64,000 nucleotides of DNA, from positions 1,984,001 through 2,048,000 of the forward strand of contig NW_025764892.1 of the NCBI RefSeq assembly GCF_003918875.1. The letters run 5' to 3'. The DNA is from Haliotis rubra. Its lineage: Eukaryota. The notes below the pieces were generated by a model that saw only the letters and a list, made by a program, of their open reading frames with translations, was not told the DNA's origin and did no database searches. Position 1 is the stretch's first letter. Every line of letters starts with the position of its first letter. Shown one piece after another: positions 1 through 64,000 of this stretch. A program made the position numbers and the translations under genes.

Positions 1-571
1 TCCCTACTTCACTACTGACCCATATTAAAATACCCGTGTTTACTTCCCTAATTTACTATTGGCCCATATTAATACCCGTGTTTACTTCCCTACTTCACTA
101 TTGGCCCATATGAATACCCTTGTTTACTTCCCTGCTTCACTATGGGCCCATATTAATACCCGTGTTTACTTCCCTACTTCACTATTGGCCCATATTTCTG
201 CCTGTGTTTACTTCCCTACTTCACTATGGGCCCATATTTGCACCTGTGTTTACTTCCCTACTTCACTATTGGCATATATTAATACCCGTGTTTACTTCCC
301 TACTTCACTATGGGCCCATATTAATACCTGTGTTTACTTCCCTGCTACACTATTGGCCAATATTAATACCTGTGTTTACTTCCCTACTTCACTATTGACC
401 CATATAAAAATACCGGTGTTTACTTCCCAACTTCACTATTGGCTCATATTTGCACCTGTGTTTACTTTCCTGCTTCACTATTGGCCCATATTAATACCTG
501 TGTTTACTTCCCTTCTTCACTATTGGCCCATATTGATGCCTGTGTATACTTCCCTACTTCACTATTGACCC

Positions 572-602
<31 letters not shown>

Positions 603-1485
603 CAACTGTGCACAAAATACGCACCACCCTGTATTTTTACCAATTAATTTTGTCTGAAATGAAATTCTAAACTCTTTGCAAAAAATAACCTTTATAATTT
701 GATAGAACAAGCACTTAACATATAAAAAACGAAAACATCATTGAAATTACCATGTACTTTAATTAGGACAATTGCCTATATTTAAAACAGGTGTTTTTCT
801 GTCCTAAAGCAAGTTACCTTATTTTGAAAATTGAAAGTAATACTTGATTGTTGTGAGGCCTATAAGTTCGTTATTTATTCTGATTGGATGAAAATTTGTA
901 AACTATGATTGAGGAACAGTTAAAGTCAAACTAAATAACAGGAAAATTTTAAAATGCAGTAAAAGTTGTTTACAAACAAAACAAACAGATTTTAGCTGTA
1001 ATAATCAGTATCCGGAAAGGAGAAGTGTTTATTCATTACAATAAAATCAAAATCATAAAAAAATGTATTCCAAAATCTTATTAATGTGGCCTTTTTTTCA
1101 GTTTTTGTCAATTAGCAATCTGCATTGTTGGAAAAAAGTCTGAATCTCTGACATTCAGGTTCTTCCTGAATATGCATAATTAAAGCTTACTTGATGTGTA
1201 AATGTCATCTTGATATATAACAGAATTGTTATTTTTAGTCAAAACTGAATTGTGTAGTTTGAGCAGGAAAGGAATAATTAGTTTGGGTAAAAAATCAGTC
1301 CCGTCACATTTTTATCACGTATTTTTCTTTCATAAAGAATAAAAAAGGTTATGGTATTTGTAAAACTGTCAGTGGATAAAGCTTCTTTAACTACAGGTTG
1401 ACTAAATTGATGGCTATACCCTAACTTTTCTGTAGCATCACATCTTATTTTCAAAATAGGCTTGTGCTTAATTAATGCACGGGTG
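603..1485. mobile_element. Non-autonomous Tc1/mariner-type element with imperfect TIRs, inserted at TA
   Basis: Left TA|caactgtgcacaaaatacgcacca versus reverse complement of right end TA|cacccgtgcattaattaagcacaa (19/26 identical including the TA). AT-rich non-coding interior; the satellite resumes on both sides. Confidence 0.65.
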
Positions 1486-1945
1486 TATACATACCTGTGT
1501 TTACTTCCCCACATCACTTCTGGCCCATGTGTATACCTGTGTTTAATTCCCTACTTCACTATTGACCCGTATATATATATATATATATATACCTGTGTTT
1601 ACTTCCCCACATCACTTCTGGCCCATGTGTATACCTGTGTTTAATTCCCTACTTCACTATTGACCCGTATATATATATATATATACCTGTGTTTACTTCC
1701 CCACATCACTTCTGGCCCATGTGTATACCTGTGTTTACTTCCCTACATCACTATTGACCTGTATATATATATATAACTGTGTTTACTTCCCCACATCACT
1801 TCTGGCCCATGTGTATACCTGTGTTTAATTCCCCACTTCACTATTGACCTGTATATATATATACCTGTGCTTACTGCCCCACATGACTTCATGCCCATGT
1901 GTATACCTGTGTTTAATTCCCTACTTCAATATTGACCTGTATATA

Positions 1946-2847
1946 TGTCAGGGTAGAGACTGCGATCTGGTAGAATCGGAGATTCTACCAGTAGAGATTG
2001 CGATCGGAGTCTCTACTGGTAGAGACTACGATTATATGGAATAACCTATGCAATCAAGTGCAAGCTTATGCAAGCAAGTATAATAAGTGGGGATAATGTT
2101 TTCCTATTATTTGCCAGTTATAATTGAACTTATTTATTGTTATCTTGTTAACTTTATTTGTTAAGTCTGTTTTGGAGTAAGATATTATTTATGAGCATTC
2201 ACATATGTATGGTATTATTTAATTTGGAAAAAAAAATTGTTTTGGGGGATTAAATGACTAAATGTGAGTTATGTCTCTGAAAAATCAGGCGTGTCAAAAG
2301 GGCACCAAGAACATTTTTTAGCCGTGCCATTTCAATAATGACCGTGCCATGGCACACTAATATATGGGGTATTTCGAACCCTGATAACAGTTGATCTCTT
2401 GATGAAAGAAGTTGACCCCCAAAAACATGTCCATGACTCCCTCTCATGATGACTTCTAAATTTTTATGCCTAGGGCAAACACTGATTATGCAATTGATCT
2501 TGCTTGTAATCAGTTTTGAAATATATGTATATTGTAATATGATCTCTCAAGTCACATTTGGTTTTTTAGTCCTTAATATATCTGTAGAAGTGGAAACAGT
2601 CTAGTGTTATATCTGAATAAAATGCATAGTACTGTTCAGAAAAAGTGTCTTTGTTGTTTACCCACAGATCACGCGGAGTTTCTACCAGTTGAAGACGATT
2701 GCAGCCTCTACTAGTAGGATCGGAGTTTCTACCAGTTGAATTGGAAAATGTACTGGTAGAATCTCCGATTCAACCAGTAGAGACTACGATTGCAATCTCT
2801 ACTAGTAGGATCGGAGATTCTACCAGATCGCAGTCTCTACCCTGACA
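1946..2847. mobile_element. Non-autonomous TIR DNA transposon inserted in a (TA)n tract
   Basis: Perfect terminal inverted repeat tgtcagggtagagactgcgatctggtagaatc ... gattctaccagatcgcagtctctaccctgaca, with subterminal taccagtagag repeats. Flanked by TATA on both sides; superfamily uncertain. Confidence 0.9.
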
Positions 2848-3774
2848 TATATATATACCACATGACTTCTGGCTGGTATGTGTATACCTGTGTTTAATTC
2901 CCCACTTCACTATTGACCTGTATATATATATACCTGTGTTTACTTCCCCACATGACTTCTGGCCCATGTGTATACCTGTGTTTAATTCCCTACTTCAATA
3001 TTGACCTGTATATATATATACCTGTGTTTACTTCCCCACATGACTTCTGGCCCATGTGTATACCTGTGTTTAATTCCCTACTTCAATATTGACCTGTATA
3101 TATATATACCTGTGTTTACTTCCCCACATGACTTCTGGCCCATGTGTATACCTGTGTTTCATTCCCTACTTCCCCACATGACTTCATGCCCATGTGTATA
3201 CCTGTGTTTAATTCCCTACATCACTATTGACCCGTATATATATATATATATACCTGTGTTTACTTCCCCACATGACTTCTGGCCTATGTGTATACCTGTG
3301 TTTAATTCCCTACTTCACTATTGACCCGTATAAAAATATATATATATATATACCTGTGTTTACTTCCCCACATGACTTCTGGCCTATGTGTATACCTGTG
3401 TTTAATTCCCTACTTCACTATTGACCCGTATAAAAATATATATATATATATACCTGTGTTTACTTCCCCACATCACTTCTGGCCCATGTGTATACCTGTG
3501 TTTACTTCCCTACATCACTTCTGGCCCATGTGAATACCTGTGTTTACTTCCCTACTTCACAACAGGCGAATTGTTTTGGTCCTGAGCCCCATCCCTTCTT
3601 CACTTTTTGCCCGTATTATATGTATAACCGTGTTTACTTTTCTACTTGACTGTTGTCCATGCGCATTCACTTGTCCAGTTCCTTTCATAACTGTTGGCTC
3701 ATGTGTATTCCTGTGTTCGATTCCCTCCTTCAACATCGGCCGATAATTATTTCCGCTCTTACTCCCGTTCCTAA

Positions 3775-4661
3775 TGCTAGGGTTACACGGGATGGAAGTG
3801 AATGAGCAAACGTGACAGTCCGTGATTGCCGTGGATGCCGTGACAGATTTTTACGGCAGTCACGGTACTAATGAGAAACCTAGTAGGCCGGAGAAAAACG
3901 CAACAAAACTTGTAGACGGTCCGTAGTGGGACGGGAATGTGTATTCCCCGGCATCTCACGGTCCAGTTTTGTCACGTCCGGCCACGTTTGTTTGGCGTTT
4001 TGTCACGTTTTGTTCCGGTTCTCATGGCAAGCTAGGTTGTATGGTAGCCTATTCTTCCCGTTTGATCACGGCGCATCCAGGCGTGTGATGGTTTACAGGG
4101 CTGGCGAGATACGGCACGTTGCGTTCTCTGGCATTCCCTCTCTGCAGTTGATGCTGGCCTTCTTGCTGACGCAAGGCCTCGATGTATGCCCCCAGCAAAC
4201 ATACAAACACAAAATCTTCTTCATCTTCTTCATGCTGCTCAGGATACAATGGCTGCTATTGCTTGGGAGGCCTTAGTTTTATACCGTAGGCACAAACCTG
4301 GTCCAAAGCTGGCCGACGTCCCCGCTTCATCGGTAGAAAGTCTTGACAGAACGCGCAAAACGTATCAAAACCTTGATCAAAACGTGAGAAACGTGAGGGA
4401 AACCCATCAGAACGCGACAGGCCGGGATGAAACGTAATGGCATCCGCAGTACACTGCGGGCCGAACCGTAGCGCGCCTTTGAGCTTCCGGGATTCAGCAA
4501 CCCGTTTACCCAACGGCCCATCACGGATAGCCCGTGAATGACCTTAGCAGGACCTAAAAAACTTGACTTTGGAGGGAAAAAATGGCCAAAATCCCACGGC
4601 GCACTACGTTTCGGAGAAACGAGGCTGCCGTGGCCACCGGGAGCATGGTGTAACCCTAGCA
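3775..4661. mobile_element. Non-autonomous PIF/Harbinger-like element
   Basis: TAA|tgctagggttacac ... gtgtaaccctagca|TTA: 14-bp TIR in a TWA target context, with a GC-rich interior. The short ORF 4186-4437 could be a transposase N-terminal remnant. Confidence 0.75.
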
Positions 4662-4855
4662 TTACTGTTGATCCGTGGGTATTCCTATATCCAATCACCT
4701 GCATCGCTATTGGCAGATGTGTATTCCCGTGTTTAATTAATTGCTTTACCATTGGTCCTTTTTTTATTTCTATGGTGTATTTTTACTTTATATTTCATAC
4801 TTCATAATGATCTAATGACCCGATGTTTAATTCCCTATTTCGCATTTGGTACTTA

Positions 4856-5085
4856 TACGAGGGTCGGTCAAAAAGTAGTCGGCCTCACCTGGAAAATAAT
4901 ACAAATGCAACTGTTTTTATGTTTTATTTTTCTACATATTGTCTGTCAACCTCAAGCAAATTTATTGTCCTGGGCCCCACAAAGTTTCACAAAGCTCTCG
5001 TAAGCCTAAGATCTCGTAATTTTCCTCGTAGTATCGTAGCATTCGTACCTCCTATATCGTAACATAGGAGGTATGAATGCTTGAG
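4856..5085. mobile_element. Mariner-like terminal fragment followed by a truncated palindromic MITE
   Basis: tacgagggtcggtcaaaaagt resembles mariner TIR starts. Hairpin gcattcgtacctcctat-N8-ataggaggtatgaatgc at ~5039-5080. Confidence 0.45.
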
Positions 5086-5310
5086 GACTGCCAGTATCTG
5101 AGATGAGTCACACACACATATCCGGGAGTGTATTATACTGTTTATTGTCTGTTTGGTAGTTCTACCAGGACTGCCAGTATCTGAGATGAGTCACACACAC
5201 ATATCCGGGAGTGTATTATACTGTTTATTGTCTGTTTGGTAGTTCTACCAGGACTGCCAGTTTCTGAGGTGAATCACACACACAACAAAAATCAAACACA
5301 TCCTGGACTG
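5085..5310. repeat. 83-bp tandem repeat, ~2.5 copies
   Basis: ggactgccagtatctgagatgagtcacacacac... starts at 5085, 5168 and 5251. Confidence 0.9.
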
Positions 5311-5558
5311 TATCAATGCTATACATTCATACAGTACATGTACATTACGTTCATAAAGTCAGCTGAGAGTAAATGAATCTGAGAATGATTGTTTCTGGGT
5401 ATATACGAGACAGTTGGCCTGTTTTTAATAAGCAAGGATGCGAAAATTGCAAATATATATACACATTAGCGCATTACGTTTAATACACTGGGAAGTGCAC
5501 TAAAAGCGTTTGGATGTTAATAACAAAAAATAAAAATGAAGTTAAAACAATATTAACG

Positions 5559-8500
5559 CTAGCTGAGCATATGTTGGCGAATGCAAGGAACACATGATCG
5601 TAGATAACAGATGCATGACAAAGGTACACTGTCGGTGTAGACGTCGGGCTGGTGGCCGTAACTAGTCGAACACTGCCTGGTCCCCATGGTGGTCCCCCTG
5701 GGGGCCCCGGGGTCATGGGGAGGGTTACACTGCACAAGGTTGAGGAGGAACGAGTCCGCCATTACACCTTCGCGGAACTCTTCCCACGTGATATTGTCGT
5801 CACCGTCCTTGTCCATGACCTTGAACATCGTCTCCACGACGCTAAGAGGCGTGGCGTACTCAGGTGGTAGAAGAATACGGCTGAAGTCGAGCATCTTGTA
5901 CACTGACTGAAATGGTAAAAACAGCTTTAATAGAAAATGACAAGAGACTTAAAAATGCACAACCCATTGAAATGAAATGAAGACCAATCGTAAGCAGCTT
6001 GCTTGAGCGCATGCCAGTGTAGACACATTAACACAAAAAGGATGGAAGCCATCACAAAGCAAGTTGCCTGTTCAGACATTACACGACAGTCCGTTTGAGT
6101 CAGAAACGGACCGATGAATTGCAAATTTTATCATTGTACAAAATTGCCACATAAATATAAATAGTACACATGTTTATCATTTACTAATACCCAACAGCTT
6201 TGTTATATTTGAAAATTTTCCGCACCACCAAAAAGTTCTTTAAGAAACTATCATTAAAATTTTGACACAGTTCACTATTTGTTACGAGGGAGGAGTGCAG
6301 AGAAAGGGACAGCCAGGTGTGCGAGAAAGGATGGAGACGGCACAGCACAGGCTAATGAATCAATAACTTGGTGGGCACATGTGCACGTGCTTCTCTAACA
6401 CCTGGCTGTCCCTTTCTCTGCACTCCTCCCTCGTAACCAATAGTGAACTGTGTCAAAATTTTAATGATAGTTTCTTTTTGGTGGAGTCCGGAAAATTTTC
6501 AAATATAAGAAAGCTGTTGGGTATTAGTAAATGATAAACATGTGTACTATTTATATTTATGTGGCAATTTTGTACAATGATAAAATTTGCAATTCATCGG
6601 TCCGTTTCTGACTCAAACGGACTGTCGTGTCTCTTATCAAGCATTAAACTGAATTTCGCAGGGCAGTTACGTTAGCGTTATTACCTCTCACATTTAAGCA
6701 CAGTGAACTACGGTTATGACGAACTCAGAGAGATCACATATTTTAGTTCGTTATCGCCGTAGTTCATTACATACATTTCGACTAAAATATACAATAGGCA
6801 AGGACACCCCCAAAGGTTCGTTATATCAGTCAGTTCGTTATAAACGTCGTTTATTGTACCTGCCTCTTATATACTCATTGCTAGGGAATATAGGTGTGTT
6901 ATATCTTTTACTCTTCCTCATCAGCGCCATGAATATGACAGTGTTATATAATCATTGCTAGGGAATATAGGTGTGTTATATCTTTTACTCTTCCTCATTA
7001 GCGCCATGGATATGACTGTCTTATATAATCATTGCTAGGGAATATAGGTGTGTTATATCTTTTACTCTTCCTCATCAGCGCCATGGACATGACAGTGTTA
7101 TATAATCAATGCTAGGGAATATAGATGTGTTATATCTTTTACTCTTCCTCATTAGCGCCATGGATATGACTGTCTTATATAATCATTGCTAGGGAATATA
7201 GGTGTGTTATATCTTTTACTCTTCCTCATTAGCGCCATGGACATGACAGTGTTATATAATCATTGCTAGGGAATATAGATGTGTTATATCTTTTACTCTT
7301 CCTCATTAGCGCCATGGACATGACAGTGTTATATAATCATTGCTAGGGAATATAGATGTGTTATATCTTTTACTCTTCCTCATTAGCGCCATGGATATGA
7401 CTGTCTTATATAATCAATGCTAGGGAATATAGGTGTGTTATATCTTTTACTCTTCCTCATTAGCGCCATGGATATGACTGTCTTATATAATCATTGCTAG
7501 GGAATATAGGTGTGTTATATCTTTTACTCTTCCTCATCAGCGCCATGAATATGACTGTCTTATATAATCATTGCTAGGGAATATAGGTGTGTTATATCTT
7601 TTACTCTTCCTCATTAGCGCCATGGACATGACAGTGTTATATAATCATTGCTAGGGAATATAGATGTGTTATATTTTTTACTCTTCCTCATTAGCGCCAT
7701 GGACATGACAGTGTTATATAATCATTGCTAGGGAATATAGATGTGTTATATCTTTTACTCTTCCTCATTAGCGCCATGGACATGACAGTGTTATATAATC
7801 ATTGCTAGGGAATATAGATGTGTTATATCTTTTACTCTTCCTCATTAGCGCCATGGATATGACTGTCTTATATAATCATTGCTAGGGAATATAGGTGTGT
7901 TATATCTTTTACTCTTCCTCATTAGCGCCATGGATATGACTGTCTTATATAATCATTGCTAGGGAATATAGGTGTGTTATATCTTTTACTCTTCCTCATT
8001 AGCGCCATGGACATGACAGTGTTATATAATCATTGCTAGGGAATATAGATGTGTTATATCTTTCACTCTTCCTCATTAGCGCCATGGATATGACAGTGTT
8101 TATATAATCATTGCTAGGGAATATAGGTGTGTTATATCTTTTACTCTTCCTCATCAGCGCCATGGACATGACAGTGTTATATAATCAATGCTAGGGAATA
8201 TAGATGTGTTATATTTTTTACTCTTCCTCATTAGCGCCATGGACATGACAGTGTTATATAATCATTGCTAGGGAATATAGATGTGTGTTATATCTTTTTC
8301 TCTTCCTCATGAACGCCATGGGCATGACACTGTTATATAATCACTGCTAGGGAATATAGATGTGTTATATCTTTTACTCTTCCTCATTAGCGCCATGGAT
8401 ATGACTGTCTTGTATAATCATTGCTAGGGAATATAGGTGTGTTATATCTTTTACTCTTCCTCATTAGCGCCATGGATATGACTGTCTTATATAATCATTG

Positions 8501-11500
8501 CTAGGGAATATAGGTTTGTTATATCTTTTACTCTTCCTCATTAGCGCCATGGACATGACAGTGTTATATAATCATTGCTAGGGAATATAGGTGTGTTATA
8601 TCTTTTACTCTTCCTCATCAGCGCCATGGATATGACAGTGTTATATAATCATTGCTAGGGAATATAGGTGTGTTATATCTTTTACTCTTCCTCATTAGCG
8701 CCATGGACATGACAGTGTTATATAATCATTGCTAGGGAATATAGATGTGTTATATCTTTTACTCTTCCTCATTAGCGCCATGGATATGACTGTCTTGTAT
8801 AATCATTGCTAGGGAATATAGGTGTGTTATATCGTTTACTCTTCCTCATTAGCGCCATGGACATGACAGTGTTATATAATCAATGCTAGGGAATATAGGT
8901 GTGTTATATCTTTTACTCTTCCTCATTAGCGCCATGGATATGACAGTGTTATATAATCATTGCTAGGGAATATAGGTGTGTTATATCTTTTACTCTTCCT
9001 CATCAGCGCCATGGATATGACAGTGTTATATAATCATTGCTAGGGAATATAGGTGTGTTATATCTTTTACTCTTCCTCATTAGCGCCATGGACATGACAG
9101 TGTTATATAATCATTGCTAGGGAATATAGATGTGTTATATCTTTTACTCTTCCTCATTAGCGCCATGGATATGACTGTCTTATATGCTAGGGAATATAGG
9201 TGTGTTATATCGTTTACTCTTCCTCATTAGCGCCATGGACATGACAGTGTTATATAATCATTGCTAGGGAATATAGATGTGTTATATCTTTTACTCTTCC
9301 TCATCAGCGCCATGGATATGACAGTGTTATATAATCATTGCTAGGAATATAGGTGTGTTATATCTTTTAATAGCGCCATCATTGCTAGGTAGATGTGTTA
9401 TATCTTTTACTCTTCCCTCATTAGCGCCATGGATATGACTGTGTTATATAATCATTGCTAGGGAATATAGATGTGTTATATCTTTTACTCTTCCTCATTA
9501 GCGCCATGGATATGACTGTCTTATATAATCATTGCTAGGGAATATAGGTGTGTTATATCTTTTACTCTTCCTCATTCAGCGCCATGGATATGACAGGTTA
9601 TATAATCATTGCTAGGGAATATAGATGTGTTATATCTTTTACTCTTCCTCATTAGCGCCATGGATATGACAGTGTTATATAATCATTGCTAGGGAATATA
9701 GATGTGTTATATCTTTTACTCTTCCCTCATTAGCGCCATGGATATGACTGTCTTATATAATCATTGCTAGGGAATATAGGTGTGTTATATCTTTTACTCT
9801 TCCTCATTAGCGCCATGGATATGACTGTCTTATATAATCATTGCTAGGGAATATAGGTGTGTTATATCTTTTACTCTTCCTCATCAGCGCCATGGATATG
9901 ACTGTCTTATATAATCATTGCTAGGGAATATAGGTGTGTTATATCTTTTACTCTTCCTCATTAGCGCCATGGACATGACAGTGTTATATAATCAATGCTA
10001 GGGAATATAGATGTGTTATATCTTTTACTCTTCCTCATTAGCGCCATGGACATGACAGTGTTATATAATCATTGCTAGGGAATATAGATGTGTTATATCT
10101 TTTACTCTTCCTCATTAGCGCCATGGATATGACTGTCTTATATAATCAATGCTAGGGAATATAGGTGTGTTATATCTTTTACTCTTCCTCATTAGCGCCA
10201 TGGATATGACTGTCTAATATTATCATTGCTAGGGAATATAGGTGTGTTATATCTTTTACTCTTTCTCATCAGCGCCATGAATATGACAGTGTTATATAAT
10301 CATTGCTAGGTAATATAGGTGTGTTATATCTTTTACTCTTCCTCATTAGCGCCATGGACATGACAGTGTTATATAATCAATGCTAGGGAATATAGATGTG
10401 TTATATCTTTTACTCTTCCTCATTAGCGCCATGGATATGACTGTCTTATATAATCATTGCTAGGGAATATAGGTGTGTTATATCTTTTACTCTTCCTCAT
10501 CAGCGCCATGGACATGACAGTGTTATATAATCAATGCTAGGGAATATGGATGTGTTATATCTTTTACTCTTCCTCATTAGCGCCATGGACATGACAGTGT
10601 TATATAATCAATGCTAGGGAATATAGATGTGTTATATCTTTTACTCTTCCTCATTAGCGCCATGGACATGACAGTGTTATATAATCATTGCTAGGGAATA
10701 TATGTGTGTTATATCTTTTACTCTTCCTCATTAGCGCCATGGATATGACTGTCTTATATAATCATTGCTAGGGAATATAGGTGTGTTATATCTTTTACTC
10801 TTCCTCATTAGCGCCATGGATATGACTGTCTTATATAATCATTGCTAGGGAATATAGGTGTGTTATATCTTTTACTCTTCCTCATCAGCGCCATGGATAT
10901 GACAGTGTTATATAATCATTGCTAGGGAATATAGGTGTGTTATATCTTTTACTCTTCCTCATTAGCGCCATGGACATGACAGTGTTATATAATCAATGCT
11001 AGGGAATATAGGTGTGTTATATCTTTTACTCTTCCTCATCAGCGCCATGGATATGACTGTCTTATATGCTAGGGAATATAGGTGTGTTATATCTTTTACT
11101 CTTCCTCACCAGCGCCATGGATATGACTGTCTTATATGCTAGGGAATATAGGTGTGTTATATCTTTTACTCTTCCTCATCAGCGCCATGGATATGACTGG
11201 TTATATAATATTGCTAGGGAATATAGGTTTGTTATATCTTTTACTCTTCCTCATTAGCGCCATGGACATGACAGTGTTATATAATCAATGCTAGGGAATA
11301 TAGATGTGTTATATCTTTTACTCATCCTCATTAGCGCCATGAAGATGACAGTGTTATATAATCAATGCTAGGGAATATAGGTGTGTTATATCTTTTACTC
11401 ATCCTCATTAGCGCCATGGACATGACAGTGTTATATAATCAATGCTAGGGAATATAGGTGTGTTATATCTTTTACTCATCCTCATCAGCGCCATGGACAT

Positions 11501-12958
11501 GACAGTGTTATATAATCAATGCTAGGGAATACAGCATTCTTCCCACAGAGGTTACTCCTGTCATATCTTCCTACATAACCTCTGTTCTAATACGACCCTT
11601 CTTGGTGTCAGCGTTCAAGGCTCGTGATTGGAGACAAGCCGATTTAGTTGTGCAATCAGCGACGTTGTTTCAAAAGTGATCATTCGCAAGGCGTCGGTAA
11701 TTTCCGTATGCTTCGGGAAAACTAGAACCTTCTTCCCTGAGCGCGATGCGCAAACGTTTCTTCTAGACAGACTCAGTCATGTAATGGCGTATCAATGGCG
11801 TCTCCATCGCCCTCGTTGACAACGGACAAGCTAGCCATTAAACGTCTTGTGTGTAACATCAACACAATTCCCCGGCAGATGGGGATATTTGTGGCCCCGC
11901 ATTTGCTTGTGTTAGTCAAATTGAATCTAAGTCGATGTAACACGTGTTCTGATTGGATAGAAAGAAGGGAGATAATTCGTGTTGCGATCTTTTGCCGCTA
12001 GGGATTTTACGAGGACCGGGAAATATGGCCGTATTAGAAACAGAGGTTATGTAGGAAGATATGACAGGAGTAACCTCTGTGGGAAGAGAATGGGGAATAC
12101 AGGTGTGTTATATCTTTTACTCTTCCTCATTAGCGCCATGGACATGACAGTGTTATATAATCAATGCTAGGGAGTATAGATGTGTTATATCTTTTACTCT
12201 TCCTCATTAGCGCCATGGATATGACTGTCTTATATGCTAGGGAATATAAGTGTGTTATATTTTTTTCTCTTCCTTATTAACGCTTAGCAAGTTAAATGGT
12301 GAAAGAGAGAGTCTAGTTTAAAGCCGATTTGAACAATATTTCAGCTTTATCACAGCCCGCCAGGTGTATGTGGAAGATTTTGAGAGACGAATTAGGTGGA
12401 TGTTTTCCAGTTTTGAGAAACCAACGAGTATTGTGTTGTCAAACCTAGGATAAGAGCAGGACGAATCCAGGATTCGAACCCAACTGGGTCCTGGTGCGAT
12501 TCAACCCAGTTGAAGCATCGGGAAAAACCTGTACATGGATGAATTCAAAATCCTCTTGAACTAACCTTGACTATTTCCTCCATTTCCGATCTGGAGATCA
12601 TCCCGTTCTGGCTGATGTCGTAAACCTCAAACGCCCAACGCAGGCTTTTGTGAAAGTCGTCACTTCCGCTCGCGTTGAGACCGATCAGGAACTCCCGGAA
12701 ACTAATCTTGCCATTGCCATCAGTGTCGAAAGTCCGTACAATATGTCGAACATAATCCGAGCTGTCTCCGGGGAACACCTTGTTGTATACGGAAATAAAC
12801 TCCTTTTCCGTTAAATATTCCTCCCCTTTTTCCACTCGAGCACTTTTCTTGAATTCTTCATACCAATCCTGGATTTCGCTGTCTGAGAAGCTCACTCGAG
12901 ATTTAATGTCATCAATGTCAGAAGGCAAAAGTTTGTTTTTCATTACTTTTTGTCCCAT
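5559..12958 (-). CDS. Neuronal calcium sensor (neurocalcin/hippocalcin/NCS family) EF-hand protein, 2 coding exons
   Basis: Exon 12958-12566 (MGQK...EMEEIVK, donor GTTAG) joins in phase 0 to exon 5906-5559 (tttcag|SVYKML...LVQCNP...stop). EF-hand loops DTDGNGKISFRE, DISQNGMISRSE and DKDGDDNITWEE; NCS motifs EIQDWYEEF and LRWAFEVYD. An acceptor at 12968-12970 implies an upstream 5'UTR exon. Confidence 0.93.
6081..6630. mobile_element. Long fold-back palindromic element (~250-bp arms) in the NCS intron
   Basis: acacgacagtccgtttgagtcagaaacggaccgatg... is mirrored by ...catcggtccgtttctgactcaaacggactgtcgtgt, with a ~60-bp spacer. No TSD visible. Confidence 0.9.
6876..12285. repeat. 77-bp satellite array (~60 copies) inside the NCS intron
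   Basis: Unit cattgctagggaatataggtgtgttatatcttttactcttcctcattagcgccatggatatgacagtgttatataat; period 77 (6876, 6953, ...). Interrupted at 11535-12092. Confidence 0.98.
11535..12092. mobile_element. Mutator/MULE-like MITE inserted in the satellite
   Basis: ~60-bp TIRs (cattcttcccacagaggttactcctgtcatatcttcc... / ...ggaagatatgacaggagtaacctctgtgggaagagaatg). 10-bp TSD gggaatacag at 11525-11534 and 12093-12102. Confidence 0.9.
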
Positions 12959-13154
12959 ATTGAATGACTGAAAGAGAACAGACCTAGAATCAGCAATGGT
13001 ATGGATAGCCTAGTGGTTTACGTGTCCACTCGTTGACCTGAAGACCCGGGTTCGATTATCGACACGGATGTGTGAAACCAATTCTCCATAATTTGTTGAT
13101 ACAGATTTCGATGGGGGTAACAGGATGGCTGAAAATCAGTGATGACATCAGGTA

Positions 13155-13387
13155 CTGTCTGTTGTTTACGCCGCACTCAGCAATATTCCAGCTATATGGT
13201 GGCGGTCTGTCAATAATCGAGTCTGGCCCACACAATCCGGTGATCAACAGCAACGGCATCAACCTGCAGTTGGGATACGATGACATGTGTCAACCAAGTC
13301 AGCGAGCCTGACCACCCGATCCCGTTAGTCGCCTCTTACGACAAGCATGGGTTACTGAAGGCCAATTCTAACCCGGATCTTCAAGGG
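13155..13387 (-). mobile_element. Short retroposon family A (no tRNA head), copy
   Basis: Reverse complement matches the family consensus cccgtgaagatccgggttagaatt...gtcgtaagaggcgactaacggg...ggaatattgctgagtgcggcgtaaa. Confidence 0.85.
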
Positions 13388-13781
13388 TGGCATCAAGTAC
13401 TGGTTAGCATTCTTGAACATATTGATGCTGACAAGTATTTGAGTTTTGTCAGTTACCCGGGCTAAAATACCTACAACCTACAGTATATTGAAGTATTGAA
13501 TGATGAGAAAACGTCATCGACATGTGCCACACAGACCCTCACTTTCTGCACACGACACTCAACTTGCATTAGACCATAACGTCAAACAACCGGTGTCGTT
13601 AAACGTAATGCGAGTATTCAAGCCTCATTTTGGAATTATGCAGTGATTGGAAAAACACCCAATGACTACCTGGGCATCTGTTGTGTGTGTTCCCATCCTA
13701 ACCTGACGGGAAACTACAGTGAGTTCGAGAGAGAGGGTTTCGGTCTGTCATTTTCACTACACGTGGCTTCAGTACAGTAAA

Positions 13782-13947
13782 CTGACTGACTGAGTATGGT
13801 TTTACGCCGCTTTTAGCAATATTCAAGCAATATCACGGCGGGGAACGCCAGAAATGGGCTTCACACATTGTACCCAGGTACGGAATCGAACTCGAATCTT
13901 CGGCGTAACGAGCGAACGCTTTAACCACTAGGCTACCCCACAGCTCC
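13782..13947 (-). mobile_element. tRNA-derived SINE family B, copy
   Basis: A-box/B-box head (gtagcctagtggttaaagcg ... gttcgattcc), (TCAG)n tail, 12-bp TSD cagtacagtaaa. Partial copies also at ~12997-13085 and ~15615-15723. Confidence 0.9.
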
Positions 13948-14563
13948 CAGTACAGTAAAACAACACCAAATCACACAATAATTATTCAGTGATGACATTT
14001 CACTCTTGTGTTGTGATTATAGGTATTTTTATCCATTCTGGCAGCTTGAAAAATGTTTCTTATTTTCTCTAAAGAGAAAACACAACTGTCTGACCCTTGC
14101 ACCGTTATCTGGAGACAAAAACTTCGGTTGTTTATGTTCACTAACGTCACCACTCCAGTGAGTTTTCCAGTGAGATATCAATAGTTCCCAGTTCCAATAA
14201 ATCTATATTTGTACTGTACTATCTAGAACAGGAGATGATCGTTAAACGAAGGGGAAAAGTGAATCCACAATGCCTCTTTCAGAATATGGTCAAATGTAAC
14301 ATGTTACATTTGGGATTACACTTTGACAGTAAAGTACATATTAGGCGTGGGGTGGGACGTACCCTCGCCCCTACCTACATCACCGGAATGTGAAAAAACG
14401 TACTTGAATATGTATTTTACTGAGAAAGTGTAAACTAAAATATAACAACTGCTACTTTAGACCACTTTCTGAAAAAGATTGTGTGGGATCCGTGATAGTT
14501 TACACTTGTCAGAGGGGTACACGAAATACGTGGCCTAAACTAGCAGTTGTCAGACTTGTAGAA

Positions 14564-14765
14564 GTGGCGATGGCTGAGTGGGTTAGATCGCTGAGTTTGT
14601 GTGCCTTACACTGAGAGTGTGTGTTCGAATCCAGGATGGAACTCAACCCCCTATGTACTAGAATATGTACTCTCTTGAGAAACTGTAATCACAAATATTA
14701 CATGTATAATAAATATGAAATGTTACAAGTGTCAGTACTTATGTCAATAATGTATCTCTTTAAAC
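14564..14765 (+). mobile_element. tRNA-derived SINE (family D), single copy
   Basis: gtggcgatggctgagtgggttaga (A box) ... gttcgaatcc (B box), without a complete cloverleaf, followed by an AT-rich body. Confidence 0.5.
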
Positions 14766-16203
14766 TTTAAATCATCGCGAGACCTACCACTACCTGTAGC
14801 AGTAACTGTCGTAGCTGAAGCGTTTAGCCTGGACATTCAACAAACATGGACGAAAAGGTTCGTGATAAATCTCTACATAGAGCAGTTGCGTGATAACACT
14901 TGAGGCGTGTAAAGTTACATAATAAAGATATTACTCCTGTTCTTAAGTCCCATGTATCATTTAAATAAAATAACCCAGCATTAGACTCTGGAGAATATCC
15001 ATGAGTGAGACGGTGACAGTATATAGACAAGAGATTTAACAGTTAATGTCCTACCTGTTCGTCTGTCCGTTTTCGACTCGTGTGGTTCTAGACGTCGAAA
15101 GGCGACATACTATCATTAGTAACCAACAAAGGATCTTTTCAACTGTACGCTAGTTTTATGCTTTCCTTCTCAAGGAGACTTTCAATACATGCCAAAAACC
15201 GCTAAGCAGGAAGTTGCATGCACAGCTACTGATTACACGTTTTACAAGTTCTCCGAGAATGCATTCCACCCTGATGAGAACGTAGCCATACAAGGTATAT
15301 TCTAGCCAGTGTCAGGTTTCAAACTGGGTCGGGCAGGCATGCGTAACCAACATAAGAGGCCCAGAAACGTGCTGTAGATTCGCCTACAATTGCATGGCGA
15401 CCTGCTGCACGAATAGGCCAGGTCGACAGGAAAACAACAATCTCTTACCTAACCTCACCTTGAAGCATATACAATCATTTAATACTGAATAGATATGACC
15501 TATTTATGATGAGTTCGTTCTGGGTACTTAGGTTCCATACTGTATTTTGTGTAAAGGCAGTTAAACGTATTTTATATACATATATTTGTCTGGTCTGTCA
15601 TACATTGCGTGGTACGTTTGTACGCCACTTTTAGAAATATATTAAAGCAATATCACGGCGGGGGGCACCAGAAATGGGCTTCACACATTGTACCCATGTG
15701 GGGAATCGAACTCGGGTCTGCGGCCAATATCTAAGCCAATGCAAACCTAAACTACCACACTTTCAGAAAGAGGGAAGTCTGTGGGGTCCTTTTCATTATA
15801 TTCTATTATTATAATTTATGATTTAACCGGCGTTTTTTCTGTAACATTTGTTCATTTCAGAGACTAGATGTTAGTCTAGTATTTGTCATCAACTGTGATG
15901 AACATCTCGGTTAAATATTTGTAGAATACGTTTCTTTGTCTTTCAACATTATTCCGAATATATGACGGTGATCTGTAATAAACAACTCTGGACTAGACAA
16001 TCGAGTGATTGACGTCATGATTGTGGTTTTACGCCTAATTTAGCAATATTCCAGCAATATCACGGAATATCATATAGCAATATCATGACACCAAATAAAC
16101 AAAGAAAGTGACCGAGCCTGTTCCATCTTAAGAGGGGGTGATATAGAGCATACATTAGCAACTAAAGTACGTCCCACAACCAGTGTCAACACCCCAGGTT
16201 AGA

Positions 16204-16441
16204 CCCGTGAGGTTCCCGGGTTAGAACTGATCTTCAGTAACCCATGCTTGTCGTAACTAACTGGATAGGGTGGTCAGGTTGGCTGATTTGGTTGACACAT
16301 GTCTTTGCATACAAGTTGTGTAAATCGATGCTCGTGATGTTGATCACTGGATTTTCTGATCCAGACTCGATTATTTCCAGACCGCCGCCATACATCTTGC
16401 ATATTGCTGGGTGCGACGTTAAACAACAAACCAACCAACCA
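16204..16441 (+). mobile_element. Short retroposon family A, diverged copy
   Basis: Matches family A consensus; (AAC)-type tail. Another partial copy at ~17420-17622. Confidence 0.85.
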
Positions 16442-16446
16442 AATAC

Positions 16447-16563
16447 ACCAGGGCCTAGATTTTCGAAGCTCCCTTAGCGCTAAGATAGTCGTAAGTCTAT
16501 GTTAATGTATGGCACTTACGACTATCTTAGCGCTAAGAGAGCTTCGACAATCTAGGCCCTGGT
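16447..16563. mobile_element. Small palindromic MITE (Harbinger-like ends)
   Basis: accagggcctagattttcgaagctcccttagcgctaagatagtcgtaagt ... acttacgactatcttagcgctaagagagcttcgacaatctaggccctggt. Confidence 0.85.
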
Positions 16564-17825
16564 CATTTTCTATGCAGTACTGACGCTGATTTATCGTATA
16601 TCTTCAGCGCTAGTTTGTTACAAGTTACAAGCTGCTGTGATCCATGAGTACGAAAAAAAGGTGTTGATGGCTTGAACCAGGGATTGGTTGTAAATATTTG
16701 TACAATCAGGTGAAAGGCGTCATTGTAAAGATTGTGTGGCGTGTTTCAATTAATGTAAGCCCTACAACAATGTTGTCCTTACAAGGAAGTTATATCTGGA
16801 TCTAATAGAAATTCAACGTGCACGCTGATCCGTCGCAAAACATGGTTGATACCCTTACTATCTTCCAATTGTTCACCTATACATGTAAACTGTTTCTGAT
16901 TTAGTATGGGCGAGCTGTGAGAGTTTTTAAATAATAATAATCCTAAAGAAATCATCCATTTTGAAAGGCGGTGGATGTTCTGTCCTTTCCTGAAAAGTTT
17001 TCTACAACAGGATAGGCTCATAAACCATTGAAGTCAGCCACGGTGACACTAATAACAATTGTTCTGATCACGCTGTCGTCGACAGCAAACACCCGATACA
17101 TACCTATTGCATGTCTGTATGCCATCTCCATATCTACTCCTGACAAAAGGATCTAGTGTGACCGCGCTGAACTTCACGAGCATGCCTTTGAATAAGTGAG
17201 GTTTTTTTTAAACTTCGGATAGCAACATTAGCCAAAAACACACTCAGAAAACTATTGTCGTGGGTTCACGTATCCGATCCGATTATACTCAAGATAGACA
17301 TACACAATTATGATAACTAAAGTCACGTTAACTGTTGATTTTATCATGTCATCTGACGTAGTGTCTCCGAATACTTCCATTGTATCAGGAATTCCAGGTG
17401 GGTTAGCGGTCGGCAATCAATAACCCATGCTTGTCGTAAGAGATCCCGACTAACGGGGTCGGGTGGTCAAGCTTGCTGACTTGGATGACACATGTCATCG
17501 CATCCCAACTGCGTAGATAGATGCTCATGCTGTTGATCACTGGATTGTTTTGTCCAGACTCAGTTATTTACAGACCCCACCGTGGAATATTGCTGAGTGC
17601 GGCGTTAAACAACAAACAAACAATTACATGGTCCTTGATTTAACATGTCATTTCTTAAAATAAATATTACCCTTTAGAAAGGATAAACTTAACTATTGTA
17701 CAACAAAATAAAACTCTCTTTAAATATTCACTTCAATGGAATTACTGTGTGAGCTGTTTTTACGTCCCAAGGGTAACCGTCACGAAGAATCTAGAAGTCA
17801 CACCACGATCAGCTCATCGGGAACG

Positions 17826-18074
17826 TACCCGTGAAGATCCGGGTGAGAATTGATCTTCTGTAACCCATGCTTGTCGTAAGAGGCGAATAACGGGATCGGG
17901 TAGTCAGGCTCGCTGACTTGGTTGACACATGTCAACGGTTTCCAATTGCGTAGATTGATGCTCATGCTGTTGACAAATGGATTGTCTGGTCCAAACTCGA
18001 TTATTTACAGACCGCCGCCATAAAGCTGGAATATTGCTGAGTGCGGGGTAAAACTAAACTCACTCACTCACTCA
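17826..18074 (+). mobile_element. Short retroposon family A, full-length copy
   Basis: 13-bp TSD ctcatcgggaacg; (TCAC)n tail; begins at (t)acccgtgaagatcc. Confidence 0.92.
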
Positions 18075-18221
18075 CTCATCGGGAACGGGTAAGGGGCGCA
18101 ACCCTGCATAGCGAACTGCAGCGGCTTCGACAACAGACAGACAACATGCAACGCCATCTGTGTTCAGCACATGCGTTTTACAGTTTAATATATAAACACA
18201 TGCATACACGCACGCACACGT

Positions 18222-18533
18222 AAACGCAATGTTTCTTCAGCAACCCATGCTTGTCGTAAGAGTGGTCGGCGTCTGACGTCATCGGTGCGCAGTCTCGCTG
18301 ACTACAGCGGCTTGTAACGCTTGAAAGTGACATCCAGGTACATATTTACACTGACGGGATTTTAGCATTATATATACGAAGAACTTTCATTGTGGCCCCG
18401 TCAGTGACAATATATACTTAGAAGTCACTTTCAAGCGTTACAAGCCTCTGTGGTCAGCGAGACTGCGCACCGTTGACGTCAGACGCCGACCACTCTTACG
18501 ACAAGCATGGGTTGCTGAAGAAACATTGCGTTT
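18222..18533. mobile_element. ~310-bp palindrome whose outer arms contain family A retroposon sequence
   Basis: aaacgcaatgtttcttcagcaacccatgcttgtcgtaagagtggtcggcgtctgacgtc... is mirrored at the right end. The remaining family A body follows at ~18560-18690. Confidence 0.9.
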
Positions 18534-19199
18534 TCTTTACAAGCCTCTCTGTCGCTTTGACATCTGGCATCAAAACTGCGTAGTTCGATGCTCACGATTC
18601 CAGCTACTGGATCGTCTGGTCCAGACGCGATTGTTTACAGACTGCCGCCATACAATTGGAATATTACCCAGTGCGGCGTTAAAAAAACCAAAACATGATA
18701 GGTGAGGACAGGTTGTTACTTGAACAACGCCATTACTGAGGTCAAGGCCAGTATACCTGTCACAGTGACATATAGATGTATGTTGCCCAACCAAACACAT
18801 CGCTGTACAGGTGGTTTACGGTCACCGGAGTTTAATAACTGCTTTGTTAAAGCCCTACCTTGAGAAAACCAAACAAGACAGTCATACGATACGTAGTTAT
18901 GTACGCAGAGTGTCACAGGTCAAATAGTCCACCTGCATTCATACGGTTACTTAACGCAATTTGTCCTCGGGTATGTTGACTTAACAATTCCAAAACAACG
19001 CATCCAACCCAAAAATACAAAAAATATAACTTTGAAAATAATATTAACAAATTCAAATTTCAAATTGGGCAAATTTTAGTTACTACTACTAACCCGAAGA
19101 TATACGCTATACAGTAAACTACACTTACGAATGCCGTCATTGTCAGTTTGTTATAGACCTAATTTACTGTCATGAGCTATAAATGTCATTGAAATGTCA

Positions 19200-20620
19200 C
19201 ATTAACTAAATAGCCACTGTTATTCAGGTGTACATGGCTATTATCTATGCATTGTGTGTGGGTGCATGTTAGTATGCCGTCAAGCATGGTTCATGGTATC
19301 TTCTTGAAATGGTATCTATGCAGTTGCGTGGGAAGTGGTATCTTAGCGCTCAAGAATGTAAATCCATACACAGGTGCAGGTCTTTACATGATGCTTAAGG
19401 TGTTCTTTGTAAAAAATAGTTTGTGGGATTTAGAAGTATCCTGTCTTGTACTTTTTCGCATGTTAGAATGACAATGGCAATATGAAATACATTACCATGT
19501 TGGTACATGTACATGGTAAATCCCTGATTATCCAGTATATTGGATCTACACTGTGTTACATGTGCACTAAATAATATAACTGGTATGTGATACACTGAAT
19601 GTATCCCTTCAGGTCGATGTAACCATGTATTCCCTCGTCTGACCTCATACATTGGTCTCTGTGTAATCCATTCTCCCTCAGAACGGGCACCGTTTCCATA
19701 ACGGATTCTTACAAAATATAACATATGAAAACCATGACCATACCGTATCAATGCTTGTGTTGTAACCATGTGATATACGTGGCAGGACTCTATACCTGCA
19801 TGTTATACAAAACAGGCGACAGAATGATATCGTGTCGGATCCTTTCAGTGTTTTTGCATGACTGAGTTCTGAAATCCAATATGGTCCTTGCAGTGGTACA
19901 GCATTTCTACTTCATTTCTTAATAGTAAACAATACCGGGGAAGAGCCTGTTAGGTGACTTCCAAAACACCCCCACTGCCCAACTCAGAATTGTACGGCAG
20001 AGAAAACAACATTTTGCGAGTTATAAGATGCGAATAATATCACGGTTTATGATGTGGTGTTATAATTGTCGGAGAGAACAGTCTGGAATATGTTGCATCA
20101 TTATTACAAAATTAGTCTATTTTAATTTTAATGTTGTTTTTATTATTTGTTTCAAAATCAATCGCATATATGTTGGTGTCGGTGGTGTACTGTCATGCAC
20201 ATACTTAGTTATTATTGATCTAATTAATCAATCAATCAAGCTGACGCTTGGCTCGGACCAGACCAGTTTTTTCCAGTCACATCATGTTGTACTCGGATTA
20301 TCAGAATAGACTTTATGATCTATTCAAATCTAACAATTACTTCTTTACACATATTAGTCATAAGCAATGTCTCCACACCGGCTCGCGTTACTTGTACATG
20401 TTATTACTTGAAATGGACACCATCCCGGGGACTGTAGCTCACATTACAAAGGAACACTGACACGCAGACACTGGATATGAAGCCCTGTTGTTCTGCAATA
20501 ACTTTGATAGTTAATCCCTGCCTACCAACTGTGGCCTTGGATTGTGCCCCATGCTGGAGTTACCTTTGAACAATCTACAACGTACAATACAATTGTCAAC
20601 ATACAGAGGTCTGCCATGTT
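19200..20620 (-). pseudogene. Possible decayed gene for a secreted Cys-rich protein
   Basis: Manual minus-strand translation gives a signal-peptide-like start MADLCMLTIVLYVVDCSKVTPAWG, then a stop, and fragments such as GPYWISELSHAKTLKGSDTISFCRLFCITC. Many stops and frameshifts; no family confidently recognised. Confidence 0.25.
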
Positions 20621-21106
20621 ATTTCTGGCGCTGGTGCGCGTGCGCACGTGCTCCGTTCTACAAAGCGATTTTAGAGCTGCTATTATACTAACATCCAGTC
20701 TCTACTGTCATGCAATCAAACACTGTCTGTATTATGGGCCTATTTCCTCTTTACTGAATACACTGTCTGTCTGTTTGACATCTAGTCTCTGAAATGAACA
20801 TATTTTACAGAAAAAACCCACAATCTTCAAAAACTTTATAGGCTAATGATCTCAGAGAACGCCTTCATATTCAGAAACTGCGGCAATCTATACCTGAATG
20901 GTCTGTATTGGGTATTGTTCCAGGGTCTCTATGACAGACTGTGCTACCACAGTCAAAAGCAAATGCTAACGTAATGTATGGGAGTTACGAATCTTAGCAC
21001 AGCCTCCACAACTATATTTTATGTGTAGCGTTCAGCTAGAGTTGGTAAATAAAAAGCTAAAATAGGTTTGTGTAGCTTAATGTTTTATAATTTTCTTTGT
21101 TACAGA

Positions 21107-21353
21107 GTGAGTGAGTAAGTTTAGTTTTATGCCGCACTCAGCAATATTCCAGCTATGTGGCGGCGGTCTGTAAATAATCGAATCTGGACCAGACAATTCA
21201 GTTATCAACAGCATGAGCATCGATCTGCGTAACTGGGAACCGATGACATGTGTCAACCAAGCCAGCGGGCCTGACTACCTGATCCCGTTAGTCGCCTCTT
21301 ACGACAAGCATGGGTTACTGAAGGGTCATTCTAACCCGGACCTTCACGGGTCC
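21107..21353 (-). mobile_element. Short retroposon family A, full-length copy
   Basis: TSD ctttgttacaga/ctttggtacaga; 5' end ggacccgtgaaggtcc. Confidence 0.9.
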
Positions 21354-21828
21354 CTTTGGTACAGAAGAGGCGTAAGTACTTATTACTAATTAAGGTAAAA
21401 CTACGGGATATTTAGTATTCTACAATAACATATATGTGTACTTACAAATGAGACTGAGAATGTTTTTCTCTCTTATAAAACGATAAATGTGGCCAGTAAC
21501 TACAATCAATTATGTGCATATGGATGTATTATAACTGTAATATTGCATCACTTTCGAAGTTGAATCTTTCCAGTTATTTATCTATAAAAGCCGAAGTGAA
21601 TAAAAATAATATGAACTTTCTAAATCAATTTTCTTGTTGTGGTTGTTGAATCTGTAAATCAGAAAATGAGTTTCCAAATATTGGAAAGAAGAATAAGTGA
21701 AAAGTATTGTCACAGATACAAATCTAACTTAAGACAGTCATATCAAGAAGTAAAGAACTTAATGTCGCTTTCTAAACCACATTGCCTACGTAGATCATGA
21801 TTAAGATTTAGTCTCTGAAATGAACATA

Positions 21829-23365
21829 TACTAAGCAGCAAAAGAAACGTCAGTTTGGAATTTTCCTTCGCAGAAACGGATAACTGTAAACTCATTTAAT
21901 GTTTTGATTGTATATTTTTGGCAACATCTCCAACTTTACCTGAGCAAAGACATTCCTTCCCAAACTCAGAATTAAACCCAGGAAATGGTCTCAAAAACGC
22001 AACCTGATCTCGGACATGGTACGGTGTTCTCCATTTTCTTCATGCAACTCATGCTGCACGTGCTGTTCACAAGGACCAGTCCTACAAAATGCACCCCCAA
22101 ACCTGGTTGAAACATTCACATTACAACGTCAGCAGGATGCCGCGACTCAGGACAGCTCAAAGGAACCAGGCGCTATAGGAAGATTTGAAGCTGGCCACAC
22201 TGCACAAGCCGTTGCCAATCACTTCCAGGGCAACGTTCGGACCATCTCCAGGCTGCAGCAACGTTTCCGGGCCACCAACACCACAAATGATCGCCCCCGT
22301 GCTGGCAGACCAAGAGTGACCACAAGACGACAAGACCGCCATGTTGTGCGACAGCATGTACAGAATCCTTTCATGCAGGCATCCGAAAGAGCACGCCAGA
22401 CAGTGGGAACACACGGAAGACCAATCAGTACTGATACAGTACGCCGACGTCTTAACAGCGGGAACCTCCATTACCGTAGACCTTACCGTGGACCTATCCT
22501 CACCCCTCGTCATCGGCATGAACGTCTACAGTTTGCCCTACAACACCAAAACAGGCGATACAGGCAATGGAGAACTGTTCTGTTCACAGATGAGAGTCGG
22601 TACTGCGTATCAACTGCAGATGGCAGAACAAGAATATGGCGACGACGTGGCCAGCGTTACGCAGACCAATGTGTTATGGAAAGAGACTCATGGGGAGGTG
22701 CAAGCATCATGGTATGGGGTGGAATAGGCCTGAACCAGAGAGTGGGTCCTGTGGTGTTTCAGAACCTTGGTCCAGGGAGAGGAGGCGGCATCACAACGGT
22801 GCACTACATCGACCAAGCTCTCAGACCCCACGTCATACCACATTTCGCACGTCACAGGAACAACATTTTCCAGCATGATAACGCCCGGGCCCATACTGCC
22901 AGAGCTACACGGGACTTCCTACAGCAGAACGGTGTCAACATTATGCAGTGGCCAGCCCTTAGTCCTGATTTAAACCCAATTGAACATCTTTGGGATGAAA
23001 TTCAGAGGAGACTGAATAATGTCTTACCAAGGCCGAACACAGCCGATTTATTGCGCCAGGCCTTTCTCAGAGTGTGGTTCCAGGTGCCAATGGCCTTCAT
23101 CAATCGATTGGTGCACTCCATGCATAGACGCTGTGCTGCAGTTATTGCCGCTCATGGTGGTCACACTAGATACTGAAGTCAAGGGTCTGAATGGACTGCA
23201 AACGTTCGCGTAATGTCTTGAAATTGTGCTGAGTTATTCATTGTGTCAAGATATTGTACACAAAAAATGTTTTTGATCCGCTTATTATGTCCATTTCTGT
23301 AATGATTTGATAACAGTGCCTATCTAAATTCGAATTCGTACTGACCTTTTTTTCGCTGCTGAGTA
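21829..23365 (+). mobile_element. Tc1 (DD34E) DNA transposon, full length
   Basis: TA|tactaagcagcaaaagaaacgtcagt versus reverse complement of right end TA|tactcagcagcgaaaaaaaggtcagt. ~1.5 kb; contains the transposase ORF. Confidence 0.93.
22016..23176 (+). CDS. Tc1-family transposase (DD34E); the native start at 22137 appears frameshifted
   Basis: GRPR linker, FTDES, WGGI, FQHDNA-34 aa-E in WPALSPDLNPIEHLW, and C-terminal GGHTRY. ATG 22137 reads MPRLRTAQRNQAL* and needs a 2-nt correction to join IGRFEAG. Confidence 0.93.
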   Translation: MVRCSPFSSCNSCCTCCSQGPVLQNAPPNLVETFTLQRQQDAATQDSSKEPGAIGRFEAGHTAQAVANHFQGNVRTISRLQQRFRATNTTNDRPRAGRPRVTTRRQDRHVVRQHVQNPFMQASERARQTVGTHGRPISTDTVRRRLNSGNLHYRRPYRGPILTPRHRHERLQFALQHQNRRYRQWRTVLFTDESRYCVSTADGRTRIWRRRGQRYADQCVMERDSWGGASIMVWGGIGLNQRVGPVVFQNLGPGRGGGITTVHYIDQALRPHVIPHFARHRNNIFQHDNARAHTARATRDFLQQNGVNIMQWPALSPDLNPIEHLWDEIQRRLNNVLPRPNTADLLRQAFLRVWFQVPMAFINRLVHSMHRRCAAVIAAHGGHTRY

Positions 23366-24211
23366 TATTTTACATACCAAAATGTTCTCAAATTATATAA
23401 AATAAATTTAAAGAAGTCAAGAGACCTTCTATTTTTCAGAGACTGAATCTGAGACTCCAGTTTCTAAACGTGCCAATTATTATGGACAACAAGGGCTGTA
23501 AATATTTGTTTTCAGAGTATGTATGAGAGAGTAACGAAGTCCAAGAGGGTATCGATATGGACGTCCCACTACCAGCACAAGCTAACAACATGCACTTTAT
23601 TAAAAGTAAACGAATCACATCACTGTACTTGTATAATACGATTTAAATGATGACATAACTCATTTGGTGATATTTATTGACGAAACTTATAAAGCTGTAC
23701 ATACTCTTAACATCCGAAATGCCACAACGTTTACCGTTCTTGCTCACGTGTTTGACACGTACCTACTTTGGTTATCTGAATGGTCTGGCAACCTTCATGA
23801 ATCCACGATCCGCAGGAATGAAACATCTACTTTGAGTGTCCGGTTTCATTGTCATTAACAAACAGTTTCTGCCACTTTAACACTCTGACAAATATCGGTG
23901 ATGGTTGTGTGTCATCGCAGAGGATTGATTGCAGATTTTGGTCTTCATAAACTTCAACCCTCATGTCAGGAGTAATACATCACGGTTGTTAACACGACAC
24001 TTCTTGTTTCACCAATATATTTTTGTACTCTTCAACAAACACCTCTTTACCACTGAATGTACGAGCAAACCATATCTTAAGGAAATTAATAAAAACTAAA
24101 GGAATCTACATTCTCTGAAAATAGGTGTGGCTGTACAAACCAGAGAGCACGCAGTGTCCGGTATCTTCCAACACACACGTGTCTTCACATGGGTAGGGGC
24201 AGTTATCTCCC

Positions 24212-24634
24212 CTAATCTGTCTCTTGGCGTACAGAGACCACCACATCCTGGCCAAGCGCGTCGATGACGGTAACAAAGGGAAACTCTCCTTCATCGAATC
24301 TCATCTTGATGTCTTTTCCTAAGTCCCCATCCGGTAGTTTAAGGTCGTCTCTGACATTACCTTTGTTGTCAGCGATGGATATGAACCCCCCGTCCAGGAT
24401 ATCCACCAGCTGAAACTCCTGACCCGGCAGAGTTTTCATAATATGTTTTAACGGGAGGGTGTCTTCGTAGCTGGTATGAGTGATAACGTCAGAACCAACT
24501 AGACGCACCTTGCCTTTCTCGGTCTTGGGAGCTGAACATTCCATAATCTTGCAGGGACGACCTTTCAGGACAACGTGATCGTTCACCTTCACGGAAGAAC
24601 ACTGCTTCATATCCGAAGAACCAAAATCCGCCAT
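24212..24634 (-). CDS. Divergent eIF5A-like protein lacking the canonical hypusine motif
   Basis: QCSSVKVNDHVVLKGRPCKI, KVRLVG.D, YED, FQLVDI.DGGFIS, GNVRDDLKLPDGDLGKDI and VTVIDALG align to eIF5A over its whole length. STSKTGKHGHAK is replaced by SAPKTEK---GK. Single coding exon. Confidence 0.9.
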   Translation of the reverse strand: MADFGSSDMKQCSSVKVNDHVVLKGRPCKIMECSAPKTEKGKVRLVGSDVITHTSYEDTLPLKHIMKTLPGQEFQLVDILDGGFISIADNKGNVRDDLKLPDGDLGKDIKMRFDEGEFPFVTVIDALGQDVVVSVRQETD

Positions 24635-25852
24635 ACTTTTTTTTTTCTAAACGCTGATGATTCACCCTGCAAAACAAGCCGGCGTCTGGGAGAGAGAATG
24701 GCTGTACAAGATCTGCGTCTCGGGTTATACGAGGCAATATGATAACTCGCTGTGACGTTTATATCGTCTTGTCGACAGTGCGTGACAAAGACTAACAGAT
24801 TCTATCTGTCTGTGGTCAATATCTGACAATTAACCCGCGGGATTTACCCAGTCGTGCAGTCTTAACGGCAGGCTTTTCGCCTTGGCATGATAGCAGGAAC
24901 AATGACAAAGGTGCAAAACACGTTTCAATGGGTATAATGCCTATTCGCCAGTCAAGTCCGATATAAACATGTCCACACGCTAATATAATTTAGCACTCAA
25001 CCAATAATATATTATTATGTTTATATTATAATGCATGGTCATAAGAACACAATAATCAGGGCGGACCCAGAGGGGTGCGGGATCCCCACCCGAAAAATAT
25101 TCCCTGAGGTGACATTTTCCCTTAACCTTTAGAGGTCATGATATATGTATACATACAAGCCCAAAAACCACAATATATGAATAGTTCGACAGATTCTTCA
25201 ATTCTGACATTTTTCTTGTGCAGATTAAACTTTTATATTTGTACATATTTGGCCATTTAAAATAGAATTCATTTCTATAAAGACGACGTTCTGTTTCAAA
25301 GGCTGTACATCTAAATAAATAGTGTATTTCATCTGCAATGGCTGGAGAATCGCACAGAGGACAGGTTCTGTCCTCACGGGATAGGCCACGCCATCTGCCT
25401 GTTTCTACTGGAAGATCGTGGTTACTTAAATTGTTCCTAATTTCAAAAGCGGGAGATATAATGATTTTTGAGAAGTAAAAATTGTTCGAAAGACGGGATT
25501 TCTTTAATTAGTTTATAATTAATTCCTTTAGAACTATTACTAACGGAACTTCGCCAAAATTGAATGGAATGATCTCTTAAGGTGATTTCTACTTGTGATG
25601 AAACCCAGTTGGGAGAATAATTCTATGGATTTCTGAACACATCACTCAGTCGGCATCTATTCAATATATTCTCTACATTTTTAAGCAAAACATTTTCTTT
25701 ACCTTTTTTTGATTTTATCATACATCAAATAATCGAGGATTGTTTTCGATATCTTACTTTTATTACTGTTCAATGTGTTATGCCAAAACATGATAGTTCT
25801 CTTCGCTATTATAATGTTCATTGGTTATCTCCCTAGCTCGCCATATATAAAG

Positions 25853-26024
25853 ACTGACTGACTGACTGAGTTTGGTTTTACGCCGCTTTAAGCAATATTC
25901 CAGCAACATCACGGCGGGGGACACCAGAAATGGGCTTCACACATTGTGCCCATGTGGGGATTCGAACCCTGACCTTCGGCGTGACGAGCCAACGCTTTAA
26001 CCACTAGGCTACCCCACCGCCCCC
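25853..26024 (-). mobile_element. tRNA-derived SINE family B, full-length copy
   Basis: TSD ccatatataaag; A/B boxes; (TCAG)n tail. Confidence 0.92.
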
Positions 26025-26225
26025 CCATATATAAAGAAGTTTGCTGTAGAGTACGATGACATGTCTCCATGAAGTTCCAATTGTTTCCATAGAGACCAAA
26101 ATAGTTATTATGATATAAAAATATCTATCCAAGTATGACTTTTCAAGAGCTAGGGCTTGTAAACGTATAAATATGTAAATATTAACCAATGTGGTAGAAT
26201 CCTAGCGTTTTCATATTTTACCTAA

Positions 26226-26468
26226 CCCATGAAGATCCGGGTTAGAATTGGTCTTTGGTAACCCATGCTTGTCGTAAGAAGCGACTAACGGGATCGGGTG
26301 GTCACAGGCTCGCTGACTTGGTTGACACATTGTCATCGTATCCAAATTGCGTAGATCGGTGCCCACGCCGTTGGTCTCTGGATTTTCTGGTGCAGACTCG
26401 ATTATTTACACACCGCCGCCATATAGCTGTAATATTGCTGATTGCGGCGTAAAACTAAACTCACTCAA
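26226..26468 (+). mobile_element. Short retroposon family A, copy
   Basis: Matches the family consensus from cccatgaagatcc to aaactcactca. Confidence 0.88.
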
Positions 26469-26892
26469 TCTTATTTTACCTGTACATACCAGAGAGACAG
26501 ACAGGGCATATTTTTCATCACCAGAGAACTGGTCTGTATACCCACGGAGATCCGTACTTTGCATATTTTGTCAGACTCGTACCCAGATGTGTCCTTACCT
26601 ATTAAATTGGATGTCTCGTATTTTCACTCAACATATTTCTTTTGCATACTGATCTTTCTTTGAGTTACCTTCCGCAATTAGTTGATATTCCTTGATTTGA
26701 AACTTTTCAAAGCTGCCTTAAATTCAGCTCACTCCCTTGCTCATAAATAGCGTCAGCACATACGGCGAGCGTCAAAATATATTAGCGGTATATATCTAAC
26801 AGTAACAGTGTTGAGAGTGGCCTCCCTTGGAACTTGACTCGAAACGTGGAAAGTGTAATATTTTAATAGGATTGTTTCCTAATTTGCTTATA

Positions 26893-29800
26893 ATGGCTGG
26901 TGCAACAAGACATCTTTATAAGTTTATTGGTAATTAGAGATTAAACAGATACAATTCTCACTGAAGTAGTGACATGCAGTACACGTGTAGCATAATAAAG
27001 CACACAACACTGTGTACACATGTTCATGAGGTTACTCAGTACATGAAAAATCCCCGACAAGGTTTGTGCCAGCCGACCTGAAAATGACAAACCAAGCTCC
27101 CTACTCAGCTGCTACGTGACCGAATGGGTGTCTTTAAACACTATTTTATGACATGGTATGAATGTATCAATTAGGCAGTATGCACGGTAACATATCAGTT
27201 TGGGGAAACCTACCGATCGGCCTATAATAGGCCAAACGGGATATTATAGGCTGTTCTGCCTATTCAGCCTATAATTATGATATTTATCAAATAAATTTGA
27301 AGTAGTGCATTTCCGCATGAAGATATTTACATCATTCAAGTTTTGATGTCCTAAGGTTTTTATTCAAACCCTTTTTGAGAATTTTCATCACATAATAAAG
27401 GAGTTTGGAAATTGATAATTAAAGATAAGTCTATAATACTGAAAATTAATGACATAGATATTCAGTTTCAGTTTTCAAAAGGAGAATGTATGCAAAATTG
27501 TGTTCTTAATGAAACATCTTTTCCTGAACATGCTATAAATTTCCATTTTGACCAGAAACTTATTTTTTTCAAGCTGAGGAGGTCCATTAACAATTCATCT
27601 CTATTATCATATAAAACCATTTTGTGCGGAAATTGATAGCTTGTGAAATAATTAGAAAAATGTTCAAATATAGCCCGATCGGCCTATAGCAAAATAGGCA
27701 GAACAGCCTATAATATCCTGTTTGGCCTATTATGGGCTGATCGGTAGGTTGCCCCAACCTGATTATAGGTATTGTCTGATACACTGCTTTTGGACGTCAG
27801 TGCTTACTCTCAGTAATATGATAGGGGTTGTCAAACATACATTATAAATACTTAGATGATGGCATATGTGCTGGAGAGCATAAATAAGTTACTCACATGT
27901 TTTAACCCCTCAACACGAAGATATTTATTGAACAATTGGACCCCTATCAGTATTTTGGGAATACAAATCTAGACTAAACATTTGTGAATGTCACAACTGC
28001 TCTAAAGGTGCTAAAGTACTGTCGGAAATGCTAGAAAAATGCTTTTTAGCCTTAATACTTTGATAAAGGTGATAAATGTACTATGTTGTCAATATATCAA
28101 CTCGCCTATAGTGTACCTAATTTTTATTTCAATCGATTTAACATTCCCATGCATTTAAAGGGCAGTTTACGGGAGAGAATATGGTACCAAAACAACAACT
28201 TAAGATTTTTTCAGAGTTCAGCAACAGAAATCTGAAATAGTCTTTACATTTACCGGTATGCTAATAATACAGGTGGTATAAAAATATGAATCAACGTTTT
28301 TCTTTAACAAATAAATGTTGAATATTTGTGTTACTTTACTTAATTATCGTTTCTTTATTGAAGAAATATTAATATAAATGTTAAGTCTTGATAAATAAGT
28401 TTCCCGTCATGCATGCACATCTTTATCACAGCGTCCATTATGGCCAACTATTTGCAGTCAATTGTTGCAAAGGTTTATAAGTTTATTGTGCTTGAAAAAG
28501 ACAGAGGTAAACCTTTCATTAGTTTAGAAAGGGTTTATTACAGAACTTGTAGAGCTGTTGGTATGTCTTACCAACAAGTTTACAATATTGTAAACAAATC
28601 AGACAAGACAGGGACGGTCTCAAAAGCAAAACCGGGACATAAAACCATCCTTGACAACTTTGACAAGGGAGTACTTAGACGGGCGGTCTACAAACTTTAT
28701 GAGGAGAAGAATATATATATTCTAAAGAAGCTACACCAGTGACTTCGTTAAATCTTTGGCCAATGTTCACAACTAGAATAAATTGACTGAATTACATCCA
28801 TATTTTTGCAATGAAATATACTGTTGACATGCAAAACATTTATTAAAACGTTGCACATTTCTACAATCAATTGATAAGATAACACAAGTGATAGGAATCT
28901 CTCCAATGTACAGTAATTCGTATGTTTATTTCAAAACAAACACACATACACACATACACAAATGATCCCTTACATAACCAATACGTATACTATACGTACA
29001 CATATTCAACATTTTGAAGAAAACATCTATTGAGATGACCCCTTCCCCGAGCGTGTGCTCAGGTGTCAATTTCACCTGTCGATACCGTGCATGCTGATGA
29101 CGTAACACAGGCAGTTAATGTTTGTATCAAATAACGTCCCACTACCCGTTATTTTTCTAAGTTTTTGGTATTTTCATCAGTAAAAACACATTTTAGGGCA
29201 TGTCTCAAAATTTATTCCCTCGGTCTTCATTAGGTAGATGTTTCTTAAAGTGATATTTGTTATTTATGTAACTGTAATACCTCTGAATTTTAAATATAAG
29301 TCAAAAAGCATTTTTCTAGCATTTCCGACAGTACTTTAGTGTGTTTGGTTGCCACAGCATATTGAACCTAATAAGATAACCTCTCTGTCACATCACGATA
29401 TTGCTAGTGTGGCTTTATACAATAACAAATGGATTGTTTACAAAATATTGTACTATTTTCGTTTTATATTTATATGTCTATGTCCGAAACTCTTTGGTAT
29501 TGAATTCATGTGCAGCTGTTCATTTATTTTTGTTTTCATTCTGGACATCTAGATATTGGAGCCAACTTGACAGGTAATTCTTAGTTTAGACCATAATTAT
29601 TTAACATATATATTTATATTCTTAAAACTGGTTCTTGGATTCATGTGAAACCTTCAATAATTTCTTATTATTTATGTTCTTGCCATCTATTAACTGTTTT
29701 CATACACCAATAAGTTTGTAAATTAAGTGAAATTCTCTCAGCCTCTTCTCTTGTTTCAAGAATAACTTGTATTCACAATGTATATTATTTAGATCCAGTA

Positions 29801-32800
29801 TTCAGAGGAGTTTACCATGGGTCCAAGAAGCATGAAGGTAAGTAATTTAAAGGACTCTAACATATAACACTGTAATCTCTAAAGCAGCTGATACGATTTG
29901 CTCTAAAGAATTATCATCGTTTCAAATTTGTCTTTGAAAGCCTATCCAGTAGCAGATTCATTAACTTATTAAAAGGTGTAAAAGCCACTCACATCCTCAC
30001 ACTGCTTGGTTGCAATTAAAAATTGCTATCTCATTTGGTGCAGATGACTTCAAGGATGTACTGCAGAGGGCCTTCGATGGTGGCTTGCAGAAGGTAACCT
30101 TTGTGATGTGATACATATTATCTCCAAAAATATACAAGGGTGTTTTAATATCTCAGTATGCTTGCAGCTACATTTCACTTAATTGTGCAAAAGAATACAA
30201 CATGAGAGAAAGAAGGGGCTGAGTTTTATGGAGTACAATCCTATTAGATTTTCCTGAATTTCTCTTTTGAATTGATTTCTCTTTTGAGTTGCACGTGAAG
30301 AGTAAATGCATCAGACGGCTTGATTCAGTGATGAAGTACACTGTGGACCATCACTAATACTTTATAAGTTTGTATACATTACCTGTGAATATATATCAGT
30401 CTATGAAATAAGCCAAAAACCCAGCCAGACATCAGGGCTGGTATCTTCAAAATGTTACCAGTCCAAAATGGATTTAACCAGACCAGACACCAAGATATGG
30501 CTCTTGATATAACATCTAAGTTTTTACCAGCCCATCGGGCTGGCTAGCTGTAAAGCTAGACTCTCCGTCTGAAATCTAACCAGTCTTGGTTGGTCGAACG
30601 GGCCTTATTTCATTCAGTTTTGACCAATGAAGGACATAGCTTGGTTCAAGGTGATGGTCACTGGCCAATGCTAAGCCACTCATCATTCTAATTACCATTA
30701 CATCTCACAAACAGAAATATTTCAACATGTGCCAAATACTTATAACAGGCAGTTGTGGGGTTCTCAAAAAGGAATGCATGGATTAGGGCTCATTTGTCCT
30801 CCATGAGTAATGAATGGGCTCATTTCAGCAGCTGACTTATAAGTCACAAATGTCAGCACTACATAAAGTTGTATTTAGGTAGGGTTGATGGAGGAACATA
30901 GTGTTTACAACCTCTGCTATGTATTGATGAGTGTATCTTGTACTGGTCCAGACTTACTTACACCCCCGTAGCCACAATGTTACTGACTGCAGAGTGAATC
31001 AACGTTCTTGCTCTCATTTCCAGATCATGATCACAGGTGGCTCTCTGAAGGATGCAGCTGAAGCCCTAGAGCTGGCCAAGACAAATGGTGTGTGTATTTG
31101 GATAATGTGGTAGACCCATGGACTTTAACGGGCCATGTCCTGTAGGTTGAGACAGTTGCAGGCCATGCCCTGTAGGTTGAGACAGTTACAGACCATGTCC
31201 TGTAGGTTGAGACAGTTACAGGCCATGTCCTGTAGGTTGAGACAGTTACAGGCCATGTGCTGTAGGTTGAGACAGTTACAGGCCATGCCCTGTAGATTGA
31301 GACAGTTACAGACCATGTCCTGTAGGTTGAGACAGTTACAGGCCATGTGTTACAGGCCATGTCCTGTAGGTTGAGACAGTTACAGGCCATGCCCTGTAGG
31401 TTGAGACAGTTACAGACCATGTCCTGTAGGTTGAGACAGTTACAGGCCATGTCCTGTAGGTTGAGACAGTTACAGGCCATGTCCTGTAGGTTGTTACAGG
31501 CCATGTCCTGAGACAGTTACAGGCCATGCCCTGTAGGTTGAGACAGTTACAGACCATGTCCTGTAGGTTGAGACAGTTACAGGCCATGTCCTGGAGGTTG
31601 AGACAGCCATAGGCCATGCCCTGTAGGTTGAGACAGTTACAGACCATGTCCTGTTACAGGCCATATCCAGTTGAGACAGTTACAGGCCATGTCCTGGAGG
31701 TTGAGACAGTTACAGGCCATGTCCTGTAGGTTGAGACTACAGGCCATGTCCTGTAGGTTGAGCCACAGTTACAGGCCATGTCCTGTAGGTTGAGCCATGT
31801 CCTGTAGGTTGTTACAGGCCATGTCCTGTAACTGCCTCTGTCGGTTGAGACAGTTACAGGCCATGTCCTGTAGGTTGAGACAGTTACAGGCCATGTCCTG
31901 TAGGTTGAGACAGTTACAGGCCATGTCCTGTAGGTTGAGACAGTTACAGGCCATGTCCTGTAGGTTGAGACAGTTACAGGCCATGTCCTGTAGGTTGAGA
32001 CAGTTACAGGCCATGTCCTGTAGGTTGAGACAGTTACAGGCCATGTCCTGTAGGTTGAGACAGTTACAGACCATGTCCTGTAGGTTGAGACAGTTACAGG
32101 CCATGTCCTGGAGGTTGAGACAGTTACAGGCCATGTCCTGTAGGTTGAGACAGTTACAGGCCATGTCCTGTAGGTTGAGACAGTTACAGGCCATGTCCTG
32201 TAGGTTGAGACAGTTACAGGCCATGTCCTGTAGGTTGAGACATTTACAGGCCATGTCCTGTAGGTTGAGACAGTTACAGGCCATGTCCTGTAGGTTGAGA
32301 CAGTTACAGGCCATGTCCTTGAGAGACAGAGACAGTTAGGTTGAGACAGTTACAGGCCATGACCTGTAGGTTGAGACAGTTACAGGCCATCACCTGTAGG
32401 TTGAGACAGTTACAGGCCATGTCCTGTAGGTTGAGACAGTTACAGGCCATGTCCTGTAGGTTGAGACAGTTACAGGCCATGTCCTGTAGGTTGAGACAGT
32501 TACAGGCCATGTGCTGTAAACACTTCTTCCATTTGTATACTGGCTTTGATCCCAAAATAGAGATAATCATGGACTCACAGTCGTGCATGAATTAGCTGTC
32601 TGTTTCTTGATTGGTGTGGAGGTGTTGGCTGCACTCTACTAGGTGTTAGTGTAAGATGCTGGTGTTAGTGTAAGATGCTGGTGTTTGTATTGCAGATAAC
32701 CTGTACAGCACAGTGGGGTGTCATCCAACTAGGTGTAAGGAGTTTGAGAAGAGTGGTGACCCCGACAAGTACCTTGCTGACCTCATGGAGATGATCTCAC

Positions 32801-35800
32801 AGAACAGGAACAAGGTGGTGGCAGTTGGGGAGTGTGGACTAGGTAGGAGACTTATCTAGTGACTATATAACCAACAACTACATCTACAAGGAGATTCATA
32901 GTCCTAAGATGACTGAGTCCTATCATGAGTACATTCATACTTGCCCATATGAAATTCATTGTGTGTAATGTAAACATTTCCTTAGAGCACTGGTAGTGGT
33001 TTCCAGTTATCATTATTTCTGGATTTGTTGAATGGACATGATTACACTTCTTTTATCAGAATAAGATAATTACAATTCTGAGATATATCTTTGTAGTGAG
33101 ATAGTTTTCACCTTTTTAAATAAGTGAGAAAAATATCCTGTTCCATAGAAATACCTTAAAACAAAGTTGTGTTTCAGTAATACATATCCATTATAGCTCT
33201 GTTTCTCTTTAACAGATTCCCAAGAGTGAGCCATGCTTTCCTGATATGGATTCATGAAGTAACATAATTATGCTTGTCTTGTTTTCAGATTTTGACAGAT
33301 TACAGTTTTGCCCCAGAGAGACACAGCTCAAGTGAGTAGATGTTATTACTGATATGTACCAGTAACTAAATATGAAAATAATTTCTGAATGTTGTAAACA
33401 AAAAGACTATCATGTTCTGAGGGTACAAGCATTTAGAATCTGACCACTATTTTCAGGTATTTTGAGAAGCAGTTTGACATCACTGAAGCAATCCATTTGC
33501 CAATGTTTCTGCACTGTCGCAACTCAAGCACAGAATTCCTAGACATCATCAGCAGAAATAGGGACAGGTTCAAAGGGGGAGTGGTAAGGTTGCTCGTCTT
33601 GCTGGTACTGGCTCAATGGCCAACATGTCTTACATTAGTTCTGAATTGTGTAGAAATTGTATAAAAGTTTTCAACAAGATTTGAAAAGTTCAGCTGATAA
33701 TTTATCAAACTTCTTCAGCCATGAAAATCTGTTAATGACACATGAACAACTGTATTAAGTACTTATACTTCTCGGGTCACTACCTTTCTCTGTCAGAGGG
33801 ACCCGTGAAGGTCTGGGTTAGAATGAACCTTCAGTAACCCATGCTTGTCGTAAGAAGCGACTAACGGGATCGGGTGGTCAGGCTCGCTGACTTGGTTGAC
33901 ACATGTCATCGGTTCCCAATTGCACAGATCGATGCTCATGCTGTTGATCGCTGGATTGTCTGGTCCAGACTCAATTATTTAGAGACTGCCGCCATATAGC
34001 AGGAATATTGCTGAGTGAAACTAAACTCACACACTCACTATCAGAGAGATTTATTGTGTTTGACATGTACACGTCTGTCTGTTAGTGTCTTTTCCTGCTT
34101 ACAGTCAGAAGATATGGCAAAAAATTATTTAGTTGAAACAAGTCATAATTTCTTCTTCTTTGTTGAAACTCACAAGCTTGGTTTGGTACTGACAACCTTG
34201 TGTCATAACCAATGGTTTGAACCTGAGATGAGCTGATCCTGGCACAGCAGGGGGAAGTAACCCCTTGTCACAAGGGTTATGCAAAGTAGGACTCACTTGA
34301 TGTCTGATGTCATCAATGATGTTACTATAAATAGCAATGTGACCGTCTGCTTTTTGGATGACAGACATCTTTCCTACCATTGCAGGTGCACTCCTTCACA
34401 GGGACGAAGGAGGAGGTGGCTGCAATGCTGGACCAGGGCCTGTATATAGGAATCAATGGCTGGTGAGGCTTTGCTAGACTAACTGGTAGTCCCAGTAGTT
34501 ACTTTGTATCCCAGCACCAGAAGTGAACTAGTTTTCTTGTGGAAGATAACAGACTGGATCCTAAGGGAAGACTAGACTTTCTGCATTTAGATATTTTGCT
34601 TTGCAAAACCGTTTGGGCAGAAAGGAAAATAATGTGATTGAGGGGACTGTGAGACAGATTATAGGCTATCATCCTTTTGCCATTGAATTCGCCTGAGTTT
34701 GTTTGTATATTAAAATTAGATACATGCTATTCATATCTTTTGCCAAAACTAAAAAATCAGTTTTTGAGCATGTTGACAGACATTCAATCATCTGCTTTTA
34801 TCTACTTGTACTGCAATGATGAAACTAGCATGCACATTAAGGTAAAAAGAAAAGAAAAGAATTTCGAGACATCATTTTTGGCCATGTATGTTACATTTAC
34901 TGTGGATGAGACCTTAACATATGACAGATGTTTAGTTCTTGCCTAACACACAACTTTTCATCTCAGCTCTTTGAAAACACAAGAAAACATTGAAGCAATG
35001 TGTACCGTCCCAACAGAGCGCCTGATGATAGAAACAGGTAAATCATGGATAGAAGCAGTAAATACAGGGATGAGAATGAAGTTTTAAGAAAAACTCTGAA
35101 AACTAGCGGAAGCTCCTGATATTTACTCATTTTAGACCTTTAAAACTGGCTCAGAAATGACAATATGAACACAGCAACCATTAAAAAACTTTAAATCTGC
35201 TGAAGCACATTCATACAATTGTCAACAGATTTAAATGATTCACAAAAATGACCCTTGGCCTTATGAAATTCCCGGAATTCCACGGATCCGCAGAAAATTC
35301 TCATCCCTGTAAATATATGTGCAGTAGCAGCTGAACTCATTAACCTGCAGAAAAATAACCTAGTGCAACCTTAGGTAGAAACCTTGTTGCATCAGATAAA
35401 AACAGGTTGCACCTGCTGCTCAATAGAAAATCTTGTATAAAATATGATGCTTGAGTTTTGGTAATGATAGTTTAGAACATTATAACAAAAGAAATCTGGG
35501 ACTGATAAGATTAGTTACCTTACTTTTTCTTAAAATTTCATGAACAGTAAGTCCTTCAGTCACTGCTCATACAGTCATCAGAGTCACTCTTCCAAGTCAG
35601 TTTCTCATCATCCTGTTTTCCAGCTGAAGTCTCAAAAATTGACTTGCATCTGGCGCAAGTTAGACTAATAACTAGGTGGCATTTTGTAATATTGGGTTGC
35701 ACCAGTGCAAGTAACAAAGCACTAAATAGAGCCCTGTAACCAGAAAGATTTCAACCTAGATAAGTGTAACTATTTCAATTTTTTGTAACAAAAAGTGAGA

Positions 35801-38172
35801 AATGTGTTCATATTTGTTTTTAACATGGTCTTGTTGTAGAGATATTTATTTTGACACAAATGTCAAATTATATGTCTGTTCTATTTTCAGTTTTATTGTA
35901 AAGTAACGTAACGTAGATATTTGTCCTTGTTGTAATGTGAACTAGAATGTTTCGTTGATTTGGGACCTGTGAAAATCCGGGTTAGAATGTTGATCTTCAG
36001 TAACCCATGCTTGTCGTAAGAGGCGACTAACGGGATGGGGTGGTCAGACTCGCTGACTTGGTTGACACCTGTCATCGGTTCCCAAATGCGCAGATCGATG
36101 CTCATGCTGTTGATGACTGGATTGTCTGGTCCAGACTCGTTTATTTACAGGCCGCCGCCATATGGCTGGAATATTGTTGAGTGCGGCGTAAAACAAAACT
36201 CTCTCACTCACTCGTTGATTTAGTGTACATCTGTTGCAAACTTCTAGCAATAATACTTAGGTATAAATGCTAATTCGTTAAATCTGTTAGTTTTTCGTTT
36301 CCTTGTACCACAGTGGTTAAATAGATTAGTTGCTCATTAACTCAAAGGTCTGGTTCAGATTCTCAAAGTACAAAGTGTGAAGGTACTGCCTGCTTTGAGT
36401 ACATGCTTTGAATTTGCTGAACTATTACTAAAATCAGAATAAAAACACAATCACTCCCCTTTTCAAGTATGTTGTATTCATTCCCTTAAATGGATGGACA
36501 ATAGTACTTAACCAAATACCTCTTCAGATGCCCCTTGGTGTGATGTGAGGCCGACACATGCAGGTTTCAAGAATACGTTAAGACGTCCTTCCCCTCAAGA
36601 AGAAAGAGAGGTGGGAGAAGGGATCCTGTATCAAGGGCAGGAATGAACCAGCATGTATAATGTAAGTCACCAAGTCTTTGGATAGTATGTTAACAAGAAG
36701 ACAAAGTCATCAATATCCCCCACAATGGCAAAATACTCTTTATGAATATGTCTACGAGTTATGATTATGTCAAATGTTTTGGAGTGTATATAGCAAAGTG
36801 GAAGGAGAGTGTTGAAAGTTTTTTTAAGATCTGCTCCAGAAAGTACCACTACCACCAAATTCAGTTGAAGCCTAACTTGTTGCCATGGAAATGCAACAAG
36901 ATGACATCCTCATAGCCACAGCCTAAGTAACGTTTCCACGGAAACCACAAAAAACAAATTTGTATCTGGGTCTAACCATCAAATGGCACATCTATGGATC
37001 ATGCTTGATATGTGTACCACGTTTGGTTAAGATATCACAAATAGTTTAGTAGGTATGCTTCGAACAAAGTGTGACGGGCACACGGACGGAACTCGTTTCT
37101 ATATCCCCAGCAACTACGTTGTTGCGGGGGATAAAAAAAGACATGCATAGATAGTTCATATACCTGTGATCCGAGTTATAACTGGTCTTCAATAGCCCAT
37201 GCTTATCATGGGATCTTGTGGTCAGGCTCATTCACTAGGTTGATGCTAGTCATATTTTCCCAGATGCTGTACTGTCTGTATTGTCACTGTATTGTCTGGT
37301 TGAGAAACAATTATGTACAGACTGCGTCATGTAGCTGGAGTATTTCTGAATGTGATGTTAAAACCACAAACAAAACAGAGCTCATTTTGACTTAGTTCAT
37401 TCCCACAACATGATCTGATTGCTCAACCCTGTCTTGCTGTTGATTCTACTATATGTGCACATTTCTAGTTAACAATAAGGCCAGTTGGTATGTTTTGGTA
37501 CATTGAGCTGGTTGTGCCTTCCCTATTTGTATCTTGACCATTTGGATGACGCTTCAGTCGATTTACTTCAGACCCAGTTGGGGTGGTGAGGTAGCCTAGT
37601 GGTTAAAGCATTCACACATCAGGCAAAAACCTGCAAGGCATTCAACCAGCTCAGTTAAGAAAGATGCATTCTTATTGGTCTACCTGAGGAATATAATCTG
37701 TGTTTGGCCACGATCCTGCTGTTTACAGATTTTCTTTATATTCAGAAGCATCTCTTTACCCAAAGTAATGATTCAAATTTTTTACGCTGATAAATAACAT
37801 GTTGTGGTTCTTACATTATTTGCAGCAAAATATTTCAGGTTGAAAAGTTGACATACATCAATTTCGTCAGTAAACATGAAAAATCTGCCATCTCCATACT
37901 CTACAAGTAGAGAGAGTTTATGTTTTTTATGCTTTATTCAGAAACAGCATTGTCAGCCTAAGAATATTTCAGAGGTTGGAAAATAGTGATGTATGAAGTA
38001 TCGTTTTAAGTACACACTCTAAATATCTGTATTATGAAGTAATCATACATTCTTATTGACTCCTAGACAAGTGCTGGAAGTGATGGCAGGAGCAAGAAAT
38101 GAGGACATCGGGCAGCTAGCAGAGACCATGTATGAAAACACCCAGAAACTGTTCTTCCCCGATCACAGCTGA
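26893..38172 (+). CDS. TATDN1: TatD DNase domain-containing 1, 12 coding exons (apparent frameshift in exon 11)
   Basis: GT-AG exons: 26893-26929, 29553-29573, 29793-29837, 30044-30093, 31024-31087, 32696-32842, 33289-33331, 33457-33583, 34386-34462, 34967-35037, 36528-36661, 38067-38172. They give [81 protein letters not shown] and GRNEP, all TATDN1 signatures. Confidence 0.95.
27196..27761. mobile_element. MITE with ~70-bp TIRs in TATDN1 intron 1
   Basis: cagtttggggaaacctaccgatcggcctataataggccaaacgggatattataggctgttctgcctatt versus the mirrored right end ...tcggtaggttgccccaacctg. TSD not clear. Confidence 0.85.
28015..29335. mobile_element. Kolobok-like non-autonomous element carrying a transposase fragment
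   Basis: CTAA|agtactgtcggaaatgctagaaaaatgcttttt ... aaaaagcatttttctagcatttccgacagtact|TTAG: 33-bp perfect TIR, RR start, TTAA-like target. Confidence 0.75.
28440..28742 (+). pseudogene. N-terminal HTH fragment of an IS630-Tc1-mariner group transposase
   Basis: VYKFIVLEK...[16 protein letters not shown]...[23 protein letters not shown] resembles the DNA-binding region of Tc1-like (Sailor/DD82E-type) transposases. No DDE domain present. Confidence 0.6.
31128..32517. repeat. 30-bp minisatellite in TATDN1 intron 5
   Basis: Unit acaggccatgtcctgtaggttgagacagtt, ~45 copies; explains the [10 protein letters not shown] ORFs. Confidence 0.98.
33799..34036 (+). mobile_element. Short retroposon family A, full-length copy
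   Basis: 5' ggacccgtgaaggtctgggttagaatgaaccttcagtaaccc; TSD ctgtcagag/ctatcagag. Confidence 0.9.
35065..35309. mobile_element. CAGGG-terminal MITE with 6-bp TSD
   Basis: taaata|cagggatgagaat ... attctcatccctg|taaata. Confidence 0.88.
35962..36211 (+). mobile_element. Short retroposon family A, full-length copy
   Basis: TSD tcgttgattt; (TCAC)n tail. Confidence 0.9.
36691..37139 (+). mobile_element. Non-autonomous Helentron-like (HINE/pearl-type) element
   Basis: Starts aacaag. Subterminal atatccccca occurs at both ends, with a gacgg microsatellite and a 3' hairpin atcccc...gcaac-tac-gttg...ggggat followed by an A run. Confidence 0.7.
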
Positions 38173-40052
38173 TCACAGCAGGACTGTTGCAGCCAATCTG
38201 TGATATTAACAGGATACTCCCAGCTACACAGACCAGCCCTGTGTGTAGTGACATTTCAGGACTAAGGAATATTTATTGAAAGCTTTAGGAGTGAACTGGG
38301 TTTTTTGCCTGAATTGTTGACAAGTCTTTGAGGTTGACTGAAAGGTGTTTCAGTCTTTTTGTCATCCAAGTGGGTAACAAGATGACATATTCCGGTAAAG
38401 TTGCTTTGCTGAATTTATGTTGTCGATGTCAACAGTAACTACAAAAGTTGATTTTTCCCCAACAAAAAGTGAAGAAATAGACTGTAATATGGAAAATGTC
38501 TTTTATTTTCAACATTTATACAAACACAAAATAAAATATAATTGCATCAAACAACATGTTATGTTATTTTGTATTACAAATTGTTATTTGAACTTAACAC
38601 ATACCTGCCACTTCTCATACTGATAAATGTTTCATTGTAAATGTCTTTGGCACCAATCCGAAAAATAATATTCCACTGGAACAGAGTCTAGAACATGCAT
38701 GTCATATTACGTTAATTTAAACAGTTCTCACTGTTACACTTTATAATCTAAAGTATGTTATTATACACATACAAATGATGTACTGAATCATGGAATGAAT
38801 TACAAATGATGAAGTTAAAAGGAAACGTTTCTACATGACAAGGTTTCTCTTTAATGACACAGACAGCCAAATATTTACGTCTACTAAATGAAATAGAAAT
38901 GTAATTCAATGATTAGTTATGAGACAATTCAGGGGTCCAAATTACTAGAATGTCAGCTCAAGCTTCATGGTATGATCATCTGATACATACTTGTAATACA
39001 AATACAAAAAAACCTGCATATTCATGACTAGATACTGCTCAAAGGCTTAGTGCCTAAATAACTTTGTAATTTTGGAAGCACATTATGTTCTTTAATATGC
39101 TGCAATCTACATAATTAGCACCATGGTCCCCGACCACAGGGGGTCTTAATTGATCTTGTCGAGGATGGGGTGCTCGTCAACATACAGCAATAATTACAAA
39201 GTAATTTTCATACCGGTAATATGTTTGCACTATTTTCCTCAATAGTGGAATATCTTATGTCACATTAAGGGAAGGGTGAACATATTGCTTCTTACATGAT
39301 TTAATGTCAGGAAATCATACATTACAATTTAGGCATACAGTCAGATTATAGCACTCTGATGTTTTTATCACTGACTACATGTTAACTATTCAATTCAATT
39401 CAATTAGAGAACACAAAATGCATCATCATACTTAGATAAAATTTATTTTATTTGTTGTTTAATGCAGCACTCGGCAACATTATGTATGTGCTGAAAATAT
39501 TTACCTGTCCAAGATGAAAGTCTTATTACAGTTGTCAGGGAAACCATGACTAAAATTTTGTGACCATAGCAAAAAATATATTTACGAAAAGAGATGCTTC
39601 TTTCAACGATTACTTTAACTTACCAGGAACAATAAAACAAACTCTCATAACAAATCAGTGATGATTCTACATAAATTATTTTGGACTTCCAAAAGATAAA
39701 TTAATAACAAAAAAATCTATTTTTCAGGAAATAACATGATCATGTTTCTAAACAGATCATCTTGACATGTTTGAGACAAGTTTCTAATATCAGAAAGATC
39801 ACTATCACCTGAAACGTGATGGGTAATGAATATCAACTTTCATCAATAGGAATATGAACTTAAAACACATGAGGAACAAGAAACATACACTGAGAAAAGA
39901 ACATGAACAATTAAATGTAATAAATACATTCTTTTGATGAAGAAATGTTCTCACATTTCTGCTTTTCCAAGCTAATGCTGAAAGATGGAGCTTGCGAACC
40001 CAACCACCAGCAACAAGACAAGAGCTGCATCTTCCTCCTCCAATGCTGAGAG

Positions 40053-43000
40053 TTAATTGGCTGTTACTTGTGTGAAAACATTGCCACACCAGCCCACAAA
40101 TGAAACTGTATAGTTCTGCACAACAGAAAGGCTCCAAGATGTTGTTTGTTGAATATTTTCAGGAGTAAACTTTCCCCTGCAAGAGACATAAAGCAACAAA
40201 TGAAAACAAACAGGATACATTGTGACTTGTATAGGTGCTTTACATAACTTTACCTACATGTTTCCAAACGTTATCAAGTTTTAAAGTACAAAGACCTGAG
40301 GAATATGCTTCACCAGTTGAATAAATCCAGGAAATCAAACCTTGGCTTTCTGAGTAAGTGAGTGCATTGGGTTTAACCCATCTTTTAACATTATTCCAGT
40401 TATATCTGTGTGTGTCAAGTTAATGTGGGAAGAAAGCCATCAGTGATGCAAATCTCAGATGTTCACCACTTTCATGAAACCCCCCATGCACGCTTATAGT
40501 GCTGACCAACCTAGAAGCTTGATCAGGCTGGCCAGCATTCTAATATACCATCATAGGTAACCGCCTCCGTGGTGTAGTGGTTACAGCATCCGCCCGGAGA
40601 GCGGAAGGTCGCTGGTTCGATCCCCGGTCGCGCCATACCAAAACACATTAAAATATGGAACTTGTTGGTCCCTGCCTGGCACTCGGCATTAATGGGTACA
40701 ACAAGGACTGGTCGGCTCGGAGTCGGTATAATGTGTCTGAGTGGGGTATTCATGCCTAACTGAGGCATGGTATCTCAGTGAACTAGCACTAAAAAACCAG
40801 CTTAAGTCTGGGCTAGTACAAGCAGCCACACATACACACGCATGCACATCATCATATGAAGCGAAATATTCTCAAGTACGACGTTAAACCCCATTTCACC
40901 TCACCTCACACCATCAGAGGTTTAAGGAGAACCTGATCAATGGTAACTGTTGTGCTTATACAACTGATGACCATGTCCCTTAGTGACTAATGAATATGTA
41001 AACTCTTCGGCTACTCAAAAGCCTTAAGATAAAACACACATTCCAGGTGCTACTTAATGCAGTCATGTTACATCCATGTTTCTTATAGGCAAGTATGGAT
41101 CACTTACACCAGAACGTTCTGTAACAACCAGGAATACGCAATGCCAGCTATGTGTAAGATGTATTTCCATAACCATAATGAGTTGGTTTTCACAAATCCC
41201 CAACACAGCCAAAAGTATCCTCCAAGCTGTGACCAGAAGTCGGGGTTCAGTGAGTGCAGCTGGAAGTAAATAGGATTGTAATGTACATTTGTTATTGTTA
41301 TTGATCCTGAAGCAAACATCAAGGAAAATGTCTCTGCATAATATAGCATGGCCTGGCAAACCTTTGGTTTGTTCTTTCAACATCAGTCAATACCACAAGG
41401 ATATGATTACACATTATCACATAGATTATAGCCTCATTGAAGAAAGTTTACTGTAGCATTTAGCTGATCAGAACTCCCGTTCTTTAACACAGGCTTACAG
41501 TCATCACTGGTTATAGCAATAGGATCACTTTCTGCAACCATTCTGGCCATCATCAGACTCAGCACTTAAGTTGTCTCATGAAAACATGCCATGCTTACAG
41601 AAGTTCAGAGCAAGAATACTGTCTGAACTTCTGAGGGTCAAAAACTAACACTATATCTTGGAACAAACTGATCCCCAAGATCTTTATCCCCACTAATATT
41701 TGTCTATCAACATGATGAAGTGGTTCTTGGCGCTGCAATACCTAGTCACATTTTGTGTTTTGCTGTTATCAGTGTTGTTTCCAGTGACAATCATATGTCC
41801 TGTTTGTACTACATATATCTAGCTGTCTGATTTCTATGTTAACATTGCTTTATATAACATTTGCATTCATTTCGAAAATGAATTCCCTTGCGTGTAATAA
41901 AATACTGTTTTATCTATCCACATCTATCAACAGCTCAATTTCCACAATGAAAGTGAACGATTCCAGAGCTGCCAACCCCTGATTGCCAGTGTGCGAAATA
42001 GTTTCCAAATTTGGCTAGCCAGTCAGGCTAGCTATGACTAAACGTTACTAGCCCACAAAATAATTCATTAGCCCAAAATTTGAATGTAGAAACTAAGCAA
42101 AAGATTACAAAAAGGTAAATTACCATCAAAAACAAATAAGAAAACACATATCTGAATACATGAAAATTCACTAGCCAGTCGGGAGACTGTGGAGATTTAC
42201 TGGCCCGACTGGATTTTTACTAGCTACGGGCTAGTGGGCCAGTGGCTATTTCCCACTGCTGACTGCCCAATGAGTGAGAATGACCCAAGCCCAGGTCCAG
42301 GGACCATAGGCCCTGATCAGGTCCAGGGTGAAACCCTACCAAAAAAAATATGTTTACCAAAACTTAGGAACAACTCTAAGAAGGTTAAGAGATGACATAG
42401 CTTTGCGCTTTTGTGAATCAGTATCATTTTCGCGATCATTTTATTCAAAATGTTTGAATTTAAATATCCACGGGAGAAAATGGGAGCATGGCGTGAGAGC
42501 ATGAGTTTAGTTGGAAATGCGTGAGAGTTGACAGGTATGTGATTCAACACTCAGCATGACAAAGTATTGCAGACCAAAGTGTGGTGCACAGTCAATAATG
42601 CACTGTGCATATGTTACACCACCTACCCATTCAACAGCTTGAACTGTTTTCGCCACCGCATACTGCCTGTAGGGTCTGCTGGAGTCGACCGCCCAGAGAA
42701 CAAACTCAGACGACTTCCTCCAAGCTTGTGTCACATACGGGCCCACTTTCTCACATACAGTGGCATACATCAGTGGTACGTTCTCCCTCAGCCAGCTGTG
42801 AATATGACCAGCGGTCATTATTGTGACGGGAGGAGGGAAATGTTCTTTCATATTAAATCTTAATTGATCATTCCATGCAAACTTTGTGAAGATCTATACT
42901 TGTCCAATGAGTTCATTAACAGAGTCTGGTGGTCAGAGATGCTCGATACAAGTCATCCTTACCAAATACTTCCATCGTTTCTGAAGATAATCACTGGACT

Positions 43001-46000
43001 ATTTTATCTAGACAGTCAACTAGCAGGGATATTGCTGAGTGCAGTGTAAAATATCAAACCTACCAAGGCAGGTGAAAACCTCCTACAATAACATGCATAC
43101 TGCTGTCAAACGCACCAGAATATGGTGTTTTATCATGCAATGAAGACACTGTACTTACCCAATCACTTTGGAGAAGAACATCTGTATCTTCCTCCAGGCC
43201 TGCTCCAGGACAGCCAAGATACCATACTTGTTCAGGAACATTACCGTTCGAGAGCCTTCAGAAATACATAGATCTGGTTCACATGATGTGCTTAATACAT
43301 CCTTCAGCTGCATGGAAACTTTTTCATGGGATATCTTCTTATTACTGATGCTGTCATATCTTGTCATTTAAGGGCCAAGCAAACAAGACCAACATCCACA
43401 ATAAAAGCATGTAATCCAAACCTATTTTGATTTGATACAAAAACTACCAAAATGACTGACTCAGTAAGGCTTTACTCAACTTTTAGCAATATTCCAGCAA
43501 TATCATGGCAGGGGATACCAGAAACGGGCTTCACTCATTGTACCCATGTGCAGAATCGAACCAGGGTCTTCAGCGTGACGAGTGGACCTTTAACCAGCAG
43601 GCTACCCTACGCCCCCAAAACTGCCAAGATGAATCACAACTTACGTTCGATACTGGGGCTGGTGTATATGTCATATCCCACGATGCCTCCAATGACAAGG
43701 ACAATGGAGAATATCAGAGAGAACCAGGGAAATGGACTCTGACTTAACTTCAGTAGCAGCTCCTGCAAATCAGAAAAAGCAACAACATTATTCTTGTTCC
43801 TATATAACCATGATACGTTTGAATTACTTTAAACTATGTTTCTCAAGCACAGCTTTGAAGTAGTTTCTGACAACTGACCCTGCAGACTACAGCACAATGT
43901 TCATGGCCGTCTGGGATGCTGCGGCTCTGGGATGCGATCTCATCATTTGTCACAGAGAAGGACCTCAGCGTCTCTCTCAACATTTTCTTGTCCACCTTCT
44001 TGCATAATGTGTCCCAGTTGCTGTTGATGTGCTCCAGTAGGACTCTGAAACCCCCGAGGGAAAAGATCGTAGTTAGGGCGTGTTTATCTTCTTATTCACT
44101 TAGTTACCTGATATTTCATGACATGTAGTTCTTAATTTACAAAATACCATTACCAATCAATATACAACACTTTTCACAACACAATGTCTCATACAAACAT
44201 TTTGTACTGCTAGAAAATATGAACATGTTGAGTCTTCTCGGATTATATAAAACAAGTGTTTGCCACTGATATGGCAATGTCCCCCACTGCTAAAGAATGG
44301 AATATCTATATTTACTACTTTTTATTTTTTGGTCACATACAAGATGCCTGAAATGACTGGTGTCTGCCTAATCTCCCAATGTAGGCTGTCAACATAATTG
44401 AAAACATTGGGTGCAATGTTTTATGAGATATCACGTTTAAATAAGTTTGAAAAGCGGTCAAAGTGTCGTGGTGACCTTGAAGATAAGGCCAAGGTCACCC
44501 AAAAAACTGGTGTGTGCGTAATCCTCCAATGTAGGCTGTCACCAAATTTGAAGACATTGGGTACAACAGTCCATGAGATATCGCGTTAACAAGAGTTAAA
44601 AGTGTGCAAAGTGTCATAGTGACCTTGAAAATAAGGTCAAGGTCACCCAAATAAACTGGTGTCTGCGTAATCCCCCAATGTAGGCTGTCACCAAATTTGA
44701 AGACATTGGGTACAACAGTTCATGAGATATCGCGTTAAAAAGAGTTTGAAAAGTGTTCAAAGTGTTGTGGTGACCTTGAAAATAAGGTCAAGGTGACCAA
44801 AATCTACTGGTGTCTGGGTAATCCCCTAATGTAGGCTGTCACCAAATTTGAAGACATTGGGTACAACAGTTCATGAGATATCGCGTTAACAAGAATCGGG
44901 ACGATACGTTTACGGAAGCCGCTGAATACAGTCCCCCGTTCCGCGTTGTGGCAGGGGACAACAACCATATGAAACAAATTCATGTAAGGGACCTACCCTG
45001 ACTGTGGCAGATGTTTTGTGTACATCTGACACCATGTTGAAAAGGACAGCTTATCTGTCAGCAGACATGTCACCAAGTTAGACAGCAGCTGGAGAGTGAA
45101 AAACAATATTTGAAGATTTCTTTCATTTCAATATATAACATGACTATGTTTTTCAAAGACATTGCTCACAATCTGTTTCCCCCTTAACTTAAGTTTCACA
45201 ATTTAAAAGTGAGTGAGTGAGTGAGATTTTCACCACTTTTAGCAATATTAAAGCAATATCACAGCAGGGACGCCTAGTCAGAATTCATACTCTATGAGCC
45301 ACAGTGTTGAAAACAAGTACACAGTGCTTGGGATCTATTCCACCCACAAATCACAAAATGCTCTGACATGGACTCTGTTACATGTCCAAGGTTAAATCTG
45401 CGAACATGATGATGTCATGGTGATGTCGATAGGCTTACCTCATGTTTCAACTGTGGGACACATGACGGAGACGCCCTTGAGAGAAATGAGGGGAAGAAGT
45501 TCCTCAAAGACTTGGCTGGGTTTTCTCCAAATGCTATGGTCTACAACAGTAACACAAGTTGTAGGCAGGTCATGGTACAGCATTTAAACCACCCACAGGA
45601 AGTGTGATGGAGACAGTTCAGTGTGAGCTCTGATTAATACACTGTCAAACCAGTAGACTGACTGACTGAGTTTGGTTTTACACCGCTTTTAGCAATATTC
45701 CAGCAACATCACGGCGGGGGACACCAGAAATGGGCTTCACACATTGTACCCATGTGGGGATTCGAACCCAGGTCTTCAGCGTGACGAGCCAACGCTTTAA
45801 CCACTAGGCTACCCCACCGCCCCTCAAACCAGAAGAAATACTGGAATGAGATATGACTATCAAAAGAATTTAATGAGTGATGGAGAGTTCATTAATGAGG
45901 ATTAACATCAGTTTTCAGCGATACAATATATAACTTCCCTTCATATATGACAAGGTCCTACTGAACAGGCAGAAGTTGTCAGAACATCAGTGTTATTTCT

Positions 46001-49000
46001 CAGATTTAGTAAATACTCTACATATCAAAAGAATGAAAACTTCCTTTGCTTAAACATTCATCAGTGGCCTTGAGTTCGGTTAGAGTTAATAGTACGCCAA
46101 AATAATGTTACAAAAGGCATAGGAAGGTGTCCCTTAAACCGTATCCCCCTCACCTTCACTTTAGGGTATTGTGCCTGCAGCCTCTTCCTCAGATCTCCTT
46201 GTATGTTGGTGCCAGGGTTGAACAATATGTCAAGGACCTGGAAGTAGTCTCTCAGGGTCATGGAGCCAAATGCTGGGCGCACTTCTTTATGCCAGCTGGT
46301 AAGAAGGAAATTAGCTCATGACAAGTAGTACTCATAATGACAGAATGATTGTGTTATTACTATCTGCTTTTTACCATTTCTCAACGCTTTTTGGTAAGTT
46401 GATGCCATGAGGTGAGGTGAGGTGACATTGGGTTTAACGTTGTGCTTGAGAATATTTCGCTCATATGACGACGTGCATGCTTGTGTATGTGTATGTGCGG
46501 CTGCTTGTACTAGCCCAGACAGAAGCTGGTTTTATAGTGCTAGCCCACTGACATACCATGCCGCAGTGAAGCATGAATACCCCACTCAGACACATTATAC
46601 TGACTCCGAGCCGACCAGTCCTTGTTGTACCCATTAATGCCGAGCGCCAGACAGGGACCAACAAGTACCATATTTTAACGTCTTTTGGTATGACGCGGTC
46701 GGGGATCGAACCTGCGACCTTCCGCTCTCCGGGCGGACGCTCTAACCACTACACCACGGAGGCAGTCGTTGATGCCATGAAATATCCGTGTTTCACTGTG
46801 GAAACAATATGATATGATGTTCATGACATCATGCTCATGCCTCCAGTGCAGATTATCTGTAGGTTATCTGATATGTGTTTCTCACTTTTCTTCTCTAAAA
46901 TGTCCGCTGTTGCTCATGAGTGCTTGATTGAAGTCCCTGACCATAGATTTACACCATTTATTCACCAGGACAGATAATCAATATATGTTTGTCATGTATT
47001 CACTACACAGAAATGGGAAAATGCAATCAACAAAGGTATCCCTGATACCTTTCAGCTGCATGATTATGAGTTTCAACCTGTGAGCATTACTGATGATAGT
47101 CTCTTGTATAGAATGTCTCTCACCTGAACAAGTTCTCCAGGTATTCCACACAGTAAGGAGCAATGGAACGGTATCCCAGGGCTGGCATCATCAGATCCAA
47201 CCACACTACAATAACAGGGCATTTTAGAAGATTAACCAGGGTGTTCAAACAGACATTCTGTATATGTTAATATGATTTTTCAGGTCATGAATAAATATCT
47301 GATAGTGATTGCATCTAGGATTTGACATTTTCCAACAATGGCTGAAAAATATTACAATAATTTATGACTGTACACATCAACAAATTGGAACTAGTGTGTT
47401 TAGCTCAGAACATGAAACAGATTGTAAAAGTAGCTGCACAAAATACAGAATACCTAAAGTGTATAGATGAAATAAGCATCTACCTTAACATGCCTAAAGG
47501 TATACAGACTGCAGAAAATGCAAATCTGATGTTTAACAGTGTATCATACAGAATAGTTACCCACCTCTGAGACCACATCTGAGTCTCTTTACACCAGCCT
47601 GGCCTAGAGCCCACAGGATACTCAGACATCGCACAGGTCTGTTGTGGTGGGTCTTGAGCAGATCCAGGTACTGAAGTCACCATGGTTACATAGGTCATAT
47701 AGGTATCAAAGAGCATGGTAAATGTATACACTGACAGTTGCATTGTTTTTCTTAAGATTTCATTGCAATATCATATCGATACGAAAGACCACATATTAAC
47801 TCGCCTGTGGGAACTTGGAGAGAGGGATATCTGGTTTGTGGAAGGCCAGGGACTGGAGGAACAACCTGTAGCCATAGGTAGCCAAGCCTGGAACAAACAC
47901 AGTGTCATTACCATCATCACACTATTCAAAGCAACATCTGCTTTGTTATCAAGTCAAGATTGGTCCCTTGATACACAAAATTCCCAAGACCCAAGATAAT
48001 ACATTAAATTTGTATGTAAGTGTTTGAGTTGTGACCAAGAAAAACTTGTTTTCCTTTTCCTCCCATCATGCACACAAGCTGACTGATGTACATGGTTCAA
48101 ATGATCTGACAAAACTCACTACTATCCTTACTACAATAAATAATTGAATCTAGTGATCACGAATATTTATTTGAATTCATGAATGGATACAATTGGATTT
48201 ACTGAATATGGGAGTAAATCGTTACAGTCCTACCAGCTACCACAAACATTCTCCCATATGATACATGACTAACATGAAAGACTGCTACATGAAGGTTAAC
48301 ATACTAAACTTTATTAACATCCAACATCTACATCTAAGCAGCAGTACTCACCTTTCTGAGCCTCACTCAGCATAGTTTGTACACAGTGGTAGAAGAGATG
48401 CTCCAGTGTTTGTTCTGAACATTTCTTCATGGAGGAGATCAAAACTTCTTGGCAGCTCTTGCTCAACTTACACAAGGGGAAATCTAGGTATGATGAAATA
48501 GGAATAACTGTCATTATGTAACACAAGATGCTCTGTGTATTAAATATTACACATATCTGATAGGCCAAATGGGTCAATTTTGTTTGCATTCACTTACCTA
48601 TGATAATCCCTGAGGTCACAATCTCAGGATTGGTTACAAATGAAACTGACCATTGTCCAGACATGCTAAGACTTTTAAGAGTAGCCCTTGAACATTCTTG
48701 ACAAAAAGGAGTGAGTGAGTGAGTTTGGTTTTAGCAATATTCGAGCAATATCACGGCGGGGGCCACCAGAAATGGGCTTCACACATTGTACCCATTTGGG
48801 GAATCGAATTTGGGTCTTCGGCTAACGAGCGGACGCTTTAACCACTAGGCTATCCCCACTGCCCCTTGACAAAAAGGCATTTTTATGGTAAATAAACAAT
48901 TTGTTTCACATTTAAACATTGACATTCATTTGATTTCTTCATATTGCATTAAGAAGTTGGTATGATGAAGAGAAACAAGTTTTATGGACTGACAACTTCA

Positions 49001-51281
49001 TTACTGCAATAGATGTGACAATTTGGAGTAGATGCGACGTCATCACAGCGATGTGAACGTGTTAACAACAAAGCTCCACTGAACTCAGTAGGAAGATGAC
49101 TGTCTGAAGTGATATGGGAATAACATTGCTTTGAACAGCACAGTGCATAAGGTCTCTAACTGCCCTACCTGGTTATGATGCCACCCTCGATATAATGCCA
49201 CATTTTCTCCTGGACAAATGGTGGCATTATAACCAGGGTAGACTGTATTTCGGTTATATCACTGGTTAATGAGGCAGGAAACTCCAGTCACAAAGCCCAC
49301 ATATCATTAGATGTTAACCACTTTGGTGAATTCCATGAGAACTTGTATGCCATTGATACACCAGAGATTGTAATCAGGACTTCAGGAACTCGCAACAAAT
49401 GACCAGCAGAGCTTTGAGAACAAGGGACACAACTCTGCAGAGAAAATAGTGCTGCCGCAGACCATTTGGTCATACACGCTCCCTCTTATTGGAGATAACA
49501 AAAATGTTGAATACCTTTCGGTTTATCCTTGAAGACAGCATCATTTTCATGTACTCTTTCTAGTTTGAGATTCAAGAATGATGCCAGATCTTTCAGCCAT
49601 ACATCAGGATTCTCTGGAAAGCTTTCATGTGACTGATTAAATATCAGTTGCAAGTCAGCCTTATCAATCTGCAATGAAAAAGTTTGATCATGAAGACATG
49701 AGATCTTCATATATAAATTTAAGGGCATGTCACTGCCATAAACATTCTTGATGTTAACAGGTAAGTTGAGCGGAGAACTGTCTGAACATTGATTGTTTAC
49801 CTTAGGAGAGATGAAATATCACATACATCATGTCCACCTCATATACATACTTTATTTCATCAGCTTCTATAACTTCAACACACATTCATTTACCTTCACA
49901 AGGCATTGTAGACTTAATATTATTTGCACCCATTCCTATGCTTTGTTTGTGCATAAAGAATGCAATATTTTGTATCCAGTAAAACCTGGTGGATGTTAAA
50001 GTGGAAGCAATTATGCTTGAGTTGTTATTTTAACAAAAAGAAATCAATGGTTCTTAACATATAAATGACAATTAAAGATATTGCTTTGAGAAGTTCCACA
50101 CTAGAATTCTGTACCTTAGCAATTGCCTCATCGAGTGATTTAGGCTTGCTTTCCTTCTTTTCTGTCTCTACTTTCTTCTTCTTTGGCTGTGTGACCTTCT
50201 TGGAGACACCATTGGTCTTTACATTGTTTCCACGATCATCAGCTTTTTTCTCCTTAGCAATGAATGCATCAAACATTGAATGAGACTCTTTCACTGGATC
50301 TGAAAATGGAAAAATAACTAATCTAATCCAGCAAATAAGGTTAGGTGAAATGAAGTTTAATGTTGTGTTCATGGTTATTACACATACAGAAATGTGCATG
50401 TATGTGTGGCTGCTTGTTGTACTTGTCACAACAGTTTATTTTATTGTGTTAGTGTCAAAACGGCCAATGGTTGAAGAAATGTTCTGCATTAACCGGTACC
50501 ATTTTCGTGAAACCAACATGCTGAATATCATAGGACCATAATCATGTTGAATCTGGGATTTGAACTGGCAATCAAACAGTCATAAAAATAATGTTCATAA
50601 TTATCTCTGTCATTCTGGTTGTACGCACATGATATAACCATAATAGTGGTAAAATATATTTAAAAACAATGATCATGCTGATAATTCCTGTTATTCATTA
50701 TGTTCGCTATAATCATTATGCAATGAATGTTTATCACAAATAACACAATTCCAATGATTTGCTTCATTTTCAAAAAACCGAATCAATAATGAATTTCCAA
50801 TATCATATTTAAAAGTAATTTCTAGCTGACCACAAGAAACATGTATTTTCTGAATCTGAGACACATCAATCCTTGAATCATGGCATATTGCACAACACAA
50901 GTTCATTTCAAACACCGATAGGACTGGAATTCAATAAACGATTTAGATCTTTGTAGCGCCTATTTATCACCTGTGTACTATAGTGACAGGAACTGATGCA
51001 CGGTTGGGAAAAATCAAATTAAGTTTAACATATTTTCAACAGCTTTGAAAAACGTGTCTGCCTGTGCAGTTGACAGTCACAGGTGATGACGTTGATCAAA
51101 TAAATGTAGGGTTCAGCATGTGTCAAGCATCAAGTTTGAACTAAGGAAAATTATTACCGTTATCTTCGATCCTTGGCATGTTTTCAACAAACTGCTTAAT
51201 TTGTGTTTTAGTCATAGGCCTAGAAGGTGCCTTGTCCTTCTTAGCCTTGCCAACAACTTCCCATTGACCGGTGGCCGACAT
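40053..51281 (-). CDS. TMEM214: Transmembrane protein 214, 16 coding exons
   Basis: Phase-consistent exons: 51281-51158, 50299-50115, 49668-49515, 48483-48352, 47887-47805 (GC donor), 47670-47565, 47205-47124, 46295-46154, 45540-45439, 45088-44997, 44044-43879, 43762-43645, 43255-43159, 42795-42627, 41259-41108, 40176-40053. Motifs GQWEVVGK, FPENPDVWLKDLASFLN, CLSILWALGQAG, YPKVKTIAFG, FFPSFLSRA and W.QMYTKHLPQS, plus the TM segment FPWFSLIFSIVLVIGGIVGYD. Confidence 0.95.
40561..40909 (+). mobile_element. tRNA-derived SINE family C (~350 bp)
   Basis: ggtgtagtggtta (A box), ggttcgatccc (B box), (CACCT)n tail, TSD accatcatagg/accatcagagg. Confidence 0.9.
41987..42258. mobile_element. hAT-like MITE with 8-bp TSD
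   Basis: ctgattgc|cagtgtgcgaaatag ... ctatttcccactg|ctgactgc, with subterminal actagcc/ggctag motifs. A related remnant lies at ~30433-30605. Confidence 0.75.
43453..43614 (-). mobile_element. tRNA-derived SINE family B, copy
   Basis: Matches the family B consensus. Confidence 0.85.
44250..44963 (+). mobile_element. Non-autonomous Helentron-like element with ~150-bp internal tandem repeats
   Basis: aaacaag start; gtccccc subterminal motif at both ends; ~4 core repeats containing the palindrome gtgaccttgaaaataaggtcaaggtcac; 3' hairpin ending ggggacaa. Confidence 0.8.
45657..45823 (-). mobile_element. tRNA-derived SINE family B, full-length copy
   Basis: TSD tcaaaccagtaga/tcaaaccagaaga. Confidence 0.9.
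46411..46767 (-). mobile_element. tRNA-derived SINE family C, inverted relative to the 40561 copy
   Basis: 13-bp TSD gttgatgccatga; reverse complement of 40561-40909 over its full length. Confidence 0.92.
48709..48864 (-). mobile_element. tRNA-derived SINE family B, full-length copy
   Basis: TSD ttgacaaaaagg; (TCAC)n tail. Confidence 0.9.
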
Positions 51282-51334
51282 CTTGCAATGTGAGACTCTT
51301 GCGTGTGTTGAAGATTTAAAAGTCTATCAAAGTC

Positions 51335-51395
51335 GTATTTCCGCTTCCGTAATGTCACGTGGTAGGTATTACGCCACCAGCGTTGATTGGCAAAG
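51335..51395 (-). promoter_or_regulatory. Putative TMEM214 proximal promoter
   Basis: Within ~60-110 bp upstream of the ATG, the minus strand shows CCAAT, CCACGTGAC (E-box/bZIP-like) and tandem CGGAAG/CGGAAA (ETS-like) motifs. Confidence 0.45.
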
Positions 51396-52204
51396 CAGCG
51401 TAACAAGCGTAAATTTGGATTCAGGCCACGGGGCATGTGGATTGTATCTTTATGGTCGTTGTCAGTAAGGGTCATAATTCAGTTGGCAGTTATATTCGTC
51501 ATTTAAGCCTTTCAGGCCTTTGTAGACGATGTAATTAGAAAATATGTCTGATGTGTAAGCCTATCGACAGGTGGCAAAGTTTGTCGCTCTGACTTATGAT
51601 TAACTAAAAAATGTTAAGTAAGTCGTCCGAACTGTCAAAACATGATAGTTCCAATTTTCATTTACGTTTAAGTGACTTACAACGTCATATTACACGAATG
51701 AAGCATTTATAATCAATTCGAATTGCTTGAATTATGTCAATTTCCTAGTAAAATCGGGAAAGCAATGTGAGCAGCCGACGTTCCACTTCTTGAAGTAACA
51801 AACATCCAAGAGGGTGGGGGGTGTCCAACCATCCCCACCCCCTTTGAAAATGACTAAAGACCACATTGAAGTTAGATCTAATGTTTTTCTTTGGCGGAGC
51901 CGTGGGGTGGGGGAAGGTGTGTGTGTCGAGACCCCCCACCCCTTTTAAACTTCCTGGGTCCGCCTATGTGATATATCTAGTATCGTTATTATCCCCCGCA
52001 GCGATTTGAGACAAGGATATAGGGGTATGTCAGTCCGTCCGTCACGCGTCGTTTCCGGCGCATAATAACCGTAATATTTATTTGGATCATAGGATTCGAA
52101 CGTCAGTACGTTTTCGGAGGGCAGTGCTCACTTGGACTGTAACACGAGGGGTTGGGTCGCACAGGCAAAATTAGTGACATGTTTTACAATGTTCATGCGA
52201 TACT

Positions 52205-52372
52205 TGAGTGAGTGAGTGAGTTTAGTTTTACGCCGCTTTTAGCAATATTCCAGCAATATCACGGCGGGGAACACCAGAAATTGGGTTCACACATGTACCC
52301 ATGTGGGGTATCGAACCCGGGTCTTCGACGTGACGAGCGATCGCTTTAACCACTAGCTTACCTCATCGCCCC
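52205..52372 (-). mobile_element. tRNA-derived SINE family B, copy
   Basis: Matches the family B consensus with a (TCAC)n tail. Confidence 0.88.
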
Positions 52373-52487
52373 TGGTTATTGAGACAGCAATCTTTTGATG
52401 ATTTGATTACGTAATTTACGCAGGAGCACTTTATCAGCACCTGTTTATTGAAATGGAACACACTGCCTCAATGTCGATTGAATTTAG

Positions 52488-53844
52488 CAGGGTATGAAAC
52501 TCAAAAAACATTCAGCCAGACAACAGGGCTGGTTAAATGTAAAACTTGCCAGCCCTGACCAAAACTTCCCTGCCCACAAAAATACTACTTACTTAGTATA
52601 ATTAAATTAAAACTTGTAAAATATTGAAAAACATAATACCAATGCAAGAAAAGAATTAACTGTTTATTTCAGATTTGTGTTTAATGCTTGAATTCATGTT
52701 ATTACTTCATATACATGTCTAAATTTTAACACGACAGTAGGGCAGTACGTGTTGAAACTATGCCGTCCCGGGCGGTCGGGCAGGTAGGTATTTCGGTGTC
52801 CTCCCATTACGCAGACAGCCAGTTCGCAGACACCTTAAAACAACAACATTTACGGTTCAGTGAACAGATTATCTACTACCTGTTACCTACACATTATAAT
52901 GGAATAGTCCAAATAAAAACACAGGAACAAACTGAAGCTATATTATTTATTTTGAAAGATGGACGAAAAGACAGTAATTTGAATTTTTATTGCTGCAATA
53001 TAAAAACAATTTATATTCATAAACATTTCGGTTTAACCTTCTAGTCTAACGGGAGTCAGCATCATCATATTGAAAACACAAGCTTAGCTATTAGAAATTG
53101 CGACACTGTTGTATCATATAAATCAAATAAAGACAAATGTGAACCTAAATATTCATATGGAATAAAGAAGTTATATGTTTTGCACACAATATTATGATAT
53201 ATGACGAGTGCACTTAATTACGATTTATTTAGAATAAATATTCAAAATATGACGCATCATGTGATGTGGCCATGGATGTGAGAATGTTTTTCATTACTTC
53301 CTTCAACGTCCATTGTATGATATTCAAAGACATAAACTGTTACAATCTTTAGAAAGTATTGTTAAAATCAGAACACTGATTAGTATTAATCTGATCTTAC
53401 ATGGCAATGCAGGTGTCTCATTTACTGCAAATCAGAAATGTTTTCAAATATGTACATATCTATATCTCTCCAACAAAACGTTTTCTCAGTTAACTTCTGT
53501 TGCACATATGCTATTATTGGGAGGGGGGCTTTTCTATCAATAAACTCAAACAAACCTCTCAGTGACAAACCTGTTTTTATATTCGATAGTAATTGATAGT
53601 AAAATCAATTTTGAGAAGAGAAATCATTTATCATTTAATCACAACAAAGTTCTATTTACCCACAATCAAACTTGGCAGTAACGAACCTGTTTCAGGCTCA
53701 CCCTGCTCTACTCACTAGACAGTGGACTGTTCCATTATACCCGTAGGTGTTACCCTAATTAACCTTCTAGTTCAGTGTCTGTCAATTGGGTGTCTGTCAA
53801 ATGGGTGTCTGTCAATCGGGAGATAACCGGTATTTCGAACGCTG
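52488..53844. mobile_element. CAG-terminal MITE with 6-bp TSD, host of a nested insertion
   Basis: atttag|cagggtatgaaac ... tttcgaacgctg|atttag; its right end is split by the element at 52795-53828. Confidence 0.65.
52795..53828. mobile_element. Nested non-autonomous element with 8-bp TSD (Merlin- or MULE-like)
   Basis: ggtatttc|ggtgtcctcccatt ... aatcgggagataacc|ggtatttc, with tandem subterminal cagaca / gtgtctgtcaa repeats. Confidence 0.75.
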
Positions 53845-56241
53845 ATTTAGTGTGGTGAGTGACATTATCAGCGAAACCTTCTGAAACATTTGGGTCCATC
53901 AAAGCAGAGACCATATCTATTATATGGTCTCTGATCAAAGTATATGAATGGAATTATCATACAGAAGTTCCAGACACGTTCGATATTGGACAAATGAAGT
54001 ATGAAAAAAGGATCAGTTATGTTGAAATAAGAAATAAGATTATAATGGCCAAAATACACGTTTATGTAAGGTAGCGTTATTCTCACAAATGAGTATCAGG
54101 TTAGCCACAAGTATAATCCCCAATATCACATATAGCATAGCTATTTACTTGCATATAGTATAGATCGCGGTATTAACTACACACAAGACACATAATAATG
54201 ATTTCAGATCAGTCATGGACCAGATACAGAATTTTCCGTTTCCATAAAGTACTCTCTATCTCTCTCTGATTATATAATTTGATTGAATATGACGATTTCT
54301 CCCCACACAAATGGAATGTAGAGGACAGCCCGTCTGCCCTAAGATCGGAATGTTGGAAGTTCATCTGGTGGTCGCTTCCTACCGACATTAGGTGGTTACA
54401 ATTACCAGTCAAAAGTTAAGTGTAATTGTCGAAATTAAGCGGCATAGTATCTTTACATTACGTTTCAGACTAACATATAGTCTATAGTCTATGGTGCCTC
54501 TTCTCCAATAAACAATGCGCATGTGGTAAATAGAGTTGACAGGACTTCAAAGTAAGATATATATCGAAGAAGGTTTGGGAATCGTAGTTATATTGTATGT
54601 TTCTGTACAATACTGTACTTGACCAATAAGGTCGGATGGTCTTGTCTGATGTCGTCTAATATACATGTATACACTATTTCCGTACAACTTTGATTAACTG
54701 ATAAAAAGTTTCTAAATTCTTTGAGTGGCATTTTTAGAAGTTGGAGAGTCAGATAAGGACAGACTTTATGGACAAACAACTTCTTTATTGAGATAATGCG
54801 AAGTTCCGATACAAATTCTTAGAAAGTTTCTAAATAAAAAGTATTCCTTATAATTATTTGCATAGTTTAGCAATATTTCGTTTTTTCCGTACACAGTCCG
54901 AAATTTTATAACACCTATCTGTGTTCAGGTATTGAACAGGATATGTGGTCAAACAGTCTTGTTTCTGACATTCAGGACGTCAGAAAGTACTTTTCTTTGT
55001 GATGTATTCACTGACCTGAAAAGTGTAACTCCCGAGAAATTCCGGCGTTTATGTAGTTTGATAAGTGTTGTGAATGAAAGGACGAAGCAACCATTTAAGC
55101 TGTCAGTGTCAGTGAAGCAGGCAACATTCGCATCACGGTAAGGCTGTTAATTGATTTATCAGGACATGTAGAAACTTATATGTATTACTACCAACGTATT
55201 CTGTTATAGTTTGTAATTTCAGTTAAATACAACGGACTACGCTCGTCCTTCGATTTGTTTTGACGCGGTATTGTAAAAAGTTGGATCGAAATTCAACCGA
55301 AATATGTAGTACCTGCGAGTTAATTCTGACGTGAAGTGGATACTTTTCGTATAGTTATTCAGCCATAAGACTGACAATATGTCTTTAATGATATAAACTG
55401 ATGATTAAATAATGATGTGCCGCCCACTATTTTTAGTACTAGTTGTAGAACTAGTATTCAGGTGGGCGTTGTGATTTTGCATGGGGCAATGAAGTATAAA
55501 CCCTGATTGCACGGTTTACCCCGGTTTGAATGCAGTCATTCCAATGAATTAGCCATCCCCTTTCCCACAATTGACTAATTTTACACACGAAGAGTCTCAG
55601 TTATTAGGTGATGAAACTACCGATCTAGGTCAGGTGGTTCAAGGTATATAATGCACAGCTGTAGTCACAATTTAGTCCATGATAACGCTGGATAAAAACT
55701 TCTACTCCCGCTATAGTTCAAGGTGTGCATTCAAGTTGACGGTAGGTATACATGTAATTTACTTCACATGTACTGCTATACAGCATAATGCTCACATGAA
55801 GAAATCTATCTTGCAGTTGCACTACTTGAACTTATAGTAACACCTTACCTCTAACTGAACTTCGAATCCCGAATCTGACCGACTACACATATACCATGCA
55901 ACTAAAACTGGTTCCCATGACGATAGCTGCCATTTGATAGACCGATATGCGATGTATGTATTCTTTTAGCATGTAGAGAGAGCACACGTAGCACATATTT
56001 GGAAGGCGCGGAAATACAGGGGTTGTGACGAAGGTCTGGTAATATATATTGTGTGCTCTAATCTTATCAGTGACTGTTTTCCAGGGTTGGATGTCCGAGC
56101 GTGGTTGAATCGTTACATTACGTTTAGGGAAGACAAAGGGAATTTAAGGAAAGTGCTAATTATTTGCATAAACAACCATTAGCGTGCCTCAGCAATTTGT
56201 TCTTTATGCTATAATATAACATACGGTCACTCATTAGGTCA

Positions 56242-56405
56242 GTGGGGTGGGTATCATATAAGTTCAAGCGTTCGGTCGTCACGCCGAAGACCCCGGGTTC
56301 GATTCCCCCATGGTTACAATGTGTGAAGCCCATTTCTGGTGTCCCCTGTGTGCTATTTCTGGAATATTACTAAATGCGGTGTAAAACTCAACTCGCTCAC
56401 TCATC
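56242..56405 (+). mobile_element. tRNA-derived SINE family B, copy
   Basis: cacgccgaagaccccgggttcgattcccc...gaagcccatttctggtgtcccc...ggaatatt...gtaaaactcaactc. Confidence 0.85.
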
Positions 56406-56584
56406 CATCTCTGTGTGGTTACCTTATAGTCAGTTTCACACCTGGTAAAGTTGTGAATGACATTCCAAGATTTCAAGGTATCGTTACATACGCCCGAGAA
56501 TTGTATAATATGTATTAACCCTCTGTTGGAACAGATGCAACTATGGGTCTGGATTGATTGGTACAGCGGTGACGCAGTCCACAG

Positions 56585-57574
56585 ATGCAACCTCAGTGTC
56601 TCCTGACACTATGCAGTCACGTGTATGCTAGACATACACGTGCAGCACGGATCTTATGCAACACGTTCCGGAACTCGACACAAGCTGCTTCGAAACATTT
56701 GAAAGAGGACGCTAAGGGAAGCAACATGGACACTACAATAATGGCACACAGTGACCCGTCAACGTATATATTTGAACTAGGCGGACCTCTACTTCTGACC
56801 GCTCCTCACGGGATTGCCTTGTGGAGAGGTGGATGGGTCGGTTTTAAGAAAGAGAAACATCTAGATGAAGTCTTGGTATCGGAAATCGTTCTGAAGCTGG
56901 CAAAGCGTATGTCGACGGTGTTCGGCGTCCCGGCCAGCTTTATGGTCTGGAATGTTCCACGTACAAGACCATACGATGAAAGGAACTTAGATCCAAACTT
57001 CTTACCCAAAGAACTATTTGGTTTATCCCCGTGGCATCAAGCTTTGGAGTCATTTCGGTCTTACGGATGTGACGTCAAACTACCAATCCTCCATGTTGAT
57101 ATTCACGGAAAACGGGACCGAAAAAGCGACTTGGCCTTAGATGTGGGTATGGGCGGTATGAAAGCGTACTGGAAGGATAAGGAAATGGTAACCAAATTAA
57201 GAAAAGGTTTTGAAGAAAGTTTCACAAATATGCTTGGACCCGTAGGAATTGTGAAAAACGGCATGCCCTTTACGGTAGACATGGACCCAGAGATGTCCGG
57301 ATTTAGGCTAGACCGATCTGTGTTCACTCTGTCAACCCAGTCTGCCATGTTGGGCATACCATCAGTGCAATTAGAGATTCCCAAGACCATGAGACAAAAA
57401 CTTAATGAGGACGACGATTTTCTGTTGAAATTTGCTGATTGTATCATGCATGTATTTGAGCAAGGGATTTGTCAAGGGGCACTGCCTTCTCGTGATTGGT
57501 ACAGTAGTCACTGTCGGACACCTGCCACTGATATAGACAGGGTACTGATGGAGCTGAAGCAACATCAACAATAA
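56585..57574 (+). CDS. Zn-dependent amidohydrolase, N-formylglutamate amidohydrolase (FGase)-like, 329 aa, uninterrupted ORF
   Basis: The motif order PLLLTAPHG ... HLDE ... DPN ... WHQAL ... LHVDIHG ... DVG ... SVQLEIP matches the carboxypeptidase-A-like fold of FGase and gamma-PGA hydrolases. The N-terminus is basic and free of acidic residues. Confidence 0.8.
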   Translation: MQPQCLLTLCSHVYARHTRAARILCNTFRNSTQAASKHLKEDAKGSNMDTTIMAHSDPSTYIFELGGPLLLTAPHGIALWRGGWVGFKKEKHLDEVLVSEIVLKLAKRMSTVFGVPASFMVWNVPRTRPYDERNLDPNFLPKELFGLSPWHQALESFRSYGCDVKLPILHVDIHGKRDRKSDLALDVGMGGMKAYWKDKEMVTKLRKGFEESFTNMLGPVGIVKNGMPFTVDMDPEMSGFRLDRSVFTLSTQSAMLGIPSVQLEIPKTMRQKLNEDDDFLLKFADCIMHVFEQGICQGALPSRDWYSSHCRTPATDIDRVLMELKQHQQ

Positions 57575-58527
57575 AAACGTCAACTGCGGGTTTGAATTTT
57601 ATCATTAATATTTCCAATACAGGGTTAAAGCTTTCGGACTACCAGATTTTATTCGGGTCTGATTGAAGTACATTTGTCACTTAAGGGCAGACCATTTCAT
57701 ATTCTGTTAACCGGTTCTGTAAAATGTTTGGCTTATGCGAAAATAAGTAAGCAAATATTTAAGCCAAATGCAGCAATATATGACTAACACGAAAGGCCGG
57801 ACAACTTCGAATGATATATAGTTCAAAATCTATCTATATATATCAATTAGGTTTTATTATATTTATTTTATTTATGCATGCTGAGATTCTGTAACGATGG
57901 GGTTCTTTTAACGTCATAGAGGTGATTTATATGTGTATTTGTTTATTTCTATCAGGCATTCATTTGTTGACATGAGTGTTATTTCATTGCATTCATTTGC
58001 GCCTTGATTAACCTCATCTAGATTTGACACGAAAACTAATTACTGATTTTTATCAACGATCTTTTATACATATCAATACCATTTTGATCAGTTGAATATT
58101 GAATTGTACATTTGCATAATGTGTGAGGATGGAAGTAACCGTTTGTGTTGTTTCGTCTTAGTCCTTATTTCACCGTCTACACGTTAAATTGGCATTAATT
58201 GAACATGTCCGTGGAAGCAGACATTCTCAGGTGATATTTTTGTGTATGTAAATATTTCACTCAAAGAGTTATGTTTCATACGGGGACGGTCGCACTGTGC
58301 ACGGTGTGTGGTTTCGAATTCAGATTCATTCCAAACTTACGATTAGTCTAGCAGTGCCTTTTCAAAGTGAAGTGAAGTATTTTTATATTTATATCAAGAA
58401 AGCTATCCGTTTCCCTAGTGTATTTCGAATAATAAAAGAATTGTGATTGTTGTTAAAATGTTTCTTGGTTCGTTATGTGTATTCTTATAGTTATTTCTTT
58501 ACACGATTATTATATAGCTTAAATATT

Positions 58528-59010
58528 GCTGAAGGGGTCGTTGTCGGCACAGGTACTACAGATACGTACCCCAGGTACGTTTCTGAATACAGATATGTAC
58601 CCTAAACAAAGTCAAAATACAGAAATGTACCCGGTACCCTAAAAGGCGGACGAGTCCATATTCCGCAATCCAAAACCGAAACCGCATGTAGTTGTTCCCG
58701 TTCAACTGATTGCGAGTGGTATTCATATGCATCGCGAAATACCCGTTACTGTGTATTCTCATTACTTACATAACGCAATCAAATGTATCTAATACAACAG
58801 TATGACAGTTCCGATGAAGAATACGACACAATGGGAGTGGAATCGTCCTAGAGTACGTTTCTGTATTCTCATTATGGCCAAGGTACGTTTCTGTATACAG
58901 AAACGTACCTGGGCGTGCGCGGATCCAGGGGGTGGGGGGTAGGGGTGCGCGGACCCCCCCGTGTTCCAAATGTACTACATGTTTTATGCCCAGGGTTCCG
59001 AGGATTGGGG

Positions 59011-59055
<45 letters not shown>

Positions 59056-59127
59056 ACGAAAATCCTGTATCCGCCCCTGCCTGGGGTACATATCTGTAGT
59101 ACCCGTGCCGACAACGACCCCTTCAGC
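58528..59127. mobile_element. MULE-like MITE with 9-bp TSD
   Basis: ttaaatatt|gctgaaggggtcgttgtcggcac ... gtgccgacaacgaccccttcagc|ttaaatatt. Confidence 0.9.
58914..59079. mobile_element. Small gcggatccag-type MITE with (CA)n, nested in the host TIR; 6-bp TSD
   Basis: cctggg|cgtgcgcggatccag ... ctgtatccgcccctg|cctggg; removing it restores the host TIR. Related fragments at ~25057-25095 and ~51800-51967. Confidence 0.8.
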
Positions 59128-59264
59128 TTAAATATTGTTGATTGTTACGTTGAACCAACCATACAACAAACTATAAAAAGGATGTGATAGGCCAGTCTGT
59201 TATGTTTGACTTGGCTGAGGCGTGGAGGGTTGTTCATGTTATTAGCTGGACGGCATGGTCCCGT

Positions 59265-59490
59265 CCCAGTTATTGGTCTTCAGCAACGCATACTTGTCGT
59301 AAGAGGCGACTAACGACATCAGGTGGTCAGGCTCGCAGACTTGGTTGACGCATCTCATCGAATTCCAGTTGCGTAGCTAGATGCTCATGCTGTTGATCAC
59401 TGGATCGTCTGGTCCAGACTCAATTATTTACAGACCGCCGCCATAAAGCTGGAATATTGCTGAGTGCGGCGTAAAACTAAACTCACTCAC
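59265..59490 (+). mobile_element. Short retroposon family A, copy
   Basis: Matches the consensus from ggtcttcagcaac to aaactcactcac. Another partial copy lies at ~62497-62690. Confidence 0.85.
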
Positions 59491-60329
59491 TGTTATTTAC
59501 AGGTCACCTGGATTATTGCTGTACACTGCAGAACACGTTGCCAGATCACGTGCTAAATTATACACGATGATATAATTTATGTACAAAGTACTCATAAACT
59601 ACACAAAATACGGGTCCCAGCACAACCTTCACAAGTTTTCTGTAACCAGATGCCACGCAATGAACTTTAATGAATGCATGTTGATGACATTCCTTAACAC
59701 CTGTGGCAGTATTACGTTCAGGTATCGTGTGATTACTTTGCGAATCGTCCTGCTTGCATAAGTTGTGATTTTGAGTGGAACATTGTGTAATGGTTTTGTA
59801 ACTCACTGCATAGTCTGGAAACATCAAAACGAAGTTAGAGGGGTCTTTTCATTGTTCACAATTCGTGAACATGTGTATTGGTATGTTGCGGTTACACAAC
59901 TGATTATTGCTACCATATACCACCTGTTGACGGCCATCAGCGGTATTTGCTTATCTCAATGCCTCTAATCAGAGGAAAATGCACAAATTCATTTGCTTTA
60001 AGTGACAGTAAAGCCGACAGGTTGTCTGTTGAATAAAGGCATGTGCAAACAAGTTCACCATCTGAAATTACCTGATTCTCCACATAAGTACAATGTCTAA
60101 AGCCTATTTCTTATGTATCCTTTATTGTTTTGTATATTTGCTAACGGCGGTGTAAAGCCATACTGTATCACCCTCAGAATAACGTGTTTTGAACCCTCAC
60201 AGACCCAAGGGAATAAATAATTTACTGAAGTCGACAATGATTTGGCAAGTTAATTAAAGACATTTAGGACTGTTTTAAGGATTGTTTTGGGCACCATTTG
60301 TATTTTTGTTATTCTGTAGATTTGTATTT

Positions 60330-61244
60330 AAGAAATACACTTCGCTCTACCACCATGTATAGTGTAATAAAACACACTTTTGCCCTGAACTATTATAGTT
60401 AAAGCACGAGGACGCTTGCGTCCGAGTGCTTTTAACGTTATAATAGTTCAGGGCGAAAGTGTGTTTTTTTATTACACTATACATGGTGGTAGGGCGAAGT
60501 GTATTTCTTTTCTAAGATGCCAAATTTAATACTTTCTAAAGATAATTACGATTAATTTAGGTAGAAAACAAACGACGGTGTCGGTGACCTAAATTAAGAA
60601 TCCTCGTACAGGGCTAACTGGCGCGTTCTATTGATGTGTCTGCCCCCTACGTTAAGACGAACGTTACCAGAAAAAAACAAATGATAACAGTTTGATGACG
60701 GTTTACGTTCGGATTAAATATCTTCTCTGAATTATTTTAATTACATCTGTCATTAACGTAAACCATATGGGGCAATATGAACGTTGCATTTCTACTACCA
60801 GCGTAAGTTTAGATCCGTACATCCAGAGGAAGTTGAGTAGTCAAGCGACATTCCACAATTGCATTGTGGGAATGTAAACATTACGAACGTTACCGTGTCA
60901 CTGAAAACTTGTGAGTCGAAATGACACATTTTAACCGTCGTAAAACATAAATGTAATGTTTCCACCAGTGATGTTAGCTGCGTGAAGCAACAGCCTACCA
61001 AGAAACTGGATGCAACGGTGTAGTTTACTGTAGGAGGCCGTACGAGGCGATGACAACTGACATGCATCGTGACGTCGCTTACATTGTGACGTAATGTAAA
61101 ATGGTTCGATTACGAGGGGGCACACTAGAATGGCGCATTGACGGGATAACGTCATTCAATTGTTACGTCATCAAAAAAACTATACCTTTATTGTCTGATA
61201 ATGTATTTTTTTTTCGATTGTTCTAACCGCTAGGCATCTTAGAA
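60330..61244. mobile_element. Non-autonomous element with A-A'-B'...B architecture (Crypton/DIRS-like)
   Basis: 180-bp palindrome 60330-60509 with central ggacgcttgcgtcc hairpin, directly followed by ttctaagatgcc (60510-60521), whose complement ggcatcttagaa lies at 61233-61244. Confidence 0.6.
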
Positions 61245-61829
61245 TTTCAAATAAAGTAACTATTCCTGGGACCAAATGTCGGTCTATGAAGTACTATCAT
61301 CGTAGCCCTCAGCTCGCTTTGTGGAACAGGGCCAGTAGTTCGCAGAACTATTTCTATACTGACATCCCAACCATCTGTATGCCATTTGTGTTGAAATATT
61401 AATTAACAACGGTAATGATCCACCTTAATCCCTCACAATCACTTGCTTCTGGCTTGGCCTCGGGGCCATGGTGTCATCTCAACAAAAACGTCATTGTTGT
61501 TTTTCTTTGTCTTGGATTCGGCGTGTAACTGATGACAGAACATTAAAACCCATCAGAAGATCGTGATGTAGTATATGACATAACTATCTTGGATAATGAG
61601 GTTTACAAAAGATAGACTCCATACATGGTTGTATGAAGCACGCAAGCGGGATCACAAATTAGACCCACCACTGCGCTACATCACCCCAGTGTCAGTGAAT
61701 GTTGACGTTGACCATTTAACATTACCATATACTTCCTGAATGTCACCCTGAATCGCTCGACCCTGAAGTGTTTATATTCGCTTACGGGCGATACCTTTAT
61801 AACGAGTGTCTCCCATAGCGCGGTGGTTG

Positions 61830-61964
61830 GCCTTACGCCGCTTTTAGCAATATTCCAGCTATATCATAACGAAATGGGCTTAAACATTGTGCCCATGTGG
61901 GGAATCGAACCCGGGTCTTCGGCGTGACGAGCCAACGCTTTAACCACTAGGCTAACCCACCGCC
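61830..61964 (-). mobile_element. tRNA-derived SINE family B, copy with an internal deletion
   Basis: Matches the family B head and tail. Confidence 0.85.
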
Positions 61965-63158
61965 GTTATATATACCAAGAGTATAGAGTGTACATACAGT
62001 TATATACATATAGAGTGTATACACAGTTATCCAACCACCGTATATTCCAATACGTCATCAAAACGCTTGAATGTTTTCTACACCTATTATGAAACGAAAC
62101 TTAAAAGTAACAAACCATTAAAGGAGTTATACGTATGAACTGATGGAAGTGCTAAGTCCGCTCATTGCTATTTGGGTTTCACATTCAGCGAGGACGAGCA
62201 TTGACCCTATTTTCCACTGTAGTGTTACTAAATTTATTAATTTTCGCAGTTATCAACTTATCAAAGTTCAGTGTCCTTATCTGATAAACCTTCGGTCAGC
62301 GTCTGACCATGTACGGACCCGTTCCGAATGACTCGTGATGCATCCTGACTCTGCCTGTCATCTTCAGCATGTGTGTATACATCGAAATAATTCAAAACGA
62401 GTCCATCCAGATTTCATAATGCCAGTACTGACTATGTACAGATTTCAGGCTTTTGAAGATGTCTCCGCCGACTTATACACTGATATAATATTATATTAAC
62501 CCATGCTTGTCGTAAGAAGCGACTAACGGGATCCGACTTGGTTGACGGATGACAGAGAATCCCAGTTGCGTACATCGATGCTCATGATGTTAGTCAGTGG
62601 ATTGTCTGGTCCAGACTCGACTATTTACAGACCGCCGTAATGTAGCTGGAATATTGCTGAGTGCAGCGTAAACAACAGGTAAAACAAAACAAAGCTCACT
62701 TTGACGTAGTTCAGAACATTATATATGATTGCTGGCGATCCTACATGTATAAACAAAATTCAACAACACAATATTGTACACAATAAAGTTCATACATGTA
62801 TCTGTATGAGTAGTCATACTAATGTGCCTGAGTCGGATGTGATGTGCAAATTCGTGACCCCACCTACACGTACCCTGTGTGCGAACCTATATACCCGACC
62901 AAGTTCATAGGTTCATCCATGGACCAGTGTATTGCATAATACGAAACAGTGTAGGTGCCAGCACAGCAGTGTAACTGTATACACTGTAAGAGCTTACCAT
63001 ACTCAAAACTGGGGAAGTATACATGTTGTAATAACATTTAACCGTTTACGATGTACTCCTAACAGTACTGATGCCCGTATGCACGAACTAGAGTCAGCCG
63101 ATAAACATGCATGTGTTACACCACTCAGTGCGGTTATTTTGTACTGCAGTACAGACTC

Positions 63159-63333
63159 NNNNNNNNNNNNNNNNNNNNNNNNNNNNNNNNNNNNNNNNNN
63201 NNNNNNNNNNNNNNNNNNNNNNNNNNNNNNNNNNNNNNNNNNNNNNNNNNNNNNNNNNNNNNNNNNNNNNNNNNNNNNNNNNNNNNNNNNNNNNNNNNNN
63301 NNNNNNNNNNNNNNNNNNNNNNNNNNNNNNNNN
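63159..63333. other. Assembly gap (N run)
   Basis: Run of n characters. Confidence 1.
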
Positions 63334-63440
63334 ATTTGAAGGTCTCGTCTAACACATTAAAGGTAGTAATATGTAAGGGACATAACCGTGTTGTTTTCGA
63401 GAGCCCTTTGAACGGAAGTAAACAAGGGAACTAAGCCAAT

Positions 63441-63841
63441 ATGGCGGGTGTAGGGGGAGTGCCCCAAGACACTAAACTTTCTGGTGACCCGTCATCAATT
63501 AATTCATCAACAGAAAAAAGTAACAGCGACGATGTCAGTTCACAGGAGGACCAAATTCTTCCACCAAGTAATAAAACCGAGTCTGCAGAGATCCAACGTA
63601 AAGACAGCGAATCTTCTTACCCGGAAGAAACTCGCCTTAGCGGATGGCTGGCCAAAGTTGGTGCACTGGGCTTCGTGAAAACTAGCAGACTGTTTTGGTT
63701 TGTTTTTGGCGATGACACGTGCAAACTGTACTATTATCGCAACCCCCAAGACTTGCTGCCGCTGGGAGAGATTGACATTTCGAATGCATACTTTACATTT
63801 GACCCAAATGTCACAGATAAGCCCGGTTTATTTGAAATCAG
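63441..63841 (+). CDS. TBC1D2: TBC1 domain family member 2/2B-like Rab-GAP, first coding exon (PH domain); the gene continues beyond the window
   Basis: LSGWLAKVGALG...FWFVFGDDTCKLYYYRNPQDLLPLGEIDISNAYF resembles the N-terminal PH domain of TBC1D2A/2B; donor ag|gtacgg at 63842. Confidence 0.8.
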
Positions 63842-64000
63842 GTACGGAGTCTCAACAACCATATCTTTTAAGTTAATTATGTTGAACTATTTCTCTATAG
63901 TTCTATGAAAAATGAACAAATATTCATTTGAGACATATTTCATGACTAGTACACTTTATGACATATAGCATATACATGTAGTTGTTAAATTATATATATT

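What the first reader, a model, noticed from the sequence alone, without database searches (positions are those of the whole stretch)
24212..24634. Intact eIF5A paralog with the hypusine loop dismantled
Seen: a full-length, stop-free eIF5A-like ORF diverged throughout. The motif STSKTGKHGHAK has become SAPKTEKGK: the Lys is kept, the preceding Gly is Glu, and three residues are deleted. The CDS has no intron, and a plausible 5'UTR acceptor (cttgttttgcag, 24667-24669) lies just upstream. Established: this loop is essentially invariant in eIF5A and is needed for deoxyhypusine synthase recognition; fungal HEX-1 is a precedent for a neofunctionalised eIF5A duplicate. Inference: a retained retrogene encoding a non-hypusinated eIF5A that could act as a ribosome E-site blocker or dormancy factor, a decoy, or a structural protein.
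Basis: partly seen in the sequence, partly recalled or inferred. Interest (0 to 1): 0.78.

Follow-up and report, generated by a model that had tools for sequence, protein, structure and literature searches.

The report
Abalone eIF5A copy without hypusine loop
Abalones carry an extra, intron-free copy of the translation factor eIF5A that selection has kept intact even though the short loop that must carry eIF5A's unique hypusine modification is cut down, so it is a real gene that probably works without the one feature thought indispensable to this protein family.

Summary
Window 24212-24634 (-) is an intact 140-aa ORF with both eIF5A Pfam domains. Its hypusine loop is three residues short: KTEK---GK against KTGKHGHAK.

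It is not a decaying pseudogene:
- Positional orthologues with the same three indels are intact in Haliotis rufescens (annotated only as 'eIF5A-1-like') and in a third abalone.
- Pairwise dN/dS is 0.22-0.28 (Fisher p about 3e-8).
- The 136 bp before the ATG is 91% identical between species, against 71% at third codon positions.
- RNA-like runs of two related organisms hold mRNA-shaped contigs of about 1 kb over the gene and nothing over its promoter.

The CDS has no intron, whereas the canonical Lottia eIF5A CDS has at least three. That fits retroposition.

The residual loop is the fastest-evolving part of the protein (omega about 2.4, against 0.17 elsewhere). The Gly52 position, whose G52A substitution alone blocks hypusination in human eIF5A, is not conserved. 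The N-terminal extension is also truncated, while the uL1-binding OB domain is well kept.

My best reading is a hypusine-independent eIF5A derivative. It may occupy the ribosomal E site or L1 stalk without stimulating catalysis; that function is inferred, not shown.

The proposed 5'UTR splice acceptor has no support either way. An exhaustive protein search found the paralogue only in Haliotis.

The parts
24212..24634 (-). Single-exon CDS of the eIF5A-like paralogue (140 aa plus stop)
   Evidence: ORF list and sequence; Pfam PF21485 and PF01287; AF2 model at pLDDT 79 with the eIF5A fold, TM about 0.7; omega 0.22 against H. rufescens
24509..24535 (-). Remnant of the hypusine (beta3-beta4) loop, residues 34-42 SAPKTEKGK. 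It is three residues shorter than canonical, the Lys is kept and Gly49 is Glu
   Evidence: Alignments. It is the least conserved segment between orthologues (45% identity), with 7 non-synonymous changes to 1 synonymous
24635..24986 (-). Conserved 5' block, taken to be the promoter plus 5'UTR. It holds an A10 run at 24637-24646 and a TATAAA at 24758-24763
   Evidence: 82% identity to H. rufescens overall and 91% over 24635-24770, against 71% at third codon positions. Identity falls to 37% beyond 24986
24667..24669 (-). It is unverified
   Evidence: The sequence is present. In H. rufescens the AG is shifted by one base. No joint is seen in the laid contigs, which do not reach this place
23596..24211 (-). 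3'UTR, with AATAAA signals at 23673-23678 and 23596-23601
   Evidence: The X1 and X2 contigs run from the start codon region to about 23615-23620. X6's contig runs on to 23371. The signals are read. Similarity to H. rufescens extends to about 23598

Best explanation
This is a functional, transcribed, abalone-lineage duplicate of eIF5A. It was most likely born by retroposition. It keeps the two-domain eIF5A fold but has lost a working hypusine loop.

Shown: the ORF is intact in three species at the same locus, it evolves under purifying selection, and it has a conserved 5' block.

Inferred from the shape of contigs in runs that are only guessed to be RNA: the gene is transcribed in two related organisms.

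Inferred from established enzymology: deoxyhypusine synthase cannot modify it. The loop that must thread into the enzyme's tunnel is three residues short, carries a Glu next to the Lys in the window species, and has no conserved Gly52 equivalent. The protein therefore cannot reach or stabilise the P-site tRNA CCA end as eIF5A does.

Inferred, and the weakest step: the best-kept part is the C-terminal OB domain, which in eIF5A inserts into the uL1 cleft. So the protein most likely still docks at the L1 stalk or E site, as a non-stimulating occupant that competes with eIF5A or E-site tRNA, or as a placeholder on idle ribosomes.

My separate odds: real constrained gene 0.93; not hypusinated 0.85; ribosome E-site or L1 occupant 0.35.
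For: - Both eIF5A domains and the eIF5A fold are present.
- The same three indels occur in H. rufescens XP_046326700.1 and in a third abalone contig, and all three ORFs are intact.
- The locus is collinear over about 15 kb.
- By the Nei-Gojobori method, dN is 0.112, dS 0.501 and omega 0.22, with Fisher p 2.7e-8. The other two pairs give omega 0.23 and 0.28.
- The 136 bp upstream of the ATG is 91% identical, against 71% at third codon positions.
- X1 and X2 each hold a 1.0-kb contig (depths 12.8 and 101.5) running from within +/-8 nt of the ATG to about 23615, with zero depth on the conserved promoter. X6 behaves likewise. The DNA-like run X3 spans both flanks.
- The canonical Lottia gene has at least 3 introns in its CDS.
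- G52A and K50R each prevent hypusine synthesis (PMC3494187, citing Cano 2008). The loop 46-SKTGKHGHA-54 enters the DHS tunnel, and the DHS surface there is negatively charged (PMC10042821).
- Domain II of eIF5A sits in the uL1 cleft (PMC4770232). The PDB holds a yeast 80S with non-modified eIF5A (5dc3) and several dormant ribosomes carrying eIF5A.
- The OB domain is 84% identical between orthologues, and the LKLPDGDLGK motif is kept from canonical eIF5A.
Against: - No run is on record as RNA. Transcription is inferred from contig shape and depth only, and neither strand, tissue nor 5' end is known.
- Two of the three ribosome-holding elements of eIF5A are degraded: the beta3-beta4 loop that contacts rRNA helices H74 and H93, and the N-terminal extension that sits between uL1 and eL42. 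The tRNA-contacting Arg27/Lys28 pair reads K-V. Ribosome affinity may therefore be low (PMC4770232).
- Only 31 of 71 columns that are near-invariant in a vertebrate-biased canonical set are kept.
- The linker is wholly different from canonical eIF5A yet conserved among the paralogues, which hints at a new geometry or a new partner.
- An omega of 0.22 is far more relaxed than expected for a core translation factor.
- The Lys and the K-T-x-K frame are kept in all three species, so some modification cannot be excluded.
Confidence: 0.5

Rival explanations
1. Non-ribosomal neofunctionalisation. The protein has left translation and uses its OB domain and its new conserved linker for another partner, such as RNA binding, a structural assembly or a signalling partner. 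The old loop is a vestige.
For: The loop and the N-terminal extension, both ribosome contacts, are the least constrained parts. The linker is 0% identical to canonical eIF5A but 83% identical between orthologues. A long stem branch of 0.77 substitutions per site precedes a slow crown. HEX-1 shows that the fold can be reused.
Against: There is no targeting signal, and the C-terminus (ETD or EAE) is not a PTS1. Similarity to HEX-1 (E 1e-6) is far weaker than to eIF5A (E 1e-32). The canonical uL1-facing motif LKLPDGDLGK is retained.
Confidence: 0.3
2. Still a working, hypusinated eIF5A isoform, perhaps specific to a tissue or stage, with an unusual loop.
For: The Lys and the K-T-x-K frame are conserved in all three orthologues. 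The rest of the N-domain beta-sheet that binds DHS is recognisable.
Against: The loop is three residues short, and no Gly52 equivalent is conserved (D in two species). G52A alone abolishes modification (PMC3494187). Glu sits next to the Lys in the window species. Of the 208 eIF5A-like proteins held from the two searches and screened for the loop motif, 135 matched the K-[TS]-G-K-H-G-[HS]-A-K pattern used in the screen. The loop is the fastest-evolving segment.
Confidence: 0.08
3. A transcribed processed pseudogene, or a gene on its way to decay, with no protein function.
For: It is intronless and very divergent from canonical eIF5A, has lost the family's key motif, and its omega is higher than expected for a core factor.
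Against: Three intact ORFs persist across dS 0.5, and the only CDS indel between orthologues is in frame. Omega is 0.22 with p 3e-8, and 0.17 outside the loop. The 5' block is more conserved than silent sites.
Confidence: 0.05
4. A decoy or regulator of the hypusination enzymes: it binds DHPS or DOHH without being modified.
For: The N-domain sheet that provides most of the DHS interface is present (PMC10042821).
Against: Unlocking the DHS active site requires the loop to enter the tunnel (PMC10042821), and the loop is truncated and variable between species. A Glu beside the Lys faces an acidic DHS surface.
Confidence: 0.05

Closest known systems
Canonical eukaryotic eIF5A (EIF5A1/2, Tif51A/B)
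   Same: The same two Pfam domains and the same fold; 45-50% identity; the Lys equivalent to Lys50 and the C-domain motif LKLPDGDLGK are kept.
   Different: The beta3-beta4 loop is three residues shorter and lacks a conserved H-G-H. The N-terminal extension is truncated, the linker is rewritten, and there are no introns. Omega is about 0.2. The paralogue is known only from Haliotis.
Human EIF5AL1
   Same: An extra eIF5A family member reported as not hypusinated, and with effects that differ from EIF5A1 (PMC10093921).
   Different: EIF5AL1 differs from EIF5A1 at only three residues and its loop is intact. It is unstable and evolutionarily young. The abalone gene is about 50% diverged, has its loop cut, and is conserved across a dS of 0.5.
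Fungal HEX-1 (Woronin body major protein)
   Same: An eIF5A-derived duplicate that lost hypusination and gained a new role. The fold matches at TM about 0.62.
   Different: Sequence similarity is only E 1e-6, against 1e-32 to eIF5A. The abalone protein has no PTS1 at its C-terminus, and it is an animal protein rather than one from Pezizomycotina. There is no evidence of self-assembly.
Bacterial EfpL/YeiP, a paralogue of EF-P
   Same: A paralogue of the homologous factor, described as having its own role in translating proline-containing sequences (abstract of 10.1101/2024.04.15.589488, listed).
   Different: It is bacterial, arose independently, and is still an active translation factor. Nothing comparable has been shown for the abalone protein.

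Membership tests
eIF5A family (Pfam PF21485 + PF01287) | N-terminal SH3-like barrel plus C-terminal OB fold | tested here: met
   53.7 and 66.3 bits, both above the curated cut-offs. The AF2 model matches eIF5A structures at TM about 0.7.
eIF5A family (functional eIF5A) | Conserved hypusine loop S-K-T-G-K-H-G-H-A-K of full length | tested here: not met
   The loop is three residues short in all three abalone orthologues, Gly49 is Glu in the window species, and the post-Lys residues vary (GK or DM).
eIF5A family (functional eIF5A) | Lys modified to hypusine by DHPS and DOHH | not testable with these tools
   This needs mass spectrometry or a spermidine-labelling assay. The literature predicts loss (PMC3494187; PMC10042821).
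eIF5A family (functional eIF5A) | [quoted passage not shown] | not testable with these tools
   Only indirect evidence is available: domain II is conserved, while the loop and the N-terminal extension are degraded (PMC4770232).
Processed retrogene | Intronless CDS while the parental gene type has introns | tested here: met
   The CDS is a single exon in the window, in L001 and in L002. The canonical Lottia eIF5A CDS is split after about aa 58, 93 and 137. The abalone parental gene itself was not examined.
Processed retrogene | Poly(A) remnant and target-site duplications | tested here: inconclusive
   No A-tract follows the 3'UTR. At this age such marks are expected to have eroded.
Processed pseudogene | Disabling mutations or neutral evolution (omega about 1) | tested here: not met
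   There are no stops or frameshifts in three species, and omega is 0.22-0.28 with p 3e-8.
HEX-1 / Woronin body protein | C-terminal PTS1 and closer kinship to HEX-1 than to eIF5A | tested here: not met
   The C-terminus reads ...RQETD. HEX-1 scores E 1e-6, against eIF5A at 3e-32.

The most novel reading that the evidence does not exclude
Abalones have evolved a natural 'hypusine-dead' eIF5A. It still docks at the L1 stalk or E site, and acts as a regulated antagonist of eIF5A or a placeholder on idle ribosomes, for example in gametes, larvae or under stress. It would be one instance of a recurrent and so far undescribed pattern, in which eIF5A duplicates shed the hypusine loop independently in animals and fungi (spider mite, Mucor, Cerrena, several metagenome singletons).
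Probability: 0.25. Interest if true: 0.75.

Novelty: new variant of a known kind. Interest (0 to 1): 0.55.

Why it matters
The hypusine loop is among the most invariant motifs in eukaryotic proteins, and the whole spermidine-DHPS-DOHH pathway exists to modify this one lysine. An animal paralogue kept by selection with that loop cut down gives a natural experiment on what the eIF5A scaffold can do without hypusine. That question is currently approached only with K50 mutants and enzyme inhibitors. If the protein does bind ribosomes, it would be a genetically encoded antagonist or placeholder for the E site. If it does not, it would be a second case, after fungal HEX-1 and the first in an animal, of the fold being recruited to a new job. 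The gene model exists in RefSeq only as 'eIF5A-1-like'. I found no paper that describes it.

Tried and rejected
- Processed pseudogene: rejected on the intact orthologues and omega.
- HEX-1 membership: rejected on weak similarity and the absence of a PTS1.
- The 1,940-nt Logan contig L002 was fetched in the hope that it was a transcript showing the 5' end. It is collinear genomic DNA, 94.5% identical to H. rufescens with the promoter included. It gave a third orthologue but no splice information.
- Dating the duplication: both trees are star-like. The abalone clade sits on a 0.77 stem, and its only partner (83/66) is a divergent amphioxus sequence, probably long-branch attraction. Identity to molluscan canonical eIF5A (41-48%) is no higher than to fish.
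- The 5'UTR acceptor: the RNA-like contigs end inside the A10 run at 24628-24642, so they neither show nor exclude a joint at 24667.
- Cano et al. 2008 (PMC2536608) is not held, so I cite its result through PMC3494187.
- A search of the scan's own notes for eIF5A or hypusine found nothing.
- The abalone canonical eIF5A gene was not recovered. Babylonia's protein had no locus on record.
- Translating window 26700-27100 in the three + strand frames gave no open frame for the TatD neighbour.

Full report
**1. What is there.** Window 24212-24634 on the - strand is an ATG-initiated ORF of 140 codons with no internal stop. Both halves match the eIF5A family above Pfam's curated cut-offs: IF5A-like_N at 53.7 bits and the eIF-5a OB fold at 66.3 bits. 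Against solved structures the best matches are zebrafish and human eIF5A (E 3e-32 to 1e-30). Fungal HEX-1 reaches only about 1e-6. An AlphaFold2 model (mean pLDDT 79) has the eIF5A two-domain fold, with TM about 0.7 to human and yeast eIF5A and about 0.62 to HEX-1. Only one eIF5A-like sequence lies in the window.

**2. The loop.** HMMER and MAFFT both place a 3-residue gap directly after the Lys that aligns with hypusine Lys50. The gap can be slid within the loop, so Gly41 could be aligned with Gly52, but the loop is three residues short either way. The protein also has three further changes:
- a 2-residue deletion in the inter-domain linker;
- a 1-residue insertion at the start of the OB domain;
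- an N-terminal extension shorter by about 10 residues.

**3. Orthologues and synteny.** A word search found one close relative, H. rufescens XP_046326700.1 (145 aa, 76-79% identity), named only 'eIF5A-1-like'. It carries the same three indels, and its loop reads K-T-G-K-D-M. Its gene is a single exon. Its 20-kb locus is collinear with window 15000-30000, including the 5' end of a divergently oriented TatD-family gene. A second member of its 90% cluster lies on a 1,940-nt Logan contig. That contig proved to be genomic DNA of a third abalone, 94.5% identical to H. rufescens, and its ORF is also intact.

An exhaustive phmmer search of 1.84 billion representatives found nothing else above 46% identity. 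A second word search, started from the H. rufescens protein, found canonical eIF5As of Lottia, a scallop and Babylonia but no further paralogue. As far as these collections show, the gene is confined to Haliotis.

**4. Selection.** Nei-Gojobori estimates for window against H. rufescens are dN 0.112, dS 0.501 and omega 0.22. There are 34 synonymous changes on 93 sites and 34 non-synonymous changes on 327 sites (Fisher p 2.7e-8). The other two pairs give omega 0.23 and 0.28. The only CDS indel between orthologues is an in-frame 15-nt one.

Constraint is uneven along the protein:

| Segment (window residues) | Identity between orthologues | Other measure |
|---|---|---|
| 34-44 (loop remnant) | 45% | over residues 33-44: 7 non-synonymous to 1 synonymous changes, omega about 2.4 |
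| Beta1-beta2 core | 88% | - |
| OB domain | 84% | - |
| Linker | 83% | 0% identity to canonical eIF5A |
| All outside residues 33-44 | - | omega 0.17 |

Non-synonymous change is enriched in the loop (Fisher p 0.014), although the counts are tiny. So the old loop is unconstrained or diversifying, while the rest is conserved, including a linker that is new relative to canonical eIF5A.

**5. Regulatory flanks.** Upstream of the ATG, 352 bp is 82% identical to H. rufescens. The proximal 136 bp is 91% identical, higher than the CDS (84%) and far above third codon positions (71%). Beyond 24986, identity drops to 37%. The block holds a TATAAA at 24758-24763 and an A10 run abutting the start codon, both conserved. 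Downstream there are AATAAA signals at 23673-23678 and 23596-23601.

**6. Transcription.** No public run that holds the stretch is on record as RNA, so this evidence is indirect. When the contigs were laid on the window:
- X1 and X2 (organism A, about 7% diverged in the CDS; about 70 Mb of contigs in about 250,000 records, a transcriptome-like profile) each hold one contig of about 1.0 kb. It runs from 24628 or 24642 to about 23615-23620, at depths of 12.8 and 101.5.
- Neither X1 nor X2 holds anything over the conserved promoter block. Given that block's conservation, it would have been laid had it been present.
- X6 (organism B, about 3% diverged, 47 Mb) holds a contig from 24586 to 23371 at depth 174, and nothing upstream.
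- X3, from the same study as X6 (1.08 Gb, contigs up to 79 kb), spans both flanks, as genomic DNA should.

I read this as transcription in two related organisms from two studies. Strand, tissue and 5' end remain unknown.

**7. Origin.** The canonical Lottia eIF5A gene spans 1.7 kb for a 157-aa product. Its CDS is split after about residues 58, 93 and 137. The abalone paralogue has none of these introns in any of the three species, which fits retroposition. No poly(A) remnant is visible, as would be expected at this age. Trees are star-like, and the abalone clade (support 100) sits on a stem of 0.77 substitutions per site, so the date of the duplication is unresolved.

**8. What the changes mean.**
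- The cryo-EM structure of human eIF5A-DHS shows the loop 46-SKTGKHGHA-54 threading through a tunnel into the active site and displacing the enzyme's 'ball' motif. The DHS surface there is negatively charged (PMC10042821).
- K50R and G52A each prevent hypusine synthesis (PMC3494187, citing Cano et al. 2008).
- The abalone loop is three residues short, has no conserved Gly52 equivalent, and in the window species has a Glu beside the Lys. It is therefore very unlikely to be a DHPS substrate. This is an inference from established enzymology, not a measurement.

On the ribosome, eIF5A is held by three elements (PMC4770232):
- the beta3-beta4 loop, which contacts rRNA helices H74 and H93;
- the N-terminal extension, which sits between uL1 and eL42;
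- domain II, which sits in the uL1 cleft. In addition, Arg27 touches the P-site tRNA.

In the paralogue the first two are truncated, and the Arg27/Lys28 pair reads K-V. Domain II and its LKLPDGDLGK motif are the best-kept canonical features. The PDB holds a yeast 80S with non-modified eIF5A (5dc3) and several dormant ribosomes carrying eIF5A. Occupancy without hypusine is therefore physically possible.

**9. Verdict on mechanism.** I put 0.93 on a real, constrained gene and 0.85 on no hypusination.

For function, my leading reading (about 0.35) is a non-stimulating occupant of the L1 stalk or E site. The close rival (about 0.30) is a non-ribosomal role built on the OB domain and the rewritten linker. 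A still-hypusinated isoform, a decaying pseudogene and a DHPS decoy are each below 0.1.

**10. Comparison with known cases.** The closest family is eIF5A itself. The fold criteria are met, but the defining loop criterion is tested and not met. The protein should therefore be called an eIF5A-derived paralogue, not an eIF5A.

Precedents for non-hypusinated relatives are fungal HEX-1 and human EIF5AL1, which is reported as not hypusinated although its loop is intact (PMC10093921). Among the 208 eIF5A-like proteins held from the two searches I screened, 73 did not match the canonical loop pattern. These include clearly shortened loops in a spider mite, in Mucor and in Cerrena, and in several metagenome singletons, all in clusters of one or two members. 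None groups robustly with the abalone clade. Loss of the loop in eIF5A duplicates may therefore be recurrent. I found no paper describing that pattern or the abalone gene.

**11. Limits.**
- The near-invariant column set used is biased towards vertebrates.
- The dN/dS values come from a counting method on three sequences.
- The expression evidence rests on contigs, not reads.
- The abalone parental gene was not recovered.
- The window holds 175 N letters. They were not touched.

Noticed in passing
Proteins P0083, P0108-P0110, P0117, P0159, P0162, P0166 and others: Many eIF5A-like proteins in public data have shortened or degenerate hypusine loops. Named ones come from the spider mite Panonychus citri (two loci), Mucor bainieri and Cerrena zonata, and one is filed under Streptomyces vinaceus (probably contamination). 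All sit in clusters of 1-2 members and carry uninformative names.
   Followed up: partly
window 24637-24646 (-): An A10 run lies directly before the start codon and is conserved in H. rufescens and the third abalone. The RNA-like contigs all break in or near it.
   Followed up: partly
window 25850-26030; also 13783-13949, 45656-45838, 48709-48865, 52205-52372, 61833-61964: A very high-copy repeat of about 170 bp (summed contig depth 1e5-1e7 in the laid runs). The loose-end consensus next to it contains a tRNA T-arm-like GGGGAATCGAACCC, suggesting a tRNA-derived SINE. It is also present in the H. rufescens locus.
   Followed up: no
window 13157-13348, 17867-18054, 21124-21311, 26265-26455, 33841-34017, 36007-36194, 59290-59477, 62503-62677: A second dispersed repeat family of about 190 bp, 78-86% identical to copies in the H. 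rufescens locus.
   Followed up: no
window 16473-16544; L001:12813-13620: A unit of about 53 bp that occurs once or twice in the window is expanded into a tandem array of about 15 copies at the syntenic place in H. rufescens.
   Followed up: no
window 26771-27009: A block 79% identical to the 5' end of a TatD-DNase-family gene that lies head-to-head with the eIF5A paralogue in H. rufescens, about 2.5 kb away. The three + strand frames of window 26700-27100 gave no open frame there.
   Followed up: partly
L003 (Lottia gigantea KB203534.1): Lottia has two 157-aa canonical eIF5A genes side by side in divergent orientation, about 82% identical over the first exon.
   Followed up: no

What the first reader, a model, noticed from the sequence alone, without database searches (positions are those of the whole stretch)
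56585..57574. Single-ORF bacterial-type Zn-amidohydrolase in an animal genome, with a possible mitochondrial presequence
Seen: a 329-aa uninterrupted ORF among multi-exon genes, embedded in host SINE/MITE-bearing DNA, so it is not an obvious contaminant contig. Candidate metal ligands (APHG, DE, DIHG) and a candidate catalytic Glu (QLEI) are intact. The first ~40 aa are Arg/Thr/Ala-rich with no acidic residue. Established: N-formylglutamate amidohydrolases (HutG type) and phage poly-gamma-glutamate hydrolases share these motifs and are mainly prokaryotic; vertebrates use FTCD for that histidine-catabolism step. Inference: horizontally acquired or patchily retained enzyme of unknown substrate.
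Basis: partly seen in the sequence, partly recalled or inferred. Interest (0 to 1): 0.7.

Follow-up and report, generated by a model that had tools for sequence, protein, structure and literature searches.

The report
Mollusc orphan FGase/PghP-like zinc amidohydrolase
The abalone ORF is a real, selected host gene for a probable zinc amidohydrolase, but it is not a recent bacterial import: it belongs to an undescribed eukaryotic enzyme family that is shared with oysters, mussels and scallop-like bivalves and is otherwise found in protists.

Summary
The 329-aa ORF at 56585-57574 (+) is real. It sits at an orthologous, co-linear locus in three Haliotis genomes, between TMEM214 and a PH/RabGAP-TBC gene. 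Its catalytic core is under purifying selection (dN/dS about 0.2), and probable RNA contigs cover it at low depth.

It belongs to a family of at least 744 clusters (at 50% identity). Every identifiable member is eukaryotic: ciliate, dinoflagellates, diplonemids, a prokinetoplastid, a heterolobosean, a cryptophyte, Diphylleia and chlorophyte-like sequences. Long members are fused to BPL_N and GGACT domains. A motif-seeded scan found no relative in 185,579 prokaryotic species genomes.

Annotated single-exon orthologs exist in Crassostrea, Saccostrea, Mytilus and Pinctada. Molluscs form one clade (support 99/97), with Haliotis sister to the bivalves. The gene therefore predates the gastropod-bivalve split. 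Whether it came by ancient transfer from a protist or by retention with many losses is unresolved.

The mitochondrial presequence idea is weak: the start codon and the acid-free N-terminus are not conserved. The substrate is unknown; the fusions suggest γ-glutamyl or N-acyl-glutamate amides.

The parts
55032..55137 (+). Putative non-coding 5' exon; its 5' limit is unknown and its 3' end is at 55137
   Evidence: RNA-like contigs: X2 covers 55032-55091. An X1 contig of depth 2.8 lies near 55094, the same depth as the 284-nt X1 contig of which only 205 nt lie on 56534-56745. The exon end is followed by a canonical donor, CACG|GTAAGG, at 55138. Exon and donor are conserved in H. asinina at L007 7146-7338. 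This is inferred; no joint was listed.
55138..56534 (+). Putative 5'-UTR intron (GTAAGG...pyrimidine tract...AACAG), containing a high-copy SINE-like repeat at about 56110-56457
   Evidence: Splice-site sequences. X1, X2 and X7 have zero depth on the unique parts 55240-56109, while the genomic run X14 covers them at about 16x. The repeat reaches extreme depth in all runs. ARAGORN finds no tRNA in the repeat.
56535..56584 (+). 5' leader within the coding exon, with two upstream ATGs: uORF1 56535-56606 (out of frame, overlaps the main ATG) and uORF2 56543-56557 (in frame, stops)
   Evidence: Most of the stretch, including both upstream ATGs, is identical in the three Haliotis species. The X1 contig starts at 56534.
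56585..57574 (+). ORF of 329 aa (the CDS as annotated in the Haliotis orthologs), stop codon included
   Evidence: Orthologs are 88% identical (H. asinina) and 75% identical (H. rufescens). dN/dS is 0.23-0.28 overall.
56585..56755 (+). N-terminal 57 residues: disordered and poorly conserved, with a non-conserved start codon; the conserved Met53 codon is at 56741-56743
   Evidence: pLDDT is below 50 for residues 1-57. dN/dS is 0.43-0.77. H. asinina has ATG-TAA plus a 7-nt indel at this position, and organism A reads A for T at 56586, giving AAG. Composition compared across orthologs.
56756..57484 (+). Catalytic domain, residues about 58-300, with the FGase/PghP-like alpha/beta Zn-hydrolase fold
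56807..56809 (+). His75 codon (A-P-H-G): proposed first metal ligand
   Evidence: Conserved in at least 90% of 84 members. It follows a beta-strand. The motif matches S-P-H40-A-G of PghP; His40 is a Zn ligand (PMC6506827).
56867..56869 (+). Glu95 codon (H92-x-x-E95): proposed second metal ligand, at H+20 rather than H+5
   Evidence: Conserved in at least 90% of members. It lies at the N-terminal end of helix 1. Its ligand role is inferred only; there was no residue-level superposition.
57104..57106 (+). His174 codon (H170-V-D172-I-H174-G-K176): proposed third metal ligand
   Evidence: D172 and G175 are invariant; H170, H174 and K176 are conserved in at least 90%. The motif matches S-F-H103-G-Y of PghP; His103 is a Zn ligand.
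57374..57376 (+). Glu264 codon (V-Q-L-E-I-P): proposed catalytic general base; the invariant Arg270 codon is at 57392-57394
   Evidence: hhalign pairs E264 with the catalytic Glu165 of PghP and R270 with Arg171. E264 lies at the end of a beta-strand, like Glu165 of PghL and Glu270 of carboxypeptidase A.
57570..57575 (+). AATAAA polyadenylation signal overlapping the stop codon
   Evidence: Sequence. RNA-like contigs end at 57577 (X2) and 57589 (X1), with zero depth in X1, X2 and X7 at 57676-57849, while the genomic run continues.
63441..63908 (+). First coding exon (PH domain) of the downstream PH/RabGAP-TBC gene; conserved synteny marker, not part of the gene
   Evidence: PH and PH_11 hits. 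The same neighbour is present in H. asinina. Co-linearity.

Best explanation
This is a genuine nuclear gene of the abalone. It most likely has a short non-coding 5' exon spliced to one coding exon.

The product is a metal-dependent (most probably zinc) amidohydrolase with the FGase/PghP fold. It belongs to a previously undescribed, Pfam-less family that, as far as members can be identified, is eukaryotic. Members occur in many protist lineages, where the domain is often fused to a BPL_N (glutamine-amidotransferase-like) domain and a GGACT (γ-glutamyl cyclotransferase) domain. Among animals it was seen only in molluscs.

The gene was already present, with a single-exon CDS, before gastropods and bivalves split, and has since been inherited vertically. 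In Haliotis it lacks the ~250-aa N-terminal extension of the bivalve orthologs and has evolved faster.

Proposed mechanism (inferred): His75, Glu95 and His174 hold a Zn ion that polarises the scissile amide carbonyl. Glu264, at the end of a beta-strand, activates water, as Glu165 does in PghP/PghL and Glu270 in carboxypeptidase A. Invariant Arg270 binds a substrate carboxylate.

The likely substrate is a small amide next to a glutamate: an N-acyl-glutamate or a γ-glutamyl amide or peptide. Its identity is unknown.

How molluscs came to have the gene is unresolved. I lean slightly towards a single ancient transfer from a protist into the mollusc stem (about 0.45) over retention from early eukaryotes with many losses (about 0.35).
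For: Real, selected host gene:
- The ORF is confirmed.
- Orthologs sit between TMEM214 and PH/RabGAP-TBC on 67-80 Mb scaffolds of two other Haliotis species, and the region is co-linear over about 16 kb.
- Core dN/dS is 0.20-0.23.
- RNA-like contigs lie only on 56534-57589 and on the upstream exon, not on the unique flanks that the genomic run covers.
- Splice sites are canonical and the donor is conserved in H. asinina.

Fold:
- The model has pLDDT 94.
- The nearest ESM Atlas models are bacterial FGase proteins, including BPL_N+FGase and GGACT-containing ones.
- hhalign pairs VQLE264I..R270 with PghP VQLE165I..R171.
- The PH-G and HG motifs match those of PghP, whose His40, Glu45, His78, His103 and Glu165 are essential (PMC6506827).

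Family and taxonomy:
- The profile search finds 744 cluster representatives, 481 at E<=1e-10.
- Identified members are Willaertia, Stylonychia, Rhynchopus, Lacrimia, Diphylleia, Apiculatamorpha, two dinoflagellates, Guillardia and MMETSP transcripts.
- One member's contig carries the eukaryote-specific neighbour HPF1.
- BPL_N + domain + GGACT fusions occur in at least five members.
- No relative was found in the prokaryotic or viral collections.

Molluscs:
- Orthologs are annotated in Crassostrea virginica, Saccostrea cucullata, Mytilus galloprovincialis and Pinctada imbricata, and one occurs in a scallop-gill metatranscriptome.
- The CDS is single-exon in oyster and mussel, with the shared neighbour RIMC1.
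- The mollusc clade has support 99/97 and appears in 100% of bootstrap trees, with Haliotis sister to bivalves.
Against: - No sequence profile of a characterised family reaches threshold: Pfam, NCBIfam, PHROGs and PDB sequences. Function therefore rests on fold, motifs and fusions.
- The second metal ligand is not where PghP or M14 have it. The role of Glu95 is inferred without a residue-level superposition or coordinates.
- Expression evidence is thin. It consists of contigs at depth 2.8-4.7 from runs only guessed to be RNA, and the splice joint was not listed explicitly.
- Most family members are unlabelled metagenomic or transcriptomic sequences. One (P0018) lies on a compact contig of undetermined origin.
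- The prokaryote and virus scans were seeded by one strict motif, so divergent prokaryotic members could be missed.
- Absence from other animal phyla rests on named hits of word-indexed searches, not on an exhaustive labelled search.
- Seven rows of the 'mollusc' clade are unlabelled sequences, assigned by tree position only.
Confidence: 0.7

Rival explanations
1. One reading: a bacterial-type enzyme acquired by abalone, or a recent ancestor, by horizontal transfer from bacteria.
For: The fold's characterised members (FGase, PghP) are bacterial or phage proteins. The CDS has no introns. Among named hits the gene is absent from most animals.
Against: All identifiable relatives are eukaryotic. 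The motif-seeded scan of 185,579 prokaryotic species genomes found no relative. The bacterial family models do not reach threshold. Bivalve orthologs and a single mollusc clade put the origin before the gastropod-bivalve split.
Confidence: 0.04
2. Vertical retention: the gene was present in early eukaryotes and in the animal ancestor, and was lost independently in most animal lineages and in other opisthokonts. Molluscs simply kept it.
For: The family spans several eukaryotic supergroups: Discoba, Alveolata, Cryptista, CRuMs and chlorophyte-like sequences. In the quick tree the mollusc clade fell next to Diphylleia, a CRuMs lineage often placed near Amorphea, with weak support of 83. Inheritance within molluscs is vertical.
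Against: It needs many independent losses, and no fungal, choanoflagellate or other animal member was seen among named hits. The Diphylleia affinity collapses to a polytomy in the careful tree. An intron-less CDS in all molluscs examined is slightly more in line with a transfer.
Confidence: 0.35
3. It is a true N-formylglutamate amidohydrolase (HutG type) that completes histidine catabolism in molluscs.
For: The best structural match is an FGase-family protein. Six of 84 members touch PF05013 below threshold. UniRef names the Stylonychia member as FGase.
Against: The Pfam FGase model fails for the abalone protein and for most members. PghP and YndL score almost as well as the FGases. The fusions are to GGACT and BPL_N, not to histidine-utilisation enzymes. 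From established knowledge, animals dispose of formiminoglutamate through FTCD and are not known to have the FIGLU deiminase that makes N-formylglutamate; this was not tested here.
Confidence: 0.1
4. The protein is imported into mitochondria through an N-terminal presequence.
For: In the window species the first 40 residues have 6 Arg/Lys, no Asp/Glu and 12 Ser/Thr/Ala. The model gives a low-confidence helix at residues 6-29. H. asinina has a similar acid-free first 29 residues.
Against: - The ATG at 56585 is not conserved: H. asinina has ATG-TAA plus a 7-nt indel, and organism A has AAG.
- H. rufescens has Asp at positions 13 and 21, and the bivalve orthologs have acidic residues from positions 2-19.
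- dN/dS is 0.43-0.77 over the first 60 codons.
- Two upstream ATGs, one of which opens a uORF overlapping the main start, together with the conserved Met53, suggest a shorter product is possible.
- No targeting predictor could be run.
Confidence: 0.15
5. It is a non-catalytic pseudo-enzyme, or a decaying gene retained by chance.
For: The second ligand is displaced relative to PghP. The Haliotis stem branch is long (0.97) and the N-terminal extension has been lost. Apparent expression is low.
Against: All family-invariant residues are intact in the three Haliotis species. Core dN/dS is 0.20-0.23 at dS up to 0.58. The frame is open in all three species.
Confidence: 0.07

Closest known systems
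N-formylglutamate amidohydrolase family (Pfam PF05013 FGase; structures 2odf Atu2144 and 2q7s Ralstonia)
   Different: The Pfam model gives no hit for the abalone protein and only sub-threshold hits in 6 of 84 members. Sequence identity in structural alignments is 11-18%. All identifiable members are eukaryotic. The substrate is untested, and there is no link to histidine-utilisation genes.
Phage/Bacillus poly-γ-glutamate hydrolases PghP and PghL/YndL (Pfam PF05908; structures 3a9l, 5onj)
   Different: There is no Pfam or PHROG hit, while authentic PghP scores 7e-59. Glu45 of PghP (H+5) has no equivalent; the candidate Glu95 is at H+20. The domain is about 80 residues larger, with family-specific invariant D136-P-N138, D172, K176 and D186. 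It is an intracellular-looking eukaryotic protein, not a phage depolymerase.
M14 carboxypeptidases and Amidase_3 (N-acetylmuramoyl-L-alanine amidases)

Membership tests
FGase (Pfam PF05013) | Sequence matches the curated family HMM above its gathering score | tested here: not met
   No hit at E<=1 for the abalone protein. Only 6 of 84 family members hit, all below threshold, with best E 7e-4.
FGase (Pfam PF05013) | FGase three-dimensional fold | tested here: met
FGase (Pfam PF05013) | Hydrolyses N-formyl-L-glutamate to formate and glutamate | not testable with these tools
   Needs an enzyme assay.
PghP / Gamma_PGA_hydro (Pfam PF05908, phrog_4175) | Sequence matches the family HMM | tested here: not met
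   No Pfam hit. Three of 84 members hit at E 0.16 or worse. No PHROG hit, while the positive control PghP scores 7e-59.
PghP / Gamma_PGA_hydro (Pfam PF05908, phrog_4175) | Zn ligands His40, Glu45 (H+5) and His103 | tested here: inconclusive
   The two His motifs match by eye: APH75G against SPH40AG, and IH174G against FH103G. No acidic residue lies at H+5; conserved Glu95 at H+20 is the candidate. There was no residue-level superposition.
PghP / Gamma_PGA_hydro (Pfam PF05908, phrog_4175) | Catalytic Glu165 at the C-terminal end of strand beta7 | tested here: met
   hhalign aligns VQLE165I with VQLE264I. E264 ends strand 260-266 in the model. The statistical support is weak (probability 11.6%, E 0.0026).
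M14 metallocarboxypeptidases | HxxE zinc-binding motif | tested here: not met
Undescribed eukaryotic FGase/PghP-like family (defined here by alignments A2 and A4) | Family motifs: APHG, HxxE, SxxxW, DPN, SPWH, HxDxHGK, DxG, QxE-P...R | tested here: met
   All are present in the window protein. The invariant and at-least-90% conserved columns are listed. The profile score for the window protein is E 3e-143.
Gene acquired by horizontal transfer from bacteria | Nearest relatives are bacterial, and the recipient clade nests within bacterial sequences | tested here: not met
   The nearest relatives are bivalves, then protists. No relative was found in GTDB species genomes.
Mitochondrial matrix protein with a cleavable presequence | Arg-rich, acid-free amphipathic N-terminus and start codon conserved among orthologs | tested here: not met
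   This holds only for the window species and partly for H. asinina. H. rufescens and the bivalves have early acidic residues, and the start codon is not conserved. No targeting predictor was available.

The most novel reading that the evidence does not exclude
The abalone gene marks a new eukaryotic enzyme family. It is the hydrolase core of a conserved BPL_N - FGase-like - GGACT module that breaks down a γ-glutamyl or N-acyl-glutamate compound. The mollusc stem lineage captured it from a protist more than 500 million years ago, in a eukaryote-to-eukaryote transfer, and abalone and pteriomorph bivalves have kept it since. The substrate would be a metabolite or isopeptide not handled by known animal enzymes: for example a γ-glutamyl amine or osmolyte, poly-γ-glutamate from food or microbes, or a γ-linked branch-point glutamate on proteins.
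Probability: 0.25. Interest if true: 0.7.

Novelty: new variant of a known kind. Interest (0 to 1): 0.45.

Why it matters
- **An unannotated enzyme family.** The finding defines a sizeable family (at least 744 clusters at 50% identity) that no curated profile recognises. It has a clear catalytic signature and informative domain fusions, so it can go straight to biochemical de-orphaning.
- **A test case for gene origin in animals.** In molluscs it is a clean example of a phylum-restricted gene whose other relatives are protists. That makes it useful for weighing ancient eukaryote-to-eukaryote transfer against differential loss.
- **A caution for HGT screens.** A prokaryote-like fold and an intron-less CDS here do not indicate recent bacterial transfer.
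- **Limits.** The practical importance is moderate. No function is known yet, and apparent expression is low.

Tried and rejected
- Pfam, NCBIfam and PDB-sequence searches with the single protein found nothing useful. PDB-sequence searches with the A2 and A4 profiles gave only a chance antibody hit.
- PHROGs gave no hits for family members.
- Motif-seeded scans of GTDB genomes and IMG/VR found no relatives. The pattern used was strict, so this is not proof of absence.
- hhalign of A4 against authentic PghP aligned only the catalytic-Glu segment, not the whole domain.
- tblastn of the bivalve N-terminal extensions against 8-21 kb around the three Haliotis genes found no remnant; the best E-value was 0.03, on the wrong strand and in the wrong place.
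- Pfam on the bivalve and protist N-terminal extensions and on Guillardia P0202 found nothing.
- A search of the Atlas's unnamed clusters for other animal members returned only phage-like clusters, which was uninformative.
- Looking up SRA accessions in papers resolved only one of four (SRR23580857, a scallop-gill metatranscriptome). The organisms of SRR27895283 and SRR27896758/65 remain unknown.
- P0079 could not be traced to a contig.
- The HGT compendium paper has no held supplements. Literature searches for the locus names and for the domain combination found nothing.
- ARAGORN found no tRNA in the SINE-like repeat.
- Contamination was rejected because of synteny and co-linearity in three chromosome-scale assemblies.
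- A retrocopy of an intron-containing mollusc parent was considered and rejected, because the bivalve CDSs are also single-exon.
RNA-like depth at 54544-54717 is negligible, and the depth at 54718-54891 belongs to a repeat.
Full report
**Observation.** The window comes from an abalone. The protein has orthologs at 88% identity in Haliotis asinina and 75% in H. rufescens (LOC124111097). In both species the gene lies on a 67-80 Mb scaffold, downstream of a minus-strand TMEM214 gene; in H. asinina a PH/RabGAP-TBC gene follows within the 10-kb flank. The window has the same PH-domain exon at 63441-63908. About 16 kb around the gene, intergenic DNA included, is co-linear with the H. asinina locus; matches to the H. 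rufescens locus are patchier but in the same order. High-copy host repeats flank the gene. Contamination is therefore excluded.

**Selection and expression.**
- Nei-Gojobori dN/dS among the three orthologs is 0.20-0.23 for the folded core, at dS 0.25-0.58. It is 0.43-0.77 for the first 60 codons.
- No public run that holds the stretch is recorded as RNA.
- In three small runs guessed to be RNA (X1, X2, X7; two related organisms), contigs lie only on 56534-57589 and on a short upstream piece. The unique flanks at 54022-54543, 55240-56109 and 57676-58023 have zero depth in all three runs; X2 alone has slight depth at 58024-58371. A genomic run (X14) covers everything evenly at about 14x.
- This is the pattern of a weakly expressed transcript. 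It is weak evidence, because it rests on contigs at depth 2.8-4.7.

**Gene structure.** One X1 contig of 284 nt matches 56534-56745 with only 205 of its letters. A contig of the same depth (2.8) lies near 55094 with its end 37 nt away, and X2 has a contig on 55032-55091. The sequence shows a canonical donor, CACG|GTAAGG, at 55137/55138, and an acceptor with a pyrimidine tract ending AACAG| at 56534. The upstream exon and its donor are conserved in H. asinina but were not found within 10 kb in H. rufescens. I infer a non-coding exon ending at 55137, a 1.4-kb intron carrying a SINE-like repeat, and one coding exon. AATAAA at 57570-57575 overlaps the stop codon, and the RNA-like contigs end 2-14 nt after it.

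**N-terminus.** The window protein's first 40 residues are acid-free and Arg-rich, but this feature is not conserved.
- H. asinina has ATG-TAA at the homologous start, plus a 7-nt indel, and begins further downstream.
- Organism A reads AAG instead of ATG at 56585-56587.
- H. rufescens has Asp at positions 13 and 21, and all bivalve orthologs have early acidic residues.
- The leader carries two upstream ATGs. One opens a 23-codon uORF that overlaps the main start.
- Met53, just before the fold begins, is conserved in all three Haliotis species.
- Residues 1-57 are predicted to be disordered.

The presequence idea is therefore possible for this species but poorly supported. No targeting predictor was available.

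**Fold.** The second, built from 84 domain sequences, gave pLDDT 94.1 and pTM 0.92.
- The nearest ESM Atlas models are a chlorophyte-labelled cluster, then bacterial FGase proteins.

**Active site.** Across 84 members from all parts of the family, D136, N138, D172, G175, D186, G188, P266 and R270 are invariant. H75, H92, E95, S118, W122, H170, H174, K176, Q252, Q262 and E264 are at least 90% conserved.
- I took authentic PghP from the phiNIT1 genome record. It shares S-P-H40-A-G with A-P-H75-G, F-H103-G with I-H174-G, and V-Q-L-E165-I...R171 with V-Q-L-E264-I...R270.
- hhalign recovers only the last of these segments, with weak statistics.
- His40, Glu45 and His103 bind Zn in PghP. His40, Glu45, His78, His103 and Glu165 are all essential.
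- PghP's Glu45 position (H+5) is not acidic here. Conserved Glu95 (H+20, at the start of helix 1) is the candidate second ligand, but that is inference.

**Family and taxonomy.** No Pfam, NCBIfam, PHROG or PDB-sequence profile recognises the protein. Six of 84 members touch PF05013 and three touch PF05908, all below threshold.
- A profile search of 1.84 billion representatives found 744 members, 481 of them at E<=1e-10.
- Every member that could be identified is eukaryotic: Willaertia magna, Stylonychia lemnae, Rhynchopus humris, Lacrimia lanifica, Diphylleia rotans, Apiculatamorpha spiralis, Dinoflagellata sp. MGD, Abedinium folium, Guillardia theta and MMETSP transcripts. One metagenomic member lies next to an HPF1 gene.
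- Motif-seeded scans of 185,579 prokaryotic species genomes and of IMG/VR found no relative.
- One member (P0018) lies on a compact contig of undetermined origin.
- Long members are BPL_N + this domain + GGACT, or subsets of these three. Structurally similar bacterial proteins carry the same partners.

**Molluscs.** The closest non-abalone relative came from a bay-scallop gill metatranscriptome. Searching with it revealed annotated orthologs in Pinctada imbricata, Crassostrea virginica, Saccostrea cucullata and Mytilus galloprovincialis, all on chromosome-size scaffolds.
- In oyster and mussel the CDS is again a single exon, and both genes lie next to RIMC1.
- The bivalve proteins carry a fast-evolving N-terminal extension of about 250 aa with no known domain. 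No remnant of it lies upstream in Haliotis.
- In maximum-likelihood trees the molluscs form one clade: SH-aLRT 96 in the quick tree, and UFBoot/SH-aLRT 99/97 with 100% of bootstrap trees in the careful one.
- Haliotis (100/100) is sister to the bivalves (100/99), and the bivalve branching follows taxonomy. The sister group among protists is unresolved.
- Twenty-eight long-branch or redundant rows were left out of the careful tree; they are listed.

**Interpretation.** The gene predates the gastropod-bivalve split and has been inherited vertically within molluscs. It is not a bacterial transfer into abalone. No other animal phylum appeared among the named hits, but the searches that give names are word-indexed and the exhaustive search gives no names, so absence is not shown. 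Two origins remain open: one ancient transfer from a protist into the mollusc stem, or retention from early eukaryotes with many losses. I put these at about 0.45 and 0.35.

On function, I commit to a Zn-dependent amidohydrolase that uses the PghP/carboxypeptidase-type mechanism. The recurrent GGACT and BPL_N fusions and the FGase/PghP kinship point to an amide next to glutamate, either an N-acyl-glutamate or a γ-glutamyl linkage. Confidence is about 0.7 for the enzyme class, and at most 0.3 for any particular substrate class.

Noticed in passing
window 56535-56606: The putative coding-exon leader has two upstream ATGs. One opens a 23-codon uORF that is out of frame and overlaps the main ATG. 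The other opens a 4-codon in-frame uORF. Most of the stretch, including both ATGs, is identical in three Haliotis species, whereas the main ATG is not conserved. This may indicate translational control or use of Met53.
   Followed up: partly
window 56110-56457: A very high-copy SINE-like repeat with a tRNA-like 'GGTTCGATTCCCC' box, at depth up to about 1.9 million in a genomic run. It lies inside the putative 5'-UTR intron. ARAGORN calls no tRNA there.
   Followed up: partly
P0004, P0005, P0012, P0013, P0015, P0189, P0196, N-terminal residues about 25-45: The otherwise fast-evolving N-terminal extensions of most bivalve orthologs (not Mytilus P0195 or P0014) share a short basic motif, (R/N)R(Y/F)I(T/S)(I/V). 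Its function is unknown, and it is absent from Haliotis.
   Followed up: no
P0076 (family member, 432 aa): This family member carries an N-terminal ubiquitin domain (PF00240, E 9e-9) fused to the hydrolase domain. It is another fusion partner besides BPL_N and GGACT.
   Followed up: no
L010 (SRR22388222 contig, 2508 nt): Family member P0018 lies on a compact contig with 38-140 nt between same-strand ORFs, next to a GNAT acetyltransferase. It could come from a picoeukaryote, a giant virus or a prokaryote. It is the one hint that the family may not be strictly eukaryotic.
   Followed up: partly
window 58766-59187: A (GT/CA)n microsatellite produces spurious ORFs on both strands ('CVCVCV...' and 'HTHTHT...').
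   Followed up: no
L008 and L009 (C. virginica, M. galloprovincialis): In both bivalves the ortholog lies head-to-tail with a minus-strand RIMC1 gene. The Haliotis neighbours are different (TMEM214 and PH/RabGAP-TBC), so the gene has moved, or its neighbourhood was rearranged, between the two classes.
   Followed up: no
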